Shown here one piece after another: positions 1-64,000 of a DNA stretch of 64,000 bases. This DNA comes from a virus. Its lineage: Duplodnaviria > Heunggongvirae > Uroviricota > Caudoviricetes. Location of the stretch: IMG/VR virus record IMGVR_UViG_3300001242_000012; one strand, written 5' to 3'. The notes beneath the pieces are model-generated. The model saw nothing but the letters and a program-made list of their open reading frames with translations. It did not search any database and had not been told where the DNA came from. Position numbers and translations under genes: made by a program. Numbering within the stretch: position 1 is the first letter of the stretch; the number at the start of each line of letters is the position of its first letter.

Positions 1-239
1 AACTTTAGCATTGCTCGGAGGAATGAATGGAGAGATGCTTACTCCCTGGATTAACATTGTCATCTCAATATCCTCTTTTTTGCAAAATGCAACAAGAGGA
101 GCCATTAGATGACTATTTGATTGGTCAATAGCCGGAAGAATATAACTTATGTCATCAAAGTTTATAACATCGTAGTTTTTCTTTGCTACGGCAAGCTTAG
201 TTATAGGCTTAACCGCTGTAGCATGAAGTTCTGTAGCCA

Positions 240-704
240 TTACTTACCTCCCTTAAACGGCAATACGCCGAATTCACATACGAAGGTTTCGCCTTCGATA
301 TAGCCAGTAGCTTTAGAAACTACCTCATTACTACCAGGGTTCTCGACGGCTACTATCCCGTCATCAAATGATACAAGAGATAATTCTTTAACCAATACTG
401 GTGCTTCAAGTCTGATAACAGCTCCTATAATTTCTAAGAGCTCCTTTGACTCTCTTGCCACAAAGTTATCAGACAATGCTAGAACTCCTTGTGCCGGTAG
501 TTTGGGGACAGCATCAAACTGAGCAAGCTTGTCTGTTATGTCAAACTTGACAGTTACTTCTGTTTTGTGAACAGAGTTTGAGAAACCACTGGCTGTAAGC
601 TTTTTAACGATAGTACGTAAATCTGCTTCAGTGGCATGAGGTATAACATAGTTATAACCCTCGACTCTTATGACCGTGACTACGCTGCCAGTTGAAAAAT
701 ACAT
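240..704 (-). CDS. hypothetical protein
   Basis: 154-aa intact ORF on the dominant coding strand; no recognisable motif. Confidence 0.45.
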   Translation of the reverse strand: MYFSTGSVVTVIRVEGYNYVIPHATEADLRTIVKKLTASGFSNSVHKTEVTVKFDITDKLAQFDAVPKLPAQGVLALSDNFVARESKELLEIIGAVIRLEAPVLVKELSLVSFDDGIVAVENPGSNEVVSKATGYIEGETFVCEFGVLPFKGGK

Positions 705-870
705 GTGTTTCCTCCTTTAATCTATTTCTTTTTTTAATAAGCTAGGTATTACTATTAATATTTGGTCAAGGAAAAAGAAAGCCAATAATGGCAATCCAGA
801 CTTTGTTACAACTACTGCAAGTAGTATTGTTATGCAATAAAGAAGTATTGTCGTTACTAACACAGTTGCT

Positions 871-1383
871 TTATCCATGATTGCTTACCTTAATGTTGTG
901 GATAATATCTGATCGGATAAGTTCCCAATCAAGATAATCAAGGGTAATATCTTCTACAGATTCTACACCATACATTCTGATGTATTTCTCATCATCATTA
1001 CTATAATCATTTAACTCGGCATCTGATTCTGGGTTAATTATATTACCGAATCTCGGCGTATAACCTTTAAGGCTGACACCATCATAATATATGATTGAGA
1101 ATACTGGAGCATATTCACCATTGGATATGAATCCTAAGAAGGACAATTCGTTATCTAGTGTCTTATATCCTATTAGGACACCATTAGAGTTAGTAAAATC
1201 ATCTGGATTAAATCCTGCTGTAGCAGGCTCTTCATCAAATTGGACATTGAAGATAACACCATGAGTTCTTAACTCATAGATCATATCTCCCATATCAATA
1301 AGATCATAGTCATCGACAAGATTTTTGATTATATCTTTTAGTCTTTCAAGAGATATCTTTGCTGCTGTTCTCAAGTTTATCAC
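871..1383 (-). CDS. hypothetical protein
   Basis: 170-aa ORF; 4-nt overlap with the downstream gene is typical of operon packing. Confidence 0.45.
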   Translation of the reverse strand: MINLRTAAKISLERLKDIIKNLVDDYDLIDMGDMIYELRTHGVIFNVQFDEEPATAGFNPDDFTNSNGVLIGYKTLDNELSFLGFISNGEYAPVFSIIYYDGVSLKGYTPRFGNIINPESDAELNDYSNDDEKYIRMYGVESVEDITLDYLDWELIRSDIIHNIKVSNHG

Positions 1384-1661
1384 CTCACTTCATAACCATA
1401 ACTTACCTTAGTTATAGAAGATCTTTTTAAGCCTGGGTAGAACATTATAAGTTCATCATAGATATTATTAACATCCCAATTATCTGGTATGGCTAATATA
1501 TACTCATGCAGATTAAAGCATATTTTGACATAGACAACATTACGTATCTCATTCCCACAATACGGACAGAATTTATAGTCGATATTATTGATTGTTATAG
1601 GTCTCTTACAATTATTACATTCCATATAATACCTCCTATAATATATGGGAAGAGGAATCAC
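1380..1661 (-). CDS. small zinc-ribbon protein
   Basis: CNNC...(16 aa)...CPYC double CxxC pairs; ATGA overlaps on both sides. Confidence 0.45.
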   Translation of the reverse strand: MIPLPIYYRRYYMECNNCKRPITINNIDYKFCPYCGNEIRNVVYVKICFNLHEYILAIPDNWDVNNIYDELIMFYPGLKRSSITKVSYGYEVR

Positions 1662-3040
1662 TTCCTCTTCCTTTTCTGCTTTGTGAGTTTGTCAATAATG
1701 TTTCCGGTAAGACTAGATATTATGGCTTTCTCTTGATCAGTCTTCTCAACAATCTGGTCTGATAATTCTGTCTTAGAATATAGGACTTGTAATATTCGCT
1801 CATCTATGCTGTCTTGTGATATAAGGTTAACTACATTGACAGTCTTAAATTCTGAGCCAATTCTACGTATCCTACCAATTCTTTGCTTCAATGTAGCTGG
1901 ATTCCATGGAAGATCGTAATTTACCAATACTGATGCTATTTGAAGATTAATTCCTGCGTTCCCAGCGTCAGTAGAGACAAAGAACTTCACATCTTTATCA
2001 AACCTAAATCTGTCTATAGCAGCTTGTCTTTCATATGGTTTCATTTTACCATTGAGTACCCTACACCCACCTAGTTTACTAAGTCTTTCAACTATAAGTC
2101 TCTGCATACGCTCAAATTGAGTAAATATGACGGCTTTTAAATCTGGATTATCTTCCAGTTTAAGTTGCATAAGTTCATATAACTCATCTAGCTTAGGAGA
2201 CTTTGTGGATTTAATAGCAAATTTAGACGCCATCCGTGATGTACTCATAGACAGTAGTTGTGGAGAATCACTTACTTCAGTAAGCATTGTGAACATACCA
2301 AGTAGCTGACCTTCTTTAGGATGCGGCTCGTCCTTATCCCATGATTTCATCTCTTCCATGATATCACGTATGACAAGACGTATATCCTCATGTAGGGCTG
2401 CTTGTTCTTTTGTCATAGGGATTGTGAAATTATTAATTAACACAGACGGAAGTTCAGGAGCTACTTCATCAACAAGTCTACGCAGTATATATAGAGAGAT
2501 CCTTCCACGTAATTCATTGAGGTTTTTATATCCCAATATAATGCCACGTCTTCCAAATTTCGTTCCCATGACTATATATCTGTTTCTGAATGATGTCCAA
2601 CTTCCTAATATTTCAGGGTTCATAAATGAGAACAAGCTATACAATTCATCAGGACGGTTCTGCATTGGTGTTCCAGTTAGTAGCCATTTATACTTAGCAT
2701 CCAACTGCATAATCTGTTTAGTTGTTATCGCATCCTTGTTCTTTATCTTATGTGCTTCATCAAGGATTATAACATCTGCATCTAATGCTCTTAATCTGTC
2801 TAAGTCCATATCCTGACGCACTAACTCATAGTTTATTACTGTGAAGATGCTATCGTTCTCTTTATAGATTTTAACTCTATCTCCGAGGTCTCCATCAATT
2901 ACTGTAACACTATAGTTAGTAAACTTTCCAATCTCATCTTCCCACTGATACTTTAGTGATGCAGGGCAAATTACCAATATTCTCTTGGCTAAACCATTAC
3001 AAATAAGATAATCCGCAGCACCTATGGATTGTGGAGTTTT
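1658..3040 (-). CDS. SNF2/Rad54-family helicase, exon 2 (starts in Walker A at ...KT)
   Basis: Frame is open from 3064. Motifs KTPQSIGAADYLI...ILVICPASL, DEAHKIKN (DEAH box), LLTGTPMQNRPDELYSLFSFM (SNF2 motif III), plus a C-terminal helicase domain. The ORF-track start at 2977 is only an internal TTG. Confidence 0.8.
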   Translation of the reverse strand, partial: KTPQSIGAADYLICNGLAKRILVICPASLKYQWEDEIGKFTNYSVTVIDGDLGDRVKIYKENDSIFTVINYELVRQDMDLDRLRALDADVIILDEAHKIKNKDAITTKQIMQLDAKYKWLLTGTPMQNRPDELYSLFSFMNPEILGSWTSFRNRYIVMGTKFGRRGIILGYKNLNELRGRISLYILRRLVDEVAPELPSVLINNFTIPMTKEQAALHEDIRLVIRDIMEEMKSWDKDEPHPKEGQLLGMFTMLTEVSDSPQLLSMSTSRMASKFAIKSTKSPKLDELYELMQLKLEDNPDLKAVIFTQFERMQRLIVERLSKLGGCRVLNGKMKPYERQAAIDRFRFDKDVKFFVSTDAGNAGINLQIASVLVNYDLPWNPATLKQRIGRIRRIGSEFKTVNVVNLISQDSIDERILQVLYSKTELSDQIVEKTDQEKAIISSLTGNIIDKLTKQKRKRK

Positions 3041-3604
3041 CAGTTTTGTTATCGTAGTGGCTTTTTATCCTCTACTTCTGGAGCTTCTTGTTCGCTCCTG
3101 GTGGCTACCACCAGAGCCCATGTAAACTCATGGGAGCTCAGCATAACTTTTTACCATATCATTAAGTGTCTGCTATTCTCGCTTCATCCTCAGCATTATC
3201 TGGTAGGAGCTATATTGGAGATACAATATAGTTTATTAATTTTCATATAGATTCACTACGTCTATACCGTCATTGTGCCATATTTAACTATGTTACTCAT
3301 GGCATCGAGACTGCTGCATCTTGGACTCAATGCAGTTCCATTCATCCTTTGCCAATAGTTTGCAAAGTGGCATTATTCACAGACACAAACTAATTCGCTG
3401 ACTTAGGTAGGGCGGCCTCGTGGACAGATTATCTCACTGTCTATGCGTTGCCCCTGACTAGCTCGGTATAGAGCTATTAACTATGTCACCATAGTCAAGT
3501 AAGTTTCCACTTACGCCTTCGGTTCTGATTAGCATTCTCAGCTTCCCAGCTTAATTCCGCCTCTAGTACTCCTAAGACTTTCATCTTAGGACGGCTCCGA
3601 CCGA
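3041..3604 (-). ncRNA. putative self-splicing intron (group I-like), ORF-less, interrupting the SNF2 Walker A motif
   Basis: Exon 1 ends ...DEMGLG at a U (GGT). The next in-frame codons of exon 2 are AAA ACT (KT). The intervening 564 nt ends in G (omega-G rule) and carries stops in all frames. A P7-like GACAG...CTGTC pairing sits next to an S-element-like GAGATAATCTGTCC. Confidence 0.5.
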
Positions 3605-3961
3605 ACCTAAACCCATTTCATCGCCTAGGAGACCTTTCTTAATATGTACTAAGAAAGAAGCTCCTACTAGCTGGAATGGGTATAAAGCTAGCTTAAGATT
3701 GACATCAATAATTTTTATTGGAGGTGTTTCGGGCTTACTGGGCTCCTTTACTATCTCTTCATATGGAACTTCCCAAGTAAGCTCATCTCCAAAGACTTCG
3801 AGTAACAACCCTGCTTGATTTACAGGGACAAGCCATATACCATCTCGATACTTTCTACCGGGGATGGCTTTTACTGTTTCAATTATATCATAAAAAATCC
3901 TTCCTGATAACCCAGAAATCCTGAGCTCAAGAACATTGCCATTTGGCATCACACGTATCAA
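3605..3961 (-). CDS. SNF2/Rad54-family helicase, exon 1 (N-terminus to ...DEMGLG)
   Basis: LYPFQLVGASFL (SNF2 Q-motif LRPYQ..G..WL analogue) and GLLGDEMGLG, which is the first half of Walker A. The ORF then runs into intron sequence and stops. Confidence 0.75.
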
Positions 3962-4016
3962 TTAGATATCCCCTATTGAATTTTCTCATTACTTCCAGTA
4001 TTAGTTACTAAATCTT

Positions 4017-4877
4017 TTAGCCAGCGGCAGCAGCTTGCTTCTTAATGTATCTTAAGTTCAACTGATCCTTGGTATTGCGTTTTGGATCAAAGCCATTGTT
4101 CTTTACATTGAATGTAACTGCATTGACCCTTAATCCACCCATTTCCTTGTTGTTAAGCAAAACATTGCAGAAGTTGAATATCAACATTGCTGCTGTTGAG
4201 TTAGTTGCCATAGACTGAGGATGGCTAATAGCCCGCTCAGCACAGCTTAATTCTGTGGTAAACTTCGTATTGGTATCATTCATAACATCATGGAAGACAT
4301 CAGTGACACAAGGCATGTAGAATGAATGTGGTTTATTATTACCTTCCTGAAGTGTTCCCTTATGGTTTACTCCCAATACTACCTGGCCATTGTAAAGTTC
4401 GTTGCCGCTGTCAAGATATACCATATTTCTCTCACCGGAATAGAACAGATCGGCTATCAACTGCCTGGTCTTATTATTATCAACTGCACCGATAATTATC
4501 GGATAACAGTTCTTATGTAGATCCATAAGCATCTTCAATGCTGCTTTGGTCTCTACATAAGCATCATGAGCGTTGATTGGTGTTCCGAAGGCATTTGAAT
4601 AACGGGCAGCAAGCACCATAGCCTTACTTTTATTCAGGTCTGGCATAATGAAGTTTTGCCGAGTTAAGTTTTTCTCCTCAACTTTATCCGGATCAGCAAG
4701 AGTTATCATATGCTTTTGGCCTTCCTTACGGGTGTAATTCTTAATACTAATCTGTCTTACAAGATTGGGTACCAAGAATCCACCAGTGCCACCATTACCT
4801 ATGATTATGTAATGATGCGGTGCGTTATTGGTCACCGCATCAAAATCAAGTGCGTAAGTCTTTTCAAGTATAGACAT
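4017..4877 (-). CDS. E1-like ThiF/MoeB-family adenylyltransferase
   Basis: Rossmann motif IIIGNGGTGG and the E1 signature ADPDKVEEKNLTRQ, which matches D.D.VE.SNLNRQ. Confidence 0.7.
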   Translation of the reverse strand: MSILEKTYALDFDAVTNNAPHHYIIIGNGGTGGFLVPNLVRQISIKNYTRKEGQKHMITLADPDKVEEKNLTRQNFIMPDLNKSKAMVLAARYSNAFGTPINAHDAYVETKAALKMLMDLHKNCYPIIIGAVDNNKTRQLIADLFYSGERNMVYLDSGNELYNGQVVLGVNHKGTLQEGNNKPHSFYMPCVTDVFHDVMNDTNTKFTTELSCAERAISHPQSMATNSTAAMLIFNFCNVLLNNKEMGGLRVNAVTFNVKNNGFDPKRNTKDQLNLRYIKKQAAAAG

Positions 4878-4890
4878 AATTACCTCCTTA

Positions 4891-6318
4891 CTATTTTAAG
4901 TGCACATTCTTACAATCTTCGATTGTACAATCGCAACAACGATACTGTAATGTGCATGACATACAAAAGGTGTAATGTGGACAATCCGGTCCATCACAGC
5001 TTTCGACAGTTTTTGCAGCCTCAAGATTTTTCTTAGCTGCAAAATCTAAAATAGGCTGACATTCTTTAATTCTATCACATTCGCAACACTTACCGCTGCA
5101 TACTTCACACAGGCTTGCGAGCTCACAGGTGTAACAATTTTCAAGATCTTGTTGAGGCTTAAACATATTCGGATTTTCGTTGATATACTTAATGCCTTTT
5201 TCAACTGGACTCACTACATCTCTCCCAGAGAACATTGCTGTCAATATCAACTGGGAGAGAGATATATCGTCAAAGTTTTTCACAACAAAATCAATGATAT
5301 TCTTTACTCGACTCTGATTGGGCACATCCGCTCTGTGTTCGGGTCCAGACAATACATTTGTTTGCAGTCTGTGCACGTCTGCTCCGTCAGTTTTTTTTTC
5401 CGAATTTGTTTCTGCGTCTGTCCCGGCCCCGTGAAAATACCATTTTTTTTGAGGAATGGCTTCAGTAGTTGCGCCAGCACCAAAAGTAGTTACTTTACCG
5501 TTATTACCATAGGTTAGATAATCTCTTCCACCTTGCCAACCAACTACTGTGGGCTTTTTTAGCTTCGTCATCCACTCTTCCGGGAAGCTAACTTTCGGGA
5601 ATATACCCATTACCTCAGGTACCTGAAGTAAATACTTTTGGTTAGCTACATTCATAGCAATCTCAGGTTTCTCTACGATTTCCCATATGGGGATATTAAC
5701 TTGCTGACCAGCACACGCATAACGTGTGAGGTAAGTTGGGCTAGTAGTGATAGTACCAAATACCATGTAGCACTGAGCTGCATTTTCATTGGCATTGTCA
5801 GTACCAGACCAGAAAGCTCCCATAGTATGATGGCTGTGGATTTCCATTACAGGAACTTTATCAAGGCGTAAGCGATTTACTTCCGGATCTTCATGGAACT
5901 CTGAAAGTCCACCAGAGTTTTTCTGTTCAGGGATGTAAATGAAATGCTCTTTTGTGTCCTGATCCCAGAAGATTAGAGCAGACGCTTCGGTTTTGTCCTT
6001 CTCATGAACAGCTATAAAGAAGTTCAGGATCTGGCAAATCATATGAAACGGAATCTTAGGAATGGACAGATTCAAGCCTAACTTAAGTTTTTGTAAGCCG
6101 GGAACAGTCTCCGGTATCATTACAAAGTCACCCATTCCAGTGTGCCGTACCATCTTTGTACCATCCGCAGTCATGATGTAGTTAACAGCCTTGGTAAGAC
6201 CTTCTGCAGGAACATCAATAAGATAATCAGCAGCTTGTCTGATTAATGCAGCCTTACTTGCAGCCTTTTGTGCTTCTTTCTCTCTAACCTGAGCTTCCAG
6301 CTCATCTTTTAATGACAT
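4891..6318 (-). CDS. JAB/JAMM (MPN+) metallopeptidase with Cys-rich C-terminal zinc-binding region
   Basis: An upstream Glu (TKEHFIYIPEQ) followed by MEIHSHHTMGAFWSGTD, i.e. H-x-H-x7-S-xx-D. The C-terminal ~90 aa carry more than 20 Cys in CxxC-like clusters. Confidence 0.75.
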   Translation of the reverse strand: MSLKDELEAQVREKEAQKAASKAALIRQAADYLIDVPAEGLTKAVNYIMTADGTKMVRHTGMGDFVMIPETVPGLQKLKLGLNLSIPKIPFHMICQILNFFIAVHEKDKTEASALIFWDQDTKEHFIYIPEQKNSGGLSEFHEDPEVNRLRLDKVPVMEIHSHHTMGAFWSGTDNANENAAQCYMVFGTITTSPTYLTRYACAGQQVNIPIWEIVEKPEIAMNVANQKYLLQVPEVMGIFPKVSFPEEWMTKLKKPTVVGWQGGRDYLTYGNNGKVTTFGAGATTEAIPQKKWYFHGAGTDAETNSEKKTDGADVHRLQTNVLSGPEHRADVPNQSRVKNIIDFVVKNFDDISLSQLILTAMFSGRDVVSPVEKGIKYINENPNMFKPQQDLENCYTCELASLCEVCSGKCCECDRIKECQPILDFAAKKNLEAAKTVESCDGPDCPHYTFCMSCTLQYRCCDCTIEDCKNVHLK

Positions 6319-7037
6319 TATCTCAATTCTCCTTCCAAATTTTGAATTATGCTTGCTACAGACCTTAACGGTTTAAGGATTTCATACGGGAATGTAGCAA
6401 CACCATCAAGATGTTTAATTAGGCTATGAACCCTGTCAACCCTTACTGTCCTGCCATTAGGTGTTTGCACAGCCAACGGATAGAAGTTACTGTTCTCAAG
6501 GTGCGCATTAAAATTTGAGCTAAAGAATTGCTCAACGAACCCAGATATACCGGCAAGATTCCTCCATTGTTTTGCTGTGCTATGTCCACCCCAACATATA
6601 TTAGCATCGTCCTGAACATTGGTGAATGGGAAGCGACACAATGTATCTGTTGTAATGAGTATTGGACCCTTAGCAGCATATACATGGCTTAATCTTAACA
6701 TATATTCTCCATTTTGATGTTGATTAAGAATAAATATAAATACACAGCTAGGTACAAGCACATTCTTGTAAACTCCTACAGAGCCTTCATCCTGATAACT
6801 AATACGCCTTCTAGTTTCAGGTATCTGATATACTATCAAAGTGCTAGCGTTTTTCTTAATCATCCTCACAACTCCGTGAGGAGAAGGCATGATACCTGTA
6901 TCATGCCGAAAGTCATTGGCAACTGCTTGAGCAAGGCCATCCGGTGAAATTTGCCTTGTTTTAGAAATCCCATTTTCATCATGTTCAATTAATCTCACGC
7001 TATCTGCGTGAATCTCTAATACAGCCCGTGGTTTCAT
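6318..7037 (-). CDS. candidate E2-like (UBC-fold) protein
   Basis: RFPFTNVQDDANICWGG resembles the E2 HPN...ICL catalytic region. It sits between the JAB and E1 genes. Assignment is weak. Confidence 0.3.
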   Translation of the reverse strand: MKPRAVLEIHADSVRLIEHDENGISKTRQISPDGLAQAVANDFRHDTGIMPSPHGVVRMIKKNASTLIVYQIPETRRRISYQDEGSVGVYKNVLVPSCVFIFILNQHQNGEYMLRLSHVYAAKGPILITTDTLCRFPFTNVQDDANICWGGHSTAKQWRNLAGISGFVEQFFSSNFNAHLENSNFYPLAVQTPNGRTVRVDRVHSLIKHLDGVATFPYEILKPLRSVASIIQNLEGELR

Positions 7038-8221
7038 TAGCTTTCCTCCCCTACATCTGCTATTACGGATGGATTTTCATAAACCATTACCTTCGTTATA
7101 TCAAAACCTAATCCAGTCATGTTTATGAGTTCCACAGCAGACTCATAGTTCTTAAACGGGAACTCCCTTTTCTTTTCATCAACTACTACAAAGCTCCCGT
7201 TCTTCTTGTAGTAAAATCCTGGTTCATTGTTCTTCACTTCATTTTCGTAAAGGTTTTTGAGTGGCATCCAATGTTCTTCGTTGAAGTTACAGTGGAGTTT
7301 ACTATTAGTTTTTACAACAGTATCATGTCGTGGATCAGGCTCGGTTAATATAATTTCAATCCTATCCACTCCAAGGTGTTGACGATAACCTGCCGGAATA
7401 TCAAGCTCTACTTCAGGAGGATAGATATAATAATCTCTATTCCTTAGATTGGGGCCAGTTTTTACTATGATTCTAACGGTGTCTCCTATTTGCACCCATT
7501 TCCTGATTGTTGATAATCTGGTATCTGCTGTAGCAGTTTTGCCAGTATTCTTTGCTAACACTTGGTTCAATCTTTCTTGCATTGTCATAGTTTTAGTGCT
7601 AAGTTGATCTATAAGTGAGTTTATCAACGTTTTTGGTTCAGGAGTCGGGATAGGTTGAATCCTAACAGCTTCAACTATTTGTGTCTTCTTGCGTTCAGCT
7701 ATTTCACGCTGCATTTTTTGCAATTCAGCAAGCTTATCTTTCTTCTTTTGTATGAACGCTTGGATGTCACCGCTTAATTCGTCATGACATTGCTTAAGTT
7801 TGTCTAGCACAACACCCATATTCATAACTCCTGCCAATGAGTTGGATAAGACGCGCTGATGACGAAGATACATAGAGTCTAAGTCCAATGGGATATAAAT
7901 GTATCTCTTCCCATTGCGGATTCTTGTATCATGGAATCCACTTATAGCTATGTTTAGCTCCAATAGAACATGTGCAATTCTTGGTGATGGGAACTTATAA
8001 ATATGAATAGAGTCCTCCAACATCTTAATCATGTCAAAGATTTCTCCTTCAAATCTTATAGAGAAATCATTGTCATTTTGACGGACATAACATCCTGGTA
8101 TTAATGATATGATTAATTCCTTACTTAGCTTTTTGATAAGTGTACTGAATTCTGCGATATCAATTGGAATTTCAATATTCTCAGCAAACTTCTCAATACC
8201 TTTCTGTCTGCCAATTTTCAC
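7037..8221 (-). CDS. hypothetical protein (394 aa) inside the Ubl-system operon
   Basis: Intact ORF; the central coiled-coil-like K/E/Q-rich segment has no catalytic motif. Confidence 0.5.
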   Translation of the reverse strand: MKIGRQKGIEKFAENIEIPIDIAEFSTLIKKLSKELIISLIPGCYVRQNDNDFSIRFEGEIFDMIKMLEDSIHIYKFPSPRIAHVLLELNIAISGFHDTRIRNGKRYIYIPLDLDSMYLRHQRVLSNSLAGVMNMGVVLDKLKQCHDELSGDIQAFIQKKKDKLAELQKMQREIAERKKTQIVEAVRIQPIPTPEPKTLINSLIDQLSTKTMTMQERLNQVLAKNTGKTATADTRLSTIRKWVQIGDTVRIIVKTGPNLRNRDYYIYPPEVELDIPAGYRQHLGVDRIEIILTEPDPRHDTVVKTNSKLHCNFNEEHWMPLKNLYENEVKNNEPGFYYKKNGSFVVVDEKKREFPFKNYESAVELINMTGLGFDITKVMVYENPSVIADVGEES

Positions 8222-8284
8222 AAGTTCTATGAAGTCAGCACGACGTAGGATTTCTACAGAAGTATTAATTTCTGTTCCTCCTTT

Positions 8285-8542
8285 CTATATATAGTCTGAG
8301 CTTGCCACAATAGCAGGGATTCTTTTGATCTTTTCGACAAGTTCTGATATTTGATTTATGACTACAGGCTGTCGGTTTACTACTTCTTTATGAGCTTTGA
8401 GTATGTCGTCTAAGGGCACTTTCATTAAATCATTGGCATTTGTAGCATTAATTACTTTATCAACTACTATCCTTACCTCAATAGGTAAATAATCGTAGTT
8501 GGGCAGATGAAGTAAGTTTTTAGCTAAGTTTTCAGTTGACAT
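8285..8542 (-). CDS. hypothetical protein (85 aa)
   Basis: Intact small ORF between the Ubl-like gene and the 394-aa gene. Confidence 0.4.
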   Translation of the reverse strand: MSTENLAKNLLHLPNYDYLPIEVRIVVDKVINATNANDLMKVPLDDILKAHKEVVNRQPVVINQISELVEKIKRIPAIVASSDYI

Positions 8543-8603
8543 ATAAACACCACCGTAACATATTTACCTGTTAATGGTGGGCAAAAGCCCACCATAACTA
8601 GAC

Positions 8604-8984
8604 TTAACCACGCAGCTTAGCGATGGCTTGCAAGAAGCGAGAGAAGAGACCTTTGGTACCAGCTTTAACTTCAAACTTAACAATCTCGCCTTCTTGGGTT
8701 GGAGTAGCATTTTGAAGTTCAGGGAAGATCTCAGCCATGGATTCCTTGATCTGAGCCAGGGTCATTGTGTCATCCTCAATAACGAGGTTGTTGCCTGCGT
8801 ATTGAACTGTACGAGTACCTTTGGTACCAGCCTTAACCTCGAATTTGATGATCTCGCCTTCTTGGGTTGGAGTAGCATTTTGCAGCTCCGGAAAAATTTC
8901 AGCCATAGACTCTTTAATTTGAGCCAGGGACATAGTGTCATCTTCGATTACCAAATTGTTACCTGCATACTGAACTGTTCTCAC
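8604..8984 (-). CDS. tandem-duplicated small beta-grasp/ubiquitin-like candidate (2 x ~56 aa)
   Basis: Two near-identical repeats of TRTVQYAGNNLVIEDDTM(S/T)LAQIKESMAEIFPELQNATPTQEGEI(I/V)KFEVKAGTKG. The DNA copies differ at many synonymous sites. Genomic context is E1/E2/JAB. Confidence 0.45.
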   Translation of the reverse strand: MRTVQYAGNNLVIEDDTMSLAQIKESMAEIFPELQNATPTQEGEIIKFEVKAGTKGTRTVQYAGNNLVIEDDTMTLAQIKESMAEIFPELQNATPTQEGEIVKFEVKAGTKGLFSRFLQAIAKLRG

Positions 8985-9067
8985 TTAAACATTCCTCCAA
9001 ATTTTTAAATTAGCTGGTTCCCACCTTCCAGCTTTATCCCGACCATTGCGGTCCTACCTCTGCTTTA

Positions 9068-9946
9068 TTACTTAAGACAAGCTTGCTTAACAGCATTTGC
9101 CATATCTTCAAGTGTAGGAGTCAGAAACATTTTGGTTGCTTTGCCTTCATAGGCATTCTCATAATGTTTATATTCGTATTCATCAGGATTGAATATATAC
9201 AGACTCTTACTCTTTCTTCTTACTTCCTCAACAAGTCCAGGTGCTTCTTCTGAACCACGTGTATCGAGGTCAGACATGATAAATACAACAGTTTGAGGAG
9301 ACAATTTATTATGATAATCTTTTAATAGCTTTTTAAGGGCTTTGGGCAAATCAGTTCCACCGCCCCATTGTTGTCTTCTTTCGAGATTAGTCAATGTCTC
9401 TCTCCAGTCAGTCCTAATATCCTTGGTTACATATTCGAGCTTATTTGAAAATATAAATAGCTCAAACTTAGAGATCTCCTGACCGACTGCCTGACAAATT
9501 AAAGTCAATGTTTTAGCATGTCGATCCATTGAGCCTGACGTATCTAAAAGTACTAGTAGTCTAGGCTTATGAATTTTTTTAACCTTCCAGCTGATCTGAA
9601 TTGGTATACCACCAGTAGACTTTGCATTGTTTATAGTCTTACGGAAATTGATCATAGCCATTTTCTTACTTTCCTTGCGATGACGAGACATTGCTGTAAT
9701 GATCTGTCTGGCAATTTTCCGCATATTTCTACGTGCCTTAAGTACCTCGTCTTCATGTATATTAGGTCTCGTAAGATTGCCATCACTTTTTCCTGCTCCA
9801 GGTTGCCCAGGTTGTCCAGGTGGGCCTTCCGGCCCATCCTCATCACCTGGTTTACTTTGTACCTGCGACTGCTGTTGCTGGTTGGTATTTGTCATCCAGT
9901 TCCAAAAGTCTAGGTGGGCGTCTCTTACGCCCGCTCCAACAGCCAT
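9068..9946 (-). CDS. von Willebrand factor A (vWA) domain protein
   Basis: MIDAS motif LLVLLDTSGSMD (DxSxS) and an N-terminal Gly/Pro-rich collagen-like stretch. Its start overlaps the AAA+ gene. Confidence 0.75.
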   Translation of the reverse strand: MAVGAGVRDAHLDFWNWMTNTNQQQQSQVQSKPGDEDGPEGPPGQPGQPGAGKSDGNLTRPNIHEDEVLKARRNMRKIARQIITAMSRHRKESKKMAMINFRKTINNAKSTGGIPIQISWKVKKIHKPRLLVLLDTSGSMDRHAKTLTLICQAVGQEISKFELFIFSNKLEYVTKDIRTDWRETLTNLERRQQWGGGTDLPKALKKLLKDYHNKLSPQTVVFIMSDLDTRGSEEAPGLVEEVRRKSKSLYIFNPDEYEYKHYENAYEGKATKMFLTPTLEDMANAVKQACLK

Positions 9947-11145
9947 TTCGCTCCACCTCTCTCTTGCATCTTATCCAGATCTTCTCTGTTTTTAAGAAAC
10001 AGAGTTGTCAATTGATCAAGCAAGGGAGATTCAATTTTTCTTATGCCCATGTTTGTAAGGGCTGCAGCTAAGTCCAGGCTTTCTGAAACACTAGGCTGTT
10101 TGAGCAAGTTGACCTCATTACGAATAACACTCATGATTCTAGCAATCTGTAGAGCAGTGTTAGGTCGCAAAGTATCAGTTTTTTTCATCAAGATTGTTGC
10201 TTCCTTATCAATGGTCGGAAACCCGACCCAAAGGTAAACACAACGACGACGAAGTGCATCACCAAGATCTCTTACCCCATTAGACGTAAGGATAACTGGC
10301 GGAATCTTCTTAGCGATTACTGTTCCATATTCAGGTATTGATACCTGAAAGTCAGACAGTATTTCAAGAAGGTGAGCTTCGAACTCTTGGTCGACTTTAT
10401 CCACTTCATCAATAAGTAGAACCGGAGTAGGTTCTTCTCTCAATGCTTGGAGTAATGGCCTTTCAAGCAAGTAATCTTCACCAAAGATATTCCCATCGCC
10501 TTTACCACGTTGTATGTCAAGGATCTGTTTCTGATAGTTCCACTCATAAAGTGCATGAGTAGCGTCGATCCCGTCATAACATTGTAGCCGGATAAGCTTT
10601 GTGTTAAAGATTGTGGAAAGTACTTTTGCTAACTCTGTTTTACCACAGCCAGGTGGTCCTTCAACTAGTAATGGCTTACCAAGGGCAAGCGCTACGTAGA
10701 TGTTCATAGCGATATCAGCGCTGCAAACATACTTGCATCTAGTTTCCATTGTATCTTTCAGTGTGTCAGGATTTAGTTCGTTGATCATTTTTTGTAGTTC
10801 TCCTTTGCTACCAAACCTCTTTCTTAGGCCAAATACTATGTCTCTAAAGCCGTATTTAGTGTCGAGCATTATGTCATCAATAGCTTTAATACATCTTTGC
10901 TTTTTAGACAATGGTTTAAGTCCATGTTCCTTGCCGTATCCCAGGACTTCTTTCATCAACTGGTCATGTCTTATAATGAGGTTCATTGCTTCCATTGGAT
11001 CAATAGATCCAGTAGCTATTTCTTCATTCAGCTTTTCTTTAAGTTTAGCTGTAGACATATCAATCCATTCAGGAAGATCAACGCCTGCTTCTAAAGCTTG
11101 GTTCATTGATCTTCTATATGCCTTCTTAATCTCCTTGGGTTGCAT
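9925..11145 (-). CDS. MoxR-family AAA+ ATPase
   Basis: Walker A LLVEGPPGCGKTELAKVL, Walker B VLLIDEVDKV, sensor/arginine region ALRRRC. The pairing with a vWA partner is typical of MoxR. Confidence 0.8.
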   Translation of the reverse strand: MQPKEIKKAYRRSMNQALEAGVDLPEWIDMSTAKLKEKLNEEIATGSIDPMEAMNLIIRHDQLMKEVLGYGKEHGLKPLSKKQRCIKAIDDIMLDTKYGFRDIVFGLRKRFGSKGELQKMINELNPDTLKDTMETRCKYVCSADIAMNIYVALALGKPLLVEGPPGCGKTELAKVLSTIFNTKLIRLQCYDGIDATHALYEWNYQKQILDIQRGKGDGNIFGEDYLLERPLLQALREEPTPVLLIDEVDKVDQEFEAHLLEILSDFQVSIPEYGTVIAKKIPPVILTSNGVRDLGDALRRRCVYLWVGFPTIDKEATILMKKTDTLRPNTALQIARIMSVIRNEVNLLKQPSVSESLDLAAALTNMGIRKIESPLLDQLTTLFLKNREDLDKMQERGGAKWLLERA

Positions 11146-11155
11146 TTAAAGCCCC

Positions 11156-11896
11156 CTATTCTTTCACTGGTGTTAACATACCTACAAATGGATTGGTAGG
11201 TGATACAGCAGTAGGAATAGCTTGCAAAATTACTTTTGACTTGCTTTCCATAACAGCATCAGTTGTATAATCCATGATATCCGGATCGATCTCCGTAATA
11301 TCGGCTCTTCCGGTTTCAATTACACTAAGCTGGTCTTTATTTAGCTTGTAGTAATTTACCAGAGTCATGAAGAATTGAGAGAGTTCCATCACCTTGTCCG
11401 GTATTTCAGTAAAGTCATGAACGACATTGCCAAGTACATCACGAATCAGATACTGACTAGTGCCAGATTTGTGATAAAACTCAAAATAGTTGTTAGCATG
11501 TACTTGATGTAGCACAGGAGTTAATACTGATTCTACAAGATAGAACGCGCCTGCAATTCTGCCTCTTGTTTTGTAAGCTCCTTCAGCTCTATCATTTTGT
11601 GTCATCTTGTGACTTAAAAGTTTTGCAGCAATCATTTGGTTAAGAGCTTCAAAGGGAGGTACTGAAAGTGTCATATTTACATTAGTTATTGACGCATTCT
11701 TACCCATCATATCCCCATAAGATGCCTTGTAAGTTGTTAAGCCTGGCTTAATTATAGAGTCGATAGCTTCTCTAACCTCATTTTCGGTTTCAAAGTTTTC
11801 AAGCTTCAACTTTACTACTACTTCGTACTCACTTCCATTAATCATTTTTAAACCTCTTTTCAAGTTTTTTGAATTTTTCAGCTGTTCTATATTCAA
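11156..11896 (-). CDS. hypothetical protein
   Basis: 246-aa ORF, no motif. Confidence 0.45.
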   Translation of the reverse strand: MNIEQLKNSKNLKRGLKMINGSEYEVVVKLKLENFETENEVREAIDSIIKPGLTTYKASYGDMMGKNASITNVNMTLSVPPFEALNQMIAAKLLSHKMTQNDRAEGAYKTRGRIAGAFYLVESVLTPVLHQVHANNYFEFYHKSGTSQYLIRDVLGNVVHDFTEIPDKVMELSQFFMTLVNYYKLNKDQLSVIETGRADITEIDPDIMDYTTDAVMESKSKVILQAIPTAVSPTNPFVGMLTPVKE

Positions 11897-12191
11897 CAGC
11901 CTTTAATACCGCACTAGCTACATCAATCATTATAAATTTTTCAGAGATTTGGCGACAATTTATTATGAAAAAGAATATAGTTAGTGCTAGGAATCCTATG
12001 CTTATGATGGTCAGCACTATGTTTTCTTCAATCATTGCCTTATACGTCAAGTGTACCCAGACTAATAGCATGAATAAATTAAATGCGCCAGTACCTAACC
12101 CAAAATAAAAATTCTTTTTGGTAAAGTTTAAAAAATGCTTTGCCTCTTTTGGAGTATTAGGTGTCCTGTTTGGTGTTCTCAATACCCGCAC
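11838..12191 (-). CDS. small membrane protein
   Basis: Two hydrophobic helices (LFMLLVWVHL..., LTIISIGFLALTIFFFIIN). Confidence 0.4.
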   Translation of the reverse strand: MRVLRTPNRTPNTPKEAKHFLNFTKKNFYFGLGTGAFNLFMLLVWVHLTYKAMIEENIVLTIISIGFLALTIFFFIINCRQISEKFIMIDVASAVLKAVEYRTAEKFKKLEKRFKND

Positions 12192-12741
12192 CTCCCATTC
12201 TTGCTACGATAAATCTTGCAAACCTATCGGAGCAACGTTCAGCAAATACGTTCCTATATGATAATTGAGTATTCATTATGTCTCGCTTATTGATGTGACT
12301 TTCAGCACTATGTCTGAAATAAGTATCCGACATTAATATATGAGTCGCCATCGGATGTCCTCCAAATTGAGGGTATTTAGCTAAGCTACATAACACCAGC
12401 CAGTGTCCAATTTCATGTGCTGCAGTTAATTTTGCTGCATGAACATGATCATAAACCACATTGCCATTATTAATAGCAACATCAATATATGGCTCTAAAG
12501 TATGCATTGCATGCAGCACATCCACAGCAAAAAAGAATTTAGGCCCGAAACAGTCTACTCGCATCATACCTGGAGACCTATTATCATGAGAGAATGCATT
12601 CTTAAAAAACAAAACTTTTACTTTCTTAGGGAAGTATCTAGCCCATTTAGTACTAGCTACATGGGCAAACACTTCCTTAATCGCTTCAGCGATTTCAGGA
12701 TGTTTAAATTTTTTAGACTTATAAATAAATTTAACTTTCAT
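12157..12741 (-). CDS. putative Zn-dependent metallopeptidase (HExxH)
   Basis: AAHEIGHWLV motif, plus a downstream His (GGHPMATH). Confidence 0.45.
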   Translation of the reverse strand: MKVKFIYKSKKFKHPEIAEAIKEVFAHVASTKWARYFPKKVKVLFFKNAFSHDNRSPGMMRVDCFGPKFFFAVDVLHAMHTLEPYIDVAINNGNVVYDHVHAAKLTAAHEIGHWLVLCSLAKYPQFGGHPMATHILMSDTYFRHSAESHINKRDIMNTQLSYRNVFAERCSDRFARFIVARMGGAGIENTKQDT

Positions 12742-12752
12742 TGCAGCCCTCC

Positions 12753-13535
12753 CTAGTATATTTCATTGTACTCTTCATCTCCTATATCAAGATGGCTATT
12801 TCTTTCCTTGTCTAGTAGGTATTCAAGGAGTGAGATGCCACTCTTAAAACCATTTATAGGGATATTGAAGAATCTCATTAACTCAAATACTTCATATAGT
12901 ATACCAGTATTTTCAGCATTTTGTAACTGATTAGTAAGAGTAATCTGGTTTAATTTTTTATTAACCATAGCTTCTTTAATTGCTTTTACTGTACTATTAC
13001 AAGGTTTCAAGTTACAGGTTACTATGAATCTACAAGCCCTTAACACTATGTTGGTTGTTGGATTTTTTTCCTCCCTTAATCTTAGAATTCTTGTTTCAAG
13101 ATCAAGCCATGTTTGAGGGCAGGCTATTAATCTTCCATCAGGGAATAAAGCCACCTCATTAATTGTAAAGTCAAATCTAGGTGGGTATGGCAGTAATGTA
13201 TTACATGGTACCCAATCAATAGGTATTTCAATCCCGTGGAATAAAAGGTATTGTATCGTTTTATTCCTAACCTGCTCATAACGGATTTGATTATTTCTTA
13301 TTATATAACTATCTAGAAGTGATCGTTCATAATAACAAATATCAATATCACGAGGGTTACCATCAAGAATTAAGTCTCTGATGTAACCACCGACTATTGA
13401 GTATGGATCTCCGTTTGGCAATGAGTACAGATTAAGAAGATTTATAACAATTCTAAGTTCATTTGGGATAGTAAAGCTTACATCACGTATGGATACCATT
13501 ATGGTACACCTCCAAGAGTTCACGTCTAGTATCAC
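12753..13535 (-). CDS. nucleotidyltransferase, CCA-adding/poly(A)-polymerase head-domain-like
   Basis: GGYIRDLILDGNPRDIDICY matches the polbeta-NTase head motif GGxVRDxLLGxxPxDxD of tRNA nucleotidyltransferases. Confidence 0.55.
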   Translation of the reverse strand: MILDVNSWRCTIMVSIRDVSFTIPNELRIVINLLNLYSLPNGDPYSIVGGYIRDLILDGNPRDIDICYYERSLLDSYIIRNNQIRYEQVRNKTIQYLLFHGIEIPIDWVPCNTLLPYPPRFDFTINEVALFPDGRLIACPQTWLDLETRILRLREEKNPTTNIVLRACRFIVTCNLKPCNSTVKAIKEAMVNKKLNQITLTNQLQNAENTGILYEVFELMRFFNIPINGFKSGISLLEYLLDKERNSHLDIGDEEYNEIY

Positions 13536-13908
13536 TGAGTGGAATTATTGGTATACTAAACTCAGTGGAAATCTCATTCAGTATTATGAGATCTCTCTCT
13601 ACGCTTTCCCCTTTGCGTGCACACCATTCATTCGGATGAAGTAAGCCTATGATTTGATCTTTGCTGATTGATAGTGTGTGTTTTCTTATAAATTCTATGA
13701 ATCTTAATGAATCTTCATCATCCTCCAATCCAGTAATCACACTTACAAATTCATTGCATTCATTGTTATCTACTATGATTGCCATGCGACATGTGGCTCT
13801 GTAGAACATAAATTTTACAGAGCCACCTAGTTCTTTGGCAAGATCAAGTTTTAAGTAAAGTTCAGTTAGTGATCCGTGTGGTAGACGGACAAAGACTACG
13901 TTATTCAT
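13483..13908 (-). CDS. hypothetical protein
   Basis: 141-aa ORF. Confidence 0.4.
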   Translation of the reverse strand: MNNVVFVRLPHGSLTELYLKLDLAKELGGSVKFMFYRATCRMAIIVDNNECNEFVSVITGLEDDEDSLRFIEFIRKHTLSISKDQIIGLLHPNEWCARKGESVERDLIILNEISTEFSIPIIPLSDTRRELLEVYHNGIHT

Positions 13909-14076
13909 CTTTAACCACCTTAGCGCTTGACATCACTCTGTTAAAGTAATAGAAACCAACTGCAAATGACATAAAAGCAGGACCAAACTTATTCATAGTA
14001 AAATTAAATGCGGCTGCTATAATAAAAAGCAATACACATGATACATGGAATAATTTAAGATACAAACATACTCCTC

Positions 14077-14472
14077 CTATTCTTGAGGAGTAACCTCCTC
14101 AAGAAATGTGCTAACGTAACTTAGGATTTGAGCTTTGCATTTAGTATTGATGATAAAATCATTGACAAACTTAGCCCTCTCTCCAGGAGCTGCAATGTTT
14201 TTACTTGGCAACTTAATCCTTAATGCTTTATGGCCAACATTAGCCTGTTCAATACTGATGTTGCTCAATGTGCCTGTAAGTGTAGAAATAACAACCTTGC
14301 ATAGTATACCAATCTCTTTCTGCCTGGAATTTGGCGGATGAATAACAATATCATTAATGCCAAGGGCAGTGTTAGATGATTCGGAAGTTACAACAGCCAG
14401 ATCATCCTTATGCTCTAGATACCAAAATGGATTTCTTTTAACCTCAGGTAGTTTTACAGTTAATTCCTTCAC
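14077..14472 (-). CDS. hypothetical protein
   Basis: 131-aa ORF. Confidence 0.4.
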   Translation of the reverse strand: MKELTVKLPEVKRNPFWYLEHKDDLAVVTSESSNTALGINDIVIHPPNSRQKEIGILCKVVISTLTGTLSNISIEQANVGHKALRIKLPSKNIAAPGERAKFVNDFIINTKCKAQILSYVSTFLEEVTPQE

Positions 14473-14689
14473 AAAGAATTCCTCCCTTATATTTTTACAA
14501 ATCTACCGCCACAGAAGTCCTCAGGAACTCCAGTAATTTTTATATAACAACCTTTGCATCTGCAGCAAAGTGGGTGAGTATTACGAGTACGACATACTGA
14601 TGTATCTCTTACTGTATAAATCTTATCTTTTGTAAGTAATCTACGATCCCTTGTCACTACAGCAACTACTATATCGCCAATTACATACA

Positions 14690-15109
14690 TTATACAGCTA
14701 GTTCTTCAACCAGCTTGGTGTCACACAGTTCAATGACATCCTGTTGTTTAGAATCAGATACTATAAAACTGATAGGTGCTTCTTCCACCGGAAGTTCTGC
14801 TGGAAGTTCAATGGCAAGTTCTTCAACAGTAAAATCAAGCTTACCATTCTTAAGATTGTCCAGAGCTCTGTTCACGGCAATTGTTTTGCCAAGCTGTGGG
14901 TTAAACGGCCTGTTCATCGGAATCCGTTTACCTTTCTCGTTGCGCTTATACTTACCAGTTATACGATCACGCACGAAGCCATTAGCGTCATCTGCATTGT
15001 ACTTTGAGAACCCGACTGATGTAATAGCTTCTCCGTCCTTAACTCCTTGAAGAATAGCCACCGTAAAATGTCCTTGTTGAATAACTGCTATCTTGCTCAA
15101 ATTAATCAT
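14690..15109 (-). CDS. hypothetical protein
   Basis: 139-aa ORF. Confidence 0.4.
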   Translation of the reverse strand: MINLSKIAVIQQGHFTVAILQGVKDGEAITSVGFSKYNADDANGFVRDRITGKYKRNEKGKRIPMNRPFNPQLGKTIAVNRALDNLKNGKLDFTVEELAIELPAELPVEEAPISFIVSDSKQQDVIELCDTKLVEELAV

Positions 15110-16864
15110 CTCCTAGTATTTTATTTGCGACCCATCCACACCTACTGTATTTTATACGTTGTTCTGATTCTATAGAATATAGAATTAGTTCTTGATGTGG
15201 ACAAGTTCTTTTACAATCGTAATTACAATTAGAAATTGCCAATACTACTGCATAGCTATTTTTCTTAGCTACTATTTCATCATTATTTATATCCTTTAAA
15301 TCAATTGATAGAACAACTATCTCATCTACTTGAAATTTATTCATATGGGAACCTTTCAAGTTTACTATGATCTATAGTTTTGAGTAGTAATAACTCTTCA
15401 TCAGTGGGTGGTCTAAATGTCCATCCGCATAAGGAACCATTGTATATATTTGATTTCGATGGCCCATAAATTGACAAAGCAATTTTAGGACAGTTCTGTT
15501 CAATGGCTGTTAAACAATTAATTGTTAAACATTTGTGTATGCCTGTGATTATTACTGGCATGCCAATGAACTCACTGAATTGTTCATTATCTACATCAAA
15601 TATTACTACTTGATCTGTCTCAAAGGTTTTCACCTCCTATAAGTCTTTTAAACCCGTAAGCGCAAAGCCAAATAGTTTTTATTTTAAGTATTTGCCCAGT
15701 ACACTTTTCTTTATAATTATGTTCACATCTAGCACGACAGAACTTTGTGTCTTCGATGATATACACACCTTTGCGTGCTACTATTGTTAGCCTTGGGACA
15801 TTATTTGCATACGTACAGACTACGAGTTCTTCTTTCTTGAACAATTTCATCCTTTGTACCATGCAGGCCAGCATGATGTGCAACATACTATAATTCCTTC
15901 AAGAGTGATTAAGGTATGTTTTAATACATTGCGCTTACAATGTGGGCATTGATGTTGTCCATGTATTTTAATAGGGTTATAGGTTATCTTATTTTTATTA
16001 CGTTTCAAAGTTTCACCTCAATCCGAACAAACCAGGAAACTGTAACACTATGGAGTAAACAAAGATTACTGGCAGAACGATCCCTGAACACGTGCATATG
16101 AGAAACCTAATCCAGCGATTATCAATCATCCCGGTTAATCTAAATGAGAATACTGGCAAGATCATTCCTAGGATTACTGACATAATAATAATGCCTAACA
16201 GTTGATTCACCTCCTCCAAATAATCTCCTAACTAAAGATCTTACAAAGCTTGACTTAATAAAATTTGTACACTCATTTATATTATCATTTATGGGAGAGT
16301 AAGTACAGATCCTGTGTAAATAAATACAGTTTGAGCAATGTTCATTATAAATGTCCTGATATAGGGCAGAATGCATAACTACGGTTTTTGACGTAGAAAT
16401 AGAATAATATTTCATTTCTACCTCTACGTCAATACATTCTTCAAGTAAGGCAACTCTTCCTTGATGGAAACAAGTTACTCTTTTACCCATTATGGGTAGC
16501 TCTTCCATGGTGTTATTAAATAATACTTTTACATCAGTAACACCTTCAAAGAACACAGCAATCTCATTTCCATCGCGATACTCAATGATGAAGACCATTA
16601 TTTTTCGTCTTCATTGCTCATACCCATATCAGCTAGCTGACTCATTAATTCTTCAATCCCGCTATTGGTTTTAGCATCAACTAGGACTTTAATATGTCCA
16701 ATCATGGCCTCCATAGCATCTTTACTGCCAGCCATTGCAACTTTCATTTCCTCGATATCCATGTCAGACGAGATTTTTATATTCCCGATTGTGACCTTGG
16801 CATCTTCGACCTCTACTGCAAAACTTTCAATTACTAACTCTCTCTTTGCCAATGTAATTCCTCC

Positions 16865-17443
16865 TTATTTAATATAATAGGTGATACACTCACCTTGGTC
16901 TACAAATTTACCAGTACAAGGGCCTTCTTCATGGTATTTATTCCAGTACCTTGTACAGTTTTCACAAGGATCAAGAAGGACTCCTCTCTTCATTATTCCG
17001 GTATTTCTTGCTTCAATTAACTCCAGGAATACCGGACAATCAGCTTCACAACATGAATCTGATGTTGTCTTAAGTATATTCAATGTTTCATCCGTTCCAG
17101 GGGAAGTGCATCTATTACCGCCTGTAACAAGGCTGACCTCCATTGATACATTGCTGTAATATGAAGGTCTTGCTGTGCGATTCTCACGGCATTGTCTGCA
17201 TGACATTGTCTGTTTCGCAGCATATGCTTCATCTTTGGGATCGCACTCTTTGCAGATATAATTATAATTTGCCATTGTGTCCTTATTTTTGTTCTTAAGT
17301 AGTTTCTGAACTTGGACCCAATGAGAACTTATAAGTGCCCATTTATTTCCACAGCACTTACATACTCTCTGCATGGGCAGTTTGTTCCGATTATAAAGAT
17401 GAACAGCTTTAATGTAGCCTTTAGTTAACAAGCAGAATCTCAA
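16865..17443 (-). CDS. Cys-rich protein (multiple CxxC)
   Basis: 192 aa with about 20 Cys (CKCCGNKW, CKECD, CRQCREN, CENCTRY). Confidence 0.4.
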   Translation of the reverse strand: MRFCLLTKGYIKAVHLYNRNKLPMQRVCKCCGNKWALISSHWVQVQKLLKNKNKDTMANYNYICKECDPKDEAYAAKQTMSCRQCRENRTARPSYYSNVSMEVSLVTGGNRCTSPGTDETLNILKTTSDSCCEADCPVFLELIEARNTGIMKRGVLLDPCENCTRYWNKYHEEGPCTGKFVDQGECITYYIK

Positions 17444-17467
17444 TTTTATCTTCCCCCTTTAGGATAT

Positions 17468-17803
17468 TTAGCCAGCAGCTACTTTCTTTCCTAACTCACA
17501 TTCAATGCATGTTCTGCAATATCTATTGGCGTGGTAGCGGTTGTTCTTTAGCTTAGTTATAAGTAACACGCGCTCATTATGATATGTTGAGCATTTGTCA
17601 CAAGCTCCCGCACTGATGAATGCAGACTTCTTACCAATATTATTCAAACATTCACCGTCAACCAACACTCCACCTGACATTATCCGATCACCAAGTGCGT
17701 ATCCTTGGTTCTTAACATAGGTGGTAGCTACTTCAGAAGCAAAGCCATTGATTAAGGTGTAAAACTTATTAAATAAAAACTGGTCTGCCATGTTACCCCC
17801 CAT
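17468..17803 (-). CDS. hypothetical protein, paralog A (GECLNN family)
   Basis: 111 aa. Shares LING...GECLNN.G.KS...C.KC with the adjacent gene. Confidence 0.45.
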   Translation of the reverse strand: MGGNMADQFLFNKFYTLINGFASEVATTYVKNQGYALGDRIMSGGVLVDGECLNNIGKKSAFISAGACDKCSTYHNERVLLITKLKNNRYHANRYCRTCIECELGKKVAAG

Positions 17804-18128
17804 TCCCTTCGGTAAATTGCAGTGTTAAGTCTGCACAATCCTTGCAGTAAACATCTGCCCAATATACCAATCCACGTTTAATTACCACAAGAACAGTCTC
17901 TTGTTCCTGTAAACAGCTATTACATTTCTGAATGCCAAGTTCAAGAGACTTAGTTCCTGCATTGTTTAAGCATTCACCTAAAACGACCATAAAGCCTGCG
18001 GGATTCAGCTTACCAGGTTTAAAACCTAGATTTACGGCACCTTTAACGCATTTAATTGGTCTTCCGTTTATAAGTGAATAAAGTGTATTGTCTTCATACT
18101 CCTTATTCAATACTACTAACTTGAACAC
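17793..18128 (-). CDS. hypothetical protein, paralog B (GECLNN family)
   Basis: 111 aa; tandem paralog of 17468..17803. Confidence 0.45.
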   Translation of the reverse strand: MFKLVVLNKEYEDNTLYSLINGRPIKCVKGAVNLGFKPGKLNPAGFMVVLGECLNNAGTKSLELGIQKCNSCLQEQETVLVVIKRGLVYWADVYCKDCADLTLQFTEGNGG

Positions 18129-18181
18129 CTCCTATTGTTTGATGCATGTATAACAAGAACTATACATGCATCTTAAAGATA

Positions 18182-18712
18182 TTAATACTCGATTCCTCGC
18201 GCTTCTGCCCACTCACGGTTAGTTTTGATTCCATAATGCAAGTGACGGAGTATTTGTGCCTTGACTGCATCATTTATCTTAATGTCAGATACGTAGTCAG
18301 GCTTTTCCTTCCCTTCCCTTTGCACCTTATAAGATGGATCTTTAAGACTGAGTGAGAAGCGGCCATCATCCAGTGGACGGTAGAAAACAGTGATATTAAA
18401 GATGTCAGCAACCGCCGTTCTTAAGGTTACTCTGCCAAGGATATTGTAGGCGGTTTGATTCTCGCTCTTACCCTCGACAAACTGGATTGAATTGATGCCG
18501 AGTAGTGGGTTTTCACGTTGGGATGTTACCTTATCCAACCCACGTGATGGATCATCTGACAGATACCACATGTCCGCTGAGGAACTACCATCAAATGATG
18601 GTCTTATTCCTGTTGGGTTAGGTATTGATCTCAATGTAGGTGCAGGACTACCTGTCCCAATTTTTGCGCTTTCTCTTAATTGTGCTAACCTTTCAGCTAC
18701 TGATAATACCAT
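18182..18712 (-). CDS. hypothetical protein
   Basis: 176-aa ORF. Confidence 0.4.
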   Translation of the reverse strand: MVLSVAERLAQLRESAKIGTGSPAPTLRSIPNPTGIRPSFDGSSSADMWYLSDDPSRGLDKVTSQRENPLLGINSIQFVEGKSENQTAYNILGRVTLRTAVADIFNITVFYRPLDDGRFSLSLKDPSYKVQREGKEKPDYVSDIKINDAVKAQILRHLHYGIKTNREWAEARGIEY

Positions 18713-18780
18713 TCTAAATTCCTCCTCTAGATTATTATTTACTCACTAGCAGGCTCTTGGCCTAAGTATGTAGAATGTGA

Positions 18781-19335
18781 TTAGGCTGCATTGCCCATCA
18801 CATATCTAACCATTGTTACGAAGGATGGAACATTTAATTCTATAGCACTGAGTGGTAATACATGCTGGAATGTGATTAGAGGCAGCTTGTATCCTCTGGC
18901 AATTCTAATCCCCTGCATTGTCCCACCACCTGTAGCTCCTGGCAATGCAACTGTAATGTCGGAAAGTCCCACTATAGGAAAGTTCCTGGCATGTAACTTA
19001 ATAGCCGCAGGAGCTAATGCTTTAGGATTTGGATGAAACTCATGTACCGTCTGCTCCCATAGTTGATGAATCTTAGGATCAAATACAAGCATTGATTGAG
19101 GTTTATACTTAGTGATTAAATCACTATTATAACTTGCCCATGGTAGTACTACTTCTAGTTCACCACCCATCTGACTAGTTACTCTCATAGCAATCTCATC
19201 AATCCCTACTGCACCACCTGTACGGATCTTAAATCCTAATTGGATTAGCGTACTGGTGTATAATTCAGCAACTTTACGTTGAGCATAACTTGGTTCTCTT
19301 GAACCAATAATAGCAGCAGACAGCATATAGAACAC
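18781..19335 (-). CDS. DprA/LOG-like (SLOG superfamily) Rossmann-fold protein
   Basis: IRTGGAVGIDEIAMRVTSQMGG...ALPGATGGGTMQGIRIARGYKLPLI resembles the DprA GxARGID...GG...SGSL..A motif series. Confidence 0.4.
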   Translation of the reverse strand: MFYMLSAAIIGSREPSYAQRKVAELYTSTLIQLGFKIRTGGAVGIDEIAMRVTSQMGGELEVVLPWASYNSDLITKYKPQSMLVFDPKIHQLWEQTVHEFHPNPKALAPAAIKLHARNFPIVGLSDITVALPGATGGGTMQGIRIARGYKLPLITFQHVLPLSAIELNVPSFVTMVRYVMGNAA

Positions 19336-19403
19336 TCCTCCAAATATAATATGAGGTACTACATGTCTGTTACATGATAAACACCACCCTATGGAATTTA
19401 TTA

Positions 19404-19673
19404 TTACCTAACTTTGTATCTATTACCAACTCTTACAAGCGAAGAATACTTGTGTTCTGGGTATATTCTTACAAGCTTTTCCATGATTTCTTCTGGACTT
19501 AAAACTTTATGGGCGGCTAAGATGTCAGATCCTACATGAATAGACACATGATCTTTTTCCGTAGGTGCTTCTACTTTCTGCTGTAGTTCAACACCACATT
19601 TCGGACAGTAATTATACTTTTCACTTATACGAGTATGGCAATTATTGCACTTCATCATATTGCCTCCCAGCAT
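19404..19673 (-). CDS. zinc-ribbon protein
   Basis: CNNCHTRISEKYNYCPKCG. Confidence 0.4.
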   Translation of the reverse strand: MLGGNMMKCNNCHTRISEKYNYCPKCGVELQQKVEAPTEKDHVSIHVGSDILAAHKVLSPEEIMEKLVRIYPEHKYSSLVRVGNRYKVR

Positions 19674-19735
19674 TCATAAATATAGTAAGCACGCCTACCA
19701 TATGTATAAATACTTAGGTGCACAATATTGTGCAC

Positions 19736-20572
19736 CTATATAATGCCTAACCTGGTCATTACCTTCTTAAGGTTTTCATCTTCAATTGATTTAAGAGTAT
19801 TGTAACGATTGATAATTAAATTTCTTTGTGTATCATGTACAGTAATTTCAATCTTATCAAAGGTGATGGGCGGATTTCTCTTGATTCCTTTGAAGATATC
19901 AGCAAGTTTACTATGAAGATAGTAGGTATCAGTTTCAGTTTGTACTAATACAGATATCAGGTCACGGTATTCCTTCTTTAGGTAGCAGAAATCGGAATTA
20001 CTATTGTAACCATACATATTTGCGTTATTTCTTAGGAAATAGATAAAGCGATGTGTAATCGTATCGATTCTTTTGATAAAATTTTTCATCACTATTTCTG
20101 GGATAGGATTGCCTGTCTCTTGAATAACTTTATCGAATTCCTCATACTTAGCAACTAATTTAGCCACTTCAATCTTACGATCCTTAGTGACTATGTATTT
20201 AAGACCAAGATGCTCTTTAATCTGTAGCCCCCATAGAAGATTAAATTCAGTTAACTTAGTAAGCATCCTCTTCATATCATTAGATTTTTCTTTAACTGGT
20301 TCCGGAGTTTCAGTCTGAGGTTCCCATTCCGGAAGTAAGATATCAGCTCTATTTATATTGCTACCTGTACCACGTATTCTAGTACATAGACCATTGGGAT
20401 AGTACTTAATATCTTTCCCATACACTCTGATACCATTTTTCTCTGTGGTAATGTAACCTACTAGCTTTTTTACTAGTAGGTCAACTTCCACAGCACATTC
20501 ATCGTAACTTTGGAGTAGCTTAATCGATTTAAATAGCTCTTCTACCGGGTTGATATCATATGCACTGTACAT
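19736..20572 (-). CDS. hypothetical protein
   Basis: 278-aa ORF. Confidence 0.45.
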   Translation of the reverse strand: MYSAYDINPVEELFKSIKLLQSYDECAVEVDLLVKKLVGYITTEKNGIRVYGKDIKYYPNGLCTRIRGTGSNINRADILLPEWEPQTETPEPVKEKSNDMKRMLTKLTEFNLLWGLQIKEHLGLKYIVTKDRKIEVAKLVAKYEEFDKVIQETGNPIPEIVMKNFIKRIDTITHRFIYFLRNNANMYGYNSNSDFCYLKKEYRDLISVLVQTETDTYYLHSKLADIFKGIKRNPPITFDKIEITVHDTQRNLIINRYNTLKSIEDENLKKVMTRLGII

Positions 20573-20573
20573 A

Positions 20574-21389
20574 TCACAAACTAACTACGAAGTCTAGCAA
20601 GGTTCTCAGTGATTCTCTTGCTTCTTTCGAGCCGATAGTAACATTCATCTTAGCAACTGTGGTTAAGTTTCTGCAATCAGCAGCATACTTAGTAACATTC
20701 CGGGAGTACTTTTTAATCTTCTTAACCATCGCAGCAAAATCAGGATGAACAATGATGGCCGCTTTCATATCTACTTCAGCTTTCTTAATATTCCGGTCGA
20801 GCTTTTTAATCTGCAGGTTGTATTTGACTAGTTCAACTTCGTATTGTTTCAGCGCTACTGCATACTCAGAATACGGAACATCATCGTCTTCTTCTGGCCT
20901 GGTCGGTGCAGTTTTTCTGAATTCTTCAATTGCGCTTACTGCTTGCTTAAAGGCACCAAATTCATGCATCTTGCCAGTAGCGCCAGCAATCTCTTCGACA
21001 GCTTCTTCAGTAACTCCATATGCTTTATAATAGTTATTATAGCCGTTACTAGGAGCGATAGTTGTATTGCCAGTGAAGTAGTTGAGAAACTCTTTCAATG
21101 ACTTATCATGGTCGTTGAGTCTATTAACAACACCTCTCTGCCAGTCGTCAATAATACTGACTGCCATGGTCTTTTCTTCGGGAAGGAGGTCCCTACTGCT
21201 ACTAGCCATATTCTCAATGGCTGCATTAAGCCCGGTAAAATCAACACCATTAAATAATACTGACATATGAGCTCCCATAGCACTGTCAGGATTATATGTT
21301 GTGAGACAATTCATAGGCTGTGTCTCTTCAACTTGCTCTCCTGCATCAAAAACGTCTGTACCGATAAACTCGCCTTTCATTTTCAACAA
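20574..21389 (-). CDS. hypothetical protein
   Basis: 271-aa ORF, immediately upstream of 19736..20572. Confidence 0.45.
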   Translation of the reverse strand: MLKMKGEFIGTDVFDAGEQVEETQPMNCLTTYNPDSAMGAHMSVLFNGVDFTGLNAAIENMASSSRDLLPEEKTMAVSIIDDWQRGVVNRLNDHDKSLKEFLNYFTGNTTIAPSNGYNNYYKAYGVTEEAVEEIAGATGKMHEFGAFKQAVSAIEEFRKTAPTRPEEDDDVPYSEYAVALKQYEVELVKYNLQIKKLDRNIKKAEVDMKAAIIVHPDFAAMVKKIKKYSRNVTKYAADCRNLTTVAKMNVTIGSKEARESLRTLLDFVVSL

Positions 21390-21407
21390 CTCCTTATATA
21401 TTTTTAA

Positions 21408-21614
21408 TTAAGTGAGAATTGGAATAATAATCTGATTCCCACAATCTGATGGACATTCAACATACGTGTAATCACAGCCATTCTTCACTGGGTAGTTATT
21501 AAATGCTTCACCCAGATCATCAGACTTCTTCTTACGTTCCTCAATATCTTCCTGCGTTAGGTCCACCTTCGCCCCGCAGTTACCACATACAATCATAAAA
21601 CCTTTTCTATACAT
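21408..21614 (-). CDS. zinc-ribbon protein
   Basis: CGNCG...CPSDCGN. Confidence 0.35.
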   Translation of the reverse strand: MYRKGFMIVCGNCGAKVDLTQEDIEERKKKSDDLGEAFNNYPVKNGCDYTYVECPSDCGNQIIIPILT

Positions 21615-21618
21615 AATC

Positions 21619-21960
21619 TCACTTCCTTGTTACAGTACCAGTACCTGATTTCATAGTCGGTTTTATAACAGCAGGTTTACTTATAGTTACAGGAGCTGGT
21701 TTAGTTACTGTTGTAGATGGTGCAGTATTAACTGGTTGTTTGTTAACAATGATTGTTTTATTTATGACTGGTGCTGGTGCATGATACACTGGTGTAGGTA
21801 CGTATACTGGAGTATGAACAACTACAGGACTCTGATGCACTACTGCTGGACTTTGTACTACCGGATTTGGTATTACATTATGCGTAACCGGAACAGGTCG
21901 TGGGTGACTTGAGCAACTAACGGCTAATATGATCACCAGAAGCAGAGCAACTGCAATCAT
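21619..21960 (-). CDS. Pro/Val-rich putative lipoprotein
   Basis: MIAVALLLVIILAVSC signal/lipobox-like N-terminus, then PVxV/TPVY repeats. The start was chosen at an internal Met. Confidence 0.35.
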   Translation of the reverse strand: MIAVALLLVIILAVSCSSHPRPVPVTHNVIPNPVVQSPAVVHQSPVVVHTPVYVPTPVYHAPAPVINKTIIVNKQPVNTAPSTTVTKPAPVTISKPAVIKPTMKSGTGTVTRK

Positions 21961-21980
21961 CGCTACGTGTTTACCTTTAA

Positions 21981-22559
21981 TTATAGTCCCCTCCTTCTTT
22001 TCCAGGTATAAAAACCTTTTACTGAAATACCTGCAACTATAACGCTGATTATTGCCATAGGAATTTCGTCTCTTATTAATGAAAGGATAACAACTACTAT
22101 GCTTGCTATTCCAAGGTATATCCAGCATTCTACCTTCTTCTCAGCCATAACATATTGAGAAAGTATTCCATACGCTATTGCTAGAGCATATCCCGTCACA
22201 TAAGGCATATTGGTATACAGCAAAAGAAGTATGTATGCTATGGTAAATAACACTATACCAGCTATTGTATGGATACCAGTTTCTTTATCAGTTTCATGTG
22301 AGATTTGTAGTATACTTCCATCAAGCATAAGATGTGACCATCTCCACCATCCATAAATACTAATTATTAAAAGTGGTACTTGCATATATAAATCAGGATA
22401 ATCTTTAAGGTAGTAAGATCCTACGGCAGTAGCTATCATACTAACTATTGCTACTGGCCAACAGCGCTTATCCTCATCTATTGCCATAAACATTGATGTG
22501 AAGTTTAGGATTAGTCCTATAATGATCATTATTATTGCCATATCATTCTCCTCCCCCAA
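21981..22559 (-). CDS. multi-pass membrane protein
   Basis: 192 aa with about 5 hydrophobic helices. Confidence 0.45.
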   Translation of the reverse strand: MGEENDMAIIMIIIGLILNFTSMFMAIDEDKRCWPVAIVSMIATAVGSYYLKDYPDLYMQVPLLIISIYGWWRWSHLMLDGSILQISHETDKETGIHTIAGIVLFTIAYILLLLYTNMPYVTGYALAIAYGILSQYVMAEKKVECWIYLGIASIVVVILSLIRDEIPMAIISVIVAGISVKGFYTWKRRRGL

Positions 22560-22822
22560 TTAATCTCAGTAACCTATTGATTAACGTAGACTCATAGTAT
22601 TTACACCTCCCATCACATAATCTGTTATACATATCTTTCATACACATAACGTATACATCTACTTCTGATACGTCTTTTGCTAATAGTGTGATATACGATA
22701 TATCGTCATTGCAATGATTATATACAATGTGTTTGCAGCTAAATTGAGCAGACGGATGTAATACCTTGGCTAGCTTATCACTGGGAATTGGATTATCTCT
22801 TAATATTGGTTCCATATTTCAC

Positions 22823-23155
22823 CTACTCTATTTTATAGCCCCAAGTAAGTCTTTCATCAGTATGACCTACAACCTTGATTTCAATTACATTCTTAGATTT
22901 AGGGTAATAGACTATATCGACGATGTCACCATTATTCACATTTGCACAACTTGTGCATTTGTTAAGAAGTTTAACTTTGCCATCGTTTCCTACAAGTATT
23001 CCTTCAAGAATAATTTTGTATCGATAATCTCTTTCGTAAACTATGACACCGTTTAGCTGCTCCTTATGCTCAACATATTTACTTACGTCACCTTCTAATT
23101 TCTGGTTACAACCAGTTAGTAGAATAAATAGCAGCAGGCATATTAATAATCTCAT
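22823..23155 (-). CDS. lipoprotein
   Basis: MRLLICLLLFILLTGC lipobox. Confidence 0.5.
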   Translation of the reverse strand: MRLLICLLLFILLTGCNQKLEGDVSKYVEHKEQLNGVIVYERDYRYKIILEGILVGNDGKVKLLNKCTSCANVNNGDIVDIVYYPKSKNVIEIKVVGHTDERLTWGYKIE

Positions 23156-23470
23156 TGAGCACCTCCTACCTTGAACAGAGAGTAGCTACGCAGCACAATC
23201 CAGAAATCATCATAATAAAACCAATTAACATCATGCCTCCTGTATCCCAAGACACGAGCATCTCTAATTCTTTCCTTGTGAACATAGAGCTACTACCTCC
23301 TAATACAAAACTATAACTGTTTCGTCATCGCATCTGAGCCTCGTTAGTATTACAGCTCCACCTACCTCAGCATAGGCAGCTTCCGTCAAGACGCTATGTC
23401 TGGGCTTGAACTGGTCTTCGAGCTTATCCTCCCAGCAGATACTCGCTACATGAGGCATGGCTATCCACAG

Positions 23471-23680
23471 TTATAAATCTTCTCCCATAGCTTGTTCATA
23501 CGTCATTTCTTTTTGACATTCGGCGCATGAGCCTATCTTCTCAAGTATATTAAAGGTTTCCTGATTAACATAATAATGAGTTTCGCATATACCACATTTC
23601 CACTTACGATGCGGAATATTATCTATTATTACAGAATCCTCTAAAGGTAATGTATCCAAATTACTCATCCTCCTGTTCAA
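23471..23680 (-). CDS. zinc-ribbon protein
   Basis: CGIC...CAEC. Confidence 0.35.
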   Translation of the reverse strand: MNRRMSNLDTLPLEDSVIIDNIPHRKWKCGICETHYYVNQETFNILEKIGSCAECQKEMTYEQAMGEDL

Positions 23681-25030
23681 ATAGGAATTTGATAACGTTA
23701 TATGGTACAGATATTTTAATAATGTTTTCTTTGTTATACAATTTCATAAACTTGACACCATTATCCATAGTGATAACAAAATAATCACCATCATGACATA
23801 TTAAATGTTTTTCTGCACAACGAAGAATAATTTCTCTTTCTACCTCAAGATAAGCTTTTCTTCTACGTTCAACTTGTTCGTCTAAAGCCTTGTCAGCTAT
23901 GTTTTTAGCTTCAGCCTCTAGTCTTATTTTAGTATTTGATTTAACCAGTACGAACGTCGCTATTGATGTTAATAATATCGTTAAAAATACAATGAAAAAC
24001 GCTACAGTAGAACTTGAGCTATGTATTTATATCACCACCTTTGTAGTATAAATATGACTATTCACTTTGATGAGCACTCATCTTTATACCTAGAAGTTCT
24101 TATAGATTAATCCTAAAGCTATTATAATAAAGAATAATACGGTAAAGATTTTTACATCGAAGTTACCTTCTTTAGATCTCTTTCTAATTGGCCTATCATA
24201 ATCGTTAGGATCGTAATTACTCCACCCAATTGGCATAACCCAACCTCCATTATATCCTTCAAAAAAAATTCCTCCACATGGGAGGATATAAGGGAAAAAA
24301 AGACTACTGCCGTAATCTTATTCCCATTATACCATTACCTTATACTCCATGCAACCATCTTGTAACTTGCTTTTTTCTAGGTTCCTCGAAGCAATGACGG
24401 GCTTGTTAGTGAGATGCCGCTCACACCCGTTTCATATAGGAGATTTTGTTCTCTTAACAGAAAGAAAATCTGCTACCTGCAATAAATTACATTAATCTCC
24501 ACCATCTCCACCGTCAGAATCGAAAAAGTCCAAACTTGATCCACCACCACTACTTTTGCGACCACCTTTTGAGCTAGAGCAAGAAACTACGATTACAAGG
24601 AAGCATATAAATAAAGCAAATATAGCCAAAATACCTAAATCTATATCTATCACCTCCCTATACTCTTATTGTTAACCTTAACTTTTCTCCTGGTATGATT
24701 GCACGAATATTAGCTGTATTAACACAGTCTTCCAGTGAAACAAATGATTCAGCGTATATCCTACTTTCTAAAAGATTAACTACTCTATACTCATTTTCAG
24801 CACAACGACTGTCTTTGACTACGAGTAGTTTGGTTCCGTTACTTAACTCTATTACATCACCGACATTAGGAATCTTCTTAGATTCGCTTCTCTCATCAAT
24901 GATTTGCACACTAATGTCCTCCTAGGTCTACAAATTTACTGTTAATACTTACACCAGCAATCAGGACATAGCTCCTTGCCATCAAGTTCTATAGGAGGTT
25001 CTATACAGTTTGATACTTGTAAGTCTTTCA

Positions 25031-25270
25031 TTAGAGATCCTCTCTATATTTATAATTACATACGCGACTTGGGCATTCATAAATTCGCGTAGTCTGATTT
25101 GTCCTCTCAATCAGCTCATTTCCACATACAGGACAAAAAGGAGTTCTTACTCTTATAGTACCACTCATAGACTTTATCTTCTCTTTAATTCTTTCTGATA
25201 TGCGTTGTATAGCAAAGTGATCAGGATCATAAGTTACAACAATTGTTGTATCAATCTTTAAAGGTTCCAT
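25031..25270 (-). CDS. zinc-ribbon protein (family with 26568..26789)
   Basis: ISERIKEKIKS...CPVCG...CPSRVC. Paralog of ISDRIKAVIKS...CPKCG...CQTC. Confidence 0.45.
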   Translation of the reverse strand: MEPLKIDTTIVVTYDPDHFAIQRISERIKEKIKSMSGTIRVRTPFCPVCGNELIERTNQTTRIYECPSRVCNYKYREDL

Positions 25271-26567
25271 TTAATCATCACCACCAATATCGGGAAAGTC
25301 CCAGCCTCCACTACTTTTACGGCCTCTTGAGTCTCCAGAATTACAAATTATAATTATACCAAGAATGACTAGCAGACCAACAAATATCCAAACATCATCT
25401 ATCACCTCCTTAGCGCTGATAACTATGAGCACCATGCTGAAATCATACAGTTTGAACGAGTTCTGTCGTCATCTGTTTCTTTGTTAAAGAGAGCTATAGC
25501 CATGTCTACGGCAATATCTATATTCTGAGCTATCAAATCTTTGTAAACTCGATAAGTTAGCCCACCTATTACGCCAACACCGAAGCTATTCATATCATTG
25601 CCTCCAATCTCTAACAGCATGTTATCCCATTGACTTATCACATAATGTGATTATCTTTACACCTCTCTGAGAGAGAATTTGATCAAGCTGACTTACCTCT
25701 TCTGGAGTTAAATTGTATAGAGGTCTTACGCCATCATAATGAGCCATTCTCACAGTTAGATACCCAGGTTCAGTTAACTTTACATATTCTTTACGTGCTA
25801 CCTTGTCTAGGTAGAAGATTGACCATATTGCTAGTACAGTAGCAGTTACTGAAAATAGGACGCATATAAATATATCTGTTAGTGGCACTACATCACCTCT
25901 TTACTACTTGAATGTTCAAGATAAAAGCTAAGAACGCTTCTCGCTTCTGCAAGTATAGCACTTATATCCTGCATCCCTTTCAGAGACCTTTTTCCCTGAA
26001 TTCTGCATTTTGACTTTGTAGTGTCATAGAGAAAAATCATAATGGCATTTTCATCAGGGGCTGTTACTTCAATTCGGATGTTGTCAATAATTTTACGGAA
26101 ACATAGGAAGCTGCCATTTCTTTTAAGCTGATTCCTCCATCCGTCTCTTAGAAATGATTGCGTATTTTTAAGTAAATGTGCTTTTAGAGGATTCATATTA
26201 TCACCTCCTAATAATCAAATATCGCTAGGACGCCTTACAGTAGGTCTTGGGAGCTTCTTAACGCTCTTATATATGGTCATAATAGCCTCCATTTAGTTTC
26301 CGAATACTCTTATTACCCTATATTTACTAGTGACCACTTCAGGTTCTAAATTACCCCAGAAATAATCAGAGTATTTGATTAAGTAATAAGCGTCTACTGC
26401 ATCTTCCTTATGTACTTTAATCTCGAATTCGAGATTCCAACCATTAGAAAGTTCACCACATCTGTGTTTCTTTATATTCTCTTGCTTCCTGTTATACAGA
26501 AGGAGCCGATTCCACTCAGGAAGCTTATCTCTAATATCCGTTAAGGAGAGAACCAACATATCAACTC

Positions 26568-26789
26568 CTAATATTTATAATCACAGGTCTGACAGTAGTA
26601 ATTTTCAGATGTGTCGTCTATAGCTACAATCGTCAACATCTTTCCACATTTAGGACAAAATGCTGTTGTAGAACTTACTAAACTTTCTGCGGATTTAATT
26701 ACTGCCTTTATCCTATCTGAAATATTACTGTCAGGATAGAAAAGTAAACGAATTTCACTTTTGACGTATAATGGTTTCAGTTTATTCAC
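26568..26789 (-). CDS. zinc-ribbon protein (paralog of 25031..25270)
   Basis: See 25031..25270. Confidence 0.45.
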   Translation of the reverse strand: MNKLKPLYVKSEIRLLFYPDSNISDRIKAVIKSAESLVSSTTAFCPKCGKMLTIVAIDDTSENYYCQTCDYKY

Positions 26790-26903
26790 CTACTTCTTAA
26801 ACATTACCCATACAAGACCAACACATGCGGCTGCTAAAGATAAACACATTATAGACATTGATATAGATAATATTGACATACATATGTCATTAATCATAGA
26901 CGA

Positions 26904-27362
26904 CTACTTACCCTTTCTTTTCATGATATTAATAAAATCGAATACCCTATTGAGGCAAAGACTAGCTTCAGAATCCCTGCCACCAAGTAAATCCTCATTT
27001 ACCACCATTTCTATAGCACAACTTATCAAGCCTTCAAGTTTACAAAGCTCTACAAGATTATTCCCCTGAGAAGTTGAACCAATATTGTCGTCTGAGTAGC
27101 AGATATACTTCTCCTCAAATGCAATCAAATATTGAGGATCACAGACTATCTTTCCTTTGTCAGAAGTCACTATCCACTGTCCTTCTTTGGGTTCAATACA
27201 GCCGTTGGTAGTTTCAATGACTGGAACCCTATTAACTTTAGGAAGTGGACTATTCTTCTTATAATAACCTATGAATTTACCGTTTAACTCATAACAGAAG
27301 TAGCCATCTTCCATTCCTTTAACATATGGAACTGCGGTGATATTATTTTGAGGTATACTCAT
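26904..27362 (-). CDS. hypothetical protein
   Basis: 152-aa ORF directly downstream of RtcB; no archease motifs recognised. Confidence 0.4.
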   Translation of the reverse strand: MSIPQNNITAVPYVKGMEDGYFCYELNGKFIGYYKKNSPLPKVNRVPVIETTNGCIEPKEGQWIVTSDKGKIVCDPQYLIAFEEKYICYSDDNIGSTSQGNNLVELCKLEGLISCAIEMVVNEDLLGGRDSEASLCLNRVFDFINIMKRKGK

Positions 27363-27465
27363 AATTTATGTCGACCCCTTTAACAATTTTATTATCGCCT
27401 TATTGAAACTAAAGTATTATATCTTCTATCACTACTAGAGTGCTAGTATTGTATCTAGACGTATG

Positions 27466-28689
27466 CTAGCTTGATTTAAAGTTATATATGGGCTTAATGA
27501 TGTTAACTATTTCTATAGTATCACCTGTGTTCTCGATGATCTCCTCTATGGGCTTATAAGCCATAGGAGCTTCATCTATGGTAGATTCAGTAACTGATGA
27601 AGTATAGATGCCTTTCATGGTTAGGACATAATCATTCATATCAATGTTCTTTTTAGCTTGGGACCTACTCATTAGACGTCCTGCACCATGAGGAGCTGAG
27701 AAATTCCAATCAGGGTTTCCCTTACCTATAGCAATGATGCTGCCATCACGCATGTTAATGGGAATGATTAATTTTTCTCCTAACTGAGCAGATACAGCAC
27801 CTTTGCGAAGTATCATATGCTCCAGGTCAATGTAATTATGTATTGTTTGAAAGGAATCCAGCTCACGGTATCTTAATCCTAAGCATTCCTCCACTATTCT
27901 TCTAGCCATGGTCATTCTATTTAAACTAGCATATTGCTGTATAATGGCCACATCATGAAGATATTCTTGCATTAAGGTGCCTTCTAGATAACACAGATCC
28001 TTAGGTATACTACAGGCTTTCTTGCACTCTTGCTGAAGAACCTTCAGAGCTTTTTGTATTTTATGTTCCTTACCAACTGCTTTGTATCCTTTGATTAGAG
28101 CAATCTTCATAGCTTCATAATCATCGTTGAATCCACTATGGTATCCGTAAGCACTGCCCTGGTAGTATTCTGCTACTTGCTTACCAAGGTTCCTACTTCC
28201 ACTATGTATGACTAAATATTTATTATCTTGGCTATCCACATTAATCTCGATGAAGTGATTCCCACCACCAAGGCTACCCAGAGCTTTATTAAAATCTTTG
28301 GCGATCTTACTGATACCTCTAATACAAAGTAATTTATTAATTTGATCTTTGAAATCACACTTTGATAAGACATTGATGTTATAACCGCTTGGAATGTTAT
28401 TAGTGATATAATCATCGAAATTCTTTAGATCAATATCTATATTACCTAACTCAACAACAAGCATGCCGCAGGATATGTCCACACCAACTAAGTTAGGAAC
28501 GATCTTATTCTTTATTGTCATTGTAGTTCCTATGGTACATCCAGCACCTTTATGACAATCCGGCATAATCTTAATTGAACTACCAATCGTAAATTCCTGA
28601 TTACATAATTCAATTATTTGAGATATAGTTTGCGCGTCAACATTGTCTGTAAACACTTCTGCAGTATTATGCTTACCTTTGATAATCAT
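27466..28689 (-). CDS. rtcB: RNA 3'-phosphate/2',3'-cyclic phosphate-5'-OH ligase RtcB
   Basis: MPDCHKGAGC, GGGNHFIE and SAPHGAGR (the histidine-GMP site), at the 407-aa family length. Confidence 0.9.
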   Translation of the reverse strand: MIIKGKHNTAEVFTDNVDAQTISQIIELCNQEFTIGSSIKIMPDCHKGAGCTIGTTMTIKNKIVPNLVGVDISCGMLVVELGNIDIDLKNFDDYITNNIPSGYNINVLSKCDFKDQINKLLCIRGISKIAKDFNKALGSLGGGNHFIEINVDSQDNKYLVIHSGSRNLGKQVAEYYQGSAYGYHSGFNDDYEAMKIALIKGYKAVGKEHKIQKALKVLQQECKKACSIPKDLCYLEGTLMQEYLHDVAIIQQYASLNRMTMARRIVEECLGLRYRELDSFQTIHNYIDLEHMILRKGAVSAQLGEKLIIPINMRDGSIIAIGKGNPDWNFSAPHGAGRLMSRSQAKKNIDMNDYVLTMKGIYTSSVTESTIDEAPMAYKPIEEIIENTGDTIEIVNIIKPIYNFKSS

Positions 28690-29352
28690 AATGTACCTCC
28701 ATTGAGTTTATAGATTCTATTTATTTCGTATCTATTATAATATCTGATATAGAATTTACTGTTAAAGTAACAGTATCACTACTATTAGTAAATTCTATAA
28801 GAAGATTAGTCCTTGGATTACGATGTGAACCATCATCACACACTATTACTCTACTTACTCCGGTAAATTCTTTCTCATCAGTAGTTACTCTTAACATATA
28901 GTACCTCCTAAAAGTAATTACATAATACCCACAATACAACTACTGTGATTATATAACCCCAGAATAGTACTGGCATGATACACCTTCTTATGTTCTTATT
29001 CTCTTGTAAGAGGAGCGCTAATAAAATGACGGGATTGTTTTGCACCATTGAGTGAATAAACTATCCTGCTGCAAGCCTTCAGCAAGTAAAAGCTGGGTCA
29101 TTTTATCAGGAGTAAATCTCATATTGCTTTCATAAATAGACTCCATTGTATCTATAAGGTTATATTTTGAAAGAACTGGTCTGAGAACATCCCATTCTTC
29201 GTCAGTATAATGATCAGTAATAATATGATCATTACTCCAACACTTCTGAGTATTAATAATTATAAAAAACCCGTTACTGGCTTCAGGTTCATTAATTACG
29301 CAGAAGATAAAGTTACTTAAGGAGACGTTACTTAACAATTCGTCACCTCCTA

Positions 29353-29724
29353 CTATTTTGGTGTAATAACGTAGATATACTTTTCCTCATGAACTTCGCC
29401 AGCTTCAATAGTGTGATAATGCTTCTTATCTTCCTTAGTAAATATTATCTGACTAATAAACTCATGAATTAAGCATGTTGTATAATAACTGCAATATGGA
29501 GGGTCACCTGTATCAACTCTATACTCACCTACATAAATGTTATTGAGTTTGAGTACACTTTCTCTACTATGGTATGGCATCTTAGTTGTTCCAGCATAAG
29601 GATCAACAAGCTGAACCTTTTCTGCTTCAGCCGTAGCTTCTTCAAGATGAGGAGAAATAAGAGTGAACAATCCTTCACGGACAACTTTATCGGTACCAAC
29701 TAAAGATATGATCTGTACTTGCAT
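29353..29724 (-). CDS. hypothetical protein
   Basis: 123-aa ORF. Confidence 0.4.
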   Translation of the reverse strand: MQVQIISLVGTDKVVREGLFTLISPHLEEATAEAEKVQLVDPYAGTTKMPYHSRESVLKLNNIYVGEYRVDTGDPPYCSYYTTCLIHEFISQIIFTKEDKKHYHTIEAGEVHEEKYIYVITPK

Positions 29725-29985
29725 TACTAATCACCTCACAATATGTATCTCCAGGGTCTACCAGTCTTTAGACTGATTATGTCTATATTGATTTGTCTTA
29801 AAATTCGGATCACAAGACAATCTGGTGGGATAAGTTCTGTAGCTGTACGAATTGAATCTAATAATATGCGTCTGCCTTCTTCAAGTTTAGCTACACATGT
29901 TGGGCAATACTTTTCATGATCTTCCCTTAATGTATTACATCTTAGACACCATTGCATAGTATCACCTCATAAAGCTATTACTTTA

Positions 29986-30279
29986 TTAAAGTAATAGCTT
30001 ATTTAGACTAGGATCATTCGTTAATTCATCCCAATATGCATCAGGCATTTCTTCAAGACACATTAGTATAAATCCAACAAAATGTTTCCCATGCTCATAT
30101 TCAAGTACCTCAAGCAATACCTTCTGAACATCTTTAGCTGACATTTGTTTAAACCTGTCGAGCAATGGAGGTATAAACATTACACTGTCTACACCTTTAT
30201 CATAGTAATCATAGGTGCCGAACTTTGTTATACCTTCCTTAAGAGCTGCAAGGCATTCTTGTGAAGTAATTGGTTTCAT
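29986..30279 (-). CDS. hypothetical protein
   Basis: 97-aa ORF adjacent to the ncRNA region. Confidence 0.4.
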   Translation of the reverse strand: MKPITSQECLAALKEGITKFGTYDYYDKGVDSVMFIPPLLDRFKQMSAKDVQKVLLEVLEYEHGKHFVGFILMCLEEMPDAYWDELTNDPSLNKLLL

Positions 30280-30307
30280 ATTATACTTCTTCCTTTATAT
30301 TTGTTTT

Positions 30308-31056
30308 ATGGTGGACGTAGGGGGAGTTGAACCCCCGTCCGGAACTGTTACCCTAAACCGTCTACCTAGAATAGACCATCGTGGTCAACGGCAGCACTAA
30401 GTAGCTTGCTCACTTTCATCACTGGGTAGGAGTCGAACCTACAAACTGTAATAACAGCCACGCTTCAGCGTGTAACCTCTGGGTGGACACCCGTAAGCTC
30501 ACTTAGTTACATATAGAGCCGACGTGTCGCTTTGCCAATTTGCCACCAGTGATATTTATTAACCTCCACCACTTGCATTTAGGATGCAAGAAACTATTTG
30601 CCATAGAGTAGGGATTTTAACCCTACATGGACTGAATTTCGGCCACCTACCACCATATTATCATTAGCGACTCCTTAATGGGTTAGGGTTGCACTAATGT
30701 ATGCGAGGCCAGTTTCTAATACTCTACCAGGTTGTCTTCAGAGAACGACCCATAGTTCTCCTACGTACCTTACTAGTCAGTCCTAAACCGGAAAGAGCGA
30801 TTGCTTTCGCCTTCTATGACCTATTGCCTATCTGTAGCCCTTCCGAACTACTGTTTCCGATAGGACTCTCCCATTCTTTGACCCTCATCCGATTGCTGGG
30901 ATAAGCTCGGTGTTTTGGGGCTGATCTCCCAGCTCTAAAGTTAATTAGAGACTAGGCAGCTTGAAGAGTAGTTTTGGCATTTAAAGCCTTGTGGTTATAT
31001 GGTAACCAACCTCTAGGCAAGTTTTACTCTCACGCTCCGTCGAAACCCGGTACGCC
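30308..31056 (-). ncRNA. ssrA: tmRNA-like (SsrA-like) gene, unusually long (~750 nt)
   Basis: Minus-strand 5' end GGGCGUA-CC-GGGUUUCGACGG matches the tmRNA TLD signature (compare B. subtilis GGGGACGUUACGGAUUCGACAGGG). The 3' end CGGACGGGGGUUCAACUCCCCC-UACGUCC-ACCA gives a T-arm plus an acceptor strand complementary to the 5' GGGCGUA with one G-U, then an encoded CCA. An in-frame tag-like ORF sits about 70 nt from the 5' end: GCC AAA ACU ACU CUU CAA GCU GCC UAG = AKTTLQAA*, close to B. subtilis ...GGCAAAACUAAC...GCUGCCUAA. Confidence 0.5.
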
Positions 31057-31160
31057 CATGAATGGAGCGGTATTGGACTTATTTGTCATCTGCCATCCGC
31101 TCCTGAATTAAATGTATATAAGTAAATTAGTGCTGGATTGGCCCTCACAGCTGGGCAAAG

Positions 31161-31412
31161 TTATCCATAGTTCATTAATAAGGTTTTCATCGGAACTGCA
31201 CTTACATATGGTATAGTTTGATATTCTTTAAACTTCACATCAGGATTTCTCGGTATGAATATATCGCACCTATAATTGATATCGAATAGTTTAAAATCAA
31301 ATTGTGGAAATTCACTTCCTACGAGTCCTATCACTATGATTGCTTCATCATGAATATAAACATTGCATGCATATTTAGTTACAGAACAAAAACCTACTAT
31401 TATGACAATCAC
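31161..31412 (-). CDS. hypothetical protein (GTG start)
   Basis: AAGGAGGTG ribosome-binding site 8 nt upstream of the GTG. Confidence 0.4.
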   Translation of the reverse strand: MIVIIVGFCSVTKYACNVYIHDEAIIVIGLVGSEFPQFDFKLFDINYRCDIFIPRNPDVKFKEYQTIPYVSAVPMKTLLMNYG

Positions 31413-31435
31413 CTCCTTAGATTTAATCAGGGCGG

Positions 31436-31475
31436 GCCGTGGTAGGAATCGAACCTACTTTGACTAGTCCACTAG
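31436..31475 (-). other. tRNA-like T-arm element (GUAGG-UUCGAUU-CCUAC), not foldable into a canonical tRNA
   Basis: Perfect T-loop consensus on the minus strand in an intergenic gap. No complementary 5' acceptor strand found within 100 nt. Confidence 0.3.
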
Positions 31476-31487
31476 CTAGCCCGTAAT

Positions 31488-31501
31488 GCCCCCGAAGGGG
31501 C
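31488..31501 (-). terminator. UUCG-tetraloop hairpin (GCCCC-UUCG-GGGGC) just after the SPFH gene stop
   Basis: 5-bp GC stem with a UUCG loop on the coding strand, 7 nt after the stop codon. There is no clear U-tract, so it may be a stability or processing hairpin. Confidence 0.3.
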
Positions 31502-31507
31502 GATATC

Positions 31508-32404
31508 TTATTTGAATAAGCCAGGCATACCTGAGAGTACTGACATACCAGGCGGCACCATCATAACATTAACTTTATCATTGAATTTCTCAATGGCTTT
31601 CAACTGTACAAGGGACGGTGTTAATGATTCAGCAATGATTCTGTTGGCATCTGCTTGAGCTTTAGCATCAATTGTCATAGCTTGAGCACGGCCTTGAGCT
31701 TCTGCTACAGCCTGTTTAATTTCAATTTCTTTCTTCTTAAGAATAAGTTCTGCCTGTTGAGCCTGTTGTGCAGAATTAATCTTATCATTTACGGAAGCTT
31801 GAATGCTGCTTGGTAATCTGACTTCACCGAAGTTGAATCTTTCAACAACGATTCCATCCGGTCCAAAGAACTCTTTTAAATTATTTGTGATTAAGTTACA
31901 AGCTTCTTCACGCTGATCACCTGCAATGCCAAGTACACTGTATGTTCCGGTGCAGTTTTGGGCGATGTTTTTCATGTTGGTACGGATATAAGTCTGTGCA
32001 ATGTCCTGGATATCACGGCCCCTAAACTTATTGTATACGTGGGGAGCCATAGCTGGTTCAATATGATAGGATAAATAACTGTCAATATTCACATTCAAGT
32101 TTTCCTTAGTGGGTATTAACCAAGATTCGTCTTCTGGGCTACCCTCTGTTTTAGAAGCAGTTAATTCCAAAGTTTGCGTACTTACCGGGTATTCTTGAAC
32201 TGATTGTTTAATAGGCATTATAACATGGAAGCCTTGAAGTAGAGGATCTTTTTGTACGCCGCCTTTAGCTCGATCATACAGGACACCTACTTGTCCTGGG
32301 GAAATACTGATTGTACACATAATGGCAATAACGAGAATTACAAATGCTAATATACCTCCTATGGTACCTCCAAGCACAAACTTACCATGTGTTGATAATT
32401 GCAT
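31508..32404 (-). CDS. SPFH/band-7 (HflK/C-prohibitin-like) membrane protein
   Basis: N-terminal TM helix, an SPFH core (PGQVGVLYDRAKGGV...GFHVIMP...), and a coiled-coil AQQAQQAE...AEAQGRAQAMTIDAKAQADAN. Start chosen at an internal Met with a GAGGAG RBS. Confidence 0.7.
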   Translation of the reverse strand: MQLSTHGKFVLGGTIGGILAFVILVIAIMCTISISPGQVGVLYDRAKGGVQKDPLLQGFHVIMPIKQSVQEYPVSTQTLELTASKTEGSPEDESWLIPTKENLNVNIDSYLSYHIEPAMAPHVYNKFRGRDIQDIAQTYIRTNMKNIAQNCTGTYSVLGIAGDQREEACNLITNNLKEFFGPDGIVVERFNFGEVRLPSSIQASVNDKINSAQQAQQAELILKKKEIEIKQAVAEAQGRAQAMTIDAKAQADANRIIAESLTPSLVQLKAIEKFNDKVNVMMVPPGMSVLSGMPGLFK

Positions 32405-32583
32405 ACGATCACTCCTCTTTTTTATTATCTTCGTCTTCCGGCATGGAGAAAAGATTACTAACCCATCCTCCAAATTTAACGAAGAATCTCTTTAAACCTA
32501 TGATACAGGATATAATTACTAGTATGGCAATTAAGAAGTCAATAAACAGCCACGGTCCCATCACCTCACCTCCTTAACGACTG

Positions 32584-33120
32584 CTATTGTACTGTTACCT
32601 TCACTTCATCATTAGTCATTTTGATAGTGAAGAGAGTGTCACCAACTCTAAATGACACCGGATCAGTACCAATTGTAGTTGTTATGGTAGCCTTTACAGG
32701 TTTACTTGATACAGGAGTACTTTGTGTAACTTTCTTATCGGATTCAACCTGAAGCTGTGTCTTAACTACAGCCTTATCTGTATACTTCTTAATTAGGCTT
32801 TTGAACATGCCTTTCTTAATGTAATGATCGGCAAGTTTTTTCATCCTTATCGAAGAATACCCAAGTTCTATTCCTAGATTTGAAATAACACTATCGGGTA
32901 GTGGACACCCATACTCAGATATTGCACTTTTGAGACCTTTGATAATGGATGGGACCAGGTGTTTACGATAAGCCATTACCATACTTTGGCTCGTCCTACC
33001 ACTGATTACATTCTTTGCAAAGGTAACACTGACTGGATGAGTCGGCATAAGATTTAATGCATTCTTTAAAGCATTAATCTCTGTATCCTTCCAGTTATTA
33101 ATTAACATCTTAGCGCTCAA
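32584..33120 (-). CDS. hypothetical protein
   Basis: 178-aa ORF. Confidence 0.4.
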   Translation of the reverse strand: MSAKMLINNWKDTEINALKNALNLMPTHPVSVTFAKNVISGRTSQSMVMAYRKHLVPSIIKGLKSAISEYGCPLPDSVISNLGIELGYSSIRMKKLADHYIKKGMFKSLIKKYTDKAVVKTQLQVESDKKVTQSTPVSSKPVKATITTTIGTDPVSFRVGDTLFTIKMTNDEVKVTVQ

Positions 33121-33143
33121 TTCTCTATCTCCCCTTTAATATT

Positions 33144-33701
33144 TTAACTAGCGAATCTTAACCTCAGAACCTCCTTCCTTAAGATATTATAATAATGATG
33201 AATCTTTGGATTTGTATGTTTTCTCCATTCAGATTCATTATTATCAATTAACATCTTCCTTAAATCTGTAGCAGAAGCATGTACTCCAGGTGGTCTAGGC
33301 ACAATCAACTGATGAGTATAAGGAATTGTATTTTGGTTAAACCATTCGCCTCTGCGTTCATCATTACCTGATATAAACATACCAGGAGTATCACCCAGGA
33401 AGCATTTAGCTGCAGTTAGCAAGTAGTTACCCCATGCTTCTGAAATGTCATCTTCAGTTGTTAGATCAGCTAACGGCATTATCATCAGCTTACCGGATCT
33501 AACTTCATTACTGAAGATCGTCTGGATTAGTTCAATCCTTAGATTTATGGGGAATGGATTTCTTTCATTAGGTATAATACCGGCAGATCCCACAATAACT
33601 AAAAACTTATCGCATAAAGTGAGACCAGGACGTACCAGTGACTCATGCAGGAGGTGAAAGTGTTGGAATCTACCGATACAGAAACCAGTTGATACCATGC
33701 T
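33144..33701 (-). CDS. nadM: nicotinamide-nucleotide adenylyltransferase, NadM-type (HxGH nucleotidyltransferase)
   Basis: GRFQHFHLLHE matches the archaeal/bacterial NadM G.FQPFH.GH motif. The start lies 1 nt after the nadV stop and has a GGAGGT RBS. Confidence 0.55.
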   Translation of the reverse strand, partial: SMVSTGFCIGRFQHFHLLHESLVRPGLTLCDKFLVIVGSAGIIPNERNPFPINLRIELIQTIFSNEVRSGKLMIMPLADLTTEDDISEAWGNYLLTAAKCFLGDTPGMFISGNDERRGEWFNQNTIPYTHQLIVPRPPGVHASATDLRKMLIDNNESEWRKHTNPKIHHYYNILRKEVLRLRFAS

Positions 33702-35124
33702 ACATACCTCCATATCTTGCAATGAAGTTGTTGATGAGACCTTTAATTTCATCAGAAAGAATAATACTCTCCTGAGCTCCAGTCTGCATTCTACCAAGTG
33801 CCATTGTATCATTCCAATCGAATGTTTTTATGTGAGGCACATGCATACTCGGATTCCATTCATATACAGTTTGATACAACTCGCACCCCTTATATTTGTG
33901 CAAGCTTCCTCGTGGAATTACAATCAGGTTTGTATTATCCTTACTGTGATCAAAAGTAATGTCAACTAATCCAGGAATTGATTGTTTAATTTCATCCATA
34001 CTAAGTTTCATTCTGTCTGCACCATTACTATAGGCTGTTTTCATAGCCCAGCCATTAGTATCACGCTCAAGATGCTTATAATATCCTGATCCATGTCCAT
34101 AGAAGACAAAGTCTAATGGAACACCAGCTTCAACGAGTTGAATATCTCTGATTCTGGCTATCCTCAATGACATTGATTCTCCAATGATTGTTGAACAATT
34201 GCCAGTTCCAATTTCTTGTACTGACTTATATATTTCTATGGCTTGTTCAACAACAAGTCCTGAATCAGGGCGAAGTACTACGTGCACACCAGCATTCTTT
34301 GCACGGTGAAGCAGATAGTACATATTTCTGCTGATAAATTTGTTAGCATCCCATGTGTCAATTGGCATTGCTACGATGCCCCAACCTTTAGCTGCTGCAA
34401 CATCAATTGCACGTATACAACAGTCCATTTCAACATCAAACTGCTGTGTTACCTTATGGGCTAGTGCTGGAATACTACCTATAACTGCACTAGAACCAGC
34501 ATGCTCTGCAGCCAAGAAATCATCGGTCCCATGCAGGAATAATGGCCAAGCAATTGCAGCCCAATATGCAGCTTCTTCTGAATTATGACCTCTGTAGCCG
34601 AAGCTGTGGAATCTCCACTTATACTTCTCCCAGTCAAATCCATGTTCTTTACAAGTCTGGAGTAAGTATTGCCTCATATAAAAGGCTTCTGTAGCTAGTG
34701 CCGTGGGCCACCAGCCCTTCATTAGTCTACCTTCCCACCAGGTAACGAGCTCACCAAAACCTTTAACGGTGTTCTGTATCTGAGCAAATGGAGTACCTTT
34801 TGGACACCAGATACCTTCCGGCAACATTTCAACCTTAAGTGGTATACGGCCATCAAGCTCATTGACCACTCGTCTGAATAATGCTTCAGGAAACTCAAGA
34901 TTCATAAACTTGGCCCGATTAATAGCTCTGTCAATATGTTCGTGTGTTAATATCACATTCAAACATCGTTTAGCTATCTCACTAAGACCAAATAAGATCT
35001 GGCCTGCCGCCCTATTGTACATGTGGCTCCCCTCAAAGCCAACATCAATCTTGAAACTCCCATGTCCAAGATTATAGGTATCGGTATGAAATAATGGATT
35101 TTGACCTAGTGTCTCTAAACTCAT
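33700..35124 (-). CDS. nadV: nicotinamide phosphoribosyltransferase (NadV/NAMPT)
   Basis: N-terminal NPLFHTDTYNLGHG (TDSYK.SH-type), at the ~475-aa family length. Confidence 0.7.
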   Translation of the reverse strand: MSLETLGQNPLFHTDTYNLGHGSFKIDVGFEGSHMYNRAAGQILFGLSEIAKRCLNVILTHEHIDRAINRAKFMNLEFPEALFRRVVNELDGRIPLKVEMLPEGIWCPKGTPFAQIQNTVKGFGELVTWWEGRLMKGWWPTALATEAFYMRQYLLQTCKEHGFDWEKYKWRFHSFGYRGHNSEEAAYWAAIAWPLFLHGTDDFLAAEHAGSSAVIGSIPALAHKVTQQFDVEMDCCIRAIDVAAAKGWGIVAMPIDTWDANKFISRNMYYLLHRAKNAGVHVVLRPDSGLVVEQAIEIYKSVQEIGTGNCSTIIGESMSLRIARIRDIQLVEAGVPLDFVFYGHGSGYYKHLERDTNGWAMKTAYSNGADRMKLSMDEIKQSIPGLVDITFDHSKDNTNLIVIPRGSLHKYKGCELYQTVYEWNPSMHVPHIKTFDWNDTMALGRMQTGAQESIILSDEIKGLINNFIARYGGM

Positions 35125-35147
35125 CCTAATCTCTCCCCTTTATTTAA

Positions 35148-35588
35148 TTATTTCTTATAGATGTGGATTGTGTTCTCCCTAAACACTTCATCTATGATGT
35201 TCCTTATAACTGACCATGATGCCCCGCCTAGCCCACACCCTATGCCACAAGGAACACCAACTTTCTTACCTGGTGTAGAATCAATCAACAGCTTTACTCT
35301 ATTGCAGCATAATCTGAATGCTTCTTCATTTGTGTGCTTACCTGTCCTACCATAAGTAGCTTGAGCACACATACTTACAAATGTTAATTTAGGTAGGTAA
35401 GTAATTACTATGTTTCCTAAGGTAAGTCTACCATTTCTGTAAGCGGTCATATAGTCTAGGTAAACTTGGGGAAACATCTCTCTTATCTGACCAGCTATAC
35501 CTGATGCAAATTTACCACAGGAATTAACTTGATGAAGCATAATATTACAGTCAGAAGTTAATAGATTACCTGATATGTCAATTAACAT
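35148..35588 (-). CDS. macro-domain protein (ADP-ribose binding/hydrolase)
   Basis: HQVNSCGKFASGIAGQI, which is a diverged form of the NAAN...GGG motif, and VPCGIGCGLGG, the macro Gly-rich loop 2. Confidence 0.55.
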   Translation of the reverse strand: MLIDISGNLLTSDCNIMLHQVNSCGKFASGIAGQIREMFPQVYLDYMTAYRNGRLTLGNIVITYLPKLTFVSMCAQATYGRTGKHTNEEAFRLCCNRVKLLIDSTPGKKVGVPCGIGCGLGGASWSVIRNIIDEVFRENTIHIYKK

Positions 35589-35596
35589 ATAACCTC

Positions 35597-35932
35597 CTAA
35601 CCAGCAGCAATCAATAATGGCTGCTTAACTTCGTTGAACATAAGTTGTTTCATGTATATAATCAAAGGAATTATTTGTGCTTCAGGAAAGTCCTCATGCA
35701 CATTAATACATGCGCCTACTTTATTGAGTCTCAGCATAAATACATTATTAGTATCCACTGAACCTTCATCGTCAGTAAGCACAAAGCCCCAACCTGCACT
35801 ACCATAATCATTATAATATAAATTGGGGTAAAAACCAAGTCTCTCTACCATTGCATTAATTAATTCATGCTGATGATAATTTGGTATTCCACAGAATGTA
35901 TTCCATCTTGTTATGTCATAATAATCCATCAA
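35597..35932 (-). CDS. hypothetical protein
   Basis: 111-aa ORF. Confidence 0.4.
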   Translation of the reverse strand: MMDYYDITRWNTFCGIPNYHQHELINAMVERLGFYPNLYYNDYGSAGWGFVLTDDEGSVDTNNVFMLRLNKVGACINVHEDFPEAQIIPLIIYMKQLMFNEVKQPLLIAAG

Positions 35933-36029
35933 TGTTTTAAAATCAACATGATCAAGACATACATGAAGTGGAACAAGAACTTTAACGTATTTAACGTCAT
36001 ATGGAATGATTTTTATTGTCTATCACCTC

Positions 36030-36335
36030 CTATAACTTAAGGTTGTCTAGCACTTCGTCCTTAACCCGTTTATCTACAATTCTGTTATAATACATTCCAA
36101 GAGTTGCAAACCTTTCTGATATAAGACACTTGTAATACTGATCATATATCACATGCAGATCTACTTCAAAGTAATTGGCCATTGGTTCTAGTAGATGTGA
36201 AAATGAATCAATTTCAAGTTTATTCTCTTCTATCACATCTACTCCTTTCACGTCTTTAAGTCCTATTGCCTTTGCGAAATCTTCTTTGGTTATATTCTTT
36301 GATGTTCTAAGTTCTCTTATAAATTCACCAAACAT
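36030..36335 (-). CDS. XRE-like HTH protein
   Basis: MFGEFIRELRTSKNITKEDFAKAIGL helix-turn-helix. Confidence 0.45.
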   Translation of the reverse strand: MFGEFIRELRTSKNITKEDFAKAIGLKDVKGVDVIEENKLEIDSFSHLLEPMANYFEVDLHVIYDQYYKCLISERFATLGMYYNRIVDKRVKDEVLDNLKL

Positions 36336-37482
36336 TGTAACCTCCTAGTCTATTTTTTCATCTCAAAACACCCTTTACTAATTGTAGGGTCTTTTATTTC
36401 CATACGCTTATCATAGTACAGTGAAGTGTTATGATCATTATTAGGTTTCAGACATTCATACAGAGATGAATAATCAGCATAGAAATGAGTATATTGTCTC
36501 ATATACCTACAACGGTAACACGTTTCTTTTTCTTCCATCCTGTTACTTCCTAAATGTTAAGATAGTGTTAAGTTTATGTTAAGGAGCGGAATAAAACTTG
36601 ACACAGATAAGCCCATTACTGTATAATGGTTTTGGGAGCTTAAAACTTCTTCATTAGTAATGCTTCAATACTCATTGAGTATATATTAATGATACATGAT
36701 TAATAAATATATAACATGCATCATAAAGAAGTAAGTTTACTCACTTATCAGAACTAACTAATCACTAATGGATATTAAACCTCATGAATGATTAGTTCTG
36801 ATTTACAATTAAAGTGCATAAGTCTCAACTACATCATACAAGACTATAACACTACTGAATGTAATGAATCATTACTAATAAAGAACTGGCTTAAGGATAA
36901 CTATGATCAAATCCCACTATATACCTCTGATTGCTACTTCCGCTTGTTGAGTCACTTTTATAATCCTATTTGGTCATTTTGAGGACACATTATAGTGTCC
37001 TCTCATTGTTATAGATGATAGAAACTATTGCAGTTCCTAATGTAAGAGACATAAAGCCCATAGATATCACTAGCACCTCAGGGCCAAGAAACAGCTTTAT
37101 GGATACACCTGCTATAAAAAATAAATAGGCTAATGCTTCATTGTGATGTTTCTTCCATAGAAGATAGACTAAAAGGATTATTGCAATGATAAGAGCCGAT
37201 ATACCAAATGAAGGAACATGTATCACTGAATTACTCCTTTATTATCTATAAAGTATGAGAATACTAAGTATGATTGTACAAAGATTAATATATATACAAA
37301 TGGATGTAATGCATAAGTCGGGAAAGAAGAAAAGGCAGCATCGAATAACGTATGCAATATAATTATAATATATCCAACACAAGTACCAGCCTGAATATAA
37401 TGTTTCTCGTATATACAGACAATGATAGACATGCTCATGATAATTAAAAGTGATAGATCAAGTGCATAGAATTCCATTTTTA

Positions 37483-38052
37483 TCACCTCAATAATGAATT
37501 TAAATTATGATAAGCCTGGTTGATCTCTGCAAATCTATCATGATCACCAGTGTCCTTATTGTCCGGATGATAACGTTGAGCTAGTTTCCAGTACCTATCC
37601 TTAATCATCTTTAGATTAAGACTACTGACTTTAGGTTCAAGATTTAGAACTACTAGCCAATCCTCAACTGTCTTACTAATCAGGTTATTCCTCTGAGTAG
37701 TACTTAATTTTTCTTGAGCAAGCTTAGCACGTTCCTCGTGTATCTTCTTGGCCCATTCCTTTATGGCCTCTTTTGTTACTTCTTGTCTTTCAATCATTTG
37801 TATGTTGGAATAATAAAGACGATATTTACGTATGATGTATAATACAATGATTTCATGAATTAATGCTGTGAGAGATAGCAGTGAGAATAAGATATCATAA
37901 AGTACATAAGATACTACTATAGACGAAAGGAAGATCATAAGAGAGGCATTATTTGCGTCACTACCAAGCTCATTACCAATAACATTTATCTTGGTTGACT
38001 TGGATTTAAAGAACAGTGTATACCAGAACTTTAATATACTCATTCCGCCCAC
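37483..38052 (-). CDS. membrane-anchored J-domain protein (DjlA-like architecture)
   Basis: N-terminal hydrophobic helices, then a C-terminal J-domain IKDRYWKLAQRYHPDNKDTGDHDRFAEINQAYHNL with the HPD tripeptide. Confidence 0.65.
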   Translation of the reverse strand: MGGMSILKFWYTLFFKSKSTKINVIGNELGSDANNASLMIFLSSIVVSYVLYDILFSLLSLTALIHEIIVLYIIRKYRLYYSNIQMIERQEVTKEAIKEWAKKIHEERAKLAQEKLSTTQRNNLISKTVEDWLVVLNLEPKVSSLNLKMIKDRYWKLAQRYHPDNKDTGDHDRFAEINQAYHNLNSLLR

Positions 38053-38573
38053 TCCTTTATTATAGTATGGGCTTCGTTGAGAACTTTAAACTTTACCTCA
38101 CTCCCTGTATCTTTCCTATCAGGGTGAAGAACTTTAGCCAGGTCACGATATTTACTACGGATAACGTTCATGTCCCTGGTTTGTTGCAGTTCCATTACAG
38201 CAAAGGCTTCAGCTACAGTCATTTTCTTACGAGGCTTAGGCTTAGGTTTAGGTGCTTCTACTTTAGGTCTACCATTAGCCATCAGAATTTCATTATCGAT
38301 CTCATCTAACGTATCAGCAGCTCGCTCATATTCAGCATATTTCTCTTGAAGAGTTTTACCGTATGCTTTAAGTTCCTCAACTTTACGTTCATAGCGAGCT
38401 TTAAGACCTTCCATTATAGCTTCTTCCTTGCTGTATACTTCAAAGGCTTCCTCAAGCCTACCTTTATATAGTTCATAGTTTTGCTCAGCATTATACTTAC
38501 GTCTGAGTAATCCAATATTCACTGTCTTGGCATTACCTAGGAATTTTAACAATTCACTAAGACTTGGTGGCAA
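38040..38573 (-). CDS. J-domain protein (coiled-coil N-terminus)
   Basis: C-terminal IRSKYRDLAKVLHPDRKDTG...LNEAHTIIKEW carries the HPD motif. Tandem with the previous J protein. Confidence 0.65.
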   Translation of the reverse strand: MPPSLSELLKFLGNAKTVNIGLLRRKYNAEQNYELYKGRLEEAFEVYSKEEAIMEGLKARYERKVEELKAYGKTLQEKYAEYERAADTLDEIDNEILMANGRPKVEAPKPKPKPRKKMTVAEAFAVMELQQTRDMNVIRSKYRDLAKVLHPDRKDTGSEVKFKVLNEAHTIIKEWAE

Positions 38574-40125
38574 GTTTACACCCCCAAATATTTTTCTTTT
38601 AATTCTTTAAGTCTAGGAGCACCAATGAGTTTAAACTCATCTCGATTGCCAAAGGCAGATCTCCATCTAGCACTGCACTTCTTACTACAGAATAAACTCT
38701 TCTTGAGTGCAGCAGCCTTCTTACAATTGATGCAGATCATATATCCTCCTAATTAAGTATAGCAATCTTCCAATTATTAGCTATAACACCTATATCTAAG
38801 ATAAAACGTGGGCTTAGCATCCAACCTATATCAGGTACAAGCTCCTTTTTCTCATTAAGCACAGGATCTGGTTTTTCGACATAGGCTAGATCCATAGTTA
38901 ATAAAGGTATGCTATCTAGTAAACTAGTCAGCTCAATCACCTCCGTAAAATTCTTGATATGTAAGATACATAATTTCTGCATCTTCAGTAGATATTATAG
39001 CAGGTATACCAGTATCTTGTATACCATTTTGTTTCACCTTTACATACTGAATTCCTGAAACACATTTGCGAGCGAATATAAGTTTGCCCTCTGCAGTAAA
39101 ACCGAAGAATACAAATCCACTCTTAGCATAATGTTCTTTTAATGTTTCAATATCCATAGCATCACTCCTTCTCAACAAAAATAGGGCTGATACTATTCAG
39201 CCCTACTAGTATAATGCTTTTTAAGCCCAAATACAGCAACACTAAACATCGATATAAAGAAGATTACTTGGACGTAATATAAAAAATAACTTGTACTTAG
39301 GTATGTTAGTATAGTTATAACTTGGTGTGGATATAAATTCCTTGGTATTTGAAGGGTATGTTTGATGGCTGCATTAAGTCCTATAGGATACAGAGATACG
39401 GCGATTATAATGCCAGCTAAGAGTATTATTGCAAGTTCAAGTTTATTATTGGTCAACATCTCTTTGATTGTTTTGATTACGTATTTCCCTCCTATCATTA
39501 ATATTATCAATGATAGTCATGACTAAAAAATATAGCACTATGACGGTAACACCAGTAGCCATGATGCATATTAATAACCCGATATATGACCAAAAACCCA
39601 TAGTTTACTCCCTCCTCGTCATAACTTATATTTAGCTTCTTTCTCTTTATGCTTCCTCCTTTCTTCTATGAACGATAAATACATCATATATATAGCGTAC
39701 GCAGCACCGCATGTTAGTACAATAAGTAGTAGTACAAAAAAGTATCCAAACAGTATATCTCCCATCAGAACACCTCCTTAAAAAAAGAATAGGTGGTAGA
39801 GGAGACTACCACCTTAGTATGATGTGTGAAATTAAGTGCTACCTCCTTCCAGCTTATTAAGGTCAATCAACTAACTTATACGGGATAGATTACACCTAGG
39901 CAGGTACCTATGGCGTAACTGTATAGAAACACATATAGTGTAACTAGCAAAGCCATATTTCAACTAGGTTTGCTACTGTAGAGCAGTAGCAACTTTTATT
40001 TCTTAAAGCACAATTTAAGCAACAAATTGAATGAACCTTTCTGTTGTTTACTGTGCAATCTAGATTAATTGTATTACAATGTTTTGTACAATATCCTTCT
40101 ACATAATTCTCACATTTTAATACAC

Positions 40126-40467
40126 TCATGCAACTTCTCCTAAGTATTTAGCCCCTAAGCTCTTAAGTATCAGGGCTAATACTATTCTATGACAGAATTT
40201 ATTCTTCTTACAGAAGCACTTAAGAACTATATAATTCTGATCTAGTAGCCACTTCCACCTATCAGCATACTTAATCTGTGAATCGAGCATCATCTTATAA
40301 TAGACTTCTATGTACTGGTCATCAGTTATCTTACCTTGTTGATGATCACGTACAATTTTCCAACTAGGAGCGAATGTCTCATCACCAGTTATATCAGCTG
40401 TCTTTCTTGTTATATCAAGACCACTAAGTCCGTTATAACTCATATCAGCTGTTCGAATGTGTAACAA
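40126..40467 (-). CDS. hypothetical protein (DUF488/DUF4326-like C-terminus, weak)
   Basis: ...LKCFCKKNKFCHRIVLALIL resembles the C...CHR motif of those families. Confidence 0.3.
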   Translation of the reverse strand: MLHIRTADMSYNGLSGLDITRKTADITGDETFAPSWKIVRDHQQGKITDDQYIEVYYKMMLDSQIKYADRWKWLLDQNYIVLKCFCKKNKFCHRIVLALILKSLGAKYLGEVA

Positions 40468-40653
40468 AGAACTTCACTCCATTCCTGATGCAACTTCTAA
40501 TTGTACCACAATTACAATCTGCTTCAAGTTGAGAGCAGTTTATGCAGCATACCATTAAATCCGCGTTAGGTTCTACTTCTTCGTGCAATATCTTTCTCTT
40601 TAATCTGGGGCACATTATACTGCACATCCCATCTTTGAATTCAGTGCATTCAA

Positions 40654-41052
40654 TTATAGTAATGTTGTCGGACATCCTGCCTCCATCCAATCCTTAATGA
40701 ATTTATCTCCATCAAGATGGTACTCCATGTGAGCAGAAGGGATATCACCTTCTAGATCTATAATTGGGACAATACTTGCATATTGATTAAGATGCTTATC
40801 TGGAACCTTAATATATACAATATTCTTATCATTGAATAGATCATTGCACTGAATAGCAAGTTTTTCAGGAATTGCAATTTCAACTCTATATTCAGAATAA
40901 GAATTTACATACGACTTAATAACTGAGATATCAAGATCCTTACCTGCTGCCTTTCTCAGTTCACCCAGCAGTTTTAATCCAACTTCTATATTAGGAAGAT
41001 CAACTGCTCTAGTATCAACATTCTTACTACAAGCACAAACTATGAATTGCAT
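40654..41052 (-). CDS. hypothetical protein
   Basis: Start chosen at MQFIVCA with an AAGGAG RBS. Confidence 0.45.
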   Translation of the reverse strand: MQFIVCACSKNVDTRAVDLPNIEVGLKLLGELRKAAGKDLDISVIKSYVNSYSEYRVEIAIPEKLAIQCNDLFNDKNIVYIKVPDKHLNQYASIVPIIDLEGDIPSAHMEYHLDGDKFIKDWMEAGCPTTLL

Positions 41053-41104
41053 ATAACCACTCCTTGATAAAGTCATGGAGGCGCCTTGGACCACTTGGCT
41101 ATAG

Positions 41105-41140
41105 CATGATCAGTGCTACTGGGATTCGAACCCAGGCTCT
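41105..41140 (-). other. tRNA-like T-arm element (CUGGG-UUCGAAU-CCCAG), non-canonical
   Basis: Perfect T-loop consensus in an 80-nt intergenic gap. No acceptor pairing found. Confidence 0.3.
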
Positions 41141-41175
41141 CCTCCTCTGGCGGGGCTAAGCTGGCCCCAAGCTCA

Positions 41176-41751
41176 TTATACAGCAGTTTTACTGATTAGT
41201 AAATTATATCTACTGATAGCTGAATTCAATGCAGGAGCTATGATGTTAGCCATCTTCATTACAATATTCAATCTGGTATTTTGTAAAACAAGGTATTCCA
41301 TATAGCCAGCTACATTTACTATTCCAATAATATGAATGCATCCTACGGGAGGTAATTTCTTATTTACACCAGATCCAGGGTGTATAGGGCCATCTTCTAT
41401 GCGTACATGTCCTATATTCTCTGATTTGCCAAGACAAGCATCAATAGCAATTATGAATGCACCTGGGTGATTAGCATTAATTATCTCAATTGTTTCTTCT
41501 AAATCACTTGCACCAACTGGCTTATCTAATGTTCCATACAAGTGGAACTCATTATCCATTGAGCTCAGTATATGTCCAGTTAACGGTCCTAAGCTGTCAC
41601 CTGTGGAACGGTCAGTTCCTATGCAAATGACAACTATGGATTGAAATAGATATACTTTATACTTAAATAAGTAGTCAAATATAAAGTTTGAGAAGACTCT
41701 TGAGCCAGTTTGTAGATCTAAAGTATTATCTTCCAAACTAACATATTGCAT
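41176..41751 (-). CDS. YyaC-family (GPR/HybD-like) putative sporulation-associated protease
   Basis: ICIGTDRSTGDSLGPLTG matches the YyaC/DUF1256 signature GTDRSTGDxLGPLxG. Confidence 0.55.
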   Translation of the reverse strand: MQYVSLEDNTLDLQTGSRVFSNFIFDYLFKYKVYLFQSIVVICIGTDRSTGDSLGPLTGHILSSMDNEFHLYGTLDKPVGASDLEETIEIINANHPGAFIIAIDACLGKSENIGHVRIEDGPIHPGSGVNKKLPPVGCIHIIGIVNVAGYMEYLVLQNTRLNIVMKMANIIAPALNSAISRYNLLISKTAV

Positions 41752-41762
41752 ATTGCACCCTC

Positions 41763-42116
41763 CTAATTAGCTGTGGTAAGTATAATATGAGTATTGAATA
41801 TCATAACTCTATACATGCGTTTATGTCTTGCATATTCCCATGTAATGATATCACGCTGTTTCAAATTAGGAATATTTCTAATAACTTCAATAAAATTAGT
41901 ATTCTGAACTTTAAAAATACCAACATCGTCTGCTGCATAAATTATTTTATCTTTTAATTCGAGGTAATTCAACTGTTTGAAATCTTTTATTTCAGTTGCA
42001 CGTAAATTCCACAACTGTTGATCCTGGAAAGCTTCAGATATGCTGTCTGCTTCAACAAGTAGAATTTTATCATTAGTTAGTATAAACTGAAATACCTTTA
42101 CATCAAACATTAGCAT
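41763..42116 (-). CDS. hypothetical protein
   Basis: 117-aa ORF. Confidence 0.4.
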   Translation of the reverse strand: MLMFDVKVFQFILTNDKILLVEADSISEAFQDQQLWNLRATEIKDFKQLNYLELKDKIIYAADDVGIFKVQNTNFIEVIRNIPNLKQRDIITWEYARHKRMYRVMIFNTHIILTTAN

Positions 42117-42684
42117 TCCTCCTATAATTTACTCCATACACCTCTCATGAAAAGAGGTGAGAGCAGTAAATTAACACCTCTTCTCATAACATTGCCAGCA
42201 CATCTTATCCTCATAGACAACCTGTGCATCTTCAGGTAGTGACTCAACACCACACAGGTCAACAGATTCAAATATGTCCTCAAGCATTTCCATGTTCTCT
42301 TCTCTGTTGACCTTAGTTCCACAACTAACACACCTACCCATTGTTATCTAACTCCTTTATTCTTCTACTTAATGTTGCACAAGAGCAGTCAGCACTTAAC
42401 TTAGAGCAATTTATACAGCAAAACTTATCGCCTGTTTTAGAACATGGTGCTGATTTACATATTCCATTACTGAAGAATCCACAGTTTTTAACTAAATTAT
42501 ACACCTTACCTCCTATAAGTAATGATGAATATATATAGAGATACTAGTACTGCAATAAATAGCGATCCTATCATCCCATAAAATATCACTAACTCTACTA
42601 TTGAAGGTGGAGTAACAATAGAGATATCCGGCGGTTTAATTATAGGTGCTGGCATAGGCATAAGAAACACATATTAACCTCCAG

Positions 42685-43227
42685 TTATGAAAGAACTTTT
42701 ACCATATAAGCATATACAGCTGCAATAGATTTGAGGCAGCTGATCTCACCACTATCTATCTTACCCAATACATCGGGAATTGGAATCCCGACTACTTCTA
42801 TGTTCTCATTCTCTGTGGGCTCTGGATTGCCTTCAGTGAGATCGGTTGCAAGTAGTATATGTATATTCTCAGTTAAGAATCCTGGTGAACTTAAACCAGA
42901 AAGTAGAGTCTCAATGCTACCAGCAGTATATCCAGTTTCCTCCTTGAATTCCCTTAGACCAGCCATATATTTAGATTCGCCTGGATCTATCTTACCAGCT
43001 GGAAGTTCTAGAAGTATTCTTCCTACAGCATGCCTATACTGCCTGATAAAGATCATATTGTTACTCTTGTCGATACCTAATATAGCTACAGCATTACAAG
43101 ATTCAACGACCTCTCTTATTGTAGGCTTACAATCATCCACTTGCACTTTATCAACTCTTACGGCCATCCTTTTTCCTCGGAATACAGTTTCACCATGTAT
43201 TAACTTTTCAATCTTAGCTGGCATCAT
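42685..43227 (-). CDS. NUDIX hydrolase (ADP-ribose pyrophosphatase-like)
   Basis: Nudix box LPAGKIDPGESKYMAGLREFKEETGY (Gx5Ex7REUxEExGU). Confidence 0.75.
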   Translation of the reverse strand: MMPAKIEKLIHGETVFRGKRMAVRVDKVQVDDCKPTIREVVESCNAVAILGIDKSNNMIFIRQYRHAVGRILLELPAGKIDPGESKYMAGLREFKEETGYTAGSIETLLSGLSSPGFLTENIHILLATDLTEGNPEPTENENIEVVGIPIPDVLGKIDSGEISCLKSIAAVYAYMVKVLS

Positions 43228-43376
43228 ATTACCTCCTTAATCCATTATTATAATTTTACACTTGGGACAAGCATACAATGTTACGGGCACCATACTCTGG
43301 TTTATGTATGCTTCAAAATCTCCAATAATATGAATGAAATCATACACCGTACCTTCGTACCCGCAAACCGGACATT

Positions 43377-43571
43377 TCATTCATTATCCTCCAATTCTAT
43401 TAATTTCATATACCGAACTATACCCTTACAATAAGGGCACATATATACATATAGATTTCTGCGTAGTTTATCAGTAATACTAGTAATCTGACCAAAGAAT
43501 TTGGTAGTAGCCTTATCCCATTCTTCCTCAGAATTTATAGCATCACATTTGGGACATATATGTTTAATCAT
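43377..43571 (-). CDS. zinc-ribbon protein, tandem paralog 1
   Basis: CPKCD...EWD...CPYCKG. Confidence 0.5.
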   Translation of the reverse strand: MIKHICPKCDAINSEEEWDKATTKFFGQITSITDKLRRNLYVYMCPYCKGIVRYMKLIELEDNE

Positions 43572-43783
43572 CTCTTCAGCTTTATGTTCAACTTTGTTAA
43601 TATAAGTTGAACAAATTCAGACTTTTTCCCACAATGAGGACAATGATAATAGCAACCATTCCTATTCTTTAAATCTGTCATGGACACTATTCTATTATAA
43701 TATTTAAGAGTTCCATTATCCCATTCACCAAAGGTGCTCATCTTATCACACCTTGGGCAAATAGCTGCATCAATAGTTAACAT
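43568..43783 (-). CDS. zinc-ribbon protein, tandem paralog 2
   Basis: CPRCD...EWD...CPHCGK. Confidence 0.5.
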   Translation of the reverse strand: MLTIDAAICPRCDKMSTFGEWDNGTLKYYNRIVSMTDLKNRNGCYYHCPHCGKKSEFVQLILTKLNIKLKR

Positions 43784-43977
43784 TTTACCTCCTTAGTAAT
43801 ATCAATAAATATAATACTGTAGAGATGAACAAACTTTCCACAATTAGGACATACATATAAAAGCACACTAATTTTATTAGTTATAGATACTACTCCACCG
43901 AATGTATACTTAGTAGATTCATCCCATTTATCTAGTATATTAATCTTATCACACTTAGGGCATACTGCAACTTCCAT
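43777..43977 (-). CDS. zinc-ribbon protein, tandem paralog 3
   Basis: CPKCD...KWD...CPNCGK. Confidence 0.5.
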   Translation of the reverse strand: MEVAVCPKCDKINILDKWDESTKYTFGGVVSITNKISVLLYVCPNCGKFVHLYSIIFIDITKEVKC

Positions 43978-44243
43978 TATCTCACTCCAATATCACGTGG
44001 GGTTACAATGCCATTTTCAAAGTTATATGTAACCCTAGCCTCATTAGCATTAAGAGCTTTAAGGTACATTGCTTTACCCACTATATATTCTACTTTCCTA
44101 CCTTCTATTAATACATAGATAGAGTAGGAACGAGAACAGTCGTAATCAAACTCCTTAGCATCATATATTTTAACTACATCAGTATGTATAGGAGCGCATC
44201 CTGTGCATAATAATATAAGCAGTATTATATATAGCACTCTCAT
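43977..44243 (-). CDS. lipoprotein
   Basis: MRVLYIILLILLCTGC lipobox. Confidence 0.45.
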   Translation of the reverse strand: MRVLYIILLILLCTGCAPIHTDVVKIYDAKEFDYDCSRSYSIYVLIEGRKVEYIVGKAMYLKALNANEARVTYNFENGIVTPRDIGVR

Positions 44244-44551
44244 GCATTACCCTCCTCAAATTTATATCGTAAGAAAAGACAAGCACATTCAGGTCCGAAT
44301 TCAGCACAATTAATGCAGCATGCAAATTCATTCTTGATATGCCCATTTAATATACTATGAATCCAATCTGCATCATATACATGTATACGATTCTTGAGCC
44401 CAACACCTCCAATACTCATGCACTTGTATATACACATTCCATTAGAAAAGCTTTCACATTTTCCAACTTCATGTGAAGGCAATTTAGGATGATGTATTCT
44501 ATAAATCCAATATACCAATAGTATCAATGCTGAAAGTAATAATACTCTCAT
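44240..44551 (-). CDS. secreted/membrane Cys-rich protein (CCINC family)
   Basis: N-terminal hydrophobic helix plus FSNGMCIYKC...FACCINCAEFGPECAC. Confidence 0.45.
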   Translation of the reverse strand: MRVLLLSALILLVYWIYRIHHPKLPSHEVGKCESFSNGMCIYKCMSIGGVGLKNRIHVYDADWIHSILNGHIKNEFACCINCAEFGPECACLFLRYKFEEGNA

Positions 44552-44913
44552 ATCTTCTCAAGCGCATTCAGTGTTATATATATTGCTTGTATAGCTAAGA
44601 TGATGAGAGATATTACTATATTAGCTGCCAATGAAGTATGCGGCTCACGTTTTCTATCTATAAGATATCCGGCAGCACACATAGATGCTGCCATATTTAT
44701 GATTAAGAGAATAAATACTATTGTTACTGTGTATGCATTCTCTATAATGCCAATGGCTATAGTTATAGAGAATGGTAGCGCAGCCATTATACCAAGAGAT
44801 AACTTTAACCACTTAGGGCAAGGCTTATATCTGTCTAATTGTATGCATATACTAATTAATGCAAATAGTGTGATGATCACTAGGGCTTCTATAATCAGTA
44901 ATACTTGTAGCAT
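44548..44913 (-). CDS. multi-pass membrane protein
   Basis: 121 aa with 3-4 hydrophobic helices. Confidence 0.45.
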   Translation of the reverse strand: MLQVLLIIEALVIITLFALISICIQLDRYKPCPKWLKLSLGIMAALPFSITIAIGIIENAYTVTIVFILLIINMAASMCAAGYLIDRKREPHTSLAANIVISLIILAIQAIYITLNALEKI

Positions 44914-45120
44914 TATATCACCTCGTAATATATATAATGATATTATCGCATATGAAGTATGCTAGAGACATAACGAATACCACAAATGAAGATACATATA
45001 ATCCAAGCGCTGGGATATTAATATTCCTTTCTTCAAAAGTCTTATAGAATAAGATTTGTGTCGTTATAAAAATAACGAATGAGCTTACTATAAGTGATAT
45101 GTTATTCATAATTTTGCCTC

Positions 45121-45576
45121 CTATAAGTCGTATATCTTTGATATACTAATGCCATAGTTAGATCCAGGCAATATAGCTTGCACTAAGGAAATTATCTTAT
45201 TTGGATCGCAGTATGCATATCTACTGGATCTACTCATTTTTCCAGTACCCATATGCTTGTACCATGTTACATAGTCTACGAGCCTGTAAGGATATCTCTT
45301 GAGTAGAGACAGACCATACTCGGTAACTACATAATCTGATCCATCAGTTAGTAGACAATCAGTTTCAACTAACTTATTAAGATACGATAGCCTCTTACTC
45401 TTATTCATTCCCCATAACGGTCCCCATGGAGCACGTAATCTAGTACCAGCTCTCCAATGACCATTATGTAAATCAGCTCTTATACCACCTATGCCTTCAT
45501 CACCAGGATAGTGATACAGGTAGCATAATATTGTGAACATACGATGCCGATCATTCTTATAGCGCATAGATGTCAC
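45121..45576 (-). CDS. hypothetical protein
   Basis: 151-aa ORF. Confidence 0.45.
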   Translation of the reverse strand: MTSMRYKNDRHRMFTILCYLYHYPGDEGIGGIRADLHNGHWRAGTRLRAPWGPLWGMNKSKRLSYLNKLVETDCLLTDGSDYVVTEYGLSLLKRYPYRLVDYVTWYKHMGTGKMSRSSRYAYCDPNKIISLVQAILPGSNYGISISKIYDL

Positions 45577-46655
45577 CTCTAACTATTTCCTTTTCTTATA
45601 TCCTGCTTTAAACTTCCTGCAGGCAAGGTTAAAAGGCTTAGTTAAGCCTTTACACTTTGTGCATTTATTTACGCTAGTCAGATAGAAGGCACAATCCCTA
45701 CAAAAATCCCGTAGCATAGGTTTATAGCAATATGTAGAACGACGCATTATATTAGTCACTCCTTCTACGCAGATTATTCATTTGCAGCTCTTCGTCTTAC
45801 AACCATTGCAGGATTTACAATGTCTTGTATAAGCAGCATGATAAGAGTAGGAACAATTGCATGGCTCCAGATTATCAGCACAATTAGCACAAACTTCAGG
45901 ATCATATTTAATTTGATCTTCCATCTTACATATCGTATTAAACACATCAAACTTACTTCTAGCTTTGTCATTTATAACGAATTGATCACAACTATGGCAT
46001 TCTTCAGGATTAACTAATCTATTAGTTTTACCACAAACCATAACTATCACCCCTTATCTTCCCTGCAGTAATCTGAGAGCTTTGTTCACTTGTCTGAGGG
46101 CATTAAGCCGAGCCTCCATATTATCATGCTTATCAGCAACAACAAAGCCACGTATGATAGAAATAAGGGCTTTCCTCTCAGCCTTCAGTACTCTTACAGC
46201 ATAACGACAACCTCCGATGATGTCGTCATATTTATCGCGGTACTTCTTAACTTCAATACTCAGTTGCACAAGATCTGCATCATCATAGATGTCTGCATTC
46301 TCTGATGCTATGTAGTTATTCAATAAGTCTCCGAATAACTGTCTCATAATTCTCCTCCGTATATTCTGTTAAGGTCTTTTATGACATCTAACAGAATATC
46401 AACTTTAGTCCTAGCAATTGTAGCACTAATACTAGAACCTTTAGTCTCTGGCATTATATTGACTATCTCAGTCAGTAATTTTGTTATCTCACCTTCAATT
46501 ATTGGGTGAGGCATTTACCTAGATAAGTAGGCCATAAATGCCTGTGTGTCTTCTGGACTTAGATTTACATCAAGATACGGGTCTACTTTAATTCGAAGCT
46601 GAGTGTCTCTACCACCAAACACCACAGCTTCGAAACCATTAGATATAAAAGGCAA

Positions 46656-47216
46656 TTATTCCACCCCCACGAACCCAAGTTTAGGTTTACTGAGGTCAAA
46701 GTTAGCAAGGATATATTCAACATCTGGATTCATGATGAACGGATTACCACTTGGTAGATATACATAGATATGGTTATACTTATTGTCATACTCATTACCT
46801 TCGTATGTGCTCTTATTATGCTCGAACACATAGACAGCATGAATATCAAGCATGCCAAAATCTGGTAATGTCATTTCTTTCTCATCCTTAGTGATATTAC
46901 CATTACCACTATATTCATATGTCTTACTCTCACCGAATACAAGATCTGTACCAAGCAAGTTAATACCTTGGCCTATATGTTCTTTACTACCTGCCCATGA
47001 ATGTTCCATTATGTGGTTAGGTAAAGTTATTGCCTTCCCAAATTCCTTGGCATCTTCAAATACCTTAATGCCATATTGGATATTAATATCAAGATTATTA
47101 ATGACAGACTCAATCCTAAGCTTATCAAGTCTACCACCAGTGCGCTTAATTAGCACACCAGTCAACATAGCTTTCTTCTCAAGCTCGGTCAAGGTTTTAA
47201 ACATATATCCTTTCAT
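46656..47216 (-). CDS. hypothetical protein
   Basis: 186-aa ORF. Confidence 0.45.
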   Translation of the reverse strand: MKGYMFKTLTELEKKAMLTGVLIKRTGGRLDKLRIESVINNLDINIQYGIKVFEDAKEFGKAITLPNHIMEHSWAGSKEHIGQGINLLGTDLVFGESKTYEYSGNGNITKDEKEMTLPDFGMLDIHAVYVFEHNKSTYEGNEYDNKYNHIYVYLPSGNPFIMNPDVEYILANFDLSKPKLGFVGVE

Positions 47217-47588
47217 ACTACCTCCTTATACACTAGCTACATTTTTTAATAGCTAATGGTGCAGGATATTGCTCCTGCGGGCATTATAATATTACCACCA
47301 CTGCTCATTGCCCAGATGAGCAGGGATAGCATATTATAGAGGAGGTTAACAATTACCAATATATGGTATATAGCAACTTAGATCTGTAATATAGTGCCAA
47401 ATGTCATGTTACAATACCTTTGAATGCTATCACCATAAATACTAAAGCCTGTATTAACAATAATACTAATGTGATATTACTACTGCATTCGTAATACTTA
47501 TCTTCAATTATATTACACATTGATAATGTCCACATCATTAATGTTATTACAAAGCTTATTACCAATAACATAGTTAGCGTATCTAACA

Positions 47589-48164
47589 TTATGCTCCTTT
47601 CTTACGATTGAAGATATTGTGCATATCATAACACTTATAGCTATCATGATATCCATAGACTCCATTTTTGGTATATCGAACTAGCCCATACCATCTGAGC
47701 TGTTTCTTCTTCAGTTTTTCAATAATCTTAGCTTCAACAATGGTGTATGCATGACTGCACCAATTGTGCAAGCCTTGCAATGCATTTTCAGGACTAGTTC
47801 CTGCGTAGATACCACTTAACTCATGAATTAAAGTCTCATGTATCATGTGGTACTTGCAGTTAATTTTATAGAAGTTAGGAGTCCATTCAAGGATGACAGC
47901 AGCAATATAGCCATGTTCTCCTTGACCAGTATAAGACCTATACCTGAATCCTTCAGGCAATGGAACCTGAGCCAATAATTCAGGTATGTAATCCTCAATA
48001 AGTTCAGCATAAGCTTTCATCATGTATTCCTGAGTTCCTTGTACTTGCCACGCAATATTAGTATATGGCATTACAGGATTATCTGTCATGACCTTAATCT
48101 TAGCAGCTACTGCTTTACTAAACCAGCCACTATGAACGTCTTCAATCAATGTTGTTGCGCTCAT
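47589..48164 (-). CDS. hypothetical protein
   Basis: 191-aa ORF. Confidence 0.45.
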   Translation of the reverse strand: MSATTLIEDVHSGWFSKAVAAKIKVMTDNPVMPYTNIAWQVQGTQEYMMKAYAELIEDYIPELLAQVPLPEGFRYRSYTGQGEHGYIAAVILEWTPNFYKINCKYHMIHETLIHELSGIYAGTSPENALQGLHNWCSHAYTIVEAKIIEKLKKKQLRWYGLVRYTKNGVYGYHDSYKCYDMHNIFNRKKGA

Positions 48165-48445
48165 TGCATATTCCTCCTTGGACTAAATTCTCAAAGCTAC
48201 AATTAGTGCATAGACCATCAACTACTTCGGGACTCTAACCATACTTGTGGCATAACTAATCTCCAAAAATCATTAATAACCCAGTTATGAATACAAATGA
48301 ACCTGCACATGTTATGACTGCAATATTGAATAATTTTTCCTTTAACATCCCAAATTGATGTAATAGGAAAGTTACTATGGATGCAGTAATTGTTACTGTA
48401 AGCAATATCTCTAAAATCAATATAAACATATCTAACACTTCTTCC

Positions 48446-49015
48446 TTATAAAAAATAAAGTAGTAACTCTTCACCAGGCGGCAATGGACAGTGTTCCTTC
48501 CACTGTAGTTTCCTGACCACTGACCACCCATTAAAGTTAATATTACTAAAGTCATACTTATCATACAATCTACTGTCAATTGATAAACGTAATGAAATAT
48601 AATCTGGGCAGTACTGAATAAGAACTTCTGACAGTTGTTTTAAAGCAACAATATCAGCGTCAGTGGATTCATAATGGACTGTATAGTGTAGTCCGTGAAT
48701 GTATCTGAATATTACTTTATAGAAATCTCTAAGCTCATTATTATACAATGCACTATAGAGATAAACCTTACCATTGTATTTTACATCATTGAGCCGTTGT
48801 ACAAATTCTAATATATTTTTAGGTATCTTACAAGGCTCACCACCTGTGATAATGATCTCCTTATAATCTAGGAGATCATTTGGATTTGAAATGAGTTTTG
48901 CCCTACCAATCATATCGGTAGTTGAGCAGTTAGGACACTTCCTATCACACCTCAGTGTAGTAATCACTCTTGCTTTATCCATCCACACGCCTCCCTTAGA
49001 TAAGCGCAACCACAT
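48446..49015 (-). CDS. radical SAM protein (small activase/QueE-like)
   Basis: LRCDRKCPNCS (Cx3Cx2C) and IIITGGEPC (GGEP SAM-binding motif). Confidence 0.5.
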   Translation of the reverse strand: MWLRLSKGGVWMDKARVITTLRCDRKCPNCSTTDMIGRAKLISNPNDLLDYKEIIITGGEPCKIPKNILEFVQRLNDVKYNGKVYLYSALYNNELRDFYKVIFRYIHGLHYTVHYESTDADIVALKQLSEVLIQYCPDYISLRLSIDSRLYDKYDFSNINFNGWSVVRKLQWKEHCPLPPGEELLLYFL

Positions 49016-49170
49016 CTATAACTGAGACTTGCGCAATTAATACAACATTTATATCTATGCTTATCACTTCTACGAGAATAAGATTTTAATGTTATGCCGC
49101 AAATAGTTTTACAAGGCATTCTACAGCTTCCATCATAGAAGTATGGGCATTTACTAGTTATGTCATACAT
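48964..49170 (-). CDS. small Cys-rich protein (MYDITS.C.YF..G.C..PC...CC.NC family)
   Basis: Paralog of 49163..49372 and relative of 50516..50734. Confidence 0.45.
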   Translation of the reverse strand: MYDITSKCPYFYDGSCRMPCKTICGITLKSYSRRSDKHRYKCCINCASLSYRCGCAYLREACGWIKQE

Positions 49171-49372
49171 TACTATTCCTCATGTGTAATCTCATTTTAT
49201 AACATCCACAATCTGCGCTAACGTTCACACAATTAGCGCAGCATTTATACTCATACATATCAGATGCATGGCCACTATACTTTATTGTAGTCGTACCAAG
49301 TAACGTTTTCATACATGGTAGACGACACATACCATTTTTAAAGTAGACACACCTACTAGTTATGTCATACAT
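49163..49372 (-). CDS. small Cys-rich protein (same family)
   Basis: MYDITSRCVYFKNGMCRLPC...KCCANCVNVSADCGC. Confidence 0.45.
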   Translation of the reverse strand: MYDITSRCVYFKNGMCRLPCMKTLLGTTTIKYSGHASDMYEYKCCANCVNVSADCGCYKMRLHMRNSNV

Positions 49373-49944
49373 TATAGCTTTATGAATCCAGATAACTGAA
49401 CAATGAACACATCACTGAGTGTACACGAGCCATCAGTCATCGTAACCTTAATGATATCTCCTACAGACATGGATCTTCCCCTATAGTCATCAGGACGATA
49501 TACATTAAATTTAGTGAATAAGTGTTCTGCCAGTTCCTCAGTCGGGTAATTATCAGGATTAGGCGTGAATTCACCCTTATCCGTATACACTAATTGATAA
49601 TCACTAAACATCATAGGCTGTTGGTAGATGCTTGCAATGTACTCTATATTACATCCAACGACAACAACATTGTCTAAGGACACATAATCTGAATATCCAT
49701 TGTATATATTGCTCTCAGCAGTTACACAGTGGATAGTGTCATCCAGAACACGGGCCATAGCCTTTACTTTCTCGCCCTTTCTGAATACTACCACGAATCT
49801 ACCACAGTTATCGGCATACTCATCCTTAATGAATGTAATAGTAACTGGGATTTCCTTACCTACACAACTATCATGTTTGCATGCAGGACAATTTCCGCAA
49901 CCATTGAATTTGCCTATTTTAAGCATGATGGACCTCCTATTCAT
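49372..49944 (-). CDS. hypothetical protein
   Basis: 190 aa; N-terminal CGNCPACKHDSC. Confidence 0.45.
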   Translation of the reverse strand: MNRRSIMLKIGKFNGCGNCPACKHDSCVGKEIPVTITFIKDEYADNCGRFVVVFRKGEKVKAMARVLDDTIHCVTAESNIYNGYSDYVSLDNVVVVGCNIEYIASIYQQPMMFSDYQLVYTDKGEFTPNPDNYPTEELAEHLFTKFNVYRPDDYRGRSMSVGDIIKVTMTDGSCTLSDVFIVQLSGFIKL

Positions 49945-50515
49945 ACCTATTATAATCTAAATCTATCCATAGTGAGCATGTCTTACATTTTTCATTACCA
50001 TTGCCTGTACACAATGGATAGATTGTATCCTCCCATATCTTTGGTGCTGCAGCCACAACAATTTCTATTACATATACCGTTCTTGAAGCTAGTACATTTA
50101 GTCACTATGTTAAATACATCTATGATATCACTTCCTAGTGATTAGAATGTAGACAACTAATCTGGCCCAAAACATTCTTCATACCATGCATCACATGGTT
50201 CGCTACAATCTATGGTACATTTCCTACAACACTTTGGTTTAGTGTCTTTACATTCGTCTTTCATAGGTATACTAGTCTCACAATTCTTATCATATTCCAT
50301 TATATCACTCCTCCCGTATCGTATATTATACAGAATATAATCATAGTTACTATCAGAATGATAATGGAGCACATAATACAATCATACATACGTATAAGCT
50401 GCTCATTACTAATCTTTCCCTTACATACTAGTGATACAATAAGTGGGCCTATCATTATTAGTAATGCTATAATCATTATGACGTACGCCAGTGTATCTGC
50501 TATGTTACATTCCTC

Positions 50516-50734
50516 CTAATGCTGTATCACAAATCTTATTTTTTGGCAACAACACCTGTAACTGAGATGAACGCAATTTATACAACATGGAGCAGGACTA
50601 TCCTCAAATGCCATACCTTCGTATTTACCATATGGTATACTACACATAAACTTACACATACCGTTATCATACCATATACACTTATTAGTTACATTGTAGA
50701 TACTGTGCATTATATACCTCCTGTAACTATTCAT
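50516..50734 (-). CDS. small Cys-rich protein (CCINC family)
   Basis: NKCIWYDNGMCKFMC...PCCINCVHLSYRCCC. Confidence 0.4.
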   Translation of the reverse strand: MNSYRRYIMHSIYNVTNKCIWYDNGMCKFMCSIPYGKYEGMAFEDSPAPCCINCVHLSYRCCCQKIRFVIQH

Positions 50735-50805
50735 GCACCCATTAGAACTAAGGCCATATCTCTCATACTATATATCTACTATATAGCCTAGATAACTATA
50801 TATTT

Positions 50806-51590
50806 TCTCCTCTATATAGGGCACAGGACTACTTATGGCCACTTATCACCGGACAGAGCTTCATATTGCCTTACAGGGTATCTCCCTCTCATTTAGAGAG
50901 TATTTCTAATCTCAATCAATTTATCACCAATCCTGAGGCAATGGCACCCATTACTAAGGTCAGCACAGTTTATACAGCACTTATATATATGATAGTCCTC
51001 TATAATCATATCTTTAAGTGTATATACTATTTCTCCCTTATAGTTTAGTAATGCCCTACACTTTCTATTGCACATACCATCATTATAGTATGGACACTTA
51101 CTAGTTATACTATATATGCTATCACCCCTATATATTTATATTAATATCTTCCCTATATAGGAATTGTCAGATAATTCTCAGATTTCTCCCTATATAGGGA
51201 CTAACATTACATCTTACAGAGTATCTTCCATAGAATGACTGCTATTATTATTAGTACAACAGTTTGTAACATTATATCACCTCCTTATGCTATATATAAG
51301 ACTATAAGTGCACATCATAAATATATACACACATATACACTAGTGCCGCATTCAAATCCTATTGTAGCTGAAAGCCTATGATATAGCCGAAGGCTTAGCT
51401 CACAATGCCCTTAATTCTCACCAGGATGCCCTACAGCATGAGCTAACTCCACTTCAGGTATTACGAGTCCTGAAGTGAAAATTAGCTACTGTACGGGCCT
51501 TAAATCAAAGCAACTAGGATATCTTAATGTGTTATACTAATTACTAATGTGTTATACTAATACGGTATTTCCCTATATAGAGATAATCGT
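50806..51590. repeat. cluster of at least 5 copies of a CCCTATATAG(G/A) palindromic motif plus a tandem TAATGTGTTATACTAAT x2 repeat, in a mostly non-coding stretch
   Basis: Motif copies at about 50811, 51151, 51187 and 51571, with a degenerate one at about 51127. The tandem 19-mer is at 51527-51564. Confidence 0.5.
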
Positions 51591-51618
51591 ATTAGTATGT
51601 CACAATTAACTTAATATG

Positions 51619-52971
51619 TTATACTCTTGCTGCTCTAGCAGCCTTGATAGTCAAGTAGTTGACTAAGCGCTTATGAGCATAGCCTAACATTTGCGCATAG
51701 ATCTGATGAGTCATACCAGCTCTCTTGAAGTAGTAGTCAACAACTTGCTCACCCTTGTCATCCAACATAGGGTTGCCGTCCTTGTCTTTCTTCTCTACTC
51801 TAGCATATATACCAGAGAGACGGACGTACATACGACCAAGCTCATCAGTCTCCTGAATTATGGCATAGTCTTCAGCATCACCTGCTACTCCACGAATGGA
51901 TAATATTACCTGATGACCATCACGTGTCATCCAGCCAACATTCTTGACGAGTGCTTCAGTTACACTCTTGAATTTCATGATGGGCTGATCACCAATGGTA
52001 ATAAATCCCAACTCCTCATTGATTTGTTCATCAGTCACCATACTCATATCGATCTGCTTAGGACCAACGAATAATGACCCACGCTCTAAGTACCACAATT
52101 TGTTCTTTAATGTAGCACCAGCACCCATAGTAGGTGTATAGTCACCATCAAATGCTCCAGCCTCATAATCAGCTGCAATCTCAGCAGTGTCAGGACGGCC
52201 AGTAGCACCAGCACTACTCAACATACCAGTAATGGACGGCCTACCAGCAGCACCAATGGTCGGACGAGTGGTAGCAGTGCTGTTACGTAAGGCAGCAAGT
52301 GCACTGGCCATGTTACCACCTTTAGCACTTATGGTCTTGTCGCTGATCTTAACATCAACGGTAGCAGTGGTGGTAGCGCCATTGGTAGCAGGTGCAGTAG
52401 CATCTTTGGTAGCACCTGTAAGTTGGTTGAGTTTGTTCTGGATGTTATTTGTCATAGCGTTAGTCATTGTGGATTCCCCCTTATTATTGTTGATTAATGC
52501 AGCCAATTTAGTTTGAGCCTCAGTTACTGAATTCATAGTAGTAGCCTCCTTAGTATTATTAACTTCAGTTAAACCGTGATGAGCTGCTAACTCTTCTGCA
52601 CGGTCAACCAACATATTAATTAACTCGCCCATTTCCCATTCACTATGGGCTAAGCGATAAGGGATTTCAACCAGCAATGAGTGGACAGGACCCTTAACCA
52701 TAGCCACTCTGAATCTAGCATCTAACGCGACATTCCCAGCATCACTGCTATAATAGGCATTACCACCATAGAGGAGCAAGAACAGACCAGGAGCCAATAT
52801 CTTAAGGGTATCATAACCCTTGAATAAATCATGCTGATTCATCTTAGTACCAGCACCCATGCACTTAGCAATAATCTCATCCATACTAGGCACGGGAACA
52901 ACCAGCTCAACATCAGTTACAGTGCTTTCGTTAATCATTTCAGGAAATTGTACAGTGTTTTTCTTAGTCAT
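51619..52971 (-). CDS. hypothetical protein with Ala/Thr/Gly-rich central low-complexity region (possible virion protein)
   Basis: Start chosen at MTKKNTVQF with a GAGGAGGT RBS. The low-complexity ATGATTTA... region is typical of decoration or scaffold-like proteins. Function unassigned. Confidence 0.5.
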   Translation of the reverse strand: MTKKNTVQFPEMINESTVTDVELVVPVPSMDEIIAKCMGAGTKMNQHDLFKGYDTLKILAPGLFLLLYGGNAYYSSDAGNVALDARFRVAMVKGPVHSLLVEIPYRLAHSEWEMGELINMLVDRAEELAAHHGLTEVNNTKEATTMNSVTEAQTKLAALINNNKGESTMTNAMTNNIQNKLNQLTGATKDATAPATNGATTTATVDVKISDKTISAKGGNMASALAALRNSTATTRPTIGAAGRPSITGMLSSAGATGRPDTAEIAADYEAGAFDGDYTPTMGAGATLKNKLWYLERGSLFVGPKQIDMSMVTDEQINEELGFITIGDQPIMKFKSVTEALVKNVGWMTRDGHQVILSIRGVAGDAEDYAIIQETDELGRMYVRLSGIYARVEKKDKDGNPMLDDKGEQVVDYYFKRAGMTHQIYAQMLGYAHKRLVNYLTIKAARAARV

Positions 52972-53089
52972 TTTAAATGACCTCCTCATATTATTTTGTA
53001 TTCAGTTGTCACAGCGCAGGGTACACCTATGGTTTCCCTGGCCCTTCCTTACCTCGCTCGCTACGCTCGCTCGGTAACGGCAAAATGGT

Positions 53090-53166
53090 AGGAGAAATGA
53101 ACAAAGGGAGGACTCACGTCCTCCCTGCCCCTCTCCTTATTAGCGGGGGCTTGCGCCCCCGCGCCC
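53090..53166 (-). terminator. tandem GC-rich GNRA-tetraloop hairpins followed by a U-tract, i.e. an intrinsic terminator after the 660-aa gene
   Basis: Minus strand reads GGGGCGCGGGGGC-GCAA-GCCCCCGC, then GGGAGGAC-GUGA-GUCCUCCC, then UUUGUUCAUUUCUCC. Confidence 0.5.
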
Positions 53167-53172
53167 CTGTGA

Positions 53173-55071
53173 TTAGCCACAAAGACTGGTGAATAGAGCA
53201 TACATCTTATCTCGAAAGACAGGATGCAGCTTTTCTACACACTCATAGACGGCCTCAACTCCTTTGTCTGGTAATATTGAGCCTTTCACAATATTGTCCG
53301 CAACTTGGACTAGGAAATCTCTAGCCTTAGTTGCATCATCCAATGCTATGGCGAGTTCCTTGTGGTGTGCAGCAGGCATATCCTCAACCATAGGTACTAA
53401 GTCAACGAGTAACTCATCAGTTGACTTAACAATATTAGAAAAGATATACTCAGAGAATATGCCGAGTACATCACTAATGAATTGCTCCCTCTCTCTACCT
53501 TGTATGTCATAAGGAGTAGGTTTAACGAAATTATTCTCAACTTTACTCTTGACAGTCTTCAAATCCCTGACTACCTCGAATAGCTCAGGTATAATCGTGA
53601 TGTATATACCATGCCCGGTATTAAACATCACACGTCCAGTGTATTCAGCATTGATTCCATGACCATCACCAGGAAGACCAATGCTCCATGACGGGATACT
53701 AGCACCCTTAGGAATGCGCTCAGTGAATGCAGCGATCTTATGTTCAATGTTCCATGAATCTCTATGCCATAAGCCAGGAATTCTACCACTAGGACCGCTA
53801 AACCTATAGTATGGGCAGCTTCCACCCATCTTGGTCCCAACATCGTAGAGTAAACCAGTCCAGTTCACAATCTTTCCACCATATGGATAACGGTATGTTG
53901 CACCTCCAACAGCACCATAACCATATATTGGTATGCGATTGCCGTATTCATCCAACTCGTATTCATATCTCTTTTCACCAGTGGTAGCATCAACTACCTC
54001 CAACCTCTTATGACCTATAATTGCATTGACATCCTCTTTATCTCTGAATGCCCACTCATTGCGGACATTCTCAGCATCCAGCATAGGATTAGTGAGTGTC
54101 ATGCAACACACACTACTGCTATTAGCATCCTTGCCTGTCCTCTTCTTATCTGATATTGTATAATCAGATAAGGATAAGAACATGTGCCCTTCATGATCAG
54201 GATACATGCGCTTGAAGTTCACGCATGTTACGCAACTCTGAACTTTTACACCACCATCAGGCCATACTCCAGGACTACCATCATGAATGGTATGTGTACC
54301 CTTAAACATATTGGCGATGGCAGTGAGGCAGGCATTCACCTCCTGGACTACTGGTGCACCTTTCCCGCAATAAGCTGGATCAAGCGCTTGGAATCTATTA
54401 GTGATCCATACGTCACTATAATATTTCCCATCGGTTTTAGACTTCCTAGTCGGGAAGCCACACATTACTGGGCCATCATCCCAACTCATGGCTTCTAATA
54501 CCCAAAGGCCAGTACCCTCGGATTTAATAAAACCTTCCTTCCTGCGTACAGGTACACAATTGAGTGTTGCGGCATCAATATCCTTTATCAACACCCAATC
54601 TTCCTTCTTACTACCAAAGCGGTAGAACATTCCAGTGGTAACAACTCCAGGAGGTAGTTGAACCAAGAGTCTACCATGTAGGTGTCCAGTTCCTCTCTCT
54701 CCAGTTTTCTTTCCCTCTGCATCACGCTTGTCAAACGTGAAGGAACGCATTGGCTTCGAGCCAAATCCCTCAGCATCAACTACTACTATTTCAGTAGTAA
54801 TTTCCTGGATCTTCTCCAGTGGGGTTTCACCAATATCAACTGATGAATATTTGACTGACACCTCCTTCTTAGTTGATACATCGGTACCAACGTGTTTACT
54901 ATGAGCGTCCTTCAGTAGAAGAATCACCGAATGGATCTGCGACAGGCGGTCATTCTTTTGTGCCTGTGTAAGATCGTCCCTGGACTTTAACTCTCTGGCT
55001 TCCAGGGATAAAGCTTTGATCTTCTCCTCAGCATTCTCTCTGCTGAGATTTGCTAATATGGTTTGTGTCAT
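53173..55071 (-). CDS. large hypothetical protein (about 630 aa)
   Basis: Start chosen at MTQTILANL with a GAAAGGAG RBS. Followed by a strong terminator, which suggests high expression. No motif recognised. Confidence 0.55.
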   Translation of the reverse strand: MTQTILANLSRENAEEKIKALSLEARELKSRDDLTQAQKNDRLSQIHSVILLLKDAHSKHVGTDVSTKKEVSVKYSSVDIGETPLEKIQEITTEIVVVDAEGFGSKPMRSFTFDKRDAEGKKTGERGTGHLHGRLLVQLPPGVVTTGMFYRFGSKKEDWVLIKDIDAATLNCVPVRRKEGFIKSEGTGLWVLEAMSWDDGPVMCGFPTRKSKTDGKYYSDVWITNRFQALDPAYCGKGAPVVQEVNACLTAIANMFKGTHTIHDGSPGVWPDGGVKVQSCVTCVNFKRMYPDHEGHMFLSLSDYTISDKKRTGKDANSSSVCCMTLTNPMLDAENVRNEWAFRDKEDVNAIIGHKRLEVVDATTGEKRYEYELDEYGNRIPIYGYGAVGGATYRYPYGGKIVNWTGLLYDVGTKMGGSCPYYRFSGPSGRIPGLWHRDSWNIEHKIAAFTERIPKGASIPSWSIGLPGDGHGINAEYTGRVMFNTGHGIYITIIPELFEVVRDLKTVKSKVENNFVKPTPYDIQGREREQFISDVLGIFSEYIFSNIVKSTDELLVDLVPMVEDMPAAHHKELAIALDDATKARDFLVQVADNIVKGSILPDKGVEAVYECVEKLHPVFRDKMYALFTSLCG

Positions 55072-55163
55072 GTGGACACACTCCTTTCGGCGGTTAGGTC
55101 GCCACCCAATATTAGTGCATAAGCACCAGAAAACCCAGGATGTTACTCCTGGGCTCAAGCTAC

Positions 55164-55685
55164 TTATATACGGTCAAGTAAGCTATCCAACCTTGACTTC
55201 TTTTTCTTGCGCTTAGACTTAGTTTCCTGCTCCTCTACAAGTGCTATGAAATCCTTCTTCAGGTTCTCATAGTTCTTCTTGAGGCGTTTAACCTCTGCAG
55301 CATCTGACCTTCTAGATGTGGTTGTCCTAGATTCACTCAATACATCAGCTATTGCGCTGAATACATTCTTAGTGGTTAATATAACATCATTGACAATCCT
55401 TCCATGAGAAGCACTAGTGGACTTAACTTCATAGCCATCCTCATACTTCTCTAAAGCCCATTCATAGGCTTCTATCTCTTCGAGAATGGACTCTTCTTCA
55501 TCCTCGTCATCAACATCTTCGAGTTCCTCGTTAAGGTCCTCAACGATCTCTGAGATGAGTTTCTTTGCCTTGCGCTTGTTATTCTTGTCGAATAACCTAA
55601 TGACCTCAAGTAGGGTCTCTGCCTGTAGTTCAGTGACTTTGCGCAATACTATACCGTTTGAACTAACAACTGTTAACTTTTTCAC
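55164..55685 (-). CDS. hypothetical acidic protein, paralog A
   Basis: Shares N-terminal (V)x(V)xxNGxxxxxVT(E/D)xQ and an acidic D/E run followed by E(E)LNAI(D/E)WA with 55765..56358. Confidence 0.5.
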   Translation of the reverse strand: MKKLTVVSSNGIVLRKVTELQAETLLEVIRLFDKNNKRKAKKLISEIVEDLNEELEDVDDEDEEESILEEIEAYEWALEKYEDGYEVKSTSASHGRIVNDVILTTKNVFSAIADVLSESRTTTSRRSDAAEVKRLKKNYENLKKDFIALVEEQETKSKRKKKKSRLDSLLDRI

Positions 55686-55764
55686 TGATATTCCTCCTAA
55701 TATATTTTAATTTCCCCTAGCACAAATGCATTTGGCATGCTAGGGGTTAATGCCGACTGATTAT

Positions 55765-56358
55765 CTAGCTATCAAATTCAGGTGTACCAGCTTCGATCTG
55801 CTGGAGTAATTTCTCAGTGCGTTTCTTATTATCTTTAACTGTAGCATTAGGTTTAACAGTAGGAGCAGTAAGATCCTCTAACTGTTTGGTTAATTCGGCA
55901 ATTTGTTTCTTAAGATCAGCACAGTGCTCATTAAGAGCATCACGCTGTTCTAGTAACTCTTCGGCAGCATCAAGGAGTTGTTCATTCTCATCCTTGACTT
56001 CTTCCAGTTCTTTCTCAAGTTCCTTGCACTTTGTACGGTAATCAACCGTGCATTTCAGGTTCTTTAATGCTGAACCAACAATGCCCTTCTTAACCTCATA
56101 ACCACGGGCACGTTTAGCCATGGCCCAATCGATGGCGTTGAGCTCTTCCTGTAATTGATCGATAGTATCCTCATCGTCTTCATCGTTGATATCGTCCTGA
56201 AGACCACGGGTCTGGCTATTGATCATGCGGACAGCCTTATGCTGTTCATTATCCTCGAATATCTTTGTGATAGTGAGGAACGCGACCTTCTGCACATCAG
56301 TCACATTCATTTCCTTGCCATTCTTATTCACGATTACTACGCCTTTAATGTTTTTCAT
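55765..56358 (-). CDS. hypothetical acidic coiled-coil protein, paralog B
   Basis: See 55164..55685. C-terminal coiled-coil LEKELEEVKDENEQLLDAAEELLEQRDALNEH. Confidence 0.5.
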   Translation of the reverse strand: MKNIKGVVIVNKNGKEMNVTDVQKVAFLTITKIFEDNEQHKAVRMINSQTRGLQDDINDEDDEDTIDQLQEELNAIDWAMAKRARGYEVKKGIVGSALKNLKCTVDYRTKCKELEKELEEVKDENEQLLDAAEELLEQRDALNEHCADLKKQIAELTKQLEDLTAPTVKPNATVKDNKKRTEKLLQQIEAGTPEFDS

Positions 56359-57038
56359 TATTAAATTCCTCCAATATAATTTTATGTCAGTCTTTCAACT
56401 GCATGTCGACCACTAGCTAGTTGATTAACCTGTTTCACCTCCTCCAGGTTAAAGCCCTCATATGAGGGCCAAGATTAATGCATTGCTAGTTTTCTCTTCT
56501 CCACTTCCTTCCTAGTAATTTTACTTGCATTCTTTGCTATAGTGGCGAGCACACGCAGAGGATCTCTTCCACTGGGATCAGCAACGTACTCGCTGATATA
56601 ACGTGATATCCTTAACAGCTCATCATCAATTTTATGCATACCCACGTCCTCCTAATTAATTATTTATCGACCATTATACATGGACTATAGCGCCATGAGC
56701 TGACCCAATTCACCTCCTATGGGCTAAATGTTGGTTATACGAAGATCAAGACGATGCGCGGGTACAAGTTATCGGGGCGCAGTAGAACGCCTACACCGCA
56801 GGCATTCGGTATTACGGTACTACTAGGTCTTGCAGTGTTATAATGTTGCTGTGAATATTGGAGCATGATTGTTAAAACCCCTTTTCTGACGATTAGTATG
56901 TTTAGACTGTGTATATTGAATGATGCTGTATTGCGGAAAGACTAGGCAACCCTCCTCCTGCTAAATACTTTTCTTGCCCACCCACCTTGTAGAGCATAGC
57001 TAACTCTACCCCATTTACCACAGAGGAACTATATACTA

Positions 57039-57431
57039 TTACCTACGACGTGTTCTTTTTGCCCTTGCAGCATCTTCAAGGGCAGAAGATGCTCTATTAG
57101 CCATTTTGCGCTTCATAGTGCCATTATCGTAGGTATAGTCATCACGTAGTTGTTTCAACTCATACGGATGAACACATTCCCTGCACCTTGATAACTTACC
57201 GAAAAACACGGAAGCTTTTGCTTTCTGTGGTGGTAAATTAACAGTGGTATGTGTCGGTCCTACACGAAGTCCATAGCGAATATCAACTACGTAACCTTCA
57301 ACTCTGTGGTATACGCAGGTACCGTATTCGTCTAAACCCCTGACTAATGAGAACACGGCACGCTCATGTTGACTTAAATGGGGATAATCTATTTTCTTAA
57401 CTCTGAGAATCTGCTCCGCTGTCTTCCGCAT
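57039..57431 (-). CDS. hypothetical basic protein
   Basis: 130-aa ORF. Confidence 0.4.
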   Translation of the reverse strand: MRKTAEQILRVKKIDYPHLSQHERAVFSLVRGLDEYGTCVYHRVEGYVVDIRYGLRVGPTHTTVNLPPQKAKASVFFGKLSRCRECVHPYELKQLRDDYTYDNGTMKRKMANRASSALEDAARAKRTRRR

Positions 57432-57951
57432 TGGAGTCTCTCCTTCCGTGTTTAAATAATATGAATGTTACTGCTCTCCTGACTGCCCTCACCATAAGTG
57501 GCATAATCTTTGGCACCACTATTATAGCTCGTAGTCTTCTGAGTGTCTTTTTCTGTCTATCCCGGTAAATAACAGCTGCTAATCGGGATAGTTGTTCAAT
57601 CTCTCTCTCGACAGTAGTCTCAAGCTGCAATGGATAGAGTAAAGGGAGTTCAAGTTCTCTACCCATCAGGATGTTAATTGTTTCCACTCTACGTATCTTG
57701 CTACTCAAGCAGTATGACACGGCTCTTACGTAGCACTTAACGTGGAAGTTCTCTACGTGATAATTACCGGAGATTAATCTCCCGGAGTAATCATCAACAC
57801 AAGCCGTTATTGCTTTAATCCTATATTCTAACTGATTGGTGAATGATATCAATTTTGTTTGTAACATATAAGCAATGTATATAGCTGCTATGATTGAAAT
57901 TATGATTGTCATGTGTGTTCCCCCCCATATTATGAATTTAATATTAAGCAA
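57397..57951 (-). CDS. membrane protein
   Basis: N-terminal TM helix TIIISIIAAIYIAYM. Confidence 0.4.
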   Translation of the reverse strand: MLNIKFIIWGGTHMTIIISIIAAIYIAYMLQTKLISFTNQLEYRIKAITACVDDYSGRLISGNYHVENFHVKCYVRAVSYCLSSKIRRVETINILMGRELELPLLYPLQLETTVEREIEQLSRLAAVIYRDRQKKTLRRLRAIIVVPKIMPLMVRAVRRAVTFILFKHGRRDSNAEDSGADSQS

Positions 57952-57960
57952 TTGGGGTTG

Positions 57961-58347
57961 TTACATTCCCATAGAACGCTCAAACTCTATGTCGTAGGGA
58001 GGGATATCTACCACAGGTATCCCGTTAAAGGTAGACAAGGCAGTAAGCCCTTCTATCCTATATTCCCTGGCCATTCTCTGGCCAAAACCTTTCCAAAACT
58101 CGACAGACTCTTTAAGCCTGTCTATCTGACTGACTTGGTTCCTGAGGGCAGCGACCTCTTGCTTATACGAAGCAATAATCTTTTCTGCTTCGCACAACAA
58201 TTCAGCGAACCTCCCAGCCTCATCAGCAGATGACTTATTAGCCCGCGATGATGCCAACTCAGCACCAATCATAACTGCTACTACGATAGCACCTAATGTG
58301 CTGATGCAACCGAGCGCGAAAAACAGGTTAGATACTAACATGTACAT
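57961..58347 (-). CDS. membrane protein
   Basis: N-terminal TM helix; 128 aa. Confidence 0.4.
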   Translation of the reverse strand: MYMLVSNLFFALGCISTLGAIVVAVMIGAELASSRANKSSADEAGRFAELLCEAEKIIASYKQEVAALRNQVSQIDRLKESVEFWKGFGQRMAREYRIEGLTALSTFNGIPVVDIPPYDIEFERSMGM

Positions 58348-58856
58348 CCCTCCATATCCTTCTTTAACTTATCCGCTAGCATGTAGCGGTCAATCAACCA
58401 CAGACGCTTTGCGAATAATTCCTTGCCTGTGGGGCCGACAGTTACTGGTTCCTGCACAGTGCCATTACATTGCATGGAATATACAGCAATGGCACGATCT
58501 AATGCGGAGAGCTCATCTCTGGTATTCAACCATACATAAGCTCTGAATCCAGACACCGAATGAATAATCAGAGTATCGTTATTCCCATTGCGGTACAAGC
58601 AAACGAGGATATCGTCATTCGATATCTCGACATACTTTGAGTCAGCGCTAATGATAATGCTAGCTCCGCAAGGGTCATAGGAGCTGGGCTGCACTATCTC
58701 AGCTTCTACTGGAGTTGCAATGGTCCTGTGTCTGTGTACACGAGGACCATTTGTTATCCAGTTATTTATGGCAGCATTAAACTGCTCTAATGCTGGATCT
58801 GGTCTCTTAAACAATGACTTTACTGCATTAATTGCCTTCATAATTAGACTCTTCAT
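58335..58856 (-). CDS. hypothetical protein
   Basis: 173-aa ORF. Confidence 0.4.
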   Translation of the reverse strand: MKSLIMKAINAVKSLFKRPDPALEQFNAAINNWITNGPRVHRHRTIATPVEAEIVQPSSYDPCGASIIISADSKYVEISNDDILVCLYRNGNNDTLIIHSVSGFRAYVWLNTRDELSALDRAIAVYSMQCNGTVQEPVTVGPTGKELFAKRLWLIDRYMLADKLKKDMEGCTC

Positions 58857-59346
58857 TCACATCTACCTCCTTCCATGATGTATAATAGTTATAACCCTGG
58901 CTATCGTATAAACCATAGATGCCAGACTCATATTGGACAAGAAATGAGCGCTTGGCAAAAGCGCGAACATCCACTATCTTGTCGTTAAAGAGACCGGGAT
59001 CTTCCTGCAACTTGAAGACGTTGCCATACCTGTCCTCAAGCCAGCCGCCATTGACAACACTGATGTCTCCTAGGAGACCATTGTGCCAGCCGTGTTTCAA
59101 GTCAGCGTATAACTGCTTGTCCCACAGCTTACGCGCATCTATGGTGACAGTTGATTTGAGCTGACTCTTGATCCACTTAACCTGGTCAGTGGTTAGGCCG
59201 TTGACCTGGTAACTAGGCGCAGGAATAGACGCGTACTCTACCACTTGCTGTGGACGTGCTTGCACAGCCTGATAGAAACTAGCGAACGAGATAAAGCACA
59301 GAACAACCAATGAAGCTATCATGGTGCACATTCCTGGACGTTTCAT
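58828..59346 (-). CDS. secreted hypothetical protein
   Basis: Signal-peptide-like MCTMIASLVVLCFISFASFYQAVQA. Confidence 0.4.
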   Translation of the reverse strand: MKRPGMCTMIASLVVLCFISFASFYQAVQARPQQVVEYASIPAPSYQVNGLTTDQVKWIKSQLKSTVTIDARKLWDKQLYADLKHGWHNGLLGDISVVNGGWLEDRYGNVFKLQEDPGLFNDKIVDVRAFAKRSFLVQYESGIYGLYDSQGYNYYTSWKEVDVNEESNYEGN

Positions 59347-59809
59347 GTTATCCCTCCTATAATATTTGCAGTATGTGGTTCACCACACCTGCTAATTTGT
59401 TTGCAGGACAATTCAGGACTCTGATAGTAATGCGATTAAGCTTGGCCTCATCAATATCTGTCTGATGTAAGCCAAACCGATACACAAACTTAATATCAGA
59501 TCTGAACTCCTCAACATCACATATACCGCAATTGAGCCTCCTGACTACGTCAAGAAGCTCCCTTCTTACTGAATCATTAAACACTAGACATCCTCCTCTA
59601 TTATTGTTTCGTCAACAATATTAGTAGGACAGTTGCTAGATGTCATGTGATTAATAGTCAGGACGGTTGTTGCAACTACTACGTAGATGATTCCCAGAAC
59701 AATTTCCATGTACTTTATCCACCTCCTTCTTCATAATCTGTTTGATGCTACCCACCTTTCCTGTGCATGAGCACAATAGAGCCCAGCGGGTATACTGGGC
59801 TCAATCTAC

Positions 59810-60349
59810 TCACTTTAACTTATTAGTTATATAGTGAATAGAATAGGACTGAGCATCGTGTTCACTCCACCGATTACCATACTCGATAAGTGATTCTCCG
59901 TTGAACCACATATCATGATAGAATATCTTACCAGTCACTAATTGTGCCCAATGACGTAGCTCATGAATAAGATTTTTTATAAGAAACATTTTATATACAC
60001 TTCTTGGTATCATTTCGCATAATGGTATTCTATATCTTTTACCATTAATGTATTTGAACTGGGATACCAATGGGAATAATGTAATACTAGCTGAACCTAA
60101 CGTATACTTATGATAATAGCCATCCATATGATATTGATAATATAGTTGGCCAGTTGTAATGCAGTGAGCAGACGCACTCACAAACATTCTGTCTTCTATT
60201 CCATCTGACTCGATGCCGAATTCGGCACATAAGTCAGCAATAATTGGTTCTGAATACTCGTCAATGATCTGCCTGCCCATGTCAAGCAGTTCATTCTCGG
60301 TAATCCAGAACCCAAGCTTGTGCAGTGCGCGAGGGATAATATATTTCAT
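59810..60349 (-). CDS. putative HExxH metallopeptidase-like protein
   Basis: LIHELRHWAQ motif. Weak. Confidence 0.3.
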   Translation of the reverse strand: MKYIIPRALHKLGFWITENELLDMGRQIIDEYSEPIIADLCAEFGIESDGIEDRMFVSASAHCITTGQLYYQYHMDGYYHKYTLGSASITLFPLVSQFKYINGKRYRIPLCEMIPRSVYKMFLIKNLIHELRHWAQLVTGKIFYHDMWFNGESLIEYGNRWSEHDAQSYSIHYITNKLK

Positions 60350-60610
60350 CGTTATCCCTCCAATTCAAGGAAGGCACGAACTATCTTGCGATAGCCTTTA
60401 CGAACCTTGCCTTGCTTTGTTAGTCTTTCAGGAGGAATATACATCTGTAAGCCATCAGGACGTGTGACAACCATACCACTGGGGGCGTTGTCCACAATAC
60501 TCAGGTTAGGACGCTTATTTCTGCGTCCATGAGTCTGCTTACAAGCACTACGAGCAGCAGACTTTACTTCACGCTGATGCTCAACATAAACATATAAACT
60601 ATCACGCATA

Positions 60611-60901
60611 CTATTCAGCCTCCTCTACTATTTTGATTTCCTGGTTCACTTCATTGAAGACACCAAGGATCTTGTCTAATGCAATCCCTGTCTTCTCAGC
60701 GAACATCTTAGCTAACCTTACTTGGTTCTTTGCTTCAGATAGAGTAGGTGCAATTGCCATAATTTCAACTAGATTGAATACTGCCATATTTCTCACCTCC
60801 TTACTAAGGGAATGCCCCTTTTCATATCCACAACAGTAGACATGAAGAAGGACACTCTTCGGAGTGTCCCTAGTTCTAGTCACCGTATAGTTCATCCTCA
60901 A
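60611..60901 (-). CDS. hypothetical protein
   Basis: 96-aa ORF. Confidence 0.35.
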   Translation of the reverse strand: MRMNYTVTRTRDTPKSVLLHVYCCGYEKGHSLSKEVRNMAVFNLVEIMAIAPTLSEAKNQVRLAKMFAEKTGIALDKILGVFNEVNQEIKIVEEAE

Positions 60902-62122
60902 TTACATTTAGGTACTAGGTGCAGGTACTCATTCTTGTCTACATCCGGTACCTCGATGAACGGAGAAGAGCTTTCAACCTCAGGCATTACGATGATGTCT
61001 GTTCTTAAAGTGATGATACCAATAGGTGCATCTACAATAAGAGCGTTTCCAATTGTGATAGCCTTCCTAGTTCCTACTAATCCAAATTTCATAACACATT
61101 CTCCTTCCGCGTATCATGCTCGCCAGCTAATAGTAACTCATATGAGCCCTACTATACCTACTACTATGAATAGATATAGTAGAGCGCATATAGCGCCCTA
61201 CTTGGTTAACTTTTTCATTGCCTCCATGAACTTACGGTAGTCACCTACCTTCATCGCTAGGTAGGCTTGATCTACCTTTCTTCTCTTTTCTCTTTCCATC
61301 ATCCTGGCAGCTAACTTTGTTTCTTCTACGTTCCATTTCATTGTACATACCTCCTTAATTAGTAGTCTAATAGACTCCATAGCGTGCACCGCTATATAAG
61401 CCAGTGCACACAAGCAATCTACTATACTGCCTTAGCGGATAAGGCCCATCTATACATGTCAAGGCATAACGCCTCAGCCATATATCTATTTCTTGCTCTT
61501 ACCCTCTCCAGGAACTCGAATTCTTCATTGTTCTCGTTCCTAGCCTTAACCCATACCCAGTACATTGTCATTGCGCATTCTCCTTTATCCATGCCTTCCC
61601 ATACAGGGTAAGGTCTTACAGGTAGGGCATATAGACCCTATACTACATACACATATATGCACTATAGAGCCCATATGCATACATAGAAGTACTTATACAC
61701 ATATGTATGCATACATATATACTATCTACTTATATACTGTATACCTACTACAGTATAGATGTCACACATGATGCTGACGTACATCATGCTAGCAGTGAGT
61801 CTTGTGTGCTCTATGTTATCTACTACATATGTGACTATATACATGTAGCCACCTCCTCTACATAAGTATAGCCCTGTACATACACTGTGCGCATACATAC
61901 AGGGCTACTATGGGTACACCTACAGTACTATATCTACTATAGATATATACTTATACATAATACTCATGAGTACATACATGTAGTAGTGCACTACACTGTA
62001 CTCATACTCATTACACGTAATCTCATACTCATGTTCTATCATATATACCACATCCTCTCTAGTCTGTCTCATCAGTACATAGAGGCTACCTATGTATACA
62101 TGGGCATACACCCATGTTTCGA

Positions 62123-62419
62123 CTATTGTACATTCCAGAAGTACTTAATGTTCTGTCTATACACATCAAGTACATCGGCTAGTACATGCTCACCATTATC
62201 ATGTAGTAGTTGTATCTGTTCTACTGTTACCCATATGTCTCTACCTTTGTAATACACAAGAGTAGGTTGATTTAAGGCTACAGTTACAGTACTACCATTA
62301 ATAGTTGCTAATCTCATTATACATTCTCCTTCATCCATGCCTGCCATCTGGTCAGGTCTTACAGGTATATATTGATGGGGGTGGGTAAAACACGAAAGTT
62401 GATATTCCATCATATACAT
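62123..62419 (-). CDS. hypothetical protein
   Basis: 98-aa ORF at the edge of the low-complexity junction. Its non-repetitive composition suggests it is real. Confidence 0.35.
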   Translation of the reverse strand: MYMMEYQLSCFTHPHQYIPVRPDQMAGMDEGECIMRLATINGSTVTVALNQPTLVYYKGRDIWVTVEQIQLLHDNGEHVLADVLDVYRQNIKYFWNVQ

Positions 62420-62539
62420 AATACCCTAGTATAAAATAATTCAAGTTTTAGACCCTAGTATAAAATAATTTCACTCTACATGAAATTCCCATGTGTAAAT
62501 TACTCCAAAATGTAGGTATTAGTAGTATGAGGTGATAAT

Positions 62540-62884
62540 GTGGAGAATTTATATAATATGTACATCACTCAAGAACTGAGTACTTACGAGATAGGTGCTA
62601 CCCTTGGCGAGTACAGTACTACGGTGCAAAGGAAGTTGAAGAGACTTGGTATACCACTACGGAGCAGGTCTGAATGTCATAAGACCAGTAGTGAACTAGA
62701 TAGGATTAGTGGTCGTAGGAAGTATGTGATTGGTGATAAGGTTGGGATGTTAACCATACTTGGTGACTATGGTCATAATGATCGTGGAGAGCTACTATAT
62801 CTGTGTCGCTGCGAATGTGGGAAGGAATTGAAGGTCAGAGCTAATAAGATTCCTAAGTCATGTGGGTGTAGAAGAAAAATTTAG
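62540..62884 (+). CDS. HTH DNA-binding protein with C-terminal Cys cluster
   Basis: LSTYEIGATLGEYSTTVQRKLKRLGI helix-turn-helix, then CRCECG...CGC. First plus-strand gene after the strand switch. Confidence 0.5.
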   Translation: MENLYNMYITQELSTYEIGATLGEYSTTVQRKLKRLGIPLRSRSECHKTSSELDRISGRRKYVIGDKVGMLTILGDYGHNDRGELLYLCRCECGKELKVRANKIPKSCGCRRKI

Positions 62885-62990
62885 TAGGGCATGTAATAAA
62901 ACACCCCAAATTTAGGTATTATATAGTATAAGTACCTCCATAGGAGGCAGAGAACTAAACATCAAGCTCCACTAGAGAGGTATTAAAATT

Positions 62991-63656
62991 ATGAAACCAG
63001 GACCAAAGACACCAGAAGCTATAGCTAAAGTTACTAAGAATTTACCAACTGAATTACCAGCAGAATGGAGTATATCCGAACGTGGCGTAGAGGCCATTCG
63101 AGTATCAGTTGCTATGAGTAATACCAAGCATGGATTATTTGCGCACGTACCCATCATGTGTAAGGGTGAACAATGTCCATATGCAGATACATGCATCCTA
63201 GTACTCCGTGATCTACATGCACCAGGAGAAAGGTGCCCACTAGAGATAGCGGCAATTATGGATAGATTCGATAAGTATATGAGACAACTTGGTATAGAGG
63301 AAGATAACGCTGTAGATCTAGGTATACTCAAGAACCTGGTGGACATCGAGATACAGATAGTTAGGGCAGATAAGAAGATAGCCATTAATGGTGACTTCAT
63401 AGACAACGTCATTGCTGCTATATCAGCGCATGGTGACGCATACTACAAGCCTGAACTTGGTAAGGCAGCAGACTTTAAACTTAGGCTCATATCAGAACAT
63501 TGTAGACTATTAGGGATACTTCATGCTACTCGTAAGGATAAAGCGGCAGATAAACTAAGTATCAATATTGATGCAAGTAACTATGCTGCTAAATTACTCG
63601 CTCGTCGTGCAGAAATGCAGAGATTAGAAGATAATACTATAGACGTGACGCCATGA
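62991..63656 (+). CDS. hypothetical protein
   Basis: 221-aa ORF with a GGAGG RBS at 62940-62950. Confidence 0.5.
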   Translation: MKPGPKTPEAIAKVTKNLPTELPAEWSISERGVEAIRVSVAMSNTKHGLFAHVPIMCKGEQCPYADTCILVLRDLHAPGERCPLEIAAIMDRFDKYMRQLGIEEDNAVDLGILKNLVDIEIQIVRADKKIAINGDFIDNVIAAISAHGDAYYKPELGKAADFKLRLISEHCRLLGILHATRKDKAADKLSINIDASNYAAKLLARRAEMQRLEDNTIDVTP

Positions 63657-64000
63657 CCGCAGCAGAGTATATAGTTAGAAGAAATGCAGCTAGGAGTAAG
63701 AAGTCGACTAGTGAAGACACATATCGTAGAGTGTATGCTAAGGTTAGAGCACGTAGCTCAGCGAGTAAGCTAACTAGGTATATGGGTAAGTATGGAAAGT
63801 TATTAGCTGGTACTGGAGTAACACTATTCGGACTAGCGACCTTCATGGATATAGACCGTGGTCTACGGGAGAATGCTGACGAGGCCAGGGAATTACATAA
63901 GCAAGAATTAGAATTAGTGAGGCGCGACAATATAGCTAGACGTAAGCGTAATGCAGAGATAGCTGGACTACCCGGTGATCCATTCCTAGGTATGGTCCAG
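63653..64000 (+). CDS. hypothetical basic protein (partial, runs off window)
   Basis: ATGA overlap with the previous gene; the ORF is open to the window end. Confidence 0.4.
   Translation, partial: MTAAEYIVRRNAARSKKSTSEDTYRRVYAKVRARSSASKLTRYMGKYGKLLAGTGVTLFGLATFMDIDRGLRENADEARELHKQELELVRRDNIARRKRNAEIAGLPGDPFLGMVQ

What the first reader, a model, noticed from the sequence alone, without database searches (positions are those of the whole stretch)
3041..3604. ORF-less group I-like intron splitting the Walker A (GLG|KT) motif of a phage SNF2 helicase
The helicase is encoded as two ORFs. Exon 1 ends exactly at DEMGLG, in a U, and exon 2 resumes with KTPQSIGA... about 564 nt downstream. The intervening sequence ends in G, has stops in all frames, and contains P7-like and S-element-like segments (GACAG...GAGATAATCTGTCC). 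Introns in phage genes usually sit in conserved catalytic motifs of DNA metabolism genes, and this one interrupts the ATP-binding P-loop of a chromatin-remodeller-type helicase. No homing endonuclease is encoded; the only internal plus-strand ORF (3029..3250) has no nuclease motifs.
Basis: seen in the sequence. Interest (0 to 1): 0.7.

Follow-up and report, generated by a model that had tools for sequence, protein, structure and literature searches.

The report
Group I intron splitting helicase P-loop
A 564-base self-splicing-type (group I) intron with no gene of its own interrupts the ATP-binding motif of a phage SNF2 helicase gene; it is a real but fairly ordinary member of a very common phage intron lineage that the standard RNA database (Rfam) fails to detect.

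Summary
On the minus strand the helicase reads ...DEMGLG (last base U, window 3605), then 564 nt with stops in every frame ending in G (3604-3041), then KTPQSIGA... (from 3040). The joined protein matches the SNF2 domain continuously.

Rfam finds nothing here (E<=1), although it detects the T4 td control. Comparative analysis still shows a group I intron. More than 170 viral loci carry the same element. A 60-sequence alignment that excludes the window supports P3, P4, P5, P6a, P7 (bulge next to a G-C pair), P7.1, P8, P9 and P9.1: 93% paired, 42 of 55 pairs compensatory. A covariance model built from it hits the window at 77 bits (P3-P3') and 42 bits (P8'-3' end). All 54 family-invariant bases are kept.

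A 46%-identical helicase (L175) has the same intron at the same codon boundary, with a LAGLIDADG gene in the P1 loop. Bacillus phage KLEB27-3 has the uninterrupted gene.

The window's copy is ORF-less, with a 250-nt non-coding insert in P8.

Verdict: new member of a known kind, modest interest. Splicing itself is untested.

The parts
3605..3961 (-). Exon 1 of the SNF2 helicase gene (119 codons, ends ...GDEMGLG; last base is U at 3605)
   Evidence: ORF list and translation; aligns with the N-termini of the KLEB27-3 and L175 helicases
3041..3604 (-). Group I intron, 564 nt, ORF-less; intron position i = 3605 minus window coordinate; omega-G at 3041
   Evidence: folds better than shuffles, z=-3.8
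3593..3607 (-). P1: exon GGU (3607-3605) plus intron UC (3604-3603) paired with GAGCC (3597-3593); U(-1).G10 wobble at the 5' splice site; 5-nt loop. Short (3 exon pairs)
   Evidence: By analogy with L175, where GGU|AGUU pairs with AACUGCC; P1 with U.G covaries across the family. Inferred, not statistically tested for this copy
3571..3590 (-). P2 hairpin CCUAAGAU-GAAA-GUCUUAGG with a GAAA tetraloop (3582-3579)
   Evidence: Predicted in the MFE and centroid folds; a GAAA-capped P2 co-occurs with the P8 receptor motif in 5/5 family members against 9/102
3557..3561 (-). P3 5' strand GGCGG (pairs with 3415-3411)
   Evidence: CM alignment; all 6 P3 pairs covary in the family, 98.6% paired
3525..3556 (-). 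J3/4 AAUUAAG (3556-3550), P4 CUGG/UCAG (3549-3546 with 3528-3525), J4/5 GA, short P5 AGC/GCU (3543-3541 with 3533-3531), J5/4 AA
   Evidence: CM alignment; P4 and P5 pairs covary (helix 2)
3453..3522 (-). P6 (CC 3522-3521 with GG 3454-3453) and P6a (GGC 3517-3515 with GUC 3458-3456), enclosing a 56-nt three-hairpin insert (3514-3459)
   Evidence: CM alignment with a 56-nt insertion; the three hairpins appear in the MFE and centroid folds; P6a covaries in the family, while P6 proper is invariant and so untestable
3442..3448 (-). P7 5' strand A-[C bulge]-GCAUA; G at 3446 pairs with C at 3141 and is the predicted guanosine-binding pair next to the bulge
   Evidence: P7 outer pair A-U 32 / G-C 28 and inner pair A-U 57 / G-C 3 in the family, 100% paired (helix 6); geometry compared with the Tetrahymena C262-G312 / A263 bulge / G264-C311 from memory
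3423..3441 (-).
   Evidence: 4 of 5 pairs covary, 100% paired (helix 7); lies between P7 and P3', as the extra helices of subgroup IA do
3411..3415 (-). P3 3' strand CCGCC; forms a pseudoknot with P7
3152..3409 (-). P8: base UACC (3409-3406) with GGUA (3155-3152), 11-nt-receptor-like CCUAAG (3407-3402) / UAUGG (3158-3154), and a ~250-nt non-coding insert (3405-3156)
   Evidence: P8 base covaries in the family (helix 8). The insert has no similarity to anything in 170+ related loci, no Pfam hit and stops in all frames, and a modest folding z of -2.1
3140..3151 (-). J8/7 AAAAGU (3151-3146) and P7 3' strand UAUGCU (3145-3140)
   Evidence: Second CM hit; invariant family positions retained
3078..3139 (-). 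P9 domain: base CU/AG (3136-3135 with 3079-3078) enclosing three hairpins (55-nt insert relative to the single hairpin of compact relatives)
   Evidence: CM alignment; hairpins in the MFE fold; P9 covaries in the family (helix 9)
3041..3075 (-). Terminal hairpin P9.1 GUAGAGG-AUAAAAAG-CCACUAC (3075-3054) and 3' tail GAUAACAAAACUG ending in omega-G (3041)
   Evidence: 35 nt identical to Staphylococcus phage ROSA intron DNA; the stem covaries (helices 10-11); same tail as the L175 intron
1658..3040 (-). Exon 2 of the SNF2 helicase gene (KTPQSIGA... to the stop codon)

Best explanation
Window 3604-3041 (minus strand) is a group I intron of the subgroup-IA type. It belongs to a large lineage that is spread through phages of Bacillota and beyond.

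The primary transcript of the SNF2 helicase gene folds into the canonical core: P1 with a U.G wobble at the 5' splice site, the P4-P6 domain, the P3-P8/P7 pseudoknot with a bulge-adjacent G-C pair as the guanosine pocket, an A-rich J8/7, and a terminal omega-G. By inference, an exogenous guanosine attacks after U3605. The freed 3'-OH of exon 1 then attacks after G3041, joining GGUUUAGGU to AAAACUCCA and restoring the Walker A motif DEMGLGKT. Without splicing, neither ORF can make an ATPase: exon 1 lacks K-T and everything downstream, and exon 2 lacks the P-loop glycines.

This copy has no homing endonuclease gene. A relative at the identical site (L175) carries a LAGLIDADG gene in its P1 loop. 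The window's intron is therefore most likely a descendant of an endonuclease-driven invasion of the conserved P-loop-coding DNA that has lost (or never had) its ORF. It has since acquired non-coding expansions in P6 (56 nt), P8 (~250 nt) and P9 (55 nt).

Shown here: the gene architecture, homology to the family, covariation-supported family structure, retention of every invariant core base, the same-site relative, and the intron-less homolog. Inferred: actual splicing, the guanosine-pocket assignment, the L2-GAAA/P8-receptor contact, and the evolutionary history of ORF loss.
For: (1) Junction: exon 1 ends in U, the intron ends in G, and exact codon-phase joining gives DEMGLG|KT. The spliced protein matches SNF2-rel_dom continuously and aligns without a gap to the uninterrupted KLEB27-3 helicase (ADEMGLGKSLQSIGA) and to spliced L175.
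(2) Family: the 3' 35 nt are identical to intron DNA in Staphylococcus phages. Two conserved blocks retrieve 52 and more than 120 viral loci.
(3) Structure: on 60 relatives (window excluded), 93.2% of cells are paired against 31-41% with slid partners. 42 of 55 pairs show compensatory changes, the covariation score is 0.55 against <=0.115, and 0 of 500 shuffles reach it. P3 and P7 cross as a pseudoknot.
(4) Independent recognition: model R1, built without the window, hits 3561-3411 at 77.3 bits and 3200-3048 at 42.1 bits, collinear.
(5) Integrity: 54/54 invariant and 30/33 near-invariant family positions are retained. The whole intron folds at z=-3.8.
(6) Same site: the L175 helicase (46% identity) is split at the same codon boundary by a full-length family member (185.5 bits) with a LAGLIDADG_3 ORF and the same 3' tail GAUAACAAAACUG|AAAAC.
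(7) P1 with U.G covaries among members (AGCUGCU/GGCAGCU, ACCGCU/GGCGGU, CGACACU/GGUGUCG, CAUGGU/GCCAUG, GUUGGU/GCCAAC, UUCGGU/GCCGAA).
(8) The L2 GAAA tetraloop and the P8 CCUAAG/UAUGG receptor co-occur.
(9) Published work states that the Rfam and GISSD models under-detect phage group I introns (PMC11878797).
Against: Rfam 15 gives no group I hit, even at E<=1, in the window or in 14 relatives, while T4 td scores 40.3 bits.

P1 is weak in this copy: only 3 exon base pairs plus 2 intron pairs. An alternative bulged pairing of the exon with GUCCUAAG (intron 13-20) competes with P2. No convincing P10 was found.

The large P8 insert (250 nt) is only marginally structured (z=-2.1) and could impair folding.

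The P6 proper pairs and most P7 pairs are invariant, so covariation cannot test them. Model E-values come from a shortened calibration and are rough. The alignment structure was derived by eye from these same sequences, which favours it over the slid controls. No RNA data exist; splicing is inferred.
Confidence: 0.88

Rival explanations
1. It is a group I intron by descent but no longer splices. On this view the P6/P8/P9 expansions and the weak P1 have killed the ribozyme, and the helicase gene is a pseudogene or is expressed as two non-functional fragments.
For: P1 has only 3 exon pairs. A 250-nt poorly structured insert sits in P8 (z=-2.1). No endonuclease or maturase is encoded here.
Against: All 54 invariant core positions are intact. 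Both exons are open, in phase and full length, with every helicase motif present. The tertiary-contact motifs L2-GAAA and the P8 receptor are retained. The same-site relative L175 uses the same 3-bp exon pairing. Neutral decay would not be expected to spare every invariant base while leaving both 119- and 460-codon exons open.
Confidence: 0.08
2. The two ORFs are separate genes and the 564 nt is an intergenic region or an unrelated mobile insertion that is never removed.
For: Gene callers would annotate two ORFs. Exon 2 has a possible TTG start at 2977.
Against: No homolog shows stand-alone halves. The phage, viral-contig and genome relatives span residues 119/120 in one piece or carry the same intron (L175). 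A product starting at 2977 lacks the Walker A lysine. The spacer is a recognisable ribozyme family.
Confidence: 0.02
3. It is another kind of intervening element: a group II intron, an intein, a translational bypass (hop) element, or recoded sequence.
For: The length is a multiple of 3 (564 = 188 codons), which at first sight allows an in-frame element.
Against: All three stop codons occur in frame. The sequence starts UCGGU rather than GUGYG and ends CUG rather than AY, and it hits no group II model at E<=1. A 564-nt bypass has no precedent (T4 gene 60 skips 50 nt; from memory). The group I core is demonstrably present.
Confidence: 0.01

Closest known systems
Phage group I introns of subgroup IA (T4 td, nrdB and nrdD/sunY; Staphylococcus phage Twort orf142; Bacillus phage SPO1 DNA polymerase; Bastillevirinae introns, PMC11878797)
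   Same: Same overall topology: P1 U.G, P3-P8/P7 pseudoknot, an extra helix between P7 and P3', an A-rich J8/7 ending ..AUAUGC (compare ..AUAUAGUC), a terminal hairpin followed by GAUAACA..G (compare T4 td CUGAACAUAAUG and Twort CGUAACAUAAUUG), and omega-G. It is inserted in a catalytic motif of a DNA-metabolism gene. Relatives carry HNH or LAGLIDADG homing endonuclease ORFs in peripheral loops.
   Different: There is no detectable similarity to Rfam RF00028, whereas td scores 40 bits. Only one hairpin (P7.1) lies between P7 and P3', and its loop mimics J8/7. It has its own invariant blocks (GAACCGAAGGC, GUCAGGGGCA, GGAUAAAAAGCC). The host gene (SNF2 helicase) and the site (Walker A G|K) did not turn up in three full-text literature searches or in the Bastillevirinae paper.
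The same-site intron in viral contig IMGVR_UViG_3300012943_000237 (L175)
   Same: Same host gene family (46% identical helicase), the identical insertion point DEMGLG|KT, the same P1 design (GGU + GCC), the same 3' tail, 75% core identity, and the L2-GAAA/P8-receptor pair.
   Different: L175 has a compact core (204 nt from P3 to the 3' end) and a 250-aa LAGLIDADG ORF in the P1 loop. The window's copy has a 5-nt P1 loop, no ORF, and expansions in P6, P8 and P9.
Unannotated HNH-carrying intron of Staphylococcus phage ROSA / IME1365_01 (Phietavirus) in an HK97-gp10-like tail gene
   Same: 35 nt of the 3' end are identical. It has the same P7 (GCGUAC/GUACGC variant), P7.1, P8, P9 and P9.1 layout.
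   Different: Different host gene; an HNH ORF lies in the 5' half; GenBank annotates the exons as separate or absent CDSs and shows no intron.
Inteins in P-loops of helicases and ATPases (for example DnaB, MCM, terminase inteins; PMC4760082)
   Same: A selfish element parked in the most conserved ATP-binding motif of a replication-type ATPase. The logic is the same: the site cannot mutate to escape the homing endonuclease.
   Different: Inteins are removed at the protein level and need an open frame. This element is closed in all frames and has a ribozyme core.

Membership tests
Group I intron | 5' splice site follows a U that forms a U.G wobble with the internal guide sequence in P1 | tested here: met
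   The exon ends ..GGU (3605). U(-1).G10, G(-2)-C11, G(-3)-C12, extended by U1-A9 and C2-G8. It has the same design as L175. P1/U.G covaries in at least 6 relatives. Weak in this copy (3 exon pairs).
Group I intron | Intron ends in guanosine (omega-G) | tested here: met
   G at window 3041. Family members also end ..AACA(N2-5)G before the exon.
Group I intron | Conserved core topology: P3 and P7 form a pseudoknot enclosing P4-P6 and P8 | tested here: met
   P3 has 6/6 pairs compensatory. P7 is 100% paired with 2 covarying pairs and crosses P3. P4, P5, P6a and P8 covary. The window sequence fits all of them.
Group I intron | Guanosine-binding G-C pair in P7 next to a bulged nucleotide | tested here: inconclusive
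   The sequence pattern A157-U465 / bulged C158 / G159-C464 matches the canonical arrangement. The outer pair covaries (AU 32 / GC 28), but the G-C pair is invariant and its function cannot be tested in silico.
Group I intron | Match to the curated covariance model (Rfam RF00028 Intron_gpI) | tested here: not met
   No hit at E<=1 in the window or in 14 relatives. The T4 td positive control scores 40.3 bits, E=4e-8. This is a property of the model's seed rather than a defining biological feature (PMC11878797).
Group I intron | Guanosine-initiated two-step transesterification (self-splicing or protein-assisted) | not testable with these tools
   Needs RT-PCR or in vitro splicing.
Group I intron, subgroup IA | Extra helices P7.1/P7.2 between P7 and P3' | tested here: inconclusive
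   One covarying hairpin (P7.1, helix 7) sits at that position, and some relatives have a nested second hairpin in its loop. No GISSD subgroup models were available, so IA1/IA2/IA3 cannot be assigned.
Mobile (homing) group I intron | Encodes a homing endonuclease | tested here: not met
   No ORF, no Pfam, tblastx or tblastn signal in the intron, and no endonuclease homolog of four tested types in the 64-kb window. Relatives do encode LAGLIDADG or HNH enzymes.
Group II intron | GUGYG 5' end, AY 3' end, domain V | tested here: not met
   Starts UCGGU, ends CUG, and hits no Rfam group II model at E<=1.
Intein | Uninterrupted in-frame coding sequence | tested here: not met
   Eleven in-frame stops of all three kinds.

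The most novel reading that the evidence does not exclude
This intron lineage may have a specific affinity for the Gly|Lys junction (GGU|AAR) of P-loop/Walker A coding DNA. The same family sits at G|KT in two SNF2 helicases (the window and L175), at GSTGCG|KT in ClpX-type AAA+ ATPase genes of other phages (L154, L170, L140), and at TGG|KEQ in a terminase (L069), always with a GCC guide pairing to GGU. If this reflects guide-RNA-directed ectopic insertion (reverse splicing with a 3-nt guide plus intron-internal P1 extension) rather than independent endonuclease specificities, the Walker A motif would be a general landing pad. That would let one ribozyme lineage hop between unrelated ATPase genes. 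A smaller add-on is that the 250-nt P8 insert might be a functional peripheral domain rather than debris.
Probability: 0.2. Interest if true: 0.55.

Novelty: new member of a known kind. Interest (0 to 1): 0.3.

Why it matters
For annotation: the helicase should be called as one spliced gene rather than two hypothetical ORFs, and the same holds for hundreds of phage genes interrupted by this lineage. None of the GenBank phage records inspected annotates it as an intron.

For tools: a very abundant phage group I lineage is invisible to Rfam RF00028 even at E<=1. The 60-sequence alignment and model made here could seed a new model.

For biology: it adds the SNF2 Walker A motif to the list of catalytic motifs colonised by phage introns. 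Together with L175 it gives a natural pair, with and without the endonuclease ORF, at one site. It also hints at recurrent use of GGU|AAR P-loop junctions. None of this changes the established picture of group I intron biology.

Tried and rejected
- **Rfam scans.** Permissive thresholds on the region, on the whole window and on 14 relatives found no group I or group II hit. The T4 td control showed the method works, so the negative result reflects model coverage.
- **Intein or recoding.** Considered because 564 is divisible by 3; rejected because all three stop types occur in frame.
Rejected: the segment is a local covarying hairpin with a 9-nt loop and cannot enclose P3' and P8.
- **Decayed endonuclease gene in the P8 insert.** blastn and tblastx against all fetched loci, Pfam on the three sense frames, and Pfam on the opposite-strand 73-aa ORF found nothing.
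- **Trans-acting endonuclease in the window.** tblastn with LAGLIDADG, HNH, GIY-YIG and NUMOD4-HNH queries found nothing significant; the best was E=0.017 at 62732-62869.
- **More introns of this family in the window.** R1 gave only weak hits at 32785-32883 (16 bits, inside an intact 178-aa ORF) and 13236-13334 (9 bits). Both were judged chance.
- **Close relatives of the phage.** The phage collection (megablast), viral contigs and bacterial genomes gave nothing closer than 46% protein identity, so no near-identical intron-minus allele was found.
- **P10 pairing.** Looked for one; none was convincing.
- **Not used.** The metagenome scan, structure prediction and large protein searches were not used because they would not change the verdict.
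Full report
**What is in the sequence.** The finding lies on the minus strand. Reading that strand, an ORF (3961..3581) ends ...KKGLLGDEMGLG and then runs 7 more codons into a stop. 564 nt later the frame reopens with KTPQSIGAADYLICNGLAKRILVICPASLKYQWEDE... and continues to 1658. The last exon 1 base (3605) is U, and the last base of the intervening sequence (3041) is G. The 564 nt equal 188 codons, but the in-frame translation contains TGA, TAG and TAA, and the other frames are closed too. An intein or a recoded stretch is therefore excluded. Joining the two parts gives a 579-aa protein whose SNF2-related domain match is one uninterrupted stretch, 107-380, across the junction at residues 119/120 (E=7e-44; Helicase_C follows). 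G+C rises to 0.46-0.48 inside the 5' half of the spacer, against about 0.36-0.40 around it.

**Rfam says no, and why that is not decisive.** cmscan of 2500-4200 at E<=1 gave no match to any of 4227 families, and neither did the whole window at gathering or E<=0.5 thresholds. As a positive control I fetched the T4 td locus. RF00028 finds it at 40.3 bits, E=4e-8, despite the I-TevI ORF. So this element really is outside what the Rfam model recognises. A 2025 study of Bacillus-phage introns makes the same point about Rfam and GISSD coverage of phage introns (PMC11878797).

**A large family.** Megablast found a 35-nt perfect match between the 3' end of the spacer and unannotated DNA in Staphylococcus phages ROSA, Rosita and IME1365_01. 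There the match lies about 190 nt after an HNH endonuclease gene and immediately before the continuation (YVEYGTG...) of an HK97-gp10-like tail gene whose first half ends ...GADYA. This is a classic endonuclease-bearing intron, not annotated as such. A sensitive blastn found the same 3' block in 52 phage records (Staphylococcus, Clostridium, Bacillus, Streptococcus and others), often inside terminase or tape-measure genes. Compact, ORF-less members about 245 nt long match the window's spacer collinearly in five blocks.

**The family has group I architecture.** In compact members the exon end pairs with an internal guide so that the last exon base, U, faces a G. This P1 covaries: AGCUGCU/GGCAGCU, ACCGCU/GGCGGU, CGACACU/GGUGUCG, CAUGGU/GCCAUG, GUUGGU/GCCAAC, UUCGGU/GCCGAA.

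I aligned 60 non-redundant compact members from P3 to the 3' end, leaving the window out. I then wrote a structure with P3, P4, P5/P5a, P6/P6a, P7 (crossing P3), a hairpin between P7 and P3' (P7.1), P8, P9 and a terminal hairpin (P9.1). Counting pairs gave the following:
- 93.2% of cells are standard pairs, against 31-41% when the 3' partners are slid by 1-3 columns.
- 42 of 55 pairs have compensatory double changes.
- The covariation score is 0.55, against <=0.115 for the slid controls, and 0 of 500 shuffles reach any of the five measures.
- All six P3 pairs covary.
- In P7, the pair outside a bulged nucleotide is A-U in 32 sequences and G-C in 28. An inner pair switches A-U to G-C in three. 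The rest are invariant.

A bulge next to a conserved G-C pair in P7 is the canonical guanosine pocket; that comparison is from my own knowledge of the Tetrahymena and Azoarcus introns. One caveat applies: I derived the structure by eye from these sequences, which by itself favours it over the slid controls. The number of compensatory pairs is much less sensitive to that.

**The window's copy belongs to the family and is intact.** A covariance model built from that alignment (R1) hits the window twice on the minus strand, collinearly. The first hit is 3561-3411 (77.3 bits, E=1.7e-17, model positions 7-122, P3 to P3', with a 56-nt insertion in P6a). The second is 3200-3048 (42.1 bits, E=8.4e-9); its meaningful part is P8', J8/7, P7', P9 with a 55-nt insertion, P9.1 and the tail. 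The E-values are rough because calibration was shortened. After trimming the three peripheral insertions and adding the sequence to the alignment, the window's intron carries the family residue at 54 of 54 invariant columns and 30 of 33 near-invariant columns. The complete 564 nt fold at -165.8 kcal/mol, z=-3.8, with no shuffle as good.

**Anatomy in window coordinates (intron position = 3605 minus coordinate).**
- P1: exon GGU (3607-3605) plus UC, paired with GAGCC (3597-3593).
- P2: 3590-3571, with a GAAA loop.
- P3: 3561-3557 with 3415-3411.
- J3/4: AAUUAAG.
- P4: 3549-3546 with 3528-3525.
- P5: a minimal helix (AGC/GCU).
- P6/P6a: 3522-3453, enclosing three extra hairpins.
- P7: 3448-3442 (C3447 bulged) with 3145-3140.
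- P7.1: 3441-3423.
- P8: base 3409-3406 with 3155-3152, with an insert of about 250 nt.
- J8/7: AAAAGU, 3151-3146.
- P9: a three-hairpin domain, 3139-3078.
- P9.1: 3075-3054.
- Tail: GAUAACAAAACUG, ending at 3041.

S-element-like" string GACAG..GAGAUAAUCUGUCC is the P7.1 hairpin. Its loop, UGA(AAA)GAUAUAAU in most relatives, looks like a copy of J8/7, which explains the misreading.

**Same site in a relative, empty site in another.** The closest helicase in IMG/VR (L175, 46% identity) matched only from query residue 120 onward. Upstream lie an exon 1 ORF ending ...GDEMGLG, a 250-aa ORF with LAGLIDADG_3 (E=8e-9) and an N-terminal HTH, and then a full-length compact family core (185.5 bits, E=2e-44) that ends GAUAACAAAACUG|AAAACGCC. 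In L175, P1 is GGU|AGUU paired with AACUGCC, and the endonuclease ORF occupies the P1 loop. In the window the equivalent loop is 5 nt. Bacillus phage vB_BauM_KLEB27-3 (45% identity over residues 1-570, a single tblastn piece) has the uninterrupted motif ADEMGLGKSLQSIGA. All more distant relatives in bacterial genomes also span the junction.

**ORF-less status and the inserts.** The 250-nt P8 insert has no blastn or tblastx similarity to any of the fetched loci or to the rest of the window, and no Pfam signal in any sense frame. It folds only modestly better than shuffles (z=-2.1, 5 of 200). Relatives do place endonuclease ORFs in P8, in the P7.1 loop, in P1 and in P9, so the insert may be the last trace of one, but nothing shows this. 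No homolog of four endonuclease types is encoded elsewhere in the window.

The base of P8 keeps a CCUAAG/UAUGG motif, the 11-nt GAAA-tetraloop receptor, and P2 is capped by GAAA. Among 107 distinct family members the receptor motif occurs in five, all with a GAAA-capped P2, against 9 of 102 without it (Fisher p=2e-5; the members may be related, so this is only indicative). That pattern argues that the tertiary architecture is maintained in this copy.

**Mechanism.** The most likely reading (confidence about 0.88 for a group I intron, somewhat less for efficient splicing) is standard guanosine-initiated splicing that restores DEMGLGKT. The intron sits in the least mutable DNA of the gene, as homing-endonuclease logic predicts. 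The main rival is a dead intron or pseudogene (about 0.08). It is disfavoured by the perfect retention of invariant bases and by two long open exons.

**Weak points.**
- P1 has only three exon pairs, and there is a competing bulged pairing of the exon with intron 13-20, which is also the 5' strand of P2.
- No P10 was found.
- There is no RNA evidence.

**Comparison and novelty.** This is a subgroup-IA-like phage intron, comparable to T4 td/nrdB/nrdD, Twort, SPO1 and the Bastillevirinae introns. It differs in that it lacks detectable similarity to RF00028, has a single J8/7-mimicking P7.1 hairpin, and has its own invariant blocks. My three full-text literature searches turned up no group I intron in an SNF2 helicase or at a Walker A site in phage. 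[quoted passage not shown] I therefore rate it a new member of a known kind, interest about 0.3.

**A side observation that raises the ceiling slightly.** The same family splits ClpX-type ATPase genes at GSTGCG|KT (L154, L170, L140; GGT|AAGACT or GGT|AAAACA) and a terminase at TGG|KEQ (L069), all at GGU|AAR with a GCC guide. The window's nearest core relative (L164, 80%) sits in yet another gene, a terminase. Whether the Gly|Lys P-loop junction is a preferred landing site needs a systematic count.

Noticed in passing
window 4017-7037 (minus strand), immediately upstream of the helicase gene: Three consecutive genes encode a ThiF/E1-like protein (4017-4877, E=5e-12), a 475-aa protein with a prokaryotic JAB/MPN domain and a Cys-rich C-terminus (4891-6318), and a Prok-E2_D ubiquitin-conjugating-like protein (6318-7037, E=9e-15). 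A 394-aa protein with no Pfam match lies just upstream of them (7037-8221). This is a complete E1-E2-JAB ubiquitin-like conjugation set in what looks like a large phage of Bacillota.
   Followed up: partly
window 30309-30366 (minus strand): Sub-threshold Rfam match to tmRNA (RF00023): 29.6 bits, E=3.8e-8, gathering score 47, over only 58 nt. ARAGORN finds no tmRNA or tRNA anywhere in the window. It could be a tRNA-like or tmRNA-end fragment, for example an attachment-site remnant.
   Followed up: no
L001 1302-2733 (Staphylococcus phage ROSA, NC_007058 6604-8035); the same in IME1365_01 (L002): An HK97-gp10-like tail gene is split (...GADYA | YVEYGTG...) by an intron of this family carrying an HNH endonuclease gene. 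The record annotates 'ORF049' and the HNH gene, but neither the intron nor the second exon.
   Followed up: partly
L154, L170, L140 (IMG/VR contigs); L069: The same intron family splits ClpX-type AAA+ ATPase genes exactly at the Walker A Gly|Lys junction (GSTGCG|KT). It also splits a large-terminase gene at TGG|KEQ. In every case the exon ends GGU and the next exon starts AAR, as in the window.
   Followed up: partly
H52: Bacillus phage vB_BceM_WH1 (LC597490) 6297-9195: The homolog of this helicase is annotated as two DEAD/DEAH helicase CDSs (gp015, gp017) separated by a 'recombinase family protein' gene (gp016). This is a different kind of interruption of the same gene family.
   Followed up: no
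L004, L044, L049, L050, L053 (IMG/VR contigs): In these loci an ORF runs right into the conserved 3' hairpin, with its stop codon being the TAG of GAAGUAGAGG. The sequence after GAUAACA continues differently (for example GGGCAACCGCCC), so the conserved 3' block may travel with an endonuclease cassette or belong to a differently organised intron.
   Followed up: no
H65: Bacillus phage vB_BauM_KLEB27-3 (OM634661) 93633-93782; H66-H75: blastn with the L175 core finds unannotated copies of this intron family in KLEB27-3 (at a locus other than its intact helicase), in the crAss-like phage cr6_1, in Listeria phage LIS04, and in jumbo phages of Yersinia (phiR1-37), Klebsiella and Raoultella. The family therefore extends beyond phages of Gram-positive hosts, and none of these records labels it as an intron.
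   Followed up: no
window 32785-32883 and 13236-13334 (minus strand): Weak hits of the family model R1 (16 bits, E=0.024; 9 bits, E=1.3). The first lies inside an intact 178-aa ORF (32584-33120). Both were judged chance matches to the A-rich 3' part of the model.
   Followed up: partly

What the first reader, a model, noticed from the sequence alone, without database searches (positions are those of the whole stretch)
4017..8984. Phage-encoded ubiquitin-like conjugation gene set (E1-like, JAB, E2-like candidate, tandem beta-grasp-like protein)
One co-directional operon carries an E1-like ThiF/MoeB adenylyltransferase (GxGxxG plus D.D.VE..NL.RQ), a JAB/JAMM isopeptidase with a complete catalytic motif, a 239-aa protein with an E2-like HPN...ICW-type segment, and a tandem-duplicated ~56-aa small-domain protein. 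This is the gene complement of bacterial Ubl-conjugation systems (Bil/Bub-like, CBASS Cap2/Cap3-like), but here it sits in a lytic-looking phage genome next to helicase and RNA-repair genes. A phage using such a system, whether to modify its own virion or host proteins or to counter host Ubl-based defence, is not a routinely annotated function. The JAB protein also carries a large Cys-cluster domain, and the neighbouring 394-aa and 85-aa ORFs of unknown function could be substrates or adaptors.
Basis: partly seen in the sequence, partly recalled or inferred. Interest (0 to 1): 0.9.

Follow-up and report, generated by a model that had tools for sequence, protein, structure and literature searches.

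The report
Phage-encoded ubiquitin-like conjugation cassette
A roughly 244-kb gut phage carries a full gene kit for attaching a small ubiquitin-like protein to other proteins, including a "polyubiquitin-style" gene made of identical head-to-tail copies; the kit belongs to a family predicted in 2006 but never tested, and I found no paper noting that large phages carry it.

Summary
Window 4017-8984 (minus strand) encodes six tightly packed genes. In order they are a tandem ubiquitin-like protein (Pfam Prok_Ub x2), an 85-aa protein (Y), a 394-aa protein (X), an E2 (Prok-E2_D), a JAB/JAMM peptidase with an extra 16-Cys module, and a ThiF-type E1. All four Pfam matches exceed the curated cut-offs.

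The set is not Bil, Bub or CBASS. It is a diverged relative of Iyer/Aravind class "6d", also called the PRTRC cassette. It has the same Ubl...E2-JAB-E1 order and the same AGTKG Ubl C-terminus, but no ParB and no recognisable PRTRC E/F proteins.

The cassette is conserved in Bacillus jumbo phages, in a 235-kb Bacillus thuringiensis israelensis plasmid of pBtic235 size, and in 32 IMG/VR viral contigs, about two-thirds over 100 kb.

The Ubl gene behaves like a polyubiquitin precursor. It has 1-6 units, and each ends in G-x-K-G. Units within a genome are almost identical as protein, but their synonymous sites are randomised.

Most likely mechanism: JAB releases the units, E1 activates them, and E2, with X and Y, conjugates them to unknown targets.

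Verdict: new variant of a known, untested kind. Interest is high because tractable isolates exist.

The parts
8604..8984 (-). Poly-Ubl precursor gene (126 aa). Unit 1 is 8817-8984, unit 2 is 8649-8816, each ending AGTKG. A 14-aa C-terminal tail (LFSRFLQAIAKLRG) is at 8607-8648. A GGAGG ribosome-binding site lies 9 nt upstream of the GTG start.
8574..8595 (-). GC-rich hairpin (ATGGTGGGC-TTTT-GCCCACCAT) 8 nt after the poly-Ubl stop codon. It may be an attenuator or an mRNA-stabilising element.
   Evidence: Seen in the sequence. Strong hairpins follow the poly-Ubl gene in all 8 loci folded, and three (WH1, L014, L015) carry a U-run, as in intrinsic terminators.
8285..8542 (-). Y: an 85-aa conserved accessory protein with the extreme C-terminus ...SSDYI. 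Its function is unknown.
   Evidence: Homologues or positional equivalents in 20 or more cassettes almost all end in [FY]-[IV]. It matches no family in Pfam, NCBIfam, PHROGs or PADLOC.
7037..8221 (-). X: a 394-aa fast-evolving accessory protein whose stop overlaps the E2 start. It is a candidate specificity or adaptor factor.
   Evidence: It sits directly upstream of E2 in the window, L007, WH1, KLEB27-3, the pBtic235-size plasmid and the Bacillus-type IMG/VR loci L014-L018. Only 8 relatives were found among 1.84 billion representative proteins. The AF2 model has pLDDT 74.8: an alpha/beta N-domain, a 65-residue helix and small beta domains. No informative fold match was found. It has no invariant catalytic-type residues.
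6318..7037 (-). E2-like conjugating enzyme (239 aa). The catalytic candidate is Cys148, in FPFTNVQDDANICWGGH (6582-6632).
   Evidence: Pfam Prok-E2_D 8.9e-15 and PRTRC_B 7.6e-13. Asn140, Cys148, Gly150, Phe176 and Asn177 are invariant in 7 phage homologues. The register matches canonical HPN...C (weak).
4891..6318 (-). JAB/JAMM metallopeptidase (475 aa). Glu111 lies within 5980-5991 and the HSHHTMGAFWSGTD motif is at 5797-5838. The 16-Cys C-terminal module (aa 395-469) is at 4912-5136.
   Evidence: Prok-JAB 5.5e-7 and PRTRC_A 1.1e-10. The JAMM residues are invariant across the full-length phage homologues. The Cys module is a separate 144-aa ORF in L007 and is absent from the Bacillus phages. 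It has no Pfam match.
4017..4877 (-). E1-like ThiF-family adenylating enzyme (286 aa). GNGGTGG is at 4779-4799, DPDKVEEKNLTRQNF at 4650-4694 and VDNNKTR at 4464-4484. The invariant Cys212, in LSCAER, is at 4233-4250.
   Evidence: Pfam ThiF 4.9e-12 and PRTRC_ThiF 9.8e-31. Invariant G27/G29/G30/G32, D64, R73, K85, D133 and C212 in 5 homologues. The best solved-structure sequence match is the active adenylation domain of UBA6/UBA1, and it is weak.

Best explanation
This is a complete, phage-borne ubiquitin-like protein conjugation system of the class 6d / PRTRC type, fed by a polyubiquitin-style precursor.

Shown here:
- The six genes, their family assignments and their intact catalytic motifs.
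- Conservation of the block in large phages.
- The repeat structure of the Ubl gene.

Inferred mechanism:
1. The poly-Ubl gene is expressed in excess. A hairpin or terminator follows it.
2. The JAB peptidase cuts after every ...AGTKG. This releases 56-aa beta-grasp monomers and removes the C-terminal tail, exposing the same Gly C-terminus that canonical single-unit PRTRC_C proteins encode directly.
3. The ThiF-type E1 adenylates that Gly, and probably forms a thioester on the invariant Cys212.
4. The Ubl passes to Cys148 of the E2.
5. The E2 transfers it to lysines of target proteins. The fast-evolving X protein and the small Y protein (invariant C-terminal [FY]-[IV]) act as specificity or regulatory subunits.
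6. JAB can also reverse the modification.

Biological role (least certain). The same enzyme core sits on plasmids and ICE-like elements that make no virions. In this phage it lies among replication and early-type genes. I therefore think the targets are host or element proteins modified to help the element establish itself or take over the cell, rather than virion parts.
For: **Family matches.** All four are above Pfam gathering scores. The best NCBIfam matches are PRTRC ThiF, A, B and C.

**Active sites.** E1, E2 and JAB active-site residues are invariant across divergent phage homologues.

**Link to PRTRC.** Canonical PRTRC_C of Aromatoleum EbN1 is a single 69-aa unit ending ...AAGTKG-COOH. 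Its cassette has the order C-F-B(E2)-A(JAB)-ThiF.

**Poly-Ubl precursor.**
- Unit numbers are 1, 2, 3, 4, 5 or 6 across relatives.
- In the poly-Ubl genes of the Bacillus-phage/gut-phage clade every unit ends AG[TV]KG. More distant single-unit Ubls end G-x-K-G, with one exception, KTKGC in L024.
- Linkers are 0-5 aa and tails 0-22 aa.
- Most pairs of units within one gene differ by 0-3 aa, yet share only 36-57% identical codons at same-residue positions, against 40% expected by chance. The N-terminal unit is more divergent in WH1 (12-13 aa) and KLEB27-3 (5-6 aa).
- So every unit is individually under strong purifying selection.

**Conservation in viral DNA.** The cassette is conserved over deep divergence (E1 40-50% identity). 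It occurs in Bacillus jumbo phages WH1, Edson and KLEB27-3, in a 235-kb plasmid of pBtic235 size, and in gut phage contigs. E2, JAB and E1 lie together in 25 of 32 IMG/VR viral contigs that hold an E1 relative.

**Precedent.** Related bacterial Ubl/E1/E2/JAB systems (Bil, Bub, CBASS Cap2/Cap3) do conjugate. Their JAB or other peptidases do expose the reactive Gly (PMC10557695, PMC11601596).
Against: - No 6d/PRTRC system has been tested biochemically in anything I could find.
- The E2 fold rests on a Pfam model plus a weak profile alignment: hhalign E 0.057, and no solved-structure sequence hit.
- The crossover-loop Cys190 of E1 is not invariant; only Cys212 is.
- The Ubl model has only moderate confidence (pLDDT 68.6).
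- Cleavage between units is inferred, not shown. Bil and Bub Ubls with 2-3 beta-grasp domains act uncleaved (10.1101/2024.11.21.623966).
- X and Y have no recognisable fold or motif beyond the Y C-terminus.
- No target is known.
- The poly-Ubl of phage WH1 is annotated "virion structural protein", which would favour a virion role.
Confidence: 0.62

Rival explanations
1. Virion or assembly role. The Ubl is conjugated to, or built into, phage structural proteins as decoration, cross-linking or an assembly checkpoint, so the system is a morphogenesis device.
For: - The WH1 poly-Ubl gp211 is annotated "virion structural protein".
- The Arash E1 and E2 homologues were detected by LC-MS of particles (PMC10585845).
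- A multi-copy Ubl gene suits a stoichiometric structural need.
- Lambda-type tail assembly already uses a Ubl (TAPI) plus a JAB (TAPK) (PMC1779556).
Against: - The same E1/E2/JAB/Ubl core occurs in PRTRC cassettes of plasmids that make no virions.
- In the window it lies among helicase, polymerase and RNA-repair genes, not in a structural module.
- The Arash particle proteome listed 116 proteins, including ribonucleotide reductases, so it is not specific.
- The basis of the WH1 annotation could not be traced.
Confidence: 0.17
2. Uncleaved multi-domain modifier or scaffold. The tandem protein works as one polypeptide, like ISG15, FAT10 or the 2-3-domain Bil/Bub Ubls. Only its last Gly is used after tail removal, or it is not conjugated at all.
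For: Multi-beta-grasp Ubls that are not cut apart are the rule in Bil and Bub, and some form filaments. The linker between the window's units is essentially zero length.
Against: - Every unit carries the full AGTKG end that is the natural C-terminus of single-unit PRTRC_C.
- Units are near-identical in protein while unit number varies from 1 to 6 between relatives.
- Linkers vary from 0 to 5 aa.
- In Bil and Bub the Gly described as conserved is the one near the C-terminus.
Confidence: 0.12
3. Counter-defence by deconjugation or decoy. The phage JAB and Ubl neutralise a host Ubl-based defence (Bil-type tagging of tail proteins, or CBASS Cap2 priming) rather than tagging targets themselves.
For: Host Ubl systems do attack phage tail proteins. 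The phage JAB has an intact active site.
Against: - A decoy or deubiquitinase would not need a conserved E1 and an E2 with invariant catalytic residues.
- The phage proteins are PRTRC-type and show no PADLOC match to Bil or Cap3.
- The cassette is also on plasmids.
Confidence: 0.05
4. Sulfur-carrier or small-molecule chemistry. E1 plus a beta-grasp protein plus JAB act as in ThiS/MoaD/CysO-type thiocarboxylate pathways, not in protein tagging.
For: ThiF-family E1, Gly-terminated beta-grasp proteins and JAB peptidases also occur in sulfur-transfer operons (PMC1779556).
Against: - No rhodanese, cysteine synthase or cofactor genes lie in or near the block.
- An E2-family protein with an invariant Cys is always present.
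- The best E1 match is PRTRC_ThiF at 1e-30, against ThiF/MoeB models at 1e-9 or worse.
Confidence: 0.04

Closest known systems
Iyer-Burroughs-Aravind class "6d" operons / PRTRC cassette (NCBIfam TIGR03735-03738; Pfam Prok-E2_D, Prok_Ub, Prok-JAB)
   Same: - The same four protein families give the best matches.
- The order is the same, Ubl ... E2-JAB-E1, with an unknown protein of 360-400 aa abutting the E2 gene.
- The Ubl C-terminus is identical, AGTKG.
- The E2 lacks the HPN histidine.
- The 2006 list of 6d hosts already includes Bacillus cereus and B. thuringiensis (PMC1779556).
   Different: - All four scores fall below the NCBIfam equivalog cut-offs.
- No ParB gene is present.
- X and Y do not match PRTRC F, E or D.
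- PRTRC E of EbN1 ends ...ASLL, not [FY]-[IV].
- The Ubl is a tandem of identical units with a tail, where the one canonical PRTRC example read here has a single unit.
- An extra Cys-rich module is present.
- The carrier is a jumbo phage rather than a plasmid or ICE.
Bil systems (type I/II BilABCD; class 6c for type II)
   Same: Separate Ubl, E2, JAB and E1 genes. The JAB exposes a conserved Gly and can deconjugate. No E3 gene is present (PMC10557695).
   Different: [quoted passage not shown]
- The protein families differ, with no PADLOC match for E2, JAB or Ubl.
- Bil is a host defence that tags phage tails, whereas this cassette is encoded by the phage.
Bub systems (class 6e / DUF6527)
   Same: E1, E2, Ubl and a peptidase on mobile elements. 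A precursor is cleaved to make the Ubl (PMC11601596).
   Different: - Bub works through oxyester intermediates on Tyr and Ser, and its E2 lacks the catalytic Cys. Here the Cys is invariant.
- Bub has a DUF6527 serine protease, which is absent here.
Type II CBASS Cap2/Cap3 (class 6b)
   Same: A ThiF-type adenylation core gives the only PADLOC hits (E 1e-5 to 3e-3). A JAB partner is present.
   Different: Cap2 is an E2-E1 fusion that conjugates the cyclase itself, with no Ubl. No cyclase or effector is present here.
Eukaryotic polyubiquitin genes (UBI4/UBB/UBC type; from general knowledge)
   Same: Head-to-tail identical units, each ending in the reactive Gly. The last unit is capped by extra residues. 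Units are identical in protein but differ at synonymous sites. Unit number varies between lineages.
   Different: The sequence family is unrelated (56-aa minimal beta-grasp, KG rather than GG end). Processing is presumably by a JAMM enzyme encoded three genes downstream. The parallel is convergent.
Lambda/T1 tail assembly TAPI (Ubl) + TAPK (JAB-NlpC/P60)
   Same: A phage-encoded Gly-terminated beta-grasp protein next to a JAB peptidase (PMC1779556).
   Different: No E1 or E2. It is located in the tail module, and the families differ.

Membership tests
Class 6d operon (Iyer et al. 2006) as captured by Pfam Prok-E2_D / Prok_Ub / Prok-JAB / ThiF | E2-like protein of family D, scoring above the Pfam gathering score | tested here: met
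   PF14460, 55.3 bits against a cut-off of 25, E 8.9e-15
Class 6d operon (Iyer et al. 2006) as captured by Pfam Prok-E2_D / Prok_Ub / Prok-JAB / ThiF | Ubl of the Prok_Ub family with a C-terminal Gly | tested here: met
   PF14454, 32.8 bits against 25, two stretches. Each unit ends AGTKG.
Class 6d operon (Iyer et al. 2006) as captured by Pfam Prok-E2_D / Prok_Ub / Prok-JAB / ThiF | Stand-alone JAB and stand-alone single-domain E1 in the same operon | tested here: met
   Prok-JAB 29.9 bits against 25. ThiF 45.9 bits against 28.1. The genes are co-directional and abutting.
Class 6d operon (Iyer et al. 2006) as captured by Pfam Prok-E2_D / Prok_Ub / Prok-JAB / ThiF | E2 lacks the classical HPN His but has an absolutely conserved His C-terminal to the Cys | tested here: inconclusive
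   No HPN His is present (the sequence is P-F-T-N). The window has His152 and His179 after Cys148, but neither position is conserved in WH1, KLEB27-3 or the pBtic235-size plasmid.
Class 6d operon (Iyer et al. 2006) as captured by Pfam Prok-E2_D / Prok_Ub / Prok-JAB / ThiF | Rapidly diverging alpha-helical protein with several invariant charged residues | tested here: inconclusive
   X is rapidly diverging and contains a 65-residue helix. It is mixed alpha/beta and has no invariant charged residue. Y has one invariant Asp.
PRTRC system (NCBIfam TIGR03734-03742) | ThiF, A, B and C proteins reach the curated equivalog cut-offs | tested here: not met
   Scores against cut-offs are 106.9 vs 144.75, 41.4 vs 101.8, 48.3 vs 131.45 and 35.1 vs 45.95. 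They are best hits but below threshold.
PRTRC system (NCBIfam TIGR03734-03742) | ParB-family gene in the cassette | tested here: not met
   No ParB domain in the ORFs scanned within about 9 kb on either side, nor in the precomputed Pfam list for the 21-kb locus L005. Canonical EbN1 has one.
PRTRC system (NCBIfam TIGR03734-03742) | PRTRC proteins E and F (and D) | tested here: not met
   No NCBIfam hit for X, Y or their homologues. The X profile does not hit EbN1 PRTRC F. Only position is shared: F and X both abut the E2 gene.
PRTRC system (NCBIfam TIGR03734-03742) | Gene order C(Ubl) - F - B(E2) - A(JAB) - ThiF, and a Ubl ending AGTKG | tested here: met
   EbN1 has the order E-C-F-B-A-ThiF with C ending AAGTKG. 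The window has Ubl-Y-X-E2-JAB-E1 with units ending KAGTKG.
Bil (BilABCD) | [quoted passage not shown] | tested here: not met
   The E1 is 286 aa with one adenylation domain. E2, JAB and Ubl have no PADLOC match. The Bil architecture is from PMC11601596.
Bub (class 6e) | DUF6527 protease, and an E2-like protein lacking the catalytic Cys | tested here: not met
   No DUF6527 hit. E2 Cys148 is invariant.
Type II CBASS | E2-E1 fusion (Cap2) with a CD-NTase and an effector | tested here: not met
   E2 and E1 are separate genes. No cyclase is present. Only weak adenylation-core hits were found.
Polyubiquitin-type precursor (functional class) | Identical head-to-tail units, each with the reactive C-terminal Gly, and a capped last unit | tested here: met
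Polyubiquitin-type precursor (functional class) | Proteolytic release of monomers | not testable with these tools
   Needs protein chemistry. The AF2 model only shows that the AGTKG-T junction is disordered, with pLDDT below 50 at aa 52-57.

The most novel reading that the evidence does not exclude
Large phages and phage-plasmids run their own ubiquitin-like tagging pathway, fed by a true polyubiquitin-type precursor, to modify host or element proteins during infection or establishment. This would be a viral, offensive counterpart of the bacterial Bil, Bub and CBASS Ubl defences. It would also be the first functional assignment for the orphan 6d/PRTRC family shared by phages, plasmids and ICEs.
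Probability: 0.45. Interest if true: 0.88.

Novelty: new variant of a known kind. Interest (0 to 1): 0.7.

Why it matters
Every bacterial ubiquitin-like conjugation system characterised so far (CBASS Cap2/Cap3, Bil, Bub) sits on the host side, and CBASS and Bil are demonstrated anti-phage defences. This cassette shows the same chemistry conserved on the virus side.

- It is held across deeply diverged large phages, which argues that it matters to the phage and is not a passenger.
- It belongs to class 6d/PRTRC, the one class of the 2006 catalogue for which I found no experimental work. A phage phenotype would therefore also explain a cassette present in 404 plasmid records of PLSDB.
- The poly-Ubl genes are a clean prokaryotic analogue of polyubiquitin genes. 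They have identical protein units, randomised codons, a variable copy number of 1-6 and a capped last unit. This gives an independent test case for why modifiers are made as head-to-tail precursors.
- Cultured systems exist: Bacillus phages vB_BceM_WH1, Edson and vB_BauM_KLEB27-3, and the 235-kb B. thuringiensis israelensis element. The question is directly testable.

Tried and rejected
- Near-identity DNA search of the cassette against 50,697 phage records found no match. The window is a metagenomic phage without a cultured close relative.
- PHROGs has no family for E1, E2, Ubl, X or Y.
- X (394 aa):
  - The word-indexed search found only itself.
  - The exhaustive HMMER search found 8 relatives.
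  - Foldseek against BFVD gave one significant hit, an unnamed 509-aa viral protein of the same length as WH1 gp213.
  - I conclude that no function can be assigned.
- Y and X against NCBIfam, member by member, gave no PRTRC E, F or D match.
- The E2 profile against PDB sequences gave nothing.
- MoxR-type AAA plus vWA genes lie directly upstream. I considered them as part of the system and rejected this. They are linked only in the window and L007, and are absent near the cassette in 32 IMG/VR loci and the Bacillus phages.
- Promoter and terminator consensus scans of 2900-12300 were at chance level.
- The first viral-contig scan, with the single E2 protein, found nothing, and an exact 40-mer scan found nothing. 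The alignment-based E1 scan succeeded.
- The literature searches found no paper on a phage-borne E1/E2/JAB/Ubl cassette, and none of the PRTRC papers listed tests its function. One search on "6D" terms returned only irrelevant hits. The paper describing WH1 or KLEB27-3 is not in the library.
- The afdb50 fold library was unavailable.

Full report
**1. What is there**

Window 4017-8984 holds six co-directional minus-strand ORFs:
- a 126-aa tandem protein (8604-8984)
- Y, 85 aa (8285-8542)
- X, 394 aa (7037-8221)
- a 239-aa protein (6318-7037)
- a 475-aa protein (4891-6318)
- a 286-aa protein (4017-4877)

X/E2 and E2/JAB share a boundary base, and JAB-E1 are 13 nt apart.

Pfam places four of the six above its curated cut-offs:

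| Protein | Pfam family | Bits | Cut-off |
|---|---|---|---|
| 286 aa | ThiF | 45.9 | 28.1 |
| 475 aa | Prok-JAB | 29.9 | 25 |
| 239 aa | Prok-E2_D | 55.3 | 25 |
| 126 aa | Prok_Ub (two stretches) | 32.8 | 25 |

NCBIfam gives PRTRC ThiF (1e-30), A, B and C as the best matches, but all four fall below the equivalog cut-offs.

- E1: GNGGTGG, DPDKVEEKNLTRQNF and VDNNKTR.
- JAB: Glu111 plus HSHHTMGAFWSGTD, and a 16-Cys module at aa 395-469.
- E2: FPFTNVQDDANICWGGH.

**2.

- E1: the family models are unambiguous. The residues that bind ATP and Mg in MoeB/ThiF-type enzymes (from general knowledge of MoeB Arg73/Lys86/Asp130) have invariant counterparts here, R73, K85 and D133. The best PDB sequence match is the active adenylation domain of UBA6/UBA1, and it is weak.
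The support is the Pfam match, invariant Asn140, Cys148 and Gly150 across seven phage homologues, and a profile alignment. That alignment puts Asn140 and Cys148 on Asn77 and Cys85 of UBE2D2-type E2s with identical spacing, but without statistical weight (E 0.057). A profile search of PDB sequences found nothing.

None of the refutation criteria is met.

**3. Where the window comes from**

- The proteins occur on contigs of about 244 kb from several metagenome sources. 18 of the 21 contigs read are longer than 200 kb.
- There is no near-identical DNA among the 50,697 phage records.
- The nearest cultured relatives of the cassette are Bacillus jumbo phages vB_BceM_WH1 (230 kb), Edson (234 kb) and vB_BauM_KLEB27-3 (217 kb), with E1 44% identical.
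- A 235-kb plasmid of B. thuringiensis israelensis carries the same block. Its size matches pBtic235, described as a circular jumbo prophage (PMC9700832). An RNase-H-like gene and DnaE lie downstream of the block, as on the window's own contig.
- E1 relatives in isolate genomes are from gut Clostridia (Solibaculum, Oscillibacter) and from Bacilli. The host is probably a gut Firmicute.
- Whether this phage is strictly lytic is therefore open.

**4. The cassette is a conserved unit of large phages**

- In WH1, KLEB27-3, the pBtic235-size plasmid and the gut contig L007 the order is poly-Ubl - Y - X - E2 - JAB - E1.
- An alignment-based scan of IMG/VR returned 32 viral contigs with an E1 relative, 21 of them 100-459 kb long.
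- In 29 of these a JAB gene lies directly upstream of E1. In 25 an E2 gene also lies upstream of JAB.
- More distant versions occur in Vibrio phages D69, D148 and D181, Salmonella phage Arash and Acinetobacter phage ME3. The ME3 record already labels two genes "PRTRC system protein A" and "ThiF".
- In phage GenBank records nearly all other cassette genes are "hypothetical".
- Two jumbo-phage overviews contain no mention of Ubl, JAB or ThiF genes (PMC7824862, PMC13282480).

**5. Which known family**

The 2006 catalogue defines classes 6a-6e (PMC1779556). Later work assigned four of them:

| Class | Later name |
|---|---|
| 6a | MBL |
| 6b | type II CBASS |
| 6c | type II Bil |
| 6e | Bub |

Class 6d is described as a Ubl, JAB, E1, an E2 lacking the HPN histidine, and a fast-evolving helical protein. 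Its listed hosts include B. cereus and B. thuringiensis. I found no experimental study of it.

A canonical PRTRC cassette on an Aromatoleum EbN1 plasmid reads ParB - E - C(Ubl, 69 aa) - F - B(E2) - A(JAB) - ThiF. Its Ubl ends ...AAGTKG at the natural C-terminus.

The window shares the four core families, their order and the AGTKG end. It differs in three ways:
- It lacks ParB.
- X and Y do not match PRTRC F, E or D.
- All four scores are below the equivalog cut-offs.

I therefore file it as a diverged, phage-adapted relative of 6d/PRTRC. It is not Bil, Bub or CBASS. PADLOC gives only weak Cap2 adenylation-core hits.

**6. The poly-Ubl gene**

This is the most informative part of the finding.

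- The window has two 56-aa units.
- L007 has two, KLEB27-3 and the pBtic235-size plasmid four, WH1 five, and four IMG/VR contigs six.
- Metagenomic relatives have two or three.
- Distant cassettes have one or two.

In the poly-Ubl genes of the Bacillus-phage/gut-phage clade every unit ends AG[TV]KG. More distant single-unit Ubls end G-x-K-G, with one exception (KTKGC in L024). Linkers are 0-5 aa. The last Gly is followed by nothing or by up to 22 poorly conserved residues.

The within-gene comparison is the key result:
- Most pairs of units in one gene differ at 0-3 of 56 residues but at 27-42 of about 170 nucleotides. The N-terminal unit is more divergent in WH1 (12-13 residues) and KLEB27-3 (5-6).
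- At positions with the same residue, only 36-57% of codons are identical (65% for one pair in KLEB27-3). Two random draws from this phage's codon usage would give 40%.
- Synonymous sites are therefore saturated while the protein is frozen, so each unit is individually under very strong purifying selection.
- Between phages the Ubl is 50-70% identical and is the most conserved protein of the cassette.

Because a single-unit PRTRC_C ends exactly at AGTKG, each phage unit is a complete modifier whose reactive Gly is blocked by the next unit or by the tail. This is the logic of eukaryotic polyubiquitin genes. The JAB enzyme encoded three genes downstream is the obvious processing enzyme, as shown for BilC.

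A strong hairpin follows the poly-Ubl stop codon in the window (8574-8595) and in all seven relatives I folded. Three of them carry a U-run typical of terminators. This fits a modifier made in excess over its enzymes.

**7. Accessory parts**

- X is always adjacent to E2 in the Bacillus-type clade. It evolves fast, with 8 relatives among 1.84 billion representatives. It has no invariant catalytic-type residue and no informative structural match. I read it as a specificity or adaptor subunit, or possibly a substrate.
- Y is small and variable, but its last two residues are aromatic then Ile or Val in nearly all of the cassettes where such a protein was found. Examples are DYI, DFI, DYV, SFV, NYV and TFI. 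I cannot explain this. It looks like a docking peptide.
- The 16-Cys module fused to JAB in the window is a separate ORF in L007 and is absent from the Bacillus phages. It is an optional add-on.
- The MoxR-type AAA and vWA genes immediately upstream are linked only in the window and L007. I exclude them from the cassette.

**8. Mechanism and role**

The biochemical path is:
1. JAB releases monomers.
2. E1 adenylates Gly56.
3. A thioester forms on E1; the only invariant Cys is Cys212.
4. The Ubl moves to E2 Cys148.
5. It forms an isopeptide on targets chosen with X and Y.
6. JAB reverses the modification.

This path is inferred from homology and from what Bil, Bub and CBASS enzymes do.

For the biological role I weigh two facts against a virion function:
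- The same core is on plasmids that make no virions. 404 PLSDB records hold an E1 relative, and many are annotated PRTRC.
- In this phage and in the pBtic235-size plasmid the cassette lies with replication-type genes.

On the other side, the WH1 poly-Ubl is annotated "virion structural protein", on a basis I could not trace. The Arash E1 and E2 homologues were seen in a particle proteome, but that proteome also listed ribonucleotide reductases.

I put host or element-directed tagging ahead of a virion role, at modest confidence.

**9. Novelty and verdict**

The gene kit is a member of a kind predicted in 2006. What I did not find described anywhere is:
- that this kind is a conserved feature of large phages and phage-plasmids;
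- that its modifier is encoded there as a true poly-Ubl precursor of up to six protein-identical, codon-scrambled units;
- that a small protein with a fixed C-terminal [FY]-[IV] always accompanies it.

I rate it a new variant of a known, experimentally untouched kind. It is of high interest because it reverses the current picture of bacterial Ubl systems as host defences, and because cultured, manipulable carriers exist.

Noticed in passing
window 3041-3604 (minus strand), between ORFs 3581-3961 and 1658-2977: The SNF2-family helicase gene is split inside motif I (...DEMGLG | KTPQS...) by a 564-nt insert without an ORF. The upstream exon ends in U and the insert ends in G. The insert folds far better than shuffles (z = -3.81). 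Rfam gives no hit. It is probably a group-I-type self-splicing intron.
   Followed up: partly
window 8574-8595 (minus strand); also L007, L001, L002, L013, L014, L015, L019 after the poly-Ubl stop: A GC-rich hairpin directly follows the poly-Ubl gene in every locus folded. Three (WH1, L014, L015) carry a U-run, as in intrinsic terminators. The window's copy lacks the U-run.
   Followed up: partly
window 8285-8302 (C-terminus of Y); L007, L001, L002, L011, L013, L014-L041: The small accessory protein almost always ends in an aromatic residue followed by Ile or Val at the extreme C-terminus, across very divergent cassettes. The partner it docks to is unknown.
   Followed up: partly
window 9068-11145 (minus strand): A MoxR-type AAA+ ATPase (best NCBIfam match MadB, 4.8e-67) and a CoxE-type vWA protein overlap by 22 nt directly upstream of the poly-Ubl gene. 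The pair is conserved in L007 but not next to the cassette elsewhere.
   Followed up: yes
window 4912-5136 (JAB aa 395-469); L007 11832-12266: A 16-cysteine module with no family match is fused to JAB in the window but is a free-standing 144-aa ORF in the related contig. It may be a metal-binding or redox accessory.
   Followed up: partly
proteins P0018 and P0023 (one Logan contig of 72,421 nt): One related contig carries two separate poly-Ubl genes, one with three units and one with two.
   Followed up: no
window 27466-28689, 33700-35124, 12753-13535: An RtcB RNA ligase, a nicotinamide phosphoribosyltransferase and a CCA-adding/poly(A)-polymerase-like nucleotidyltransferase lie in the same strand block. 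The nucleotidyltransferase is also found a few genes upstream of the cassette in KLEB27-3 and L007.
   Followed up: no
window 51619-55158 and most ORFs of 14000-64000: The largest ORFs (661 and 456 aa) and most others have no Pfam, PHROGs or phage tblastn match. GC rises to 0.42-0.44 over 52-60 kb. This part of the genome is unannotated dark matter.
   Followed up: no

What the first reader, a model, noticed from the sequence alone, without database searches (positions are those of the whole stretch)
30308..31056. Phage-encoded tmRNA-like gene, about twice normal length, with predicted tag AKTTLQAA
The minus strand has a tmRNA-type 5' end (GGGCGUA CC GGGUUUCGACGG) and a tmRNA-type 3' end (GGACGGGGGUUCAACUCCCCC UACGUCC ACCA). 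The 5' acceptor strand pairs with the 3' UACGUCC strand with one G-U, and the CCA is encoded. An in-frame tag ORF, GCC AAA ACU ACU CUU CAA GCU GCC UAG (AKTTLQAA*), lies about 70 nt in, preceded by a UUUAAAU context like the Bacillus tag region. The gene is about 750 nt against about 360 typical, so it may carry an insertion or intron, or extra pseudoknot domains. Two internal T-arm-like hairpins (at about 30424-30440 and 30609-30626) are unexplained. tmRNAs are reported in huge phages but are rare.
Basis: seen in the sequence. Interest (0 to 1): 0.75.

Follow-up and report, generated by a model that had tools for sequence, protein, structure and literature searches.

The report
Oversized tmRNA gene in huge phage
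A 244-kb groundwater phage carries a ribosome-rescue RNA (tmRNA) gene with normal ends and a normal tag-coding part, but about 390 extra structured nucleotides in its middle make it twice the usual size, so standard gene finders miss it.

Summary
On the minus strand, 31057 to 30309 (749 nt to the encoded CCA), there are a tmRNA 5' half (GGGCGUA, GGGUUUCGAC), a tmRNA 3' half (GGAC, T arm, UACGUCC-A-CCA), a G3.U70 pair and a tag frame, AKTTLQAA*, at nt 80-106.

- **Detection:** ARAGORN and Rfam at gathering score report nothing. This is a length effect. All 323 internal-deletion constructs of 420 nt or less are called tmRNA with that tag, and Rfam's tmRNA model matches the 3' half at E=8e-10.
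- **Not an artefact:** the sequence is identical in three independent assemblies.
- **Layout (inferred from this one sequence):** nt 1-138 and 688-749 read as canonical (P2, PK1, U-5/A-4, stop inside helix 5). The excess lies where PK2-PK4 normally sit. It folds into separate domains, one of them a 138-nt tRNA-like element that explains one "internal T arm".
- **Nature of the excess:** the T loop is intact, so this is not the known intron form. No Rfam intron, ribozyme or tRNA model matches.
- **Homologues:** none found in any collection searched, so there is no covariation evidence.

Verdict: a real standard-order phage tmRNA and a new size and structure variant. Whether it acts as one piece or is processed is unresolved.

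The parts
30309..31057 (-). Whole tmRNA-like gene, mature 5' G to encoded CCA (749 nt; RNA position i = window 31058 - i)
   Evidence: Sequence. ARAGORN on the deletion series. Rfam RF00023 on the 3' half. Identical in three assemblies.
31064..31103 (-). Leader hairpin GGAGCGG...CCGCUCC, ending 6 nt before the mature 5' end. Presumed precursor leader removed by RNase P.
   Evidence: Read from the sequence. Processing is inferred. No convincing sigma-70 promoter was found.
31039..31057 (-). 5' half of the tRNA-like domain: acceptor strand GGGCGUA (RNA 1-7), CC, and the D-loop analogue GGGUUUCGAC (RNA 10-19)
   Evidence: Sequence. It agrees with the RF00023 consensus GGGGguGAucuGGaUUCGAC shown. 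P1 pairing probability is 0.91.
31012..31038 (-). P2 5' strand (RNA 20-46), pairing with RNA 688-717
   Evidence: RNAduplex: 22 pairs, -18.3 kcal/mol, reached by 23 of 300 shuffles. Inferred from a single sequence.
30992..31011 (-). PK1 candidate (RNA 47-66): S1 47-49/55-57, S2 50-54/62-66, ending 13 nt before the resume codon
   Evidence: Found by inspecting the sequence. Not tested by covariation.
30952..30978 (-). Tag reading frame: GCC resume codon to UAG, encoding (A)AKTTLQAA*, preceded by UUUAAAU (U at -5, A at -4)
   Evidence: ARAGORN gives the same tag in 323 of 323 shortened constructs. Sequence.
30920..30960 (-). Helix 5-like stacked hairpin (RNA 98-138) that encloses the last tag codons and the stop codon
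   Evidence: Pair probabilities 0.95-0.98. The segment 47-138 folds with z = -2.7.
30870..30933 (-). PK2-like region (RNA 125-188): alternative 7-bp stem 125-131/157-163 with 148-151/166-169 (H-type), or a nested hairpin 139-188
   Evidence: Hairpin probabilities about 0.94. The pseudoknot reading comes from inspection only.
30779..30867 (-). Extra domain A (RNA 191-279): a 14-bp closing stem around three hairpins, one with a GGAA tetraloop
   Evidence: z = -4.2, 0 of 200 shuffles fold as well. Pair probabilities 0.86-0.98.
30560..30777 (-).
   Evidence: Individual hairpins have probability 0.8-0.94. The long-range closing stem differs between folds. A weak wcaG match (22 bits, E=0.08) is judged to be chance.
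30417..30554 (-). Embedded tRNA-like element (RNA 504-641): 9-bp acceptor-like stem UAUCACUGG/CCAGUGAUG stacked directly on T arm GUAGG-UUCGACU-CCUAC. It has no anticodon arm, no G3.U70 and no CCA.
   Evidence: Closing stem probability 0.97, T arm 0.98. ARAGORN sees it only at -ps90, with a 55-nt 'intron'. No Rfam tRNA match at E up to 10. It resembles a 77-nt element found in 16 IMG/VR contigs.
30341..30370 (-). P2 3' strand (RNA 688-717)
   Evidence: The stretch GGUUUAGGGU also has alternative partners at RNA 369-378 and 473-481, so the assignment is provisional.
30309..30340 (-). 3' half of the tRNA-like domain: GGAC, T arm GGGGG-UUCAACU-CCCCC, acceptor strand UACGUCC, A73, CCA
   Evidence: RF00023 alignment, posterior probabilities '*' throughout. 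T arm probability 0.94.

Best explanation
This is a genuine phage-encoded tmRNA (ssrA) gene in standard, non-permuted order. It is 749 nt long because the region normally filled by pseudoknots PK2-PK4 has grown to about 550 nt of independently folding domains, one of them a tRNA-like element.

Proposed working:
- The RNA is transcribed with a short hairpin leader and trimmed at G1 by RNase P (inferred).
- Host AlaRS charges the encoded CCA end with alanine through G3.U70 and A73 (inferred from the sequence determinants).
- With SmpB, the tRNA-like domain enters the empty A site of a stalled ribosome.
- Translation resumes on GCC at nt 80 and adds (A)AKTTLQAA, ending at the UAG held in helix 5.
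- The extra domains sit where the pseudoknot ring loops around the outside of the 30S head. They can be tolerated there, or they may recruit something else.

What is shown: the two tRNA-like halves, their pairing, the tag frame, the absence of a protein gene, the raised G+C, the same sequence in three assemblies, and the absence of any known intron.

What is inferred: P2, PK1, the domain boundaries, every biochemical step, and that the RNA stays in one piece.
For: - **ARAGORN:** it calls tmRNA with tag AKTTLQAA* in 323 of 323 constructs of 420 nt or less, whichever internal part is removed.
- **Rfam:** RF00023 matches the 3' half at E=8e-10, and no other family matches.
- **Acceptor stem:** 7 bp with G.U at 3:70, A73 and CCA. 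Pairing probability is 0.91 without constraints.
- **Canonical layout around the tag:** P2 20-46/688-717 at -18.3 kcal/mol; a compact PK1 ending 13 nt before the resume codon; U-5/A-4; the stop codon inside a high-probability hairpin.
- **Composition:** G+C is raised over the whole 750 nt in a genome of about 35% G+C. This argues that the whole length is under selection as RNA.
- **Structured excess:** domain A folds with z = -4.2.
- **Not a misassembly:** identical sequence in ENA and in two Logan assemblies.
- **Genomic context:** RtcB lies 1.6 kb downstream and there is a CCA-adding-type nucleotidyltransferase. This fits a phage that maintains tRNA-like RNAs.
- **Tolerance of changes (established knowledge, not tested here):** in E. 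coli tmRNA, PK2-PK4 can be replaced or carry inserted tags with function retained.
Against: - No homologue was found, so no base pair outside the tRNA-like domain has covariation support. P2 is only marginally better than shuffles (23 of 300), and its 3' strand has two alternative partners.
- The Rfam score is below the gathering score.
- No standard-form tmRNA of this size is on record. The ribosome's tolerance of about 390 extra nucleotides is untested.
- The tag ends in LQAA rather than the usual ALAA or LAA, and there is only one stop codon.
- No smpB was found among the window's ORFs of 150 aa or more. Only 64 of 244 kb were examined, and shorter ORFs only within about 4 kb of the gene.
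- There are no expression data.
Confidence: 0.6

Rival explanations
1. The 749-nt form is only a precursor. One version: an internal segment is removed as an intron at a new site, outside the T loop. The other version: tRNA-processing enzymes (RNase P at its 5' side, RNase Z or another nuclease at its 3' side) cut out the embedded tRNA-like element. The halves are then either re-joined, with the neighbouring RtcB ligase as a candidate, or left as a two-piece tmRNA held together by P1 and P2.
For: - The excess (about 390 nt) is close to the mean size of tmRNA group I introns, 293-414 bp.
- The authors of the tmRNA database state that introns outside the T loop may have been systematically missed.
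- The embedded element has the acceptor-plus-T-arm stack that RNase P recognises, with helix probability 0.97.
- Permuted tmRNA precursors are already known to be cut by tRNA-processing enzymes into two base-paired pieces.
- RtcB is 1.6 kb away.
- Other orphan tRNA-like elements sit in intergenic gaps of the same strand.
Against: - No group I or group II model matches at E up to 10. The same search mode does detect a phage group I intron in the positive control, at 26.7 and 20.6 bits.
- No splice-site logic or restored helix could be identified.
- RNase P and RNase Z leave 5'-P and 3'-OH ends, which RtcB does not join.
- G+C and predicted structure are spread over the whole excess and are not confined to one block.
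- RtcB is common in phages as a tRNA-repair enzyme, so its proximity may be coincidental.
Confidence: 0.22
2. The RNA keeps a tmRNA shape but does not carry out trans-translation. It could act as a decoy that titrates SmpB, AlaRS or EF-Tu and so blocks host ribosome rescue, or as a scaffold RNA that uses a tRNA-like end for stability. TLD-only phage tmRNA-like RNAs work in a comparable way.
For: - TLD-only phage forms exist, and one related molecule inhibits host tmRNA (PMC4131195; PMC11915505).
- Many mini TLD-only genes were seen in viral and metagenome contigs here.
- The tag end is unusual, and the embedded second tRNA-like element could bind further factors.
Against: The tag frame is intact and in the canonical position, with U-5/A-4 and the stop codon in helix 5. 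A pure decoy would not need to keep these features.
Confidence: 0.1
3. It is a decaying or chimeric tmRNA gene: a captured host ssrA disrupted by insertion of unrelated DNA, or the 3' end is only an attP-type fragment.
For: It is a singleton with no relatives. Phage attP sites often carry tmRNA 3' fragments, and these were the only BLAST matches to the 3' end.
Against: - Both halves are intact and mutually complementary, including G3.U70.
- The inserted part has the same raised G+C as the canonical parts in an AT-rich genome and folds better than shuffles.
- There are no flanking target-site duplications.
- A virulent-looking 244-kb phage with every gene on one strand is an unlikely carrier of an attP relic with a matching 5' half.
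Confidence: 0.05

Closest known systems
Standard one-piece tmRNA (Rfam RF00023; SsrA)
   Same: Gene order and the tRNA-like domain with G3.U70, A73 and CCA. The D-loop analogue GGNUUCGAC and GGAC before the T arm. P2, PK1, a resume codon GCN about 80-90 nt in, a short tag ending in AA, and the stop codon in helix 5.
   Different: It is 749 nt against about 300-420 nt. The PK2-PK4 region is about 550 nt and contains multi-helix domains and a tRNA-like element. It scores below the Rfam gathering score and is invisible to ARAGORN.
Intron-form tmRNA (group I intron in the T-psi-C loop; Williams 2002; PMC11915505)
   Same: Overall gene length (545-1116 bp for intron forms) and an excess of a few hundred nucleotides. 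Intron forms are mostly found in Bacillota, the probable host phylum here.
   Different: The T loop here is uninterrupted (GGGGG-UUCAACU-CCCCC). No group I signal was found. The excess lies in the pseudoknot region.
Permuted two-piece tmRNA (RF04321, RF01849-51)
   Same: A precursor containing an intervening segment and tRNA-like processing sites. One known example even carries a tRNA gene in its intervening sequence.
   Different: The gene here is not permuted: the 5' acceptor strand comes first and CCA comes last. RF04321 gives only chance-level matches, 22 and 12.7 bits.
Known phage tmRNAs (Bacillus phage G, 308 nt, tag AKLNITNNELQVA; cluster C mycobacteriophages; DS6A TLD-only)
   Same: Encoded by a large phage. 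The tag starts with AK, as in phage G and many Bacilli.
   Different: Those are normal-sized or shorter. None is reported with an expanded middle.
77-nt tRNA-like element after tRNA-Pro in 16 IMG/VR contigs (L133-L149)
   Same: It shares with the embedded element the T arm and 3' stem (a 20-mer, identical because that was the search pattern), the complementary 5' strand AUCAC(C)UGGU, AAUUGG in the D-like region, and a 4-bp tetraloop hairpin just before the T arm. Neither has an anticodon loop.
   Different: It is free-standing at the end of a small tRNA operon, not inside a tmRNA. The element here has about 60 extra nucleotides. Homology beyond the pattern used to find it is not established.

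Membership tests
tmRNA (SsrA), standard form | Acceptor stem formed by the 5' and 3' ends, with G3.U70, discriminator A73 and a 3' CCA | tested here: met
   GGGCGUA/UACGUCC, G.U at 3:70, A, CCA encoded. Pair probability 0.91.
tmRNA (SsrA), standard form | T arm with a 7-nt T loop, preceded by GGAC, plus the 5' D-loop analogue GGNUUCGAC | tested here: met
   The RF00023 alignment of GGACGGGGGUUCAACUCCCCC has posterior '*' throughout. GGGUUUCGAC is at RNA 10-19.
tmRNA (SsrA), standard form | Short tag reading frame starting at an Ala (GCN) resume codon about 80-100 nt from the 5' end and ending in a hydrophobic-AA C terminus | tested here: met
   GCC at nt 80; AKTTLQAA*. ARAGORN gives this tag in 323 of 323 shortened constructs. 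The ending LQAA is atypical.
tmRNA (SsrA), standard form | Reaches the curated covariance-model threshold (RF00023, 47 bits) or is called by ARAGORN on the native sequence | tested here: not met
   29.6 bits on the 3' half only. No ARAGORN call on the native sequence. Both are explained by length.
tmRNA (SsrA), standard form | P2 helix joining the tRNA-like domain to the body, and PK1 upstream of the tag | tested here: inconclusive
   P2 has 22 pairs at -18.3 kcal/mol, reached by 23 of 300 shuffles. PK1 was found by inspection. No covariation data are available.
tmRNA (SsrA), standard form | PK2-PK4 ring of about 150-200 nt | tested here: not met
   About 550 nt lie between helix 5 and the P2 3' strand. 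They fold as multi-helix domains plus a tRNA-like element.
tmRNA (SsrA), standard form | Alanylation, SmpB binding and trans-translation | not testable with these tools
   No smpB among ORFs of 150 aa or more in the window. 180 kb of the contig was not examined.
tmRNA, intron form | Group I intron interrupting the T-psi-C loop | tested here: not met
   The T loop UUCAACU is intact.
Group I / group II introns (RF00028, RF00029 and relatives) | Match to the catalytic core model | tested here: not met
   No match at E up to 10 in the 1.4-kb and 621-nt searches. The positive-control phage intron scored 26.7 and 20.6 bits. The tmRNA_intron model is not in Rfam and could not be run.
tmRNA, permuted two-piece form | Acceptor piece with CCA lies upstream of the coding piece | tested here: not met
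   Standard order. RF04321 gives 22 bits, E=0.044, running into the downstream protein gene.
tRNA (for the embedded element) | Cloverleaf with an anticodon arm, recognised by ARAGORN or RF00005 | tested here: not met
   No call at default settings. A call appears only at -ps90 with a forced 55-nt intron. No RF00005 match at E up to 10.

The most novel reading that the evidence does not exclude
The gene is a new maturation class of tmRNA. A standard-order precursor has its embedded tRNA-like element, or a wider internal segment, cut out by tRNA-processing enzymes or by an unrecognised self-splicing element. This would yield either a two-piece tmRNA from a non-permuted gene or a re-ligated RNA. 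In this reading, tRNA-like elements serve this phage as general RNA-processing punctuation; two more such elements sit in intergenic gaps on the same strand.
Probability: 0.15. Interest if true: 0.85.

Novelty: new variant of a known kind. Interest (0 to 1): 0.6.

Why it matters
- **Annotation gap.** ARAGORN stops calling at about 420-430 nt, and the Rfam model cannot span the middle. Surveys of phage translation genes that rely on these tools (for example the huge-phage survey) would miss such genes. Phage tmRNAs may therefore be under-counted; only 79 are in the reference database.
- **A test case for tmRNA function.** If the RNA is active as one piece, trans-translation tolerates a pseudoknot ring about three times the normal size that carries a tRNA-like module. 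If it is processed, it would be the first intervening sequence in a tmRNA outside the T loop, a possibility the database curators flag as likely overlooked.
- **A wider pattern.** The embedded tRNA-like element, with related orphan elements in this and other phages, points to an uncharacterised class of anticodon-less tRNA mimics in phage transcripts.

Tried and rejected
**Homologue hunt (all negative)**
- GenBank phages by blastn, using the whole gene, a 24-kb flank, and the 5' 140 nt and 3' 113 nt separately. The only matches were generic 3' tRNA-like-domain or attP hits.
- IMG/VR with the exact T arm. It found only a host gammaproteobacterial tmRNA.
- IMG/VR with GGGTTTCGACGGNGNG: 120 chance matches in GC-rich coding sequence, a wasted scan.
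- A dual T-loop + GGAC + CCACCA pattern that matches this RNA by construction, run on IMG/VR, JGI metagenomes and GTDB genomes. It found only tRNA plus mini-tmRNA pairs, tandem tRNAs, one permuted beta-type tmRNA (L175) and ordinary tmRNAs. This phage itself is not in those three collections.
- Synteny route through the upstream SPFH protein: the relatives (48-59% identity) sit on short contigs without the RNA. Through RtcB: the nearest relatives are bacterial Clostridia genes in chromosomal contexts.

**Structure**
- A long-range helix 25-66/403-472 proposed by a constrained MFE fold is no better than shuffles (18 of 100) and was dropped.
- My first constrained fold used constraints shifted by one base. 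It was redone.
- The alternative 5' end at RNA 290 (GUACGUA) appears only at ARAGORN -ps80, lacks G3.U70 and the D-loop motif, and gives an implausible tag. Rejected.
- The weak wcaG (22 bits) and DUF805b matches are judged to be chance.
- No target-site duplication flanks the excess.
- I looked by eye for group I P7/P3/P8 elements. GGACUGA (275-281) can pair with UCAGUCC (423-429), but I could not build a consistent core. I did not pursue this without a model.

**Other**
- Promoter and terminator scans are uninformative.
- I considered building a covariance model of the IMG/VR tRNA-like element. I dropped it because the sequences were selected by the shared 20-mer, so a match would be circular.

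Full report
**Source and setting**

The window is part of a 244-kb metagenomic scaffold (ENA ERZ28564079, ANAN16-1_SAMN03203002 scaffold_26). Sibling assemblies come from runs whose project (PRJNA268031) is labelled groundwater metagenome.

Nearly all ORFs lie on the minus strand. The genes identified are typical of a large phage's auxiliary region:
- SNF2 helicase, an RtcB RNA ligase (27466-28689), NAMPT and an SPFH protein;
- an NMNAT-like protein and two DnaJ proteins;
- an NMN transporter and NUDIX, and a Macro domain;
- a ThiF/E2/JAB set;
- a tRNA-nucleotidyltransferase-like protein (12753-13535, PHROG E=1.6e-9).

DUF1256/YyaC and YodL-like proteins, together with an RtcB closest to Clostridia at 66-68% identity, point to an endospore-forming Bacillota host. 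GenBank phages have no nucleotide relative.

**The observation**

The minus strand from 31057 to 30309 reads GGGCGUA-CC-GGGUUUCGACGG ... GGAC-GGGGG-UUCAACU-CCCCC-UACGUCC-A-CCA.

- The two ends form a 7-bp stem whose only wobble pair is G3.U70. That pair is the alanine identity element of tRNA-Ala and tmRNA (established knowledge).
- A73 and CCA are encoded.
- The frame GCC AAA ACU ACU CUU CAA GCU GCC UAG occupies RNA 80-106.
- The interval has no minus-strand ORF of 40 aa or more.
- Its G+C is 42-50% against 26-40% in the flanks.
- It folds better than shuffles, z = -3.0.
- Without any constraint, the ends pair with probability 0.91.
- The same 750 nt, and 2.5 kb around them, are identical in the ENA scaffold and in two Logan assemblies of separate runs. 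This rules out a chimeric assembly. It also means there is no natural variation to exploit.

**Why the standard tools are silent**

ARAGORN finds nothing in the window, and Rfam at gathering score finds nothing.

In E-value mode, RF00023 aligns the 3' tRNA-like half at 29.6 bits, E=8e-10, jumping over the body.

I made 615 constructs that keep the first 110-410 nt and the last 60-410 nt.
- All 323 with a total length of 420 nt or less are called tmRNA with tag AKTTLQAA*.
- None of 430 nt or more is called with that 5' end.

The native gene therefore fails only on length. The tmRNA database paper reports that a 500-bp cut-off excluded all non-intron tmRNAs among 97,179 sequences, and that every one of 883 intron forms has its group I intron in the T loop. 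Here the T loop is intact.

**Anatomy (single-sequence inference unless stated)**

RNA position i corresponds to window coordinate 31058 - i.

| Element | RNA positions | Basis |
|---|---|---|
| P1 acceptor stem | 1-7 / 739-745 | sequence, probability 0.91 |
| D-loop analogue | 10-19 | sequence |
| P2 | 20-46 / 688-717 | 22 pairs, -18.3 kcal/mol, 23 of 300 shuffles as good |
| PK1 candidate | 47-66 | inspection |
| Single-stranded CAAGGCUUUAAAU | 67-79 | U at -5 and A at -4, the positions known to set the frame in E. coli (knowledge) |
| Tag frame | 80-106 | ARAGORN |
| Helix 5-like stack holding the stop codon | 98-138 | probabilities 0.95-0.98 |

This third of the RNA, together with the last 62 nt, looks like an ordinary Bacillota-type tmRNA.

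Between helix 5 and the P2 3' strand lie about 550 nt, where about 170-200 are usual:
- a PK2-like unit (125-188);
- domain A (191-279): a long closing stem around three hairpins including a GGAA tetraloop, z = -4.2, 0 of 200 shuffles;
- hairpins at 297-318, 359-396, 432-450 and 469-485;
- a 138-nt tRNA-like element (504-641);
- a 46-nt linker.

The long-range pairings that would organise the hairpins differ between folds, and one of them is no better than chance. I do not claim a global fold.

**The internal "T arms"**

The hairpin at 30442-30426 has a canonical T loop (UUCGACU). It is stacked directly on a 9-bp stem, UAUCACUGG/CCAGUGAUG (probability 0.97). That gives an acceptor-plus-T-arm minihelix.
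- It has no anticodon arm, no G3.U70 and no CCA.
- ARAGORN reports it only at a lowered threshold, as a tRNA with a 55-nt intron.
- Rfam's tRNA model does not match.

Its 20-mer TAGGTTCGACTCCTACCCAG occurs in 17 IMG/VR contigs. In 16 of them it lies in a conserved 77-nt tRNA-like element. Where the upstream sequence is present, this element follows tRNA-Pro or a degenerate copy of it. It also lacks an anticodon loop, and neither ARAGORN nor Rfam calls it. The resemblance beyond the search pattern is suggestive, not proven.

The second hairpin, 30625-30609, has a non-canonical loop (UUAAAAU). It is best treated as an ordinary hairpin.

Two more orphan T-arm elements lie on the same strand in intergenic gaps, at 31482-31423 and 41170-41060.

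**Is the excess an intron?**

- Against: no group I, group II, ribozyme, RNase P or tRNA family matches the inner 621 nt, or the 1.4-kb region, at E up to 10.
- Positive control: the same mode finds the group I intron that splits rtcB in Bacillus phage CM1, at 26.7 and 20.6 bits.
- Against: no target-site duplication flanks the excess.
- Still open: the tmRNA_intron model and subgroup-specific group I models could not be run. An unconventional intron, or excision of the tRNA-like element by tRNA-processing enzymes, stays possible. The size of the excess and the neighbouring RtcB keep that option alive. RtcB does not join RNase P or RNase Z products, however, and it is common in phages for tRNA repair.

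**Relatives**

None were found.
- Searches covered GenBank phages, IMG/VR, JGI metagenomes and GTDB genomes, by BLAST and by patterns, including one that this RNA satisfies by construction.
- Synteny walks from the flanking SPFH and RtcB proteins were also tried.
- The protein searches show 100% identity to this phage, then a drop to 59% (SPFH) and 68% (RtcB, bacterial). The lineage is therefore isolated in current data.

**Conclusion**

The locus is a real tmRNA gene of standard order in a huge phage, and it is the largest non-intron form I could find documented. I put about 0.8 on "this is a tmRNA gene" and about 0.6 on the fuller statement that it works as an expanded tmRNA. About 0.2 goes to maturation by removal of internal sequence.

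It is a new variant of a known kind. The main limits are that it is a singleton, which rules out covariation tests, and that there are no expression data.

Noticed in passing
window 31423-31482 (-): Orphan tRNA-like element directly after the SPFH gene's GC-rich hairpin: CGGGC-[CUAG UGGA CUAG]-[GUAGG UUCGAUU CCUAC]-GCCCG. It has the same tetraloop-hairpin-plus-T-arm layout as the element embedded in the tmRNA. ARAGORN and Rfam do not call it.
   Followed up: partly
window 41060-41170 (-): An intergenic RNA that folds like a tRNA cloverleaf. Its 'acceptor' stem is closed by a loop (UAGCA-CUGAUCA-UGCUA), and the strands of the anticodon-stem position (GGAGG...CCUCC) lead out to the flanking transcript. 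It has a canonical T arm (CUGGG UUCGAAU CCCAG) and D arm (GCC AAGUGGUCCAA GGC). This is a permuted or Y-RNA-like tRNA mimic. No Rfam match.
   Followed up: partly
window 31161-31412 (-): An 83-aa ORF with a strong Shine-Dalgarno sequence (AAGGAGGUGA), between the SPFH gene and the tmRNA. It is not called in the ENA annotation but is called in the Logan assemblies. No family match.
   Followed up: partly
L133-L149 (IMG/VR), e.g. L136 2971-3050 (-): A conserved 77-nt anticodon-less tRNA-like element. It contains GGAUAAGAC and GGAC motifs reminiscent of a tmRNA tRNA-like domain, but has no G3.U70 and no CCA. Where the upstream sequence is available it follows tRNA-Pro(UGG) or a degenerate copy of it, and a hairpin follows it. 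It is present in 16 viral contigs of 29-83 kb.
   Followed up: partly
L152, L154, L156, L163-L168, L170, L172, L186, L191, L196 and others: Many viral and metagenome contigs carry mini tmRNA-like genes of about 80-110 nt (tRNA-like domain only, no tag frame) immediately after tRNA genes. Rfam RF00023 scores the two tested, L186 and L196, at 67-72 bits by skipping the body. These resemble the DS6A-type TLD-only form.
   Followed up: partly
window 4017-7037 (-): A phage-encoded ubiquitin-like conjugation set: ThiF (E1-like), a Prok-JAB protein and Prok-E2_D. Next to it are a VWA/CoxE protein and an AAA (MoxR-like) ATPase at 9068-11145.
   Followed up: no
window 12753-13535 (-), 27466-28689 (-): An RNA end-repair kit: a tRNA-nucleotidyltransferase-like protein (PHROG 2244, E=1.6e-9; Pfam PolyA_pol is just below its cut-off) and RtcB. 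ARAGORN finds no tRNA gene in the 64-kb window.
   Followed up: partly
window 21981-22559, 33144-35124, 42685-43227 (-): A cluster for NAD salvage and ADP-ribose handling: NMN transporter, NMNAT-like cytidylyltransferase, NAMPT, a Macro domain (seen in the L002 annotation) and NUDIX. Possibly a counter-measure to NAD-depleting host defences.
   Followed up: no
window 41176-41751 and 49372-49944 (-): DUF1256 (YyaC, germination-protease-like) and YodL-like proteins. These families are typical of spore-forming Bacillota and give a clue to the host.
   Followed up: no
L004 5549-6702: In a contig that encodes a 57%-identical SPFH homologue, a 1.15-kb GC-rich non-coding stretch with three copies of TAGGCGGGAGTACACA lies downstream of the SPFH gene. 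It has no Rfam match and no similarity to the tmRNA.
   Followed up: no
L224 (Bacillus phage CM1, LC785692.1 101647-104247): The rtcB gene is split by about 830 nt that contain an ORF and give sub-threshold group I intron matches (RF00028, 26.7 and 20.6 bits). The record annotates it as two separate ligase CDSs.
   Followed up: partly
L175 855-1197: A permuted (beta-type) two-piece tmRNA gene (RF04321, 95 bits) on a 1.4-kb metagenome contig. About 90 nt upstream of it is an acceptor-plus-T-arm minihelix ending in ACCA.
   Followed up: partly
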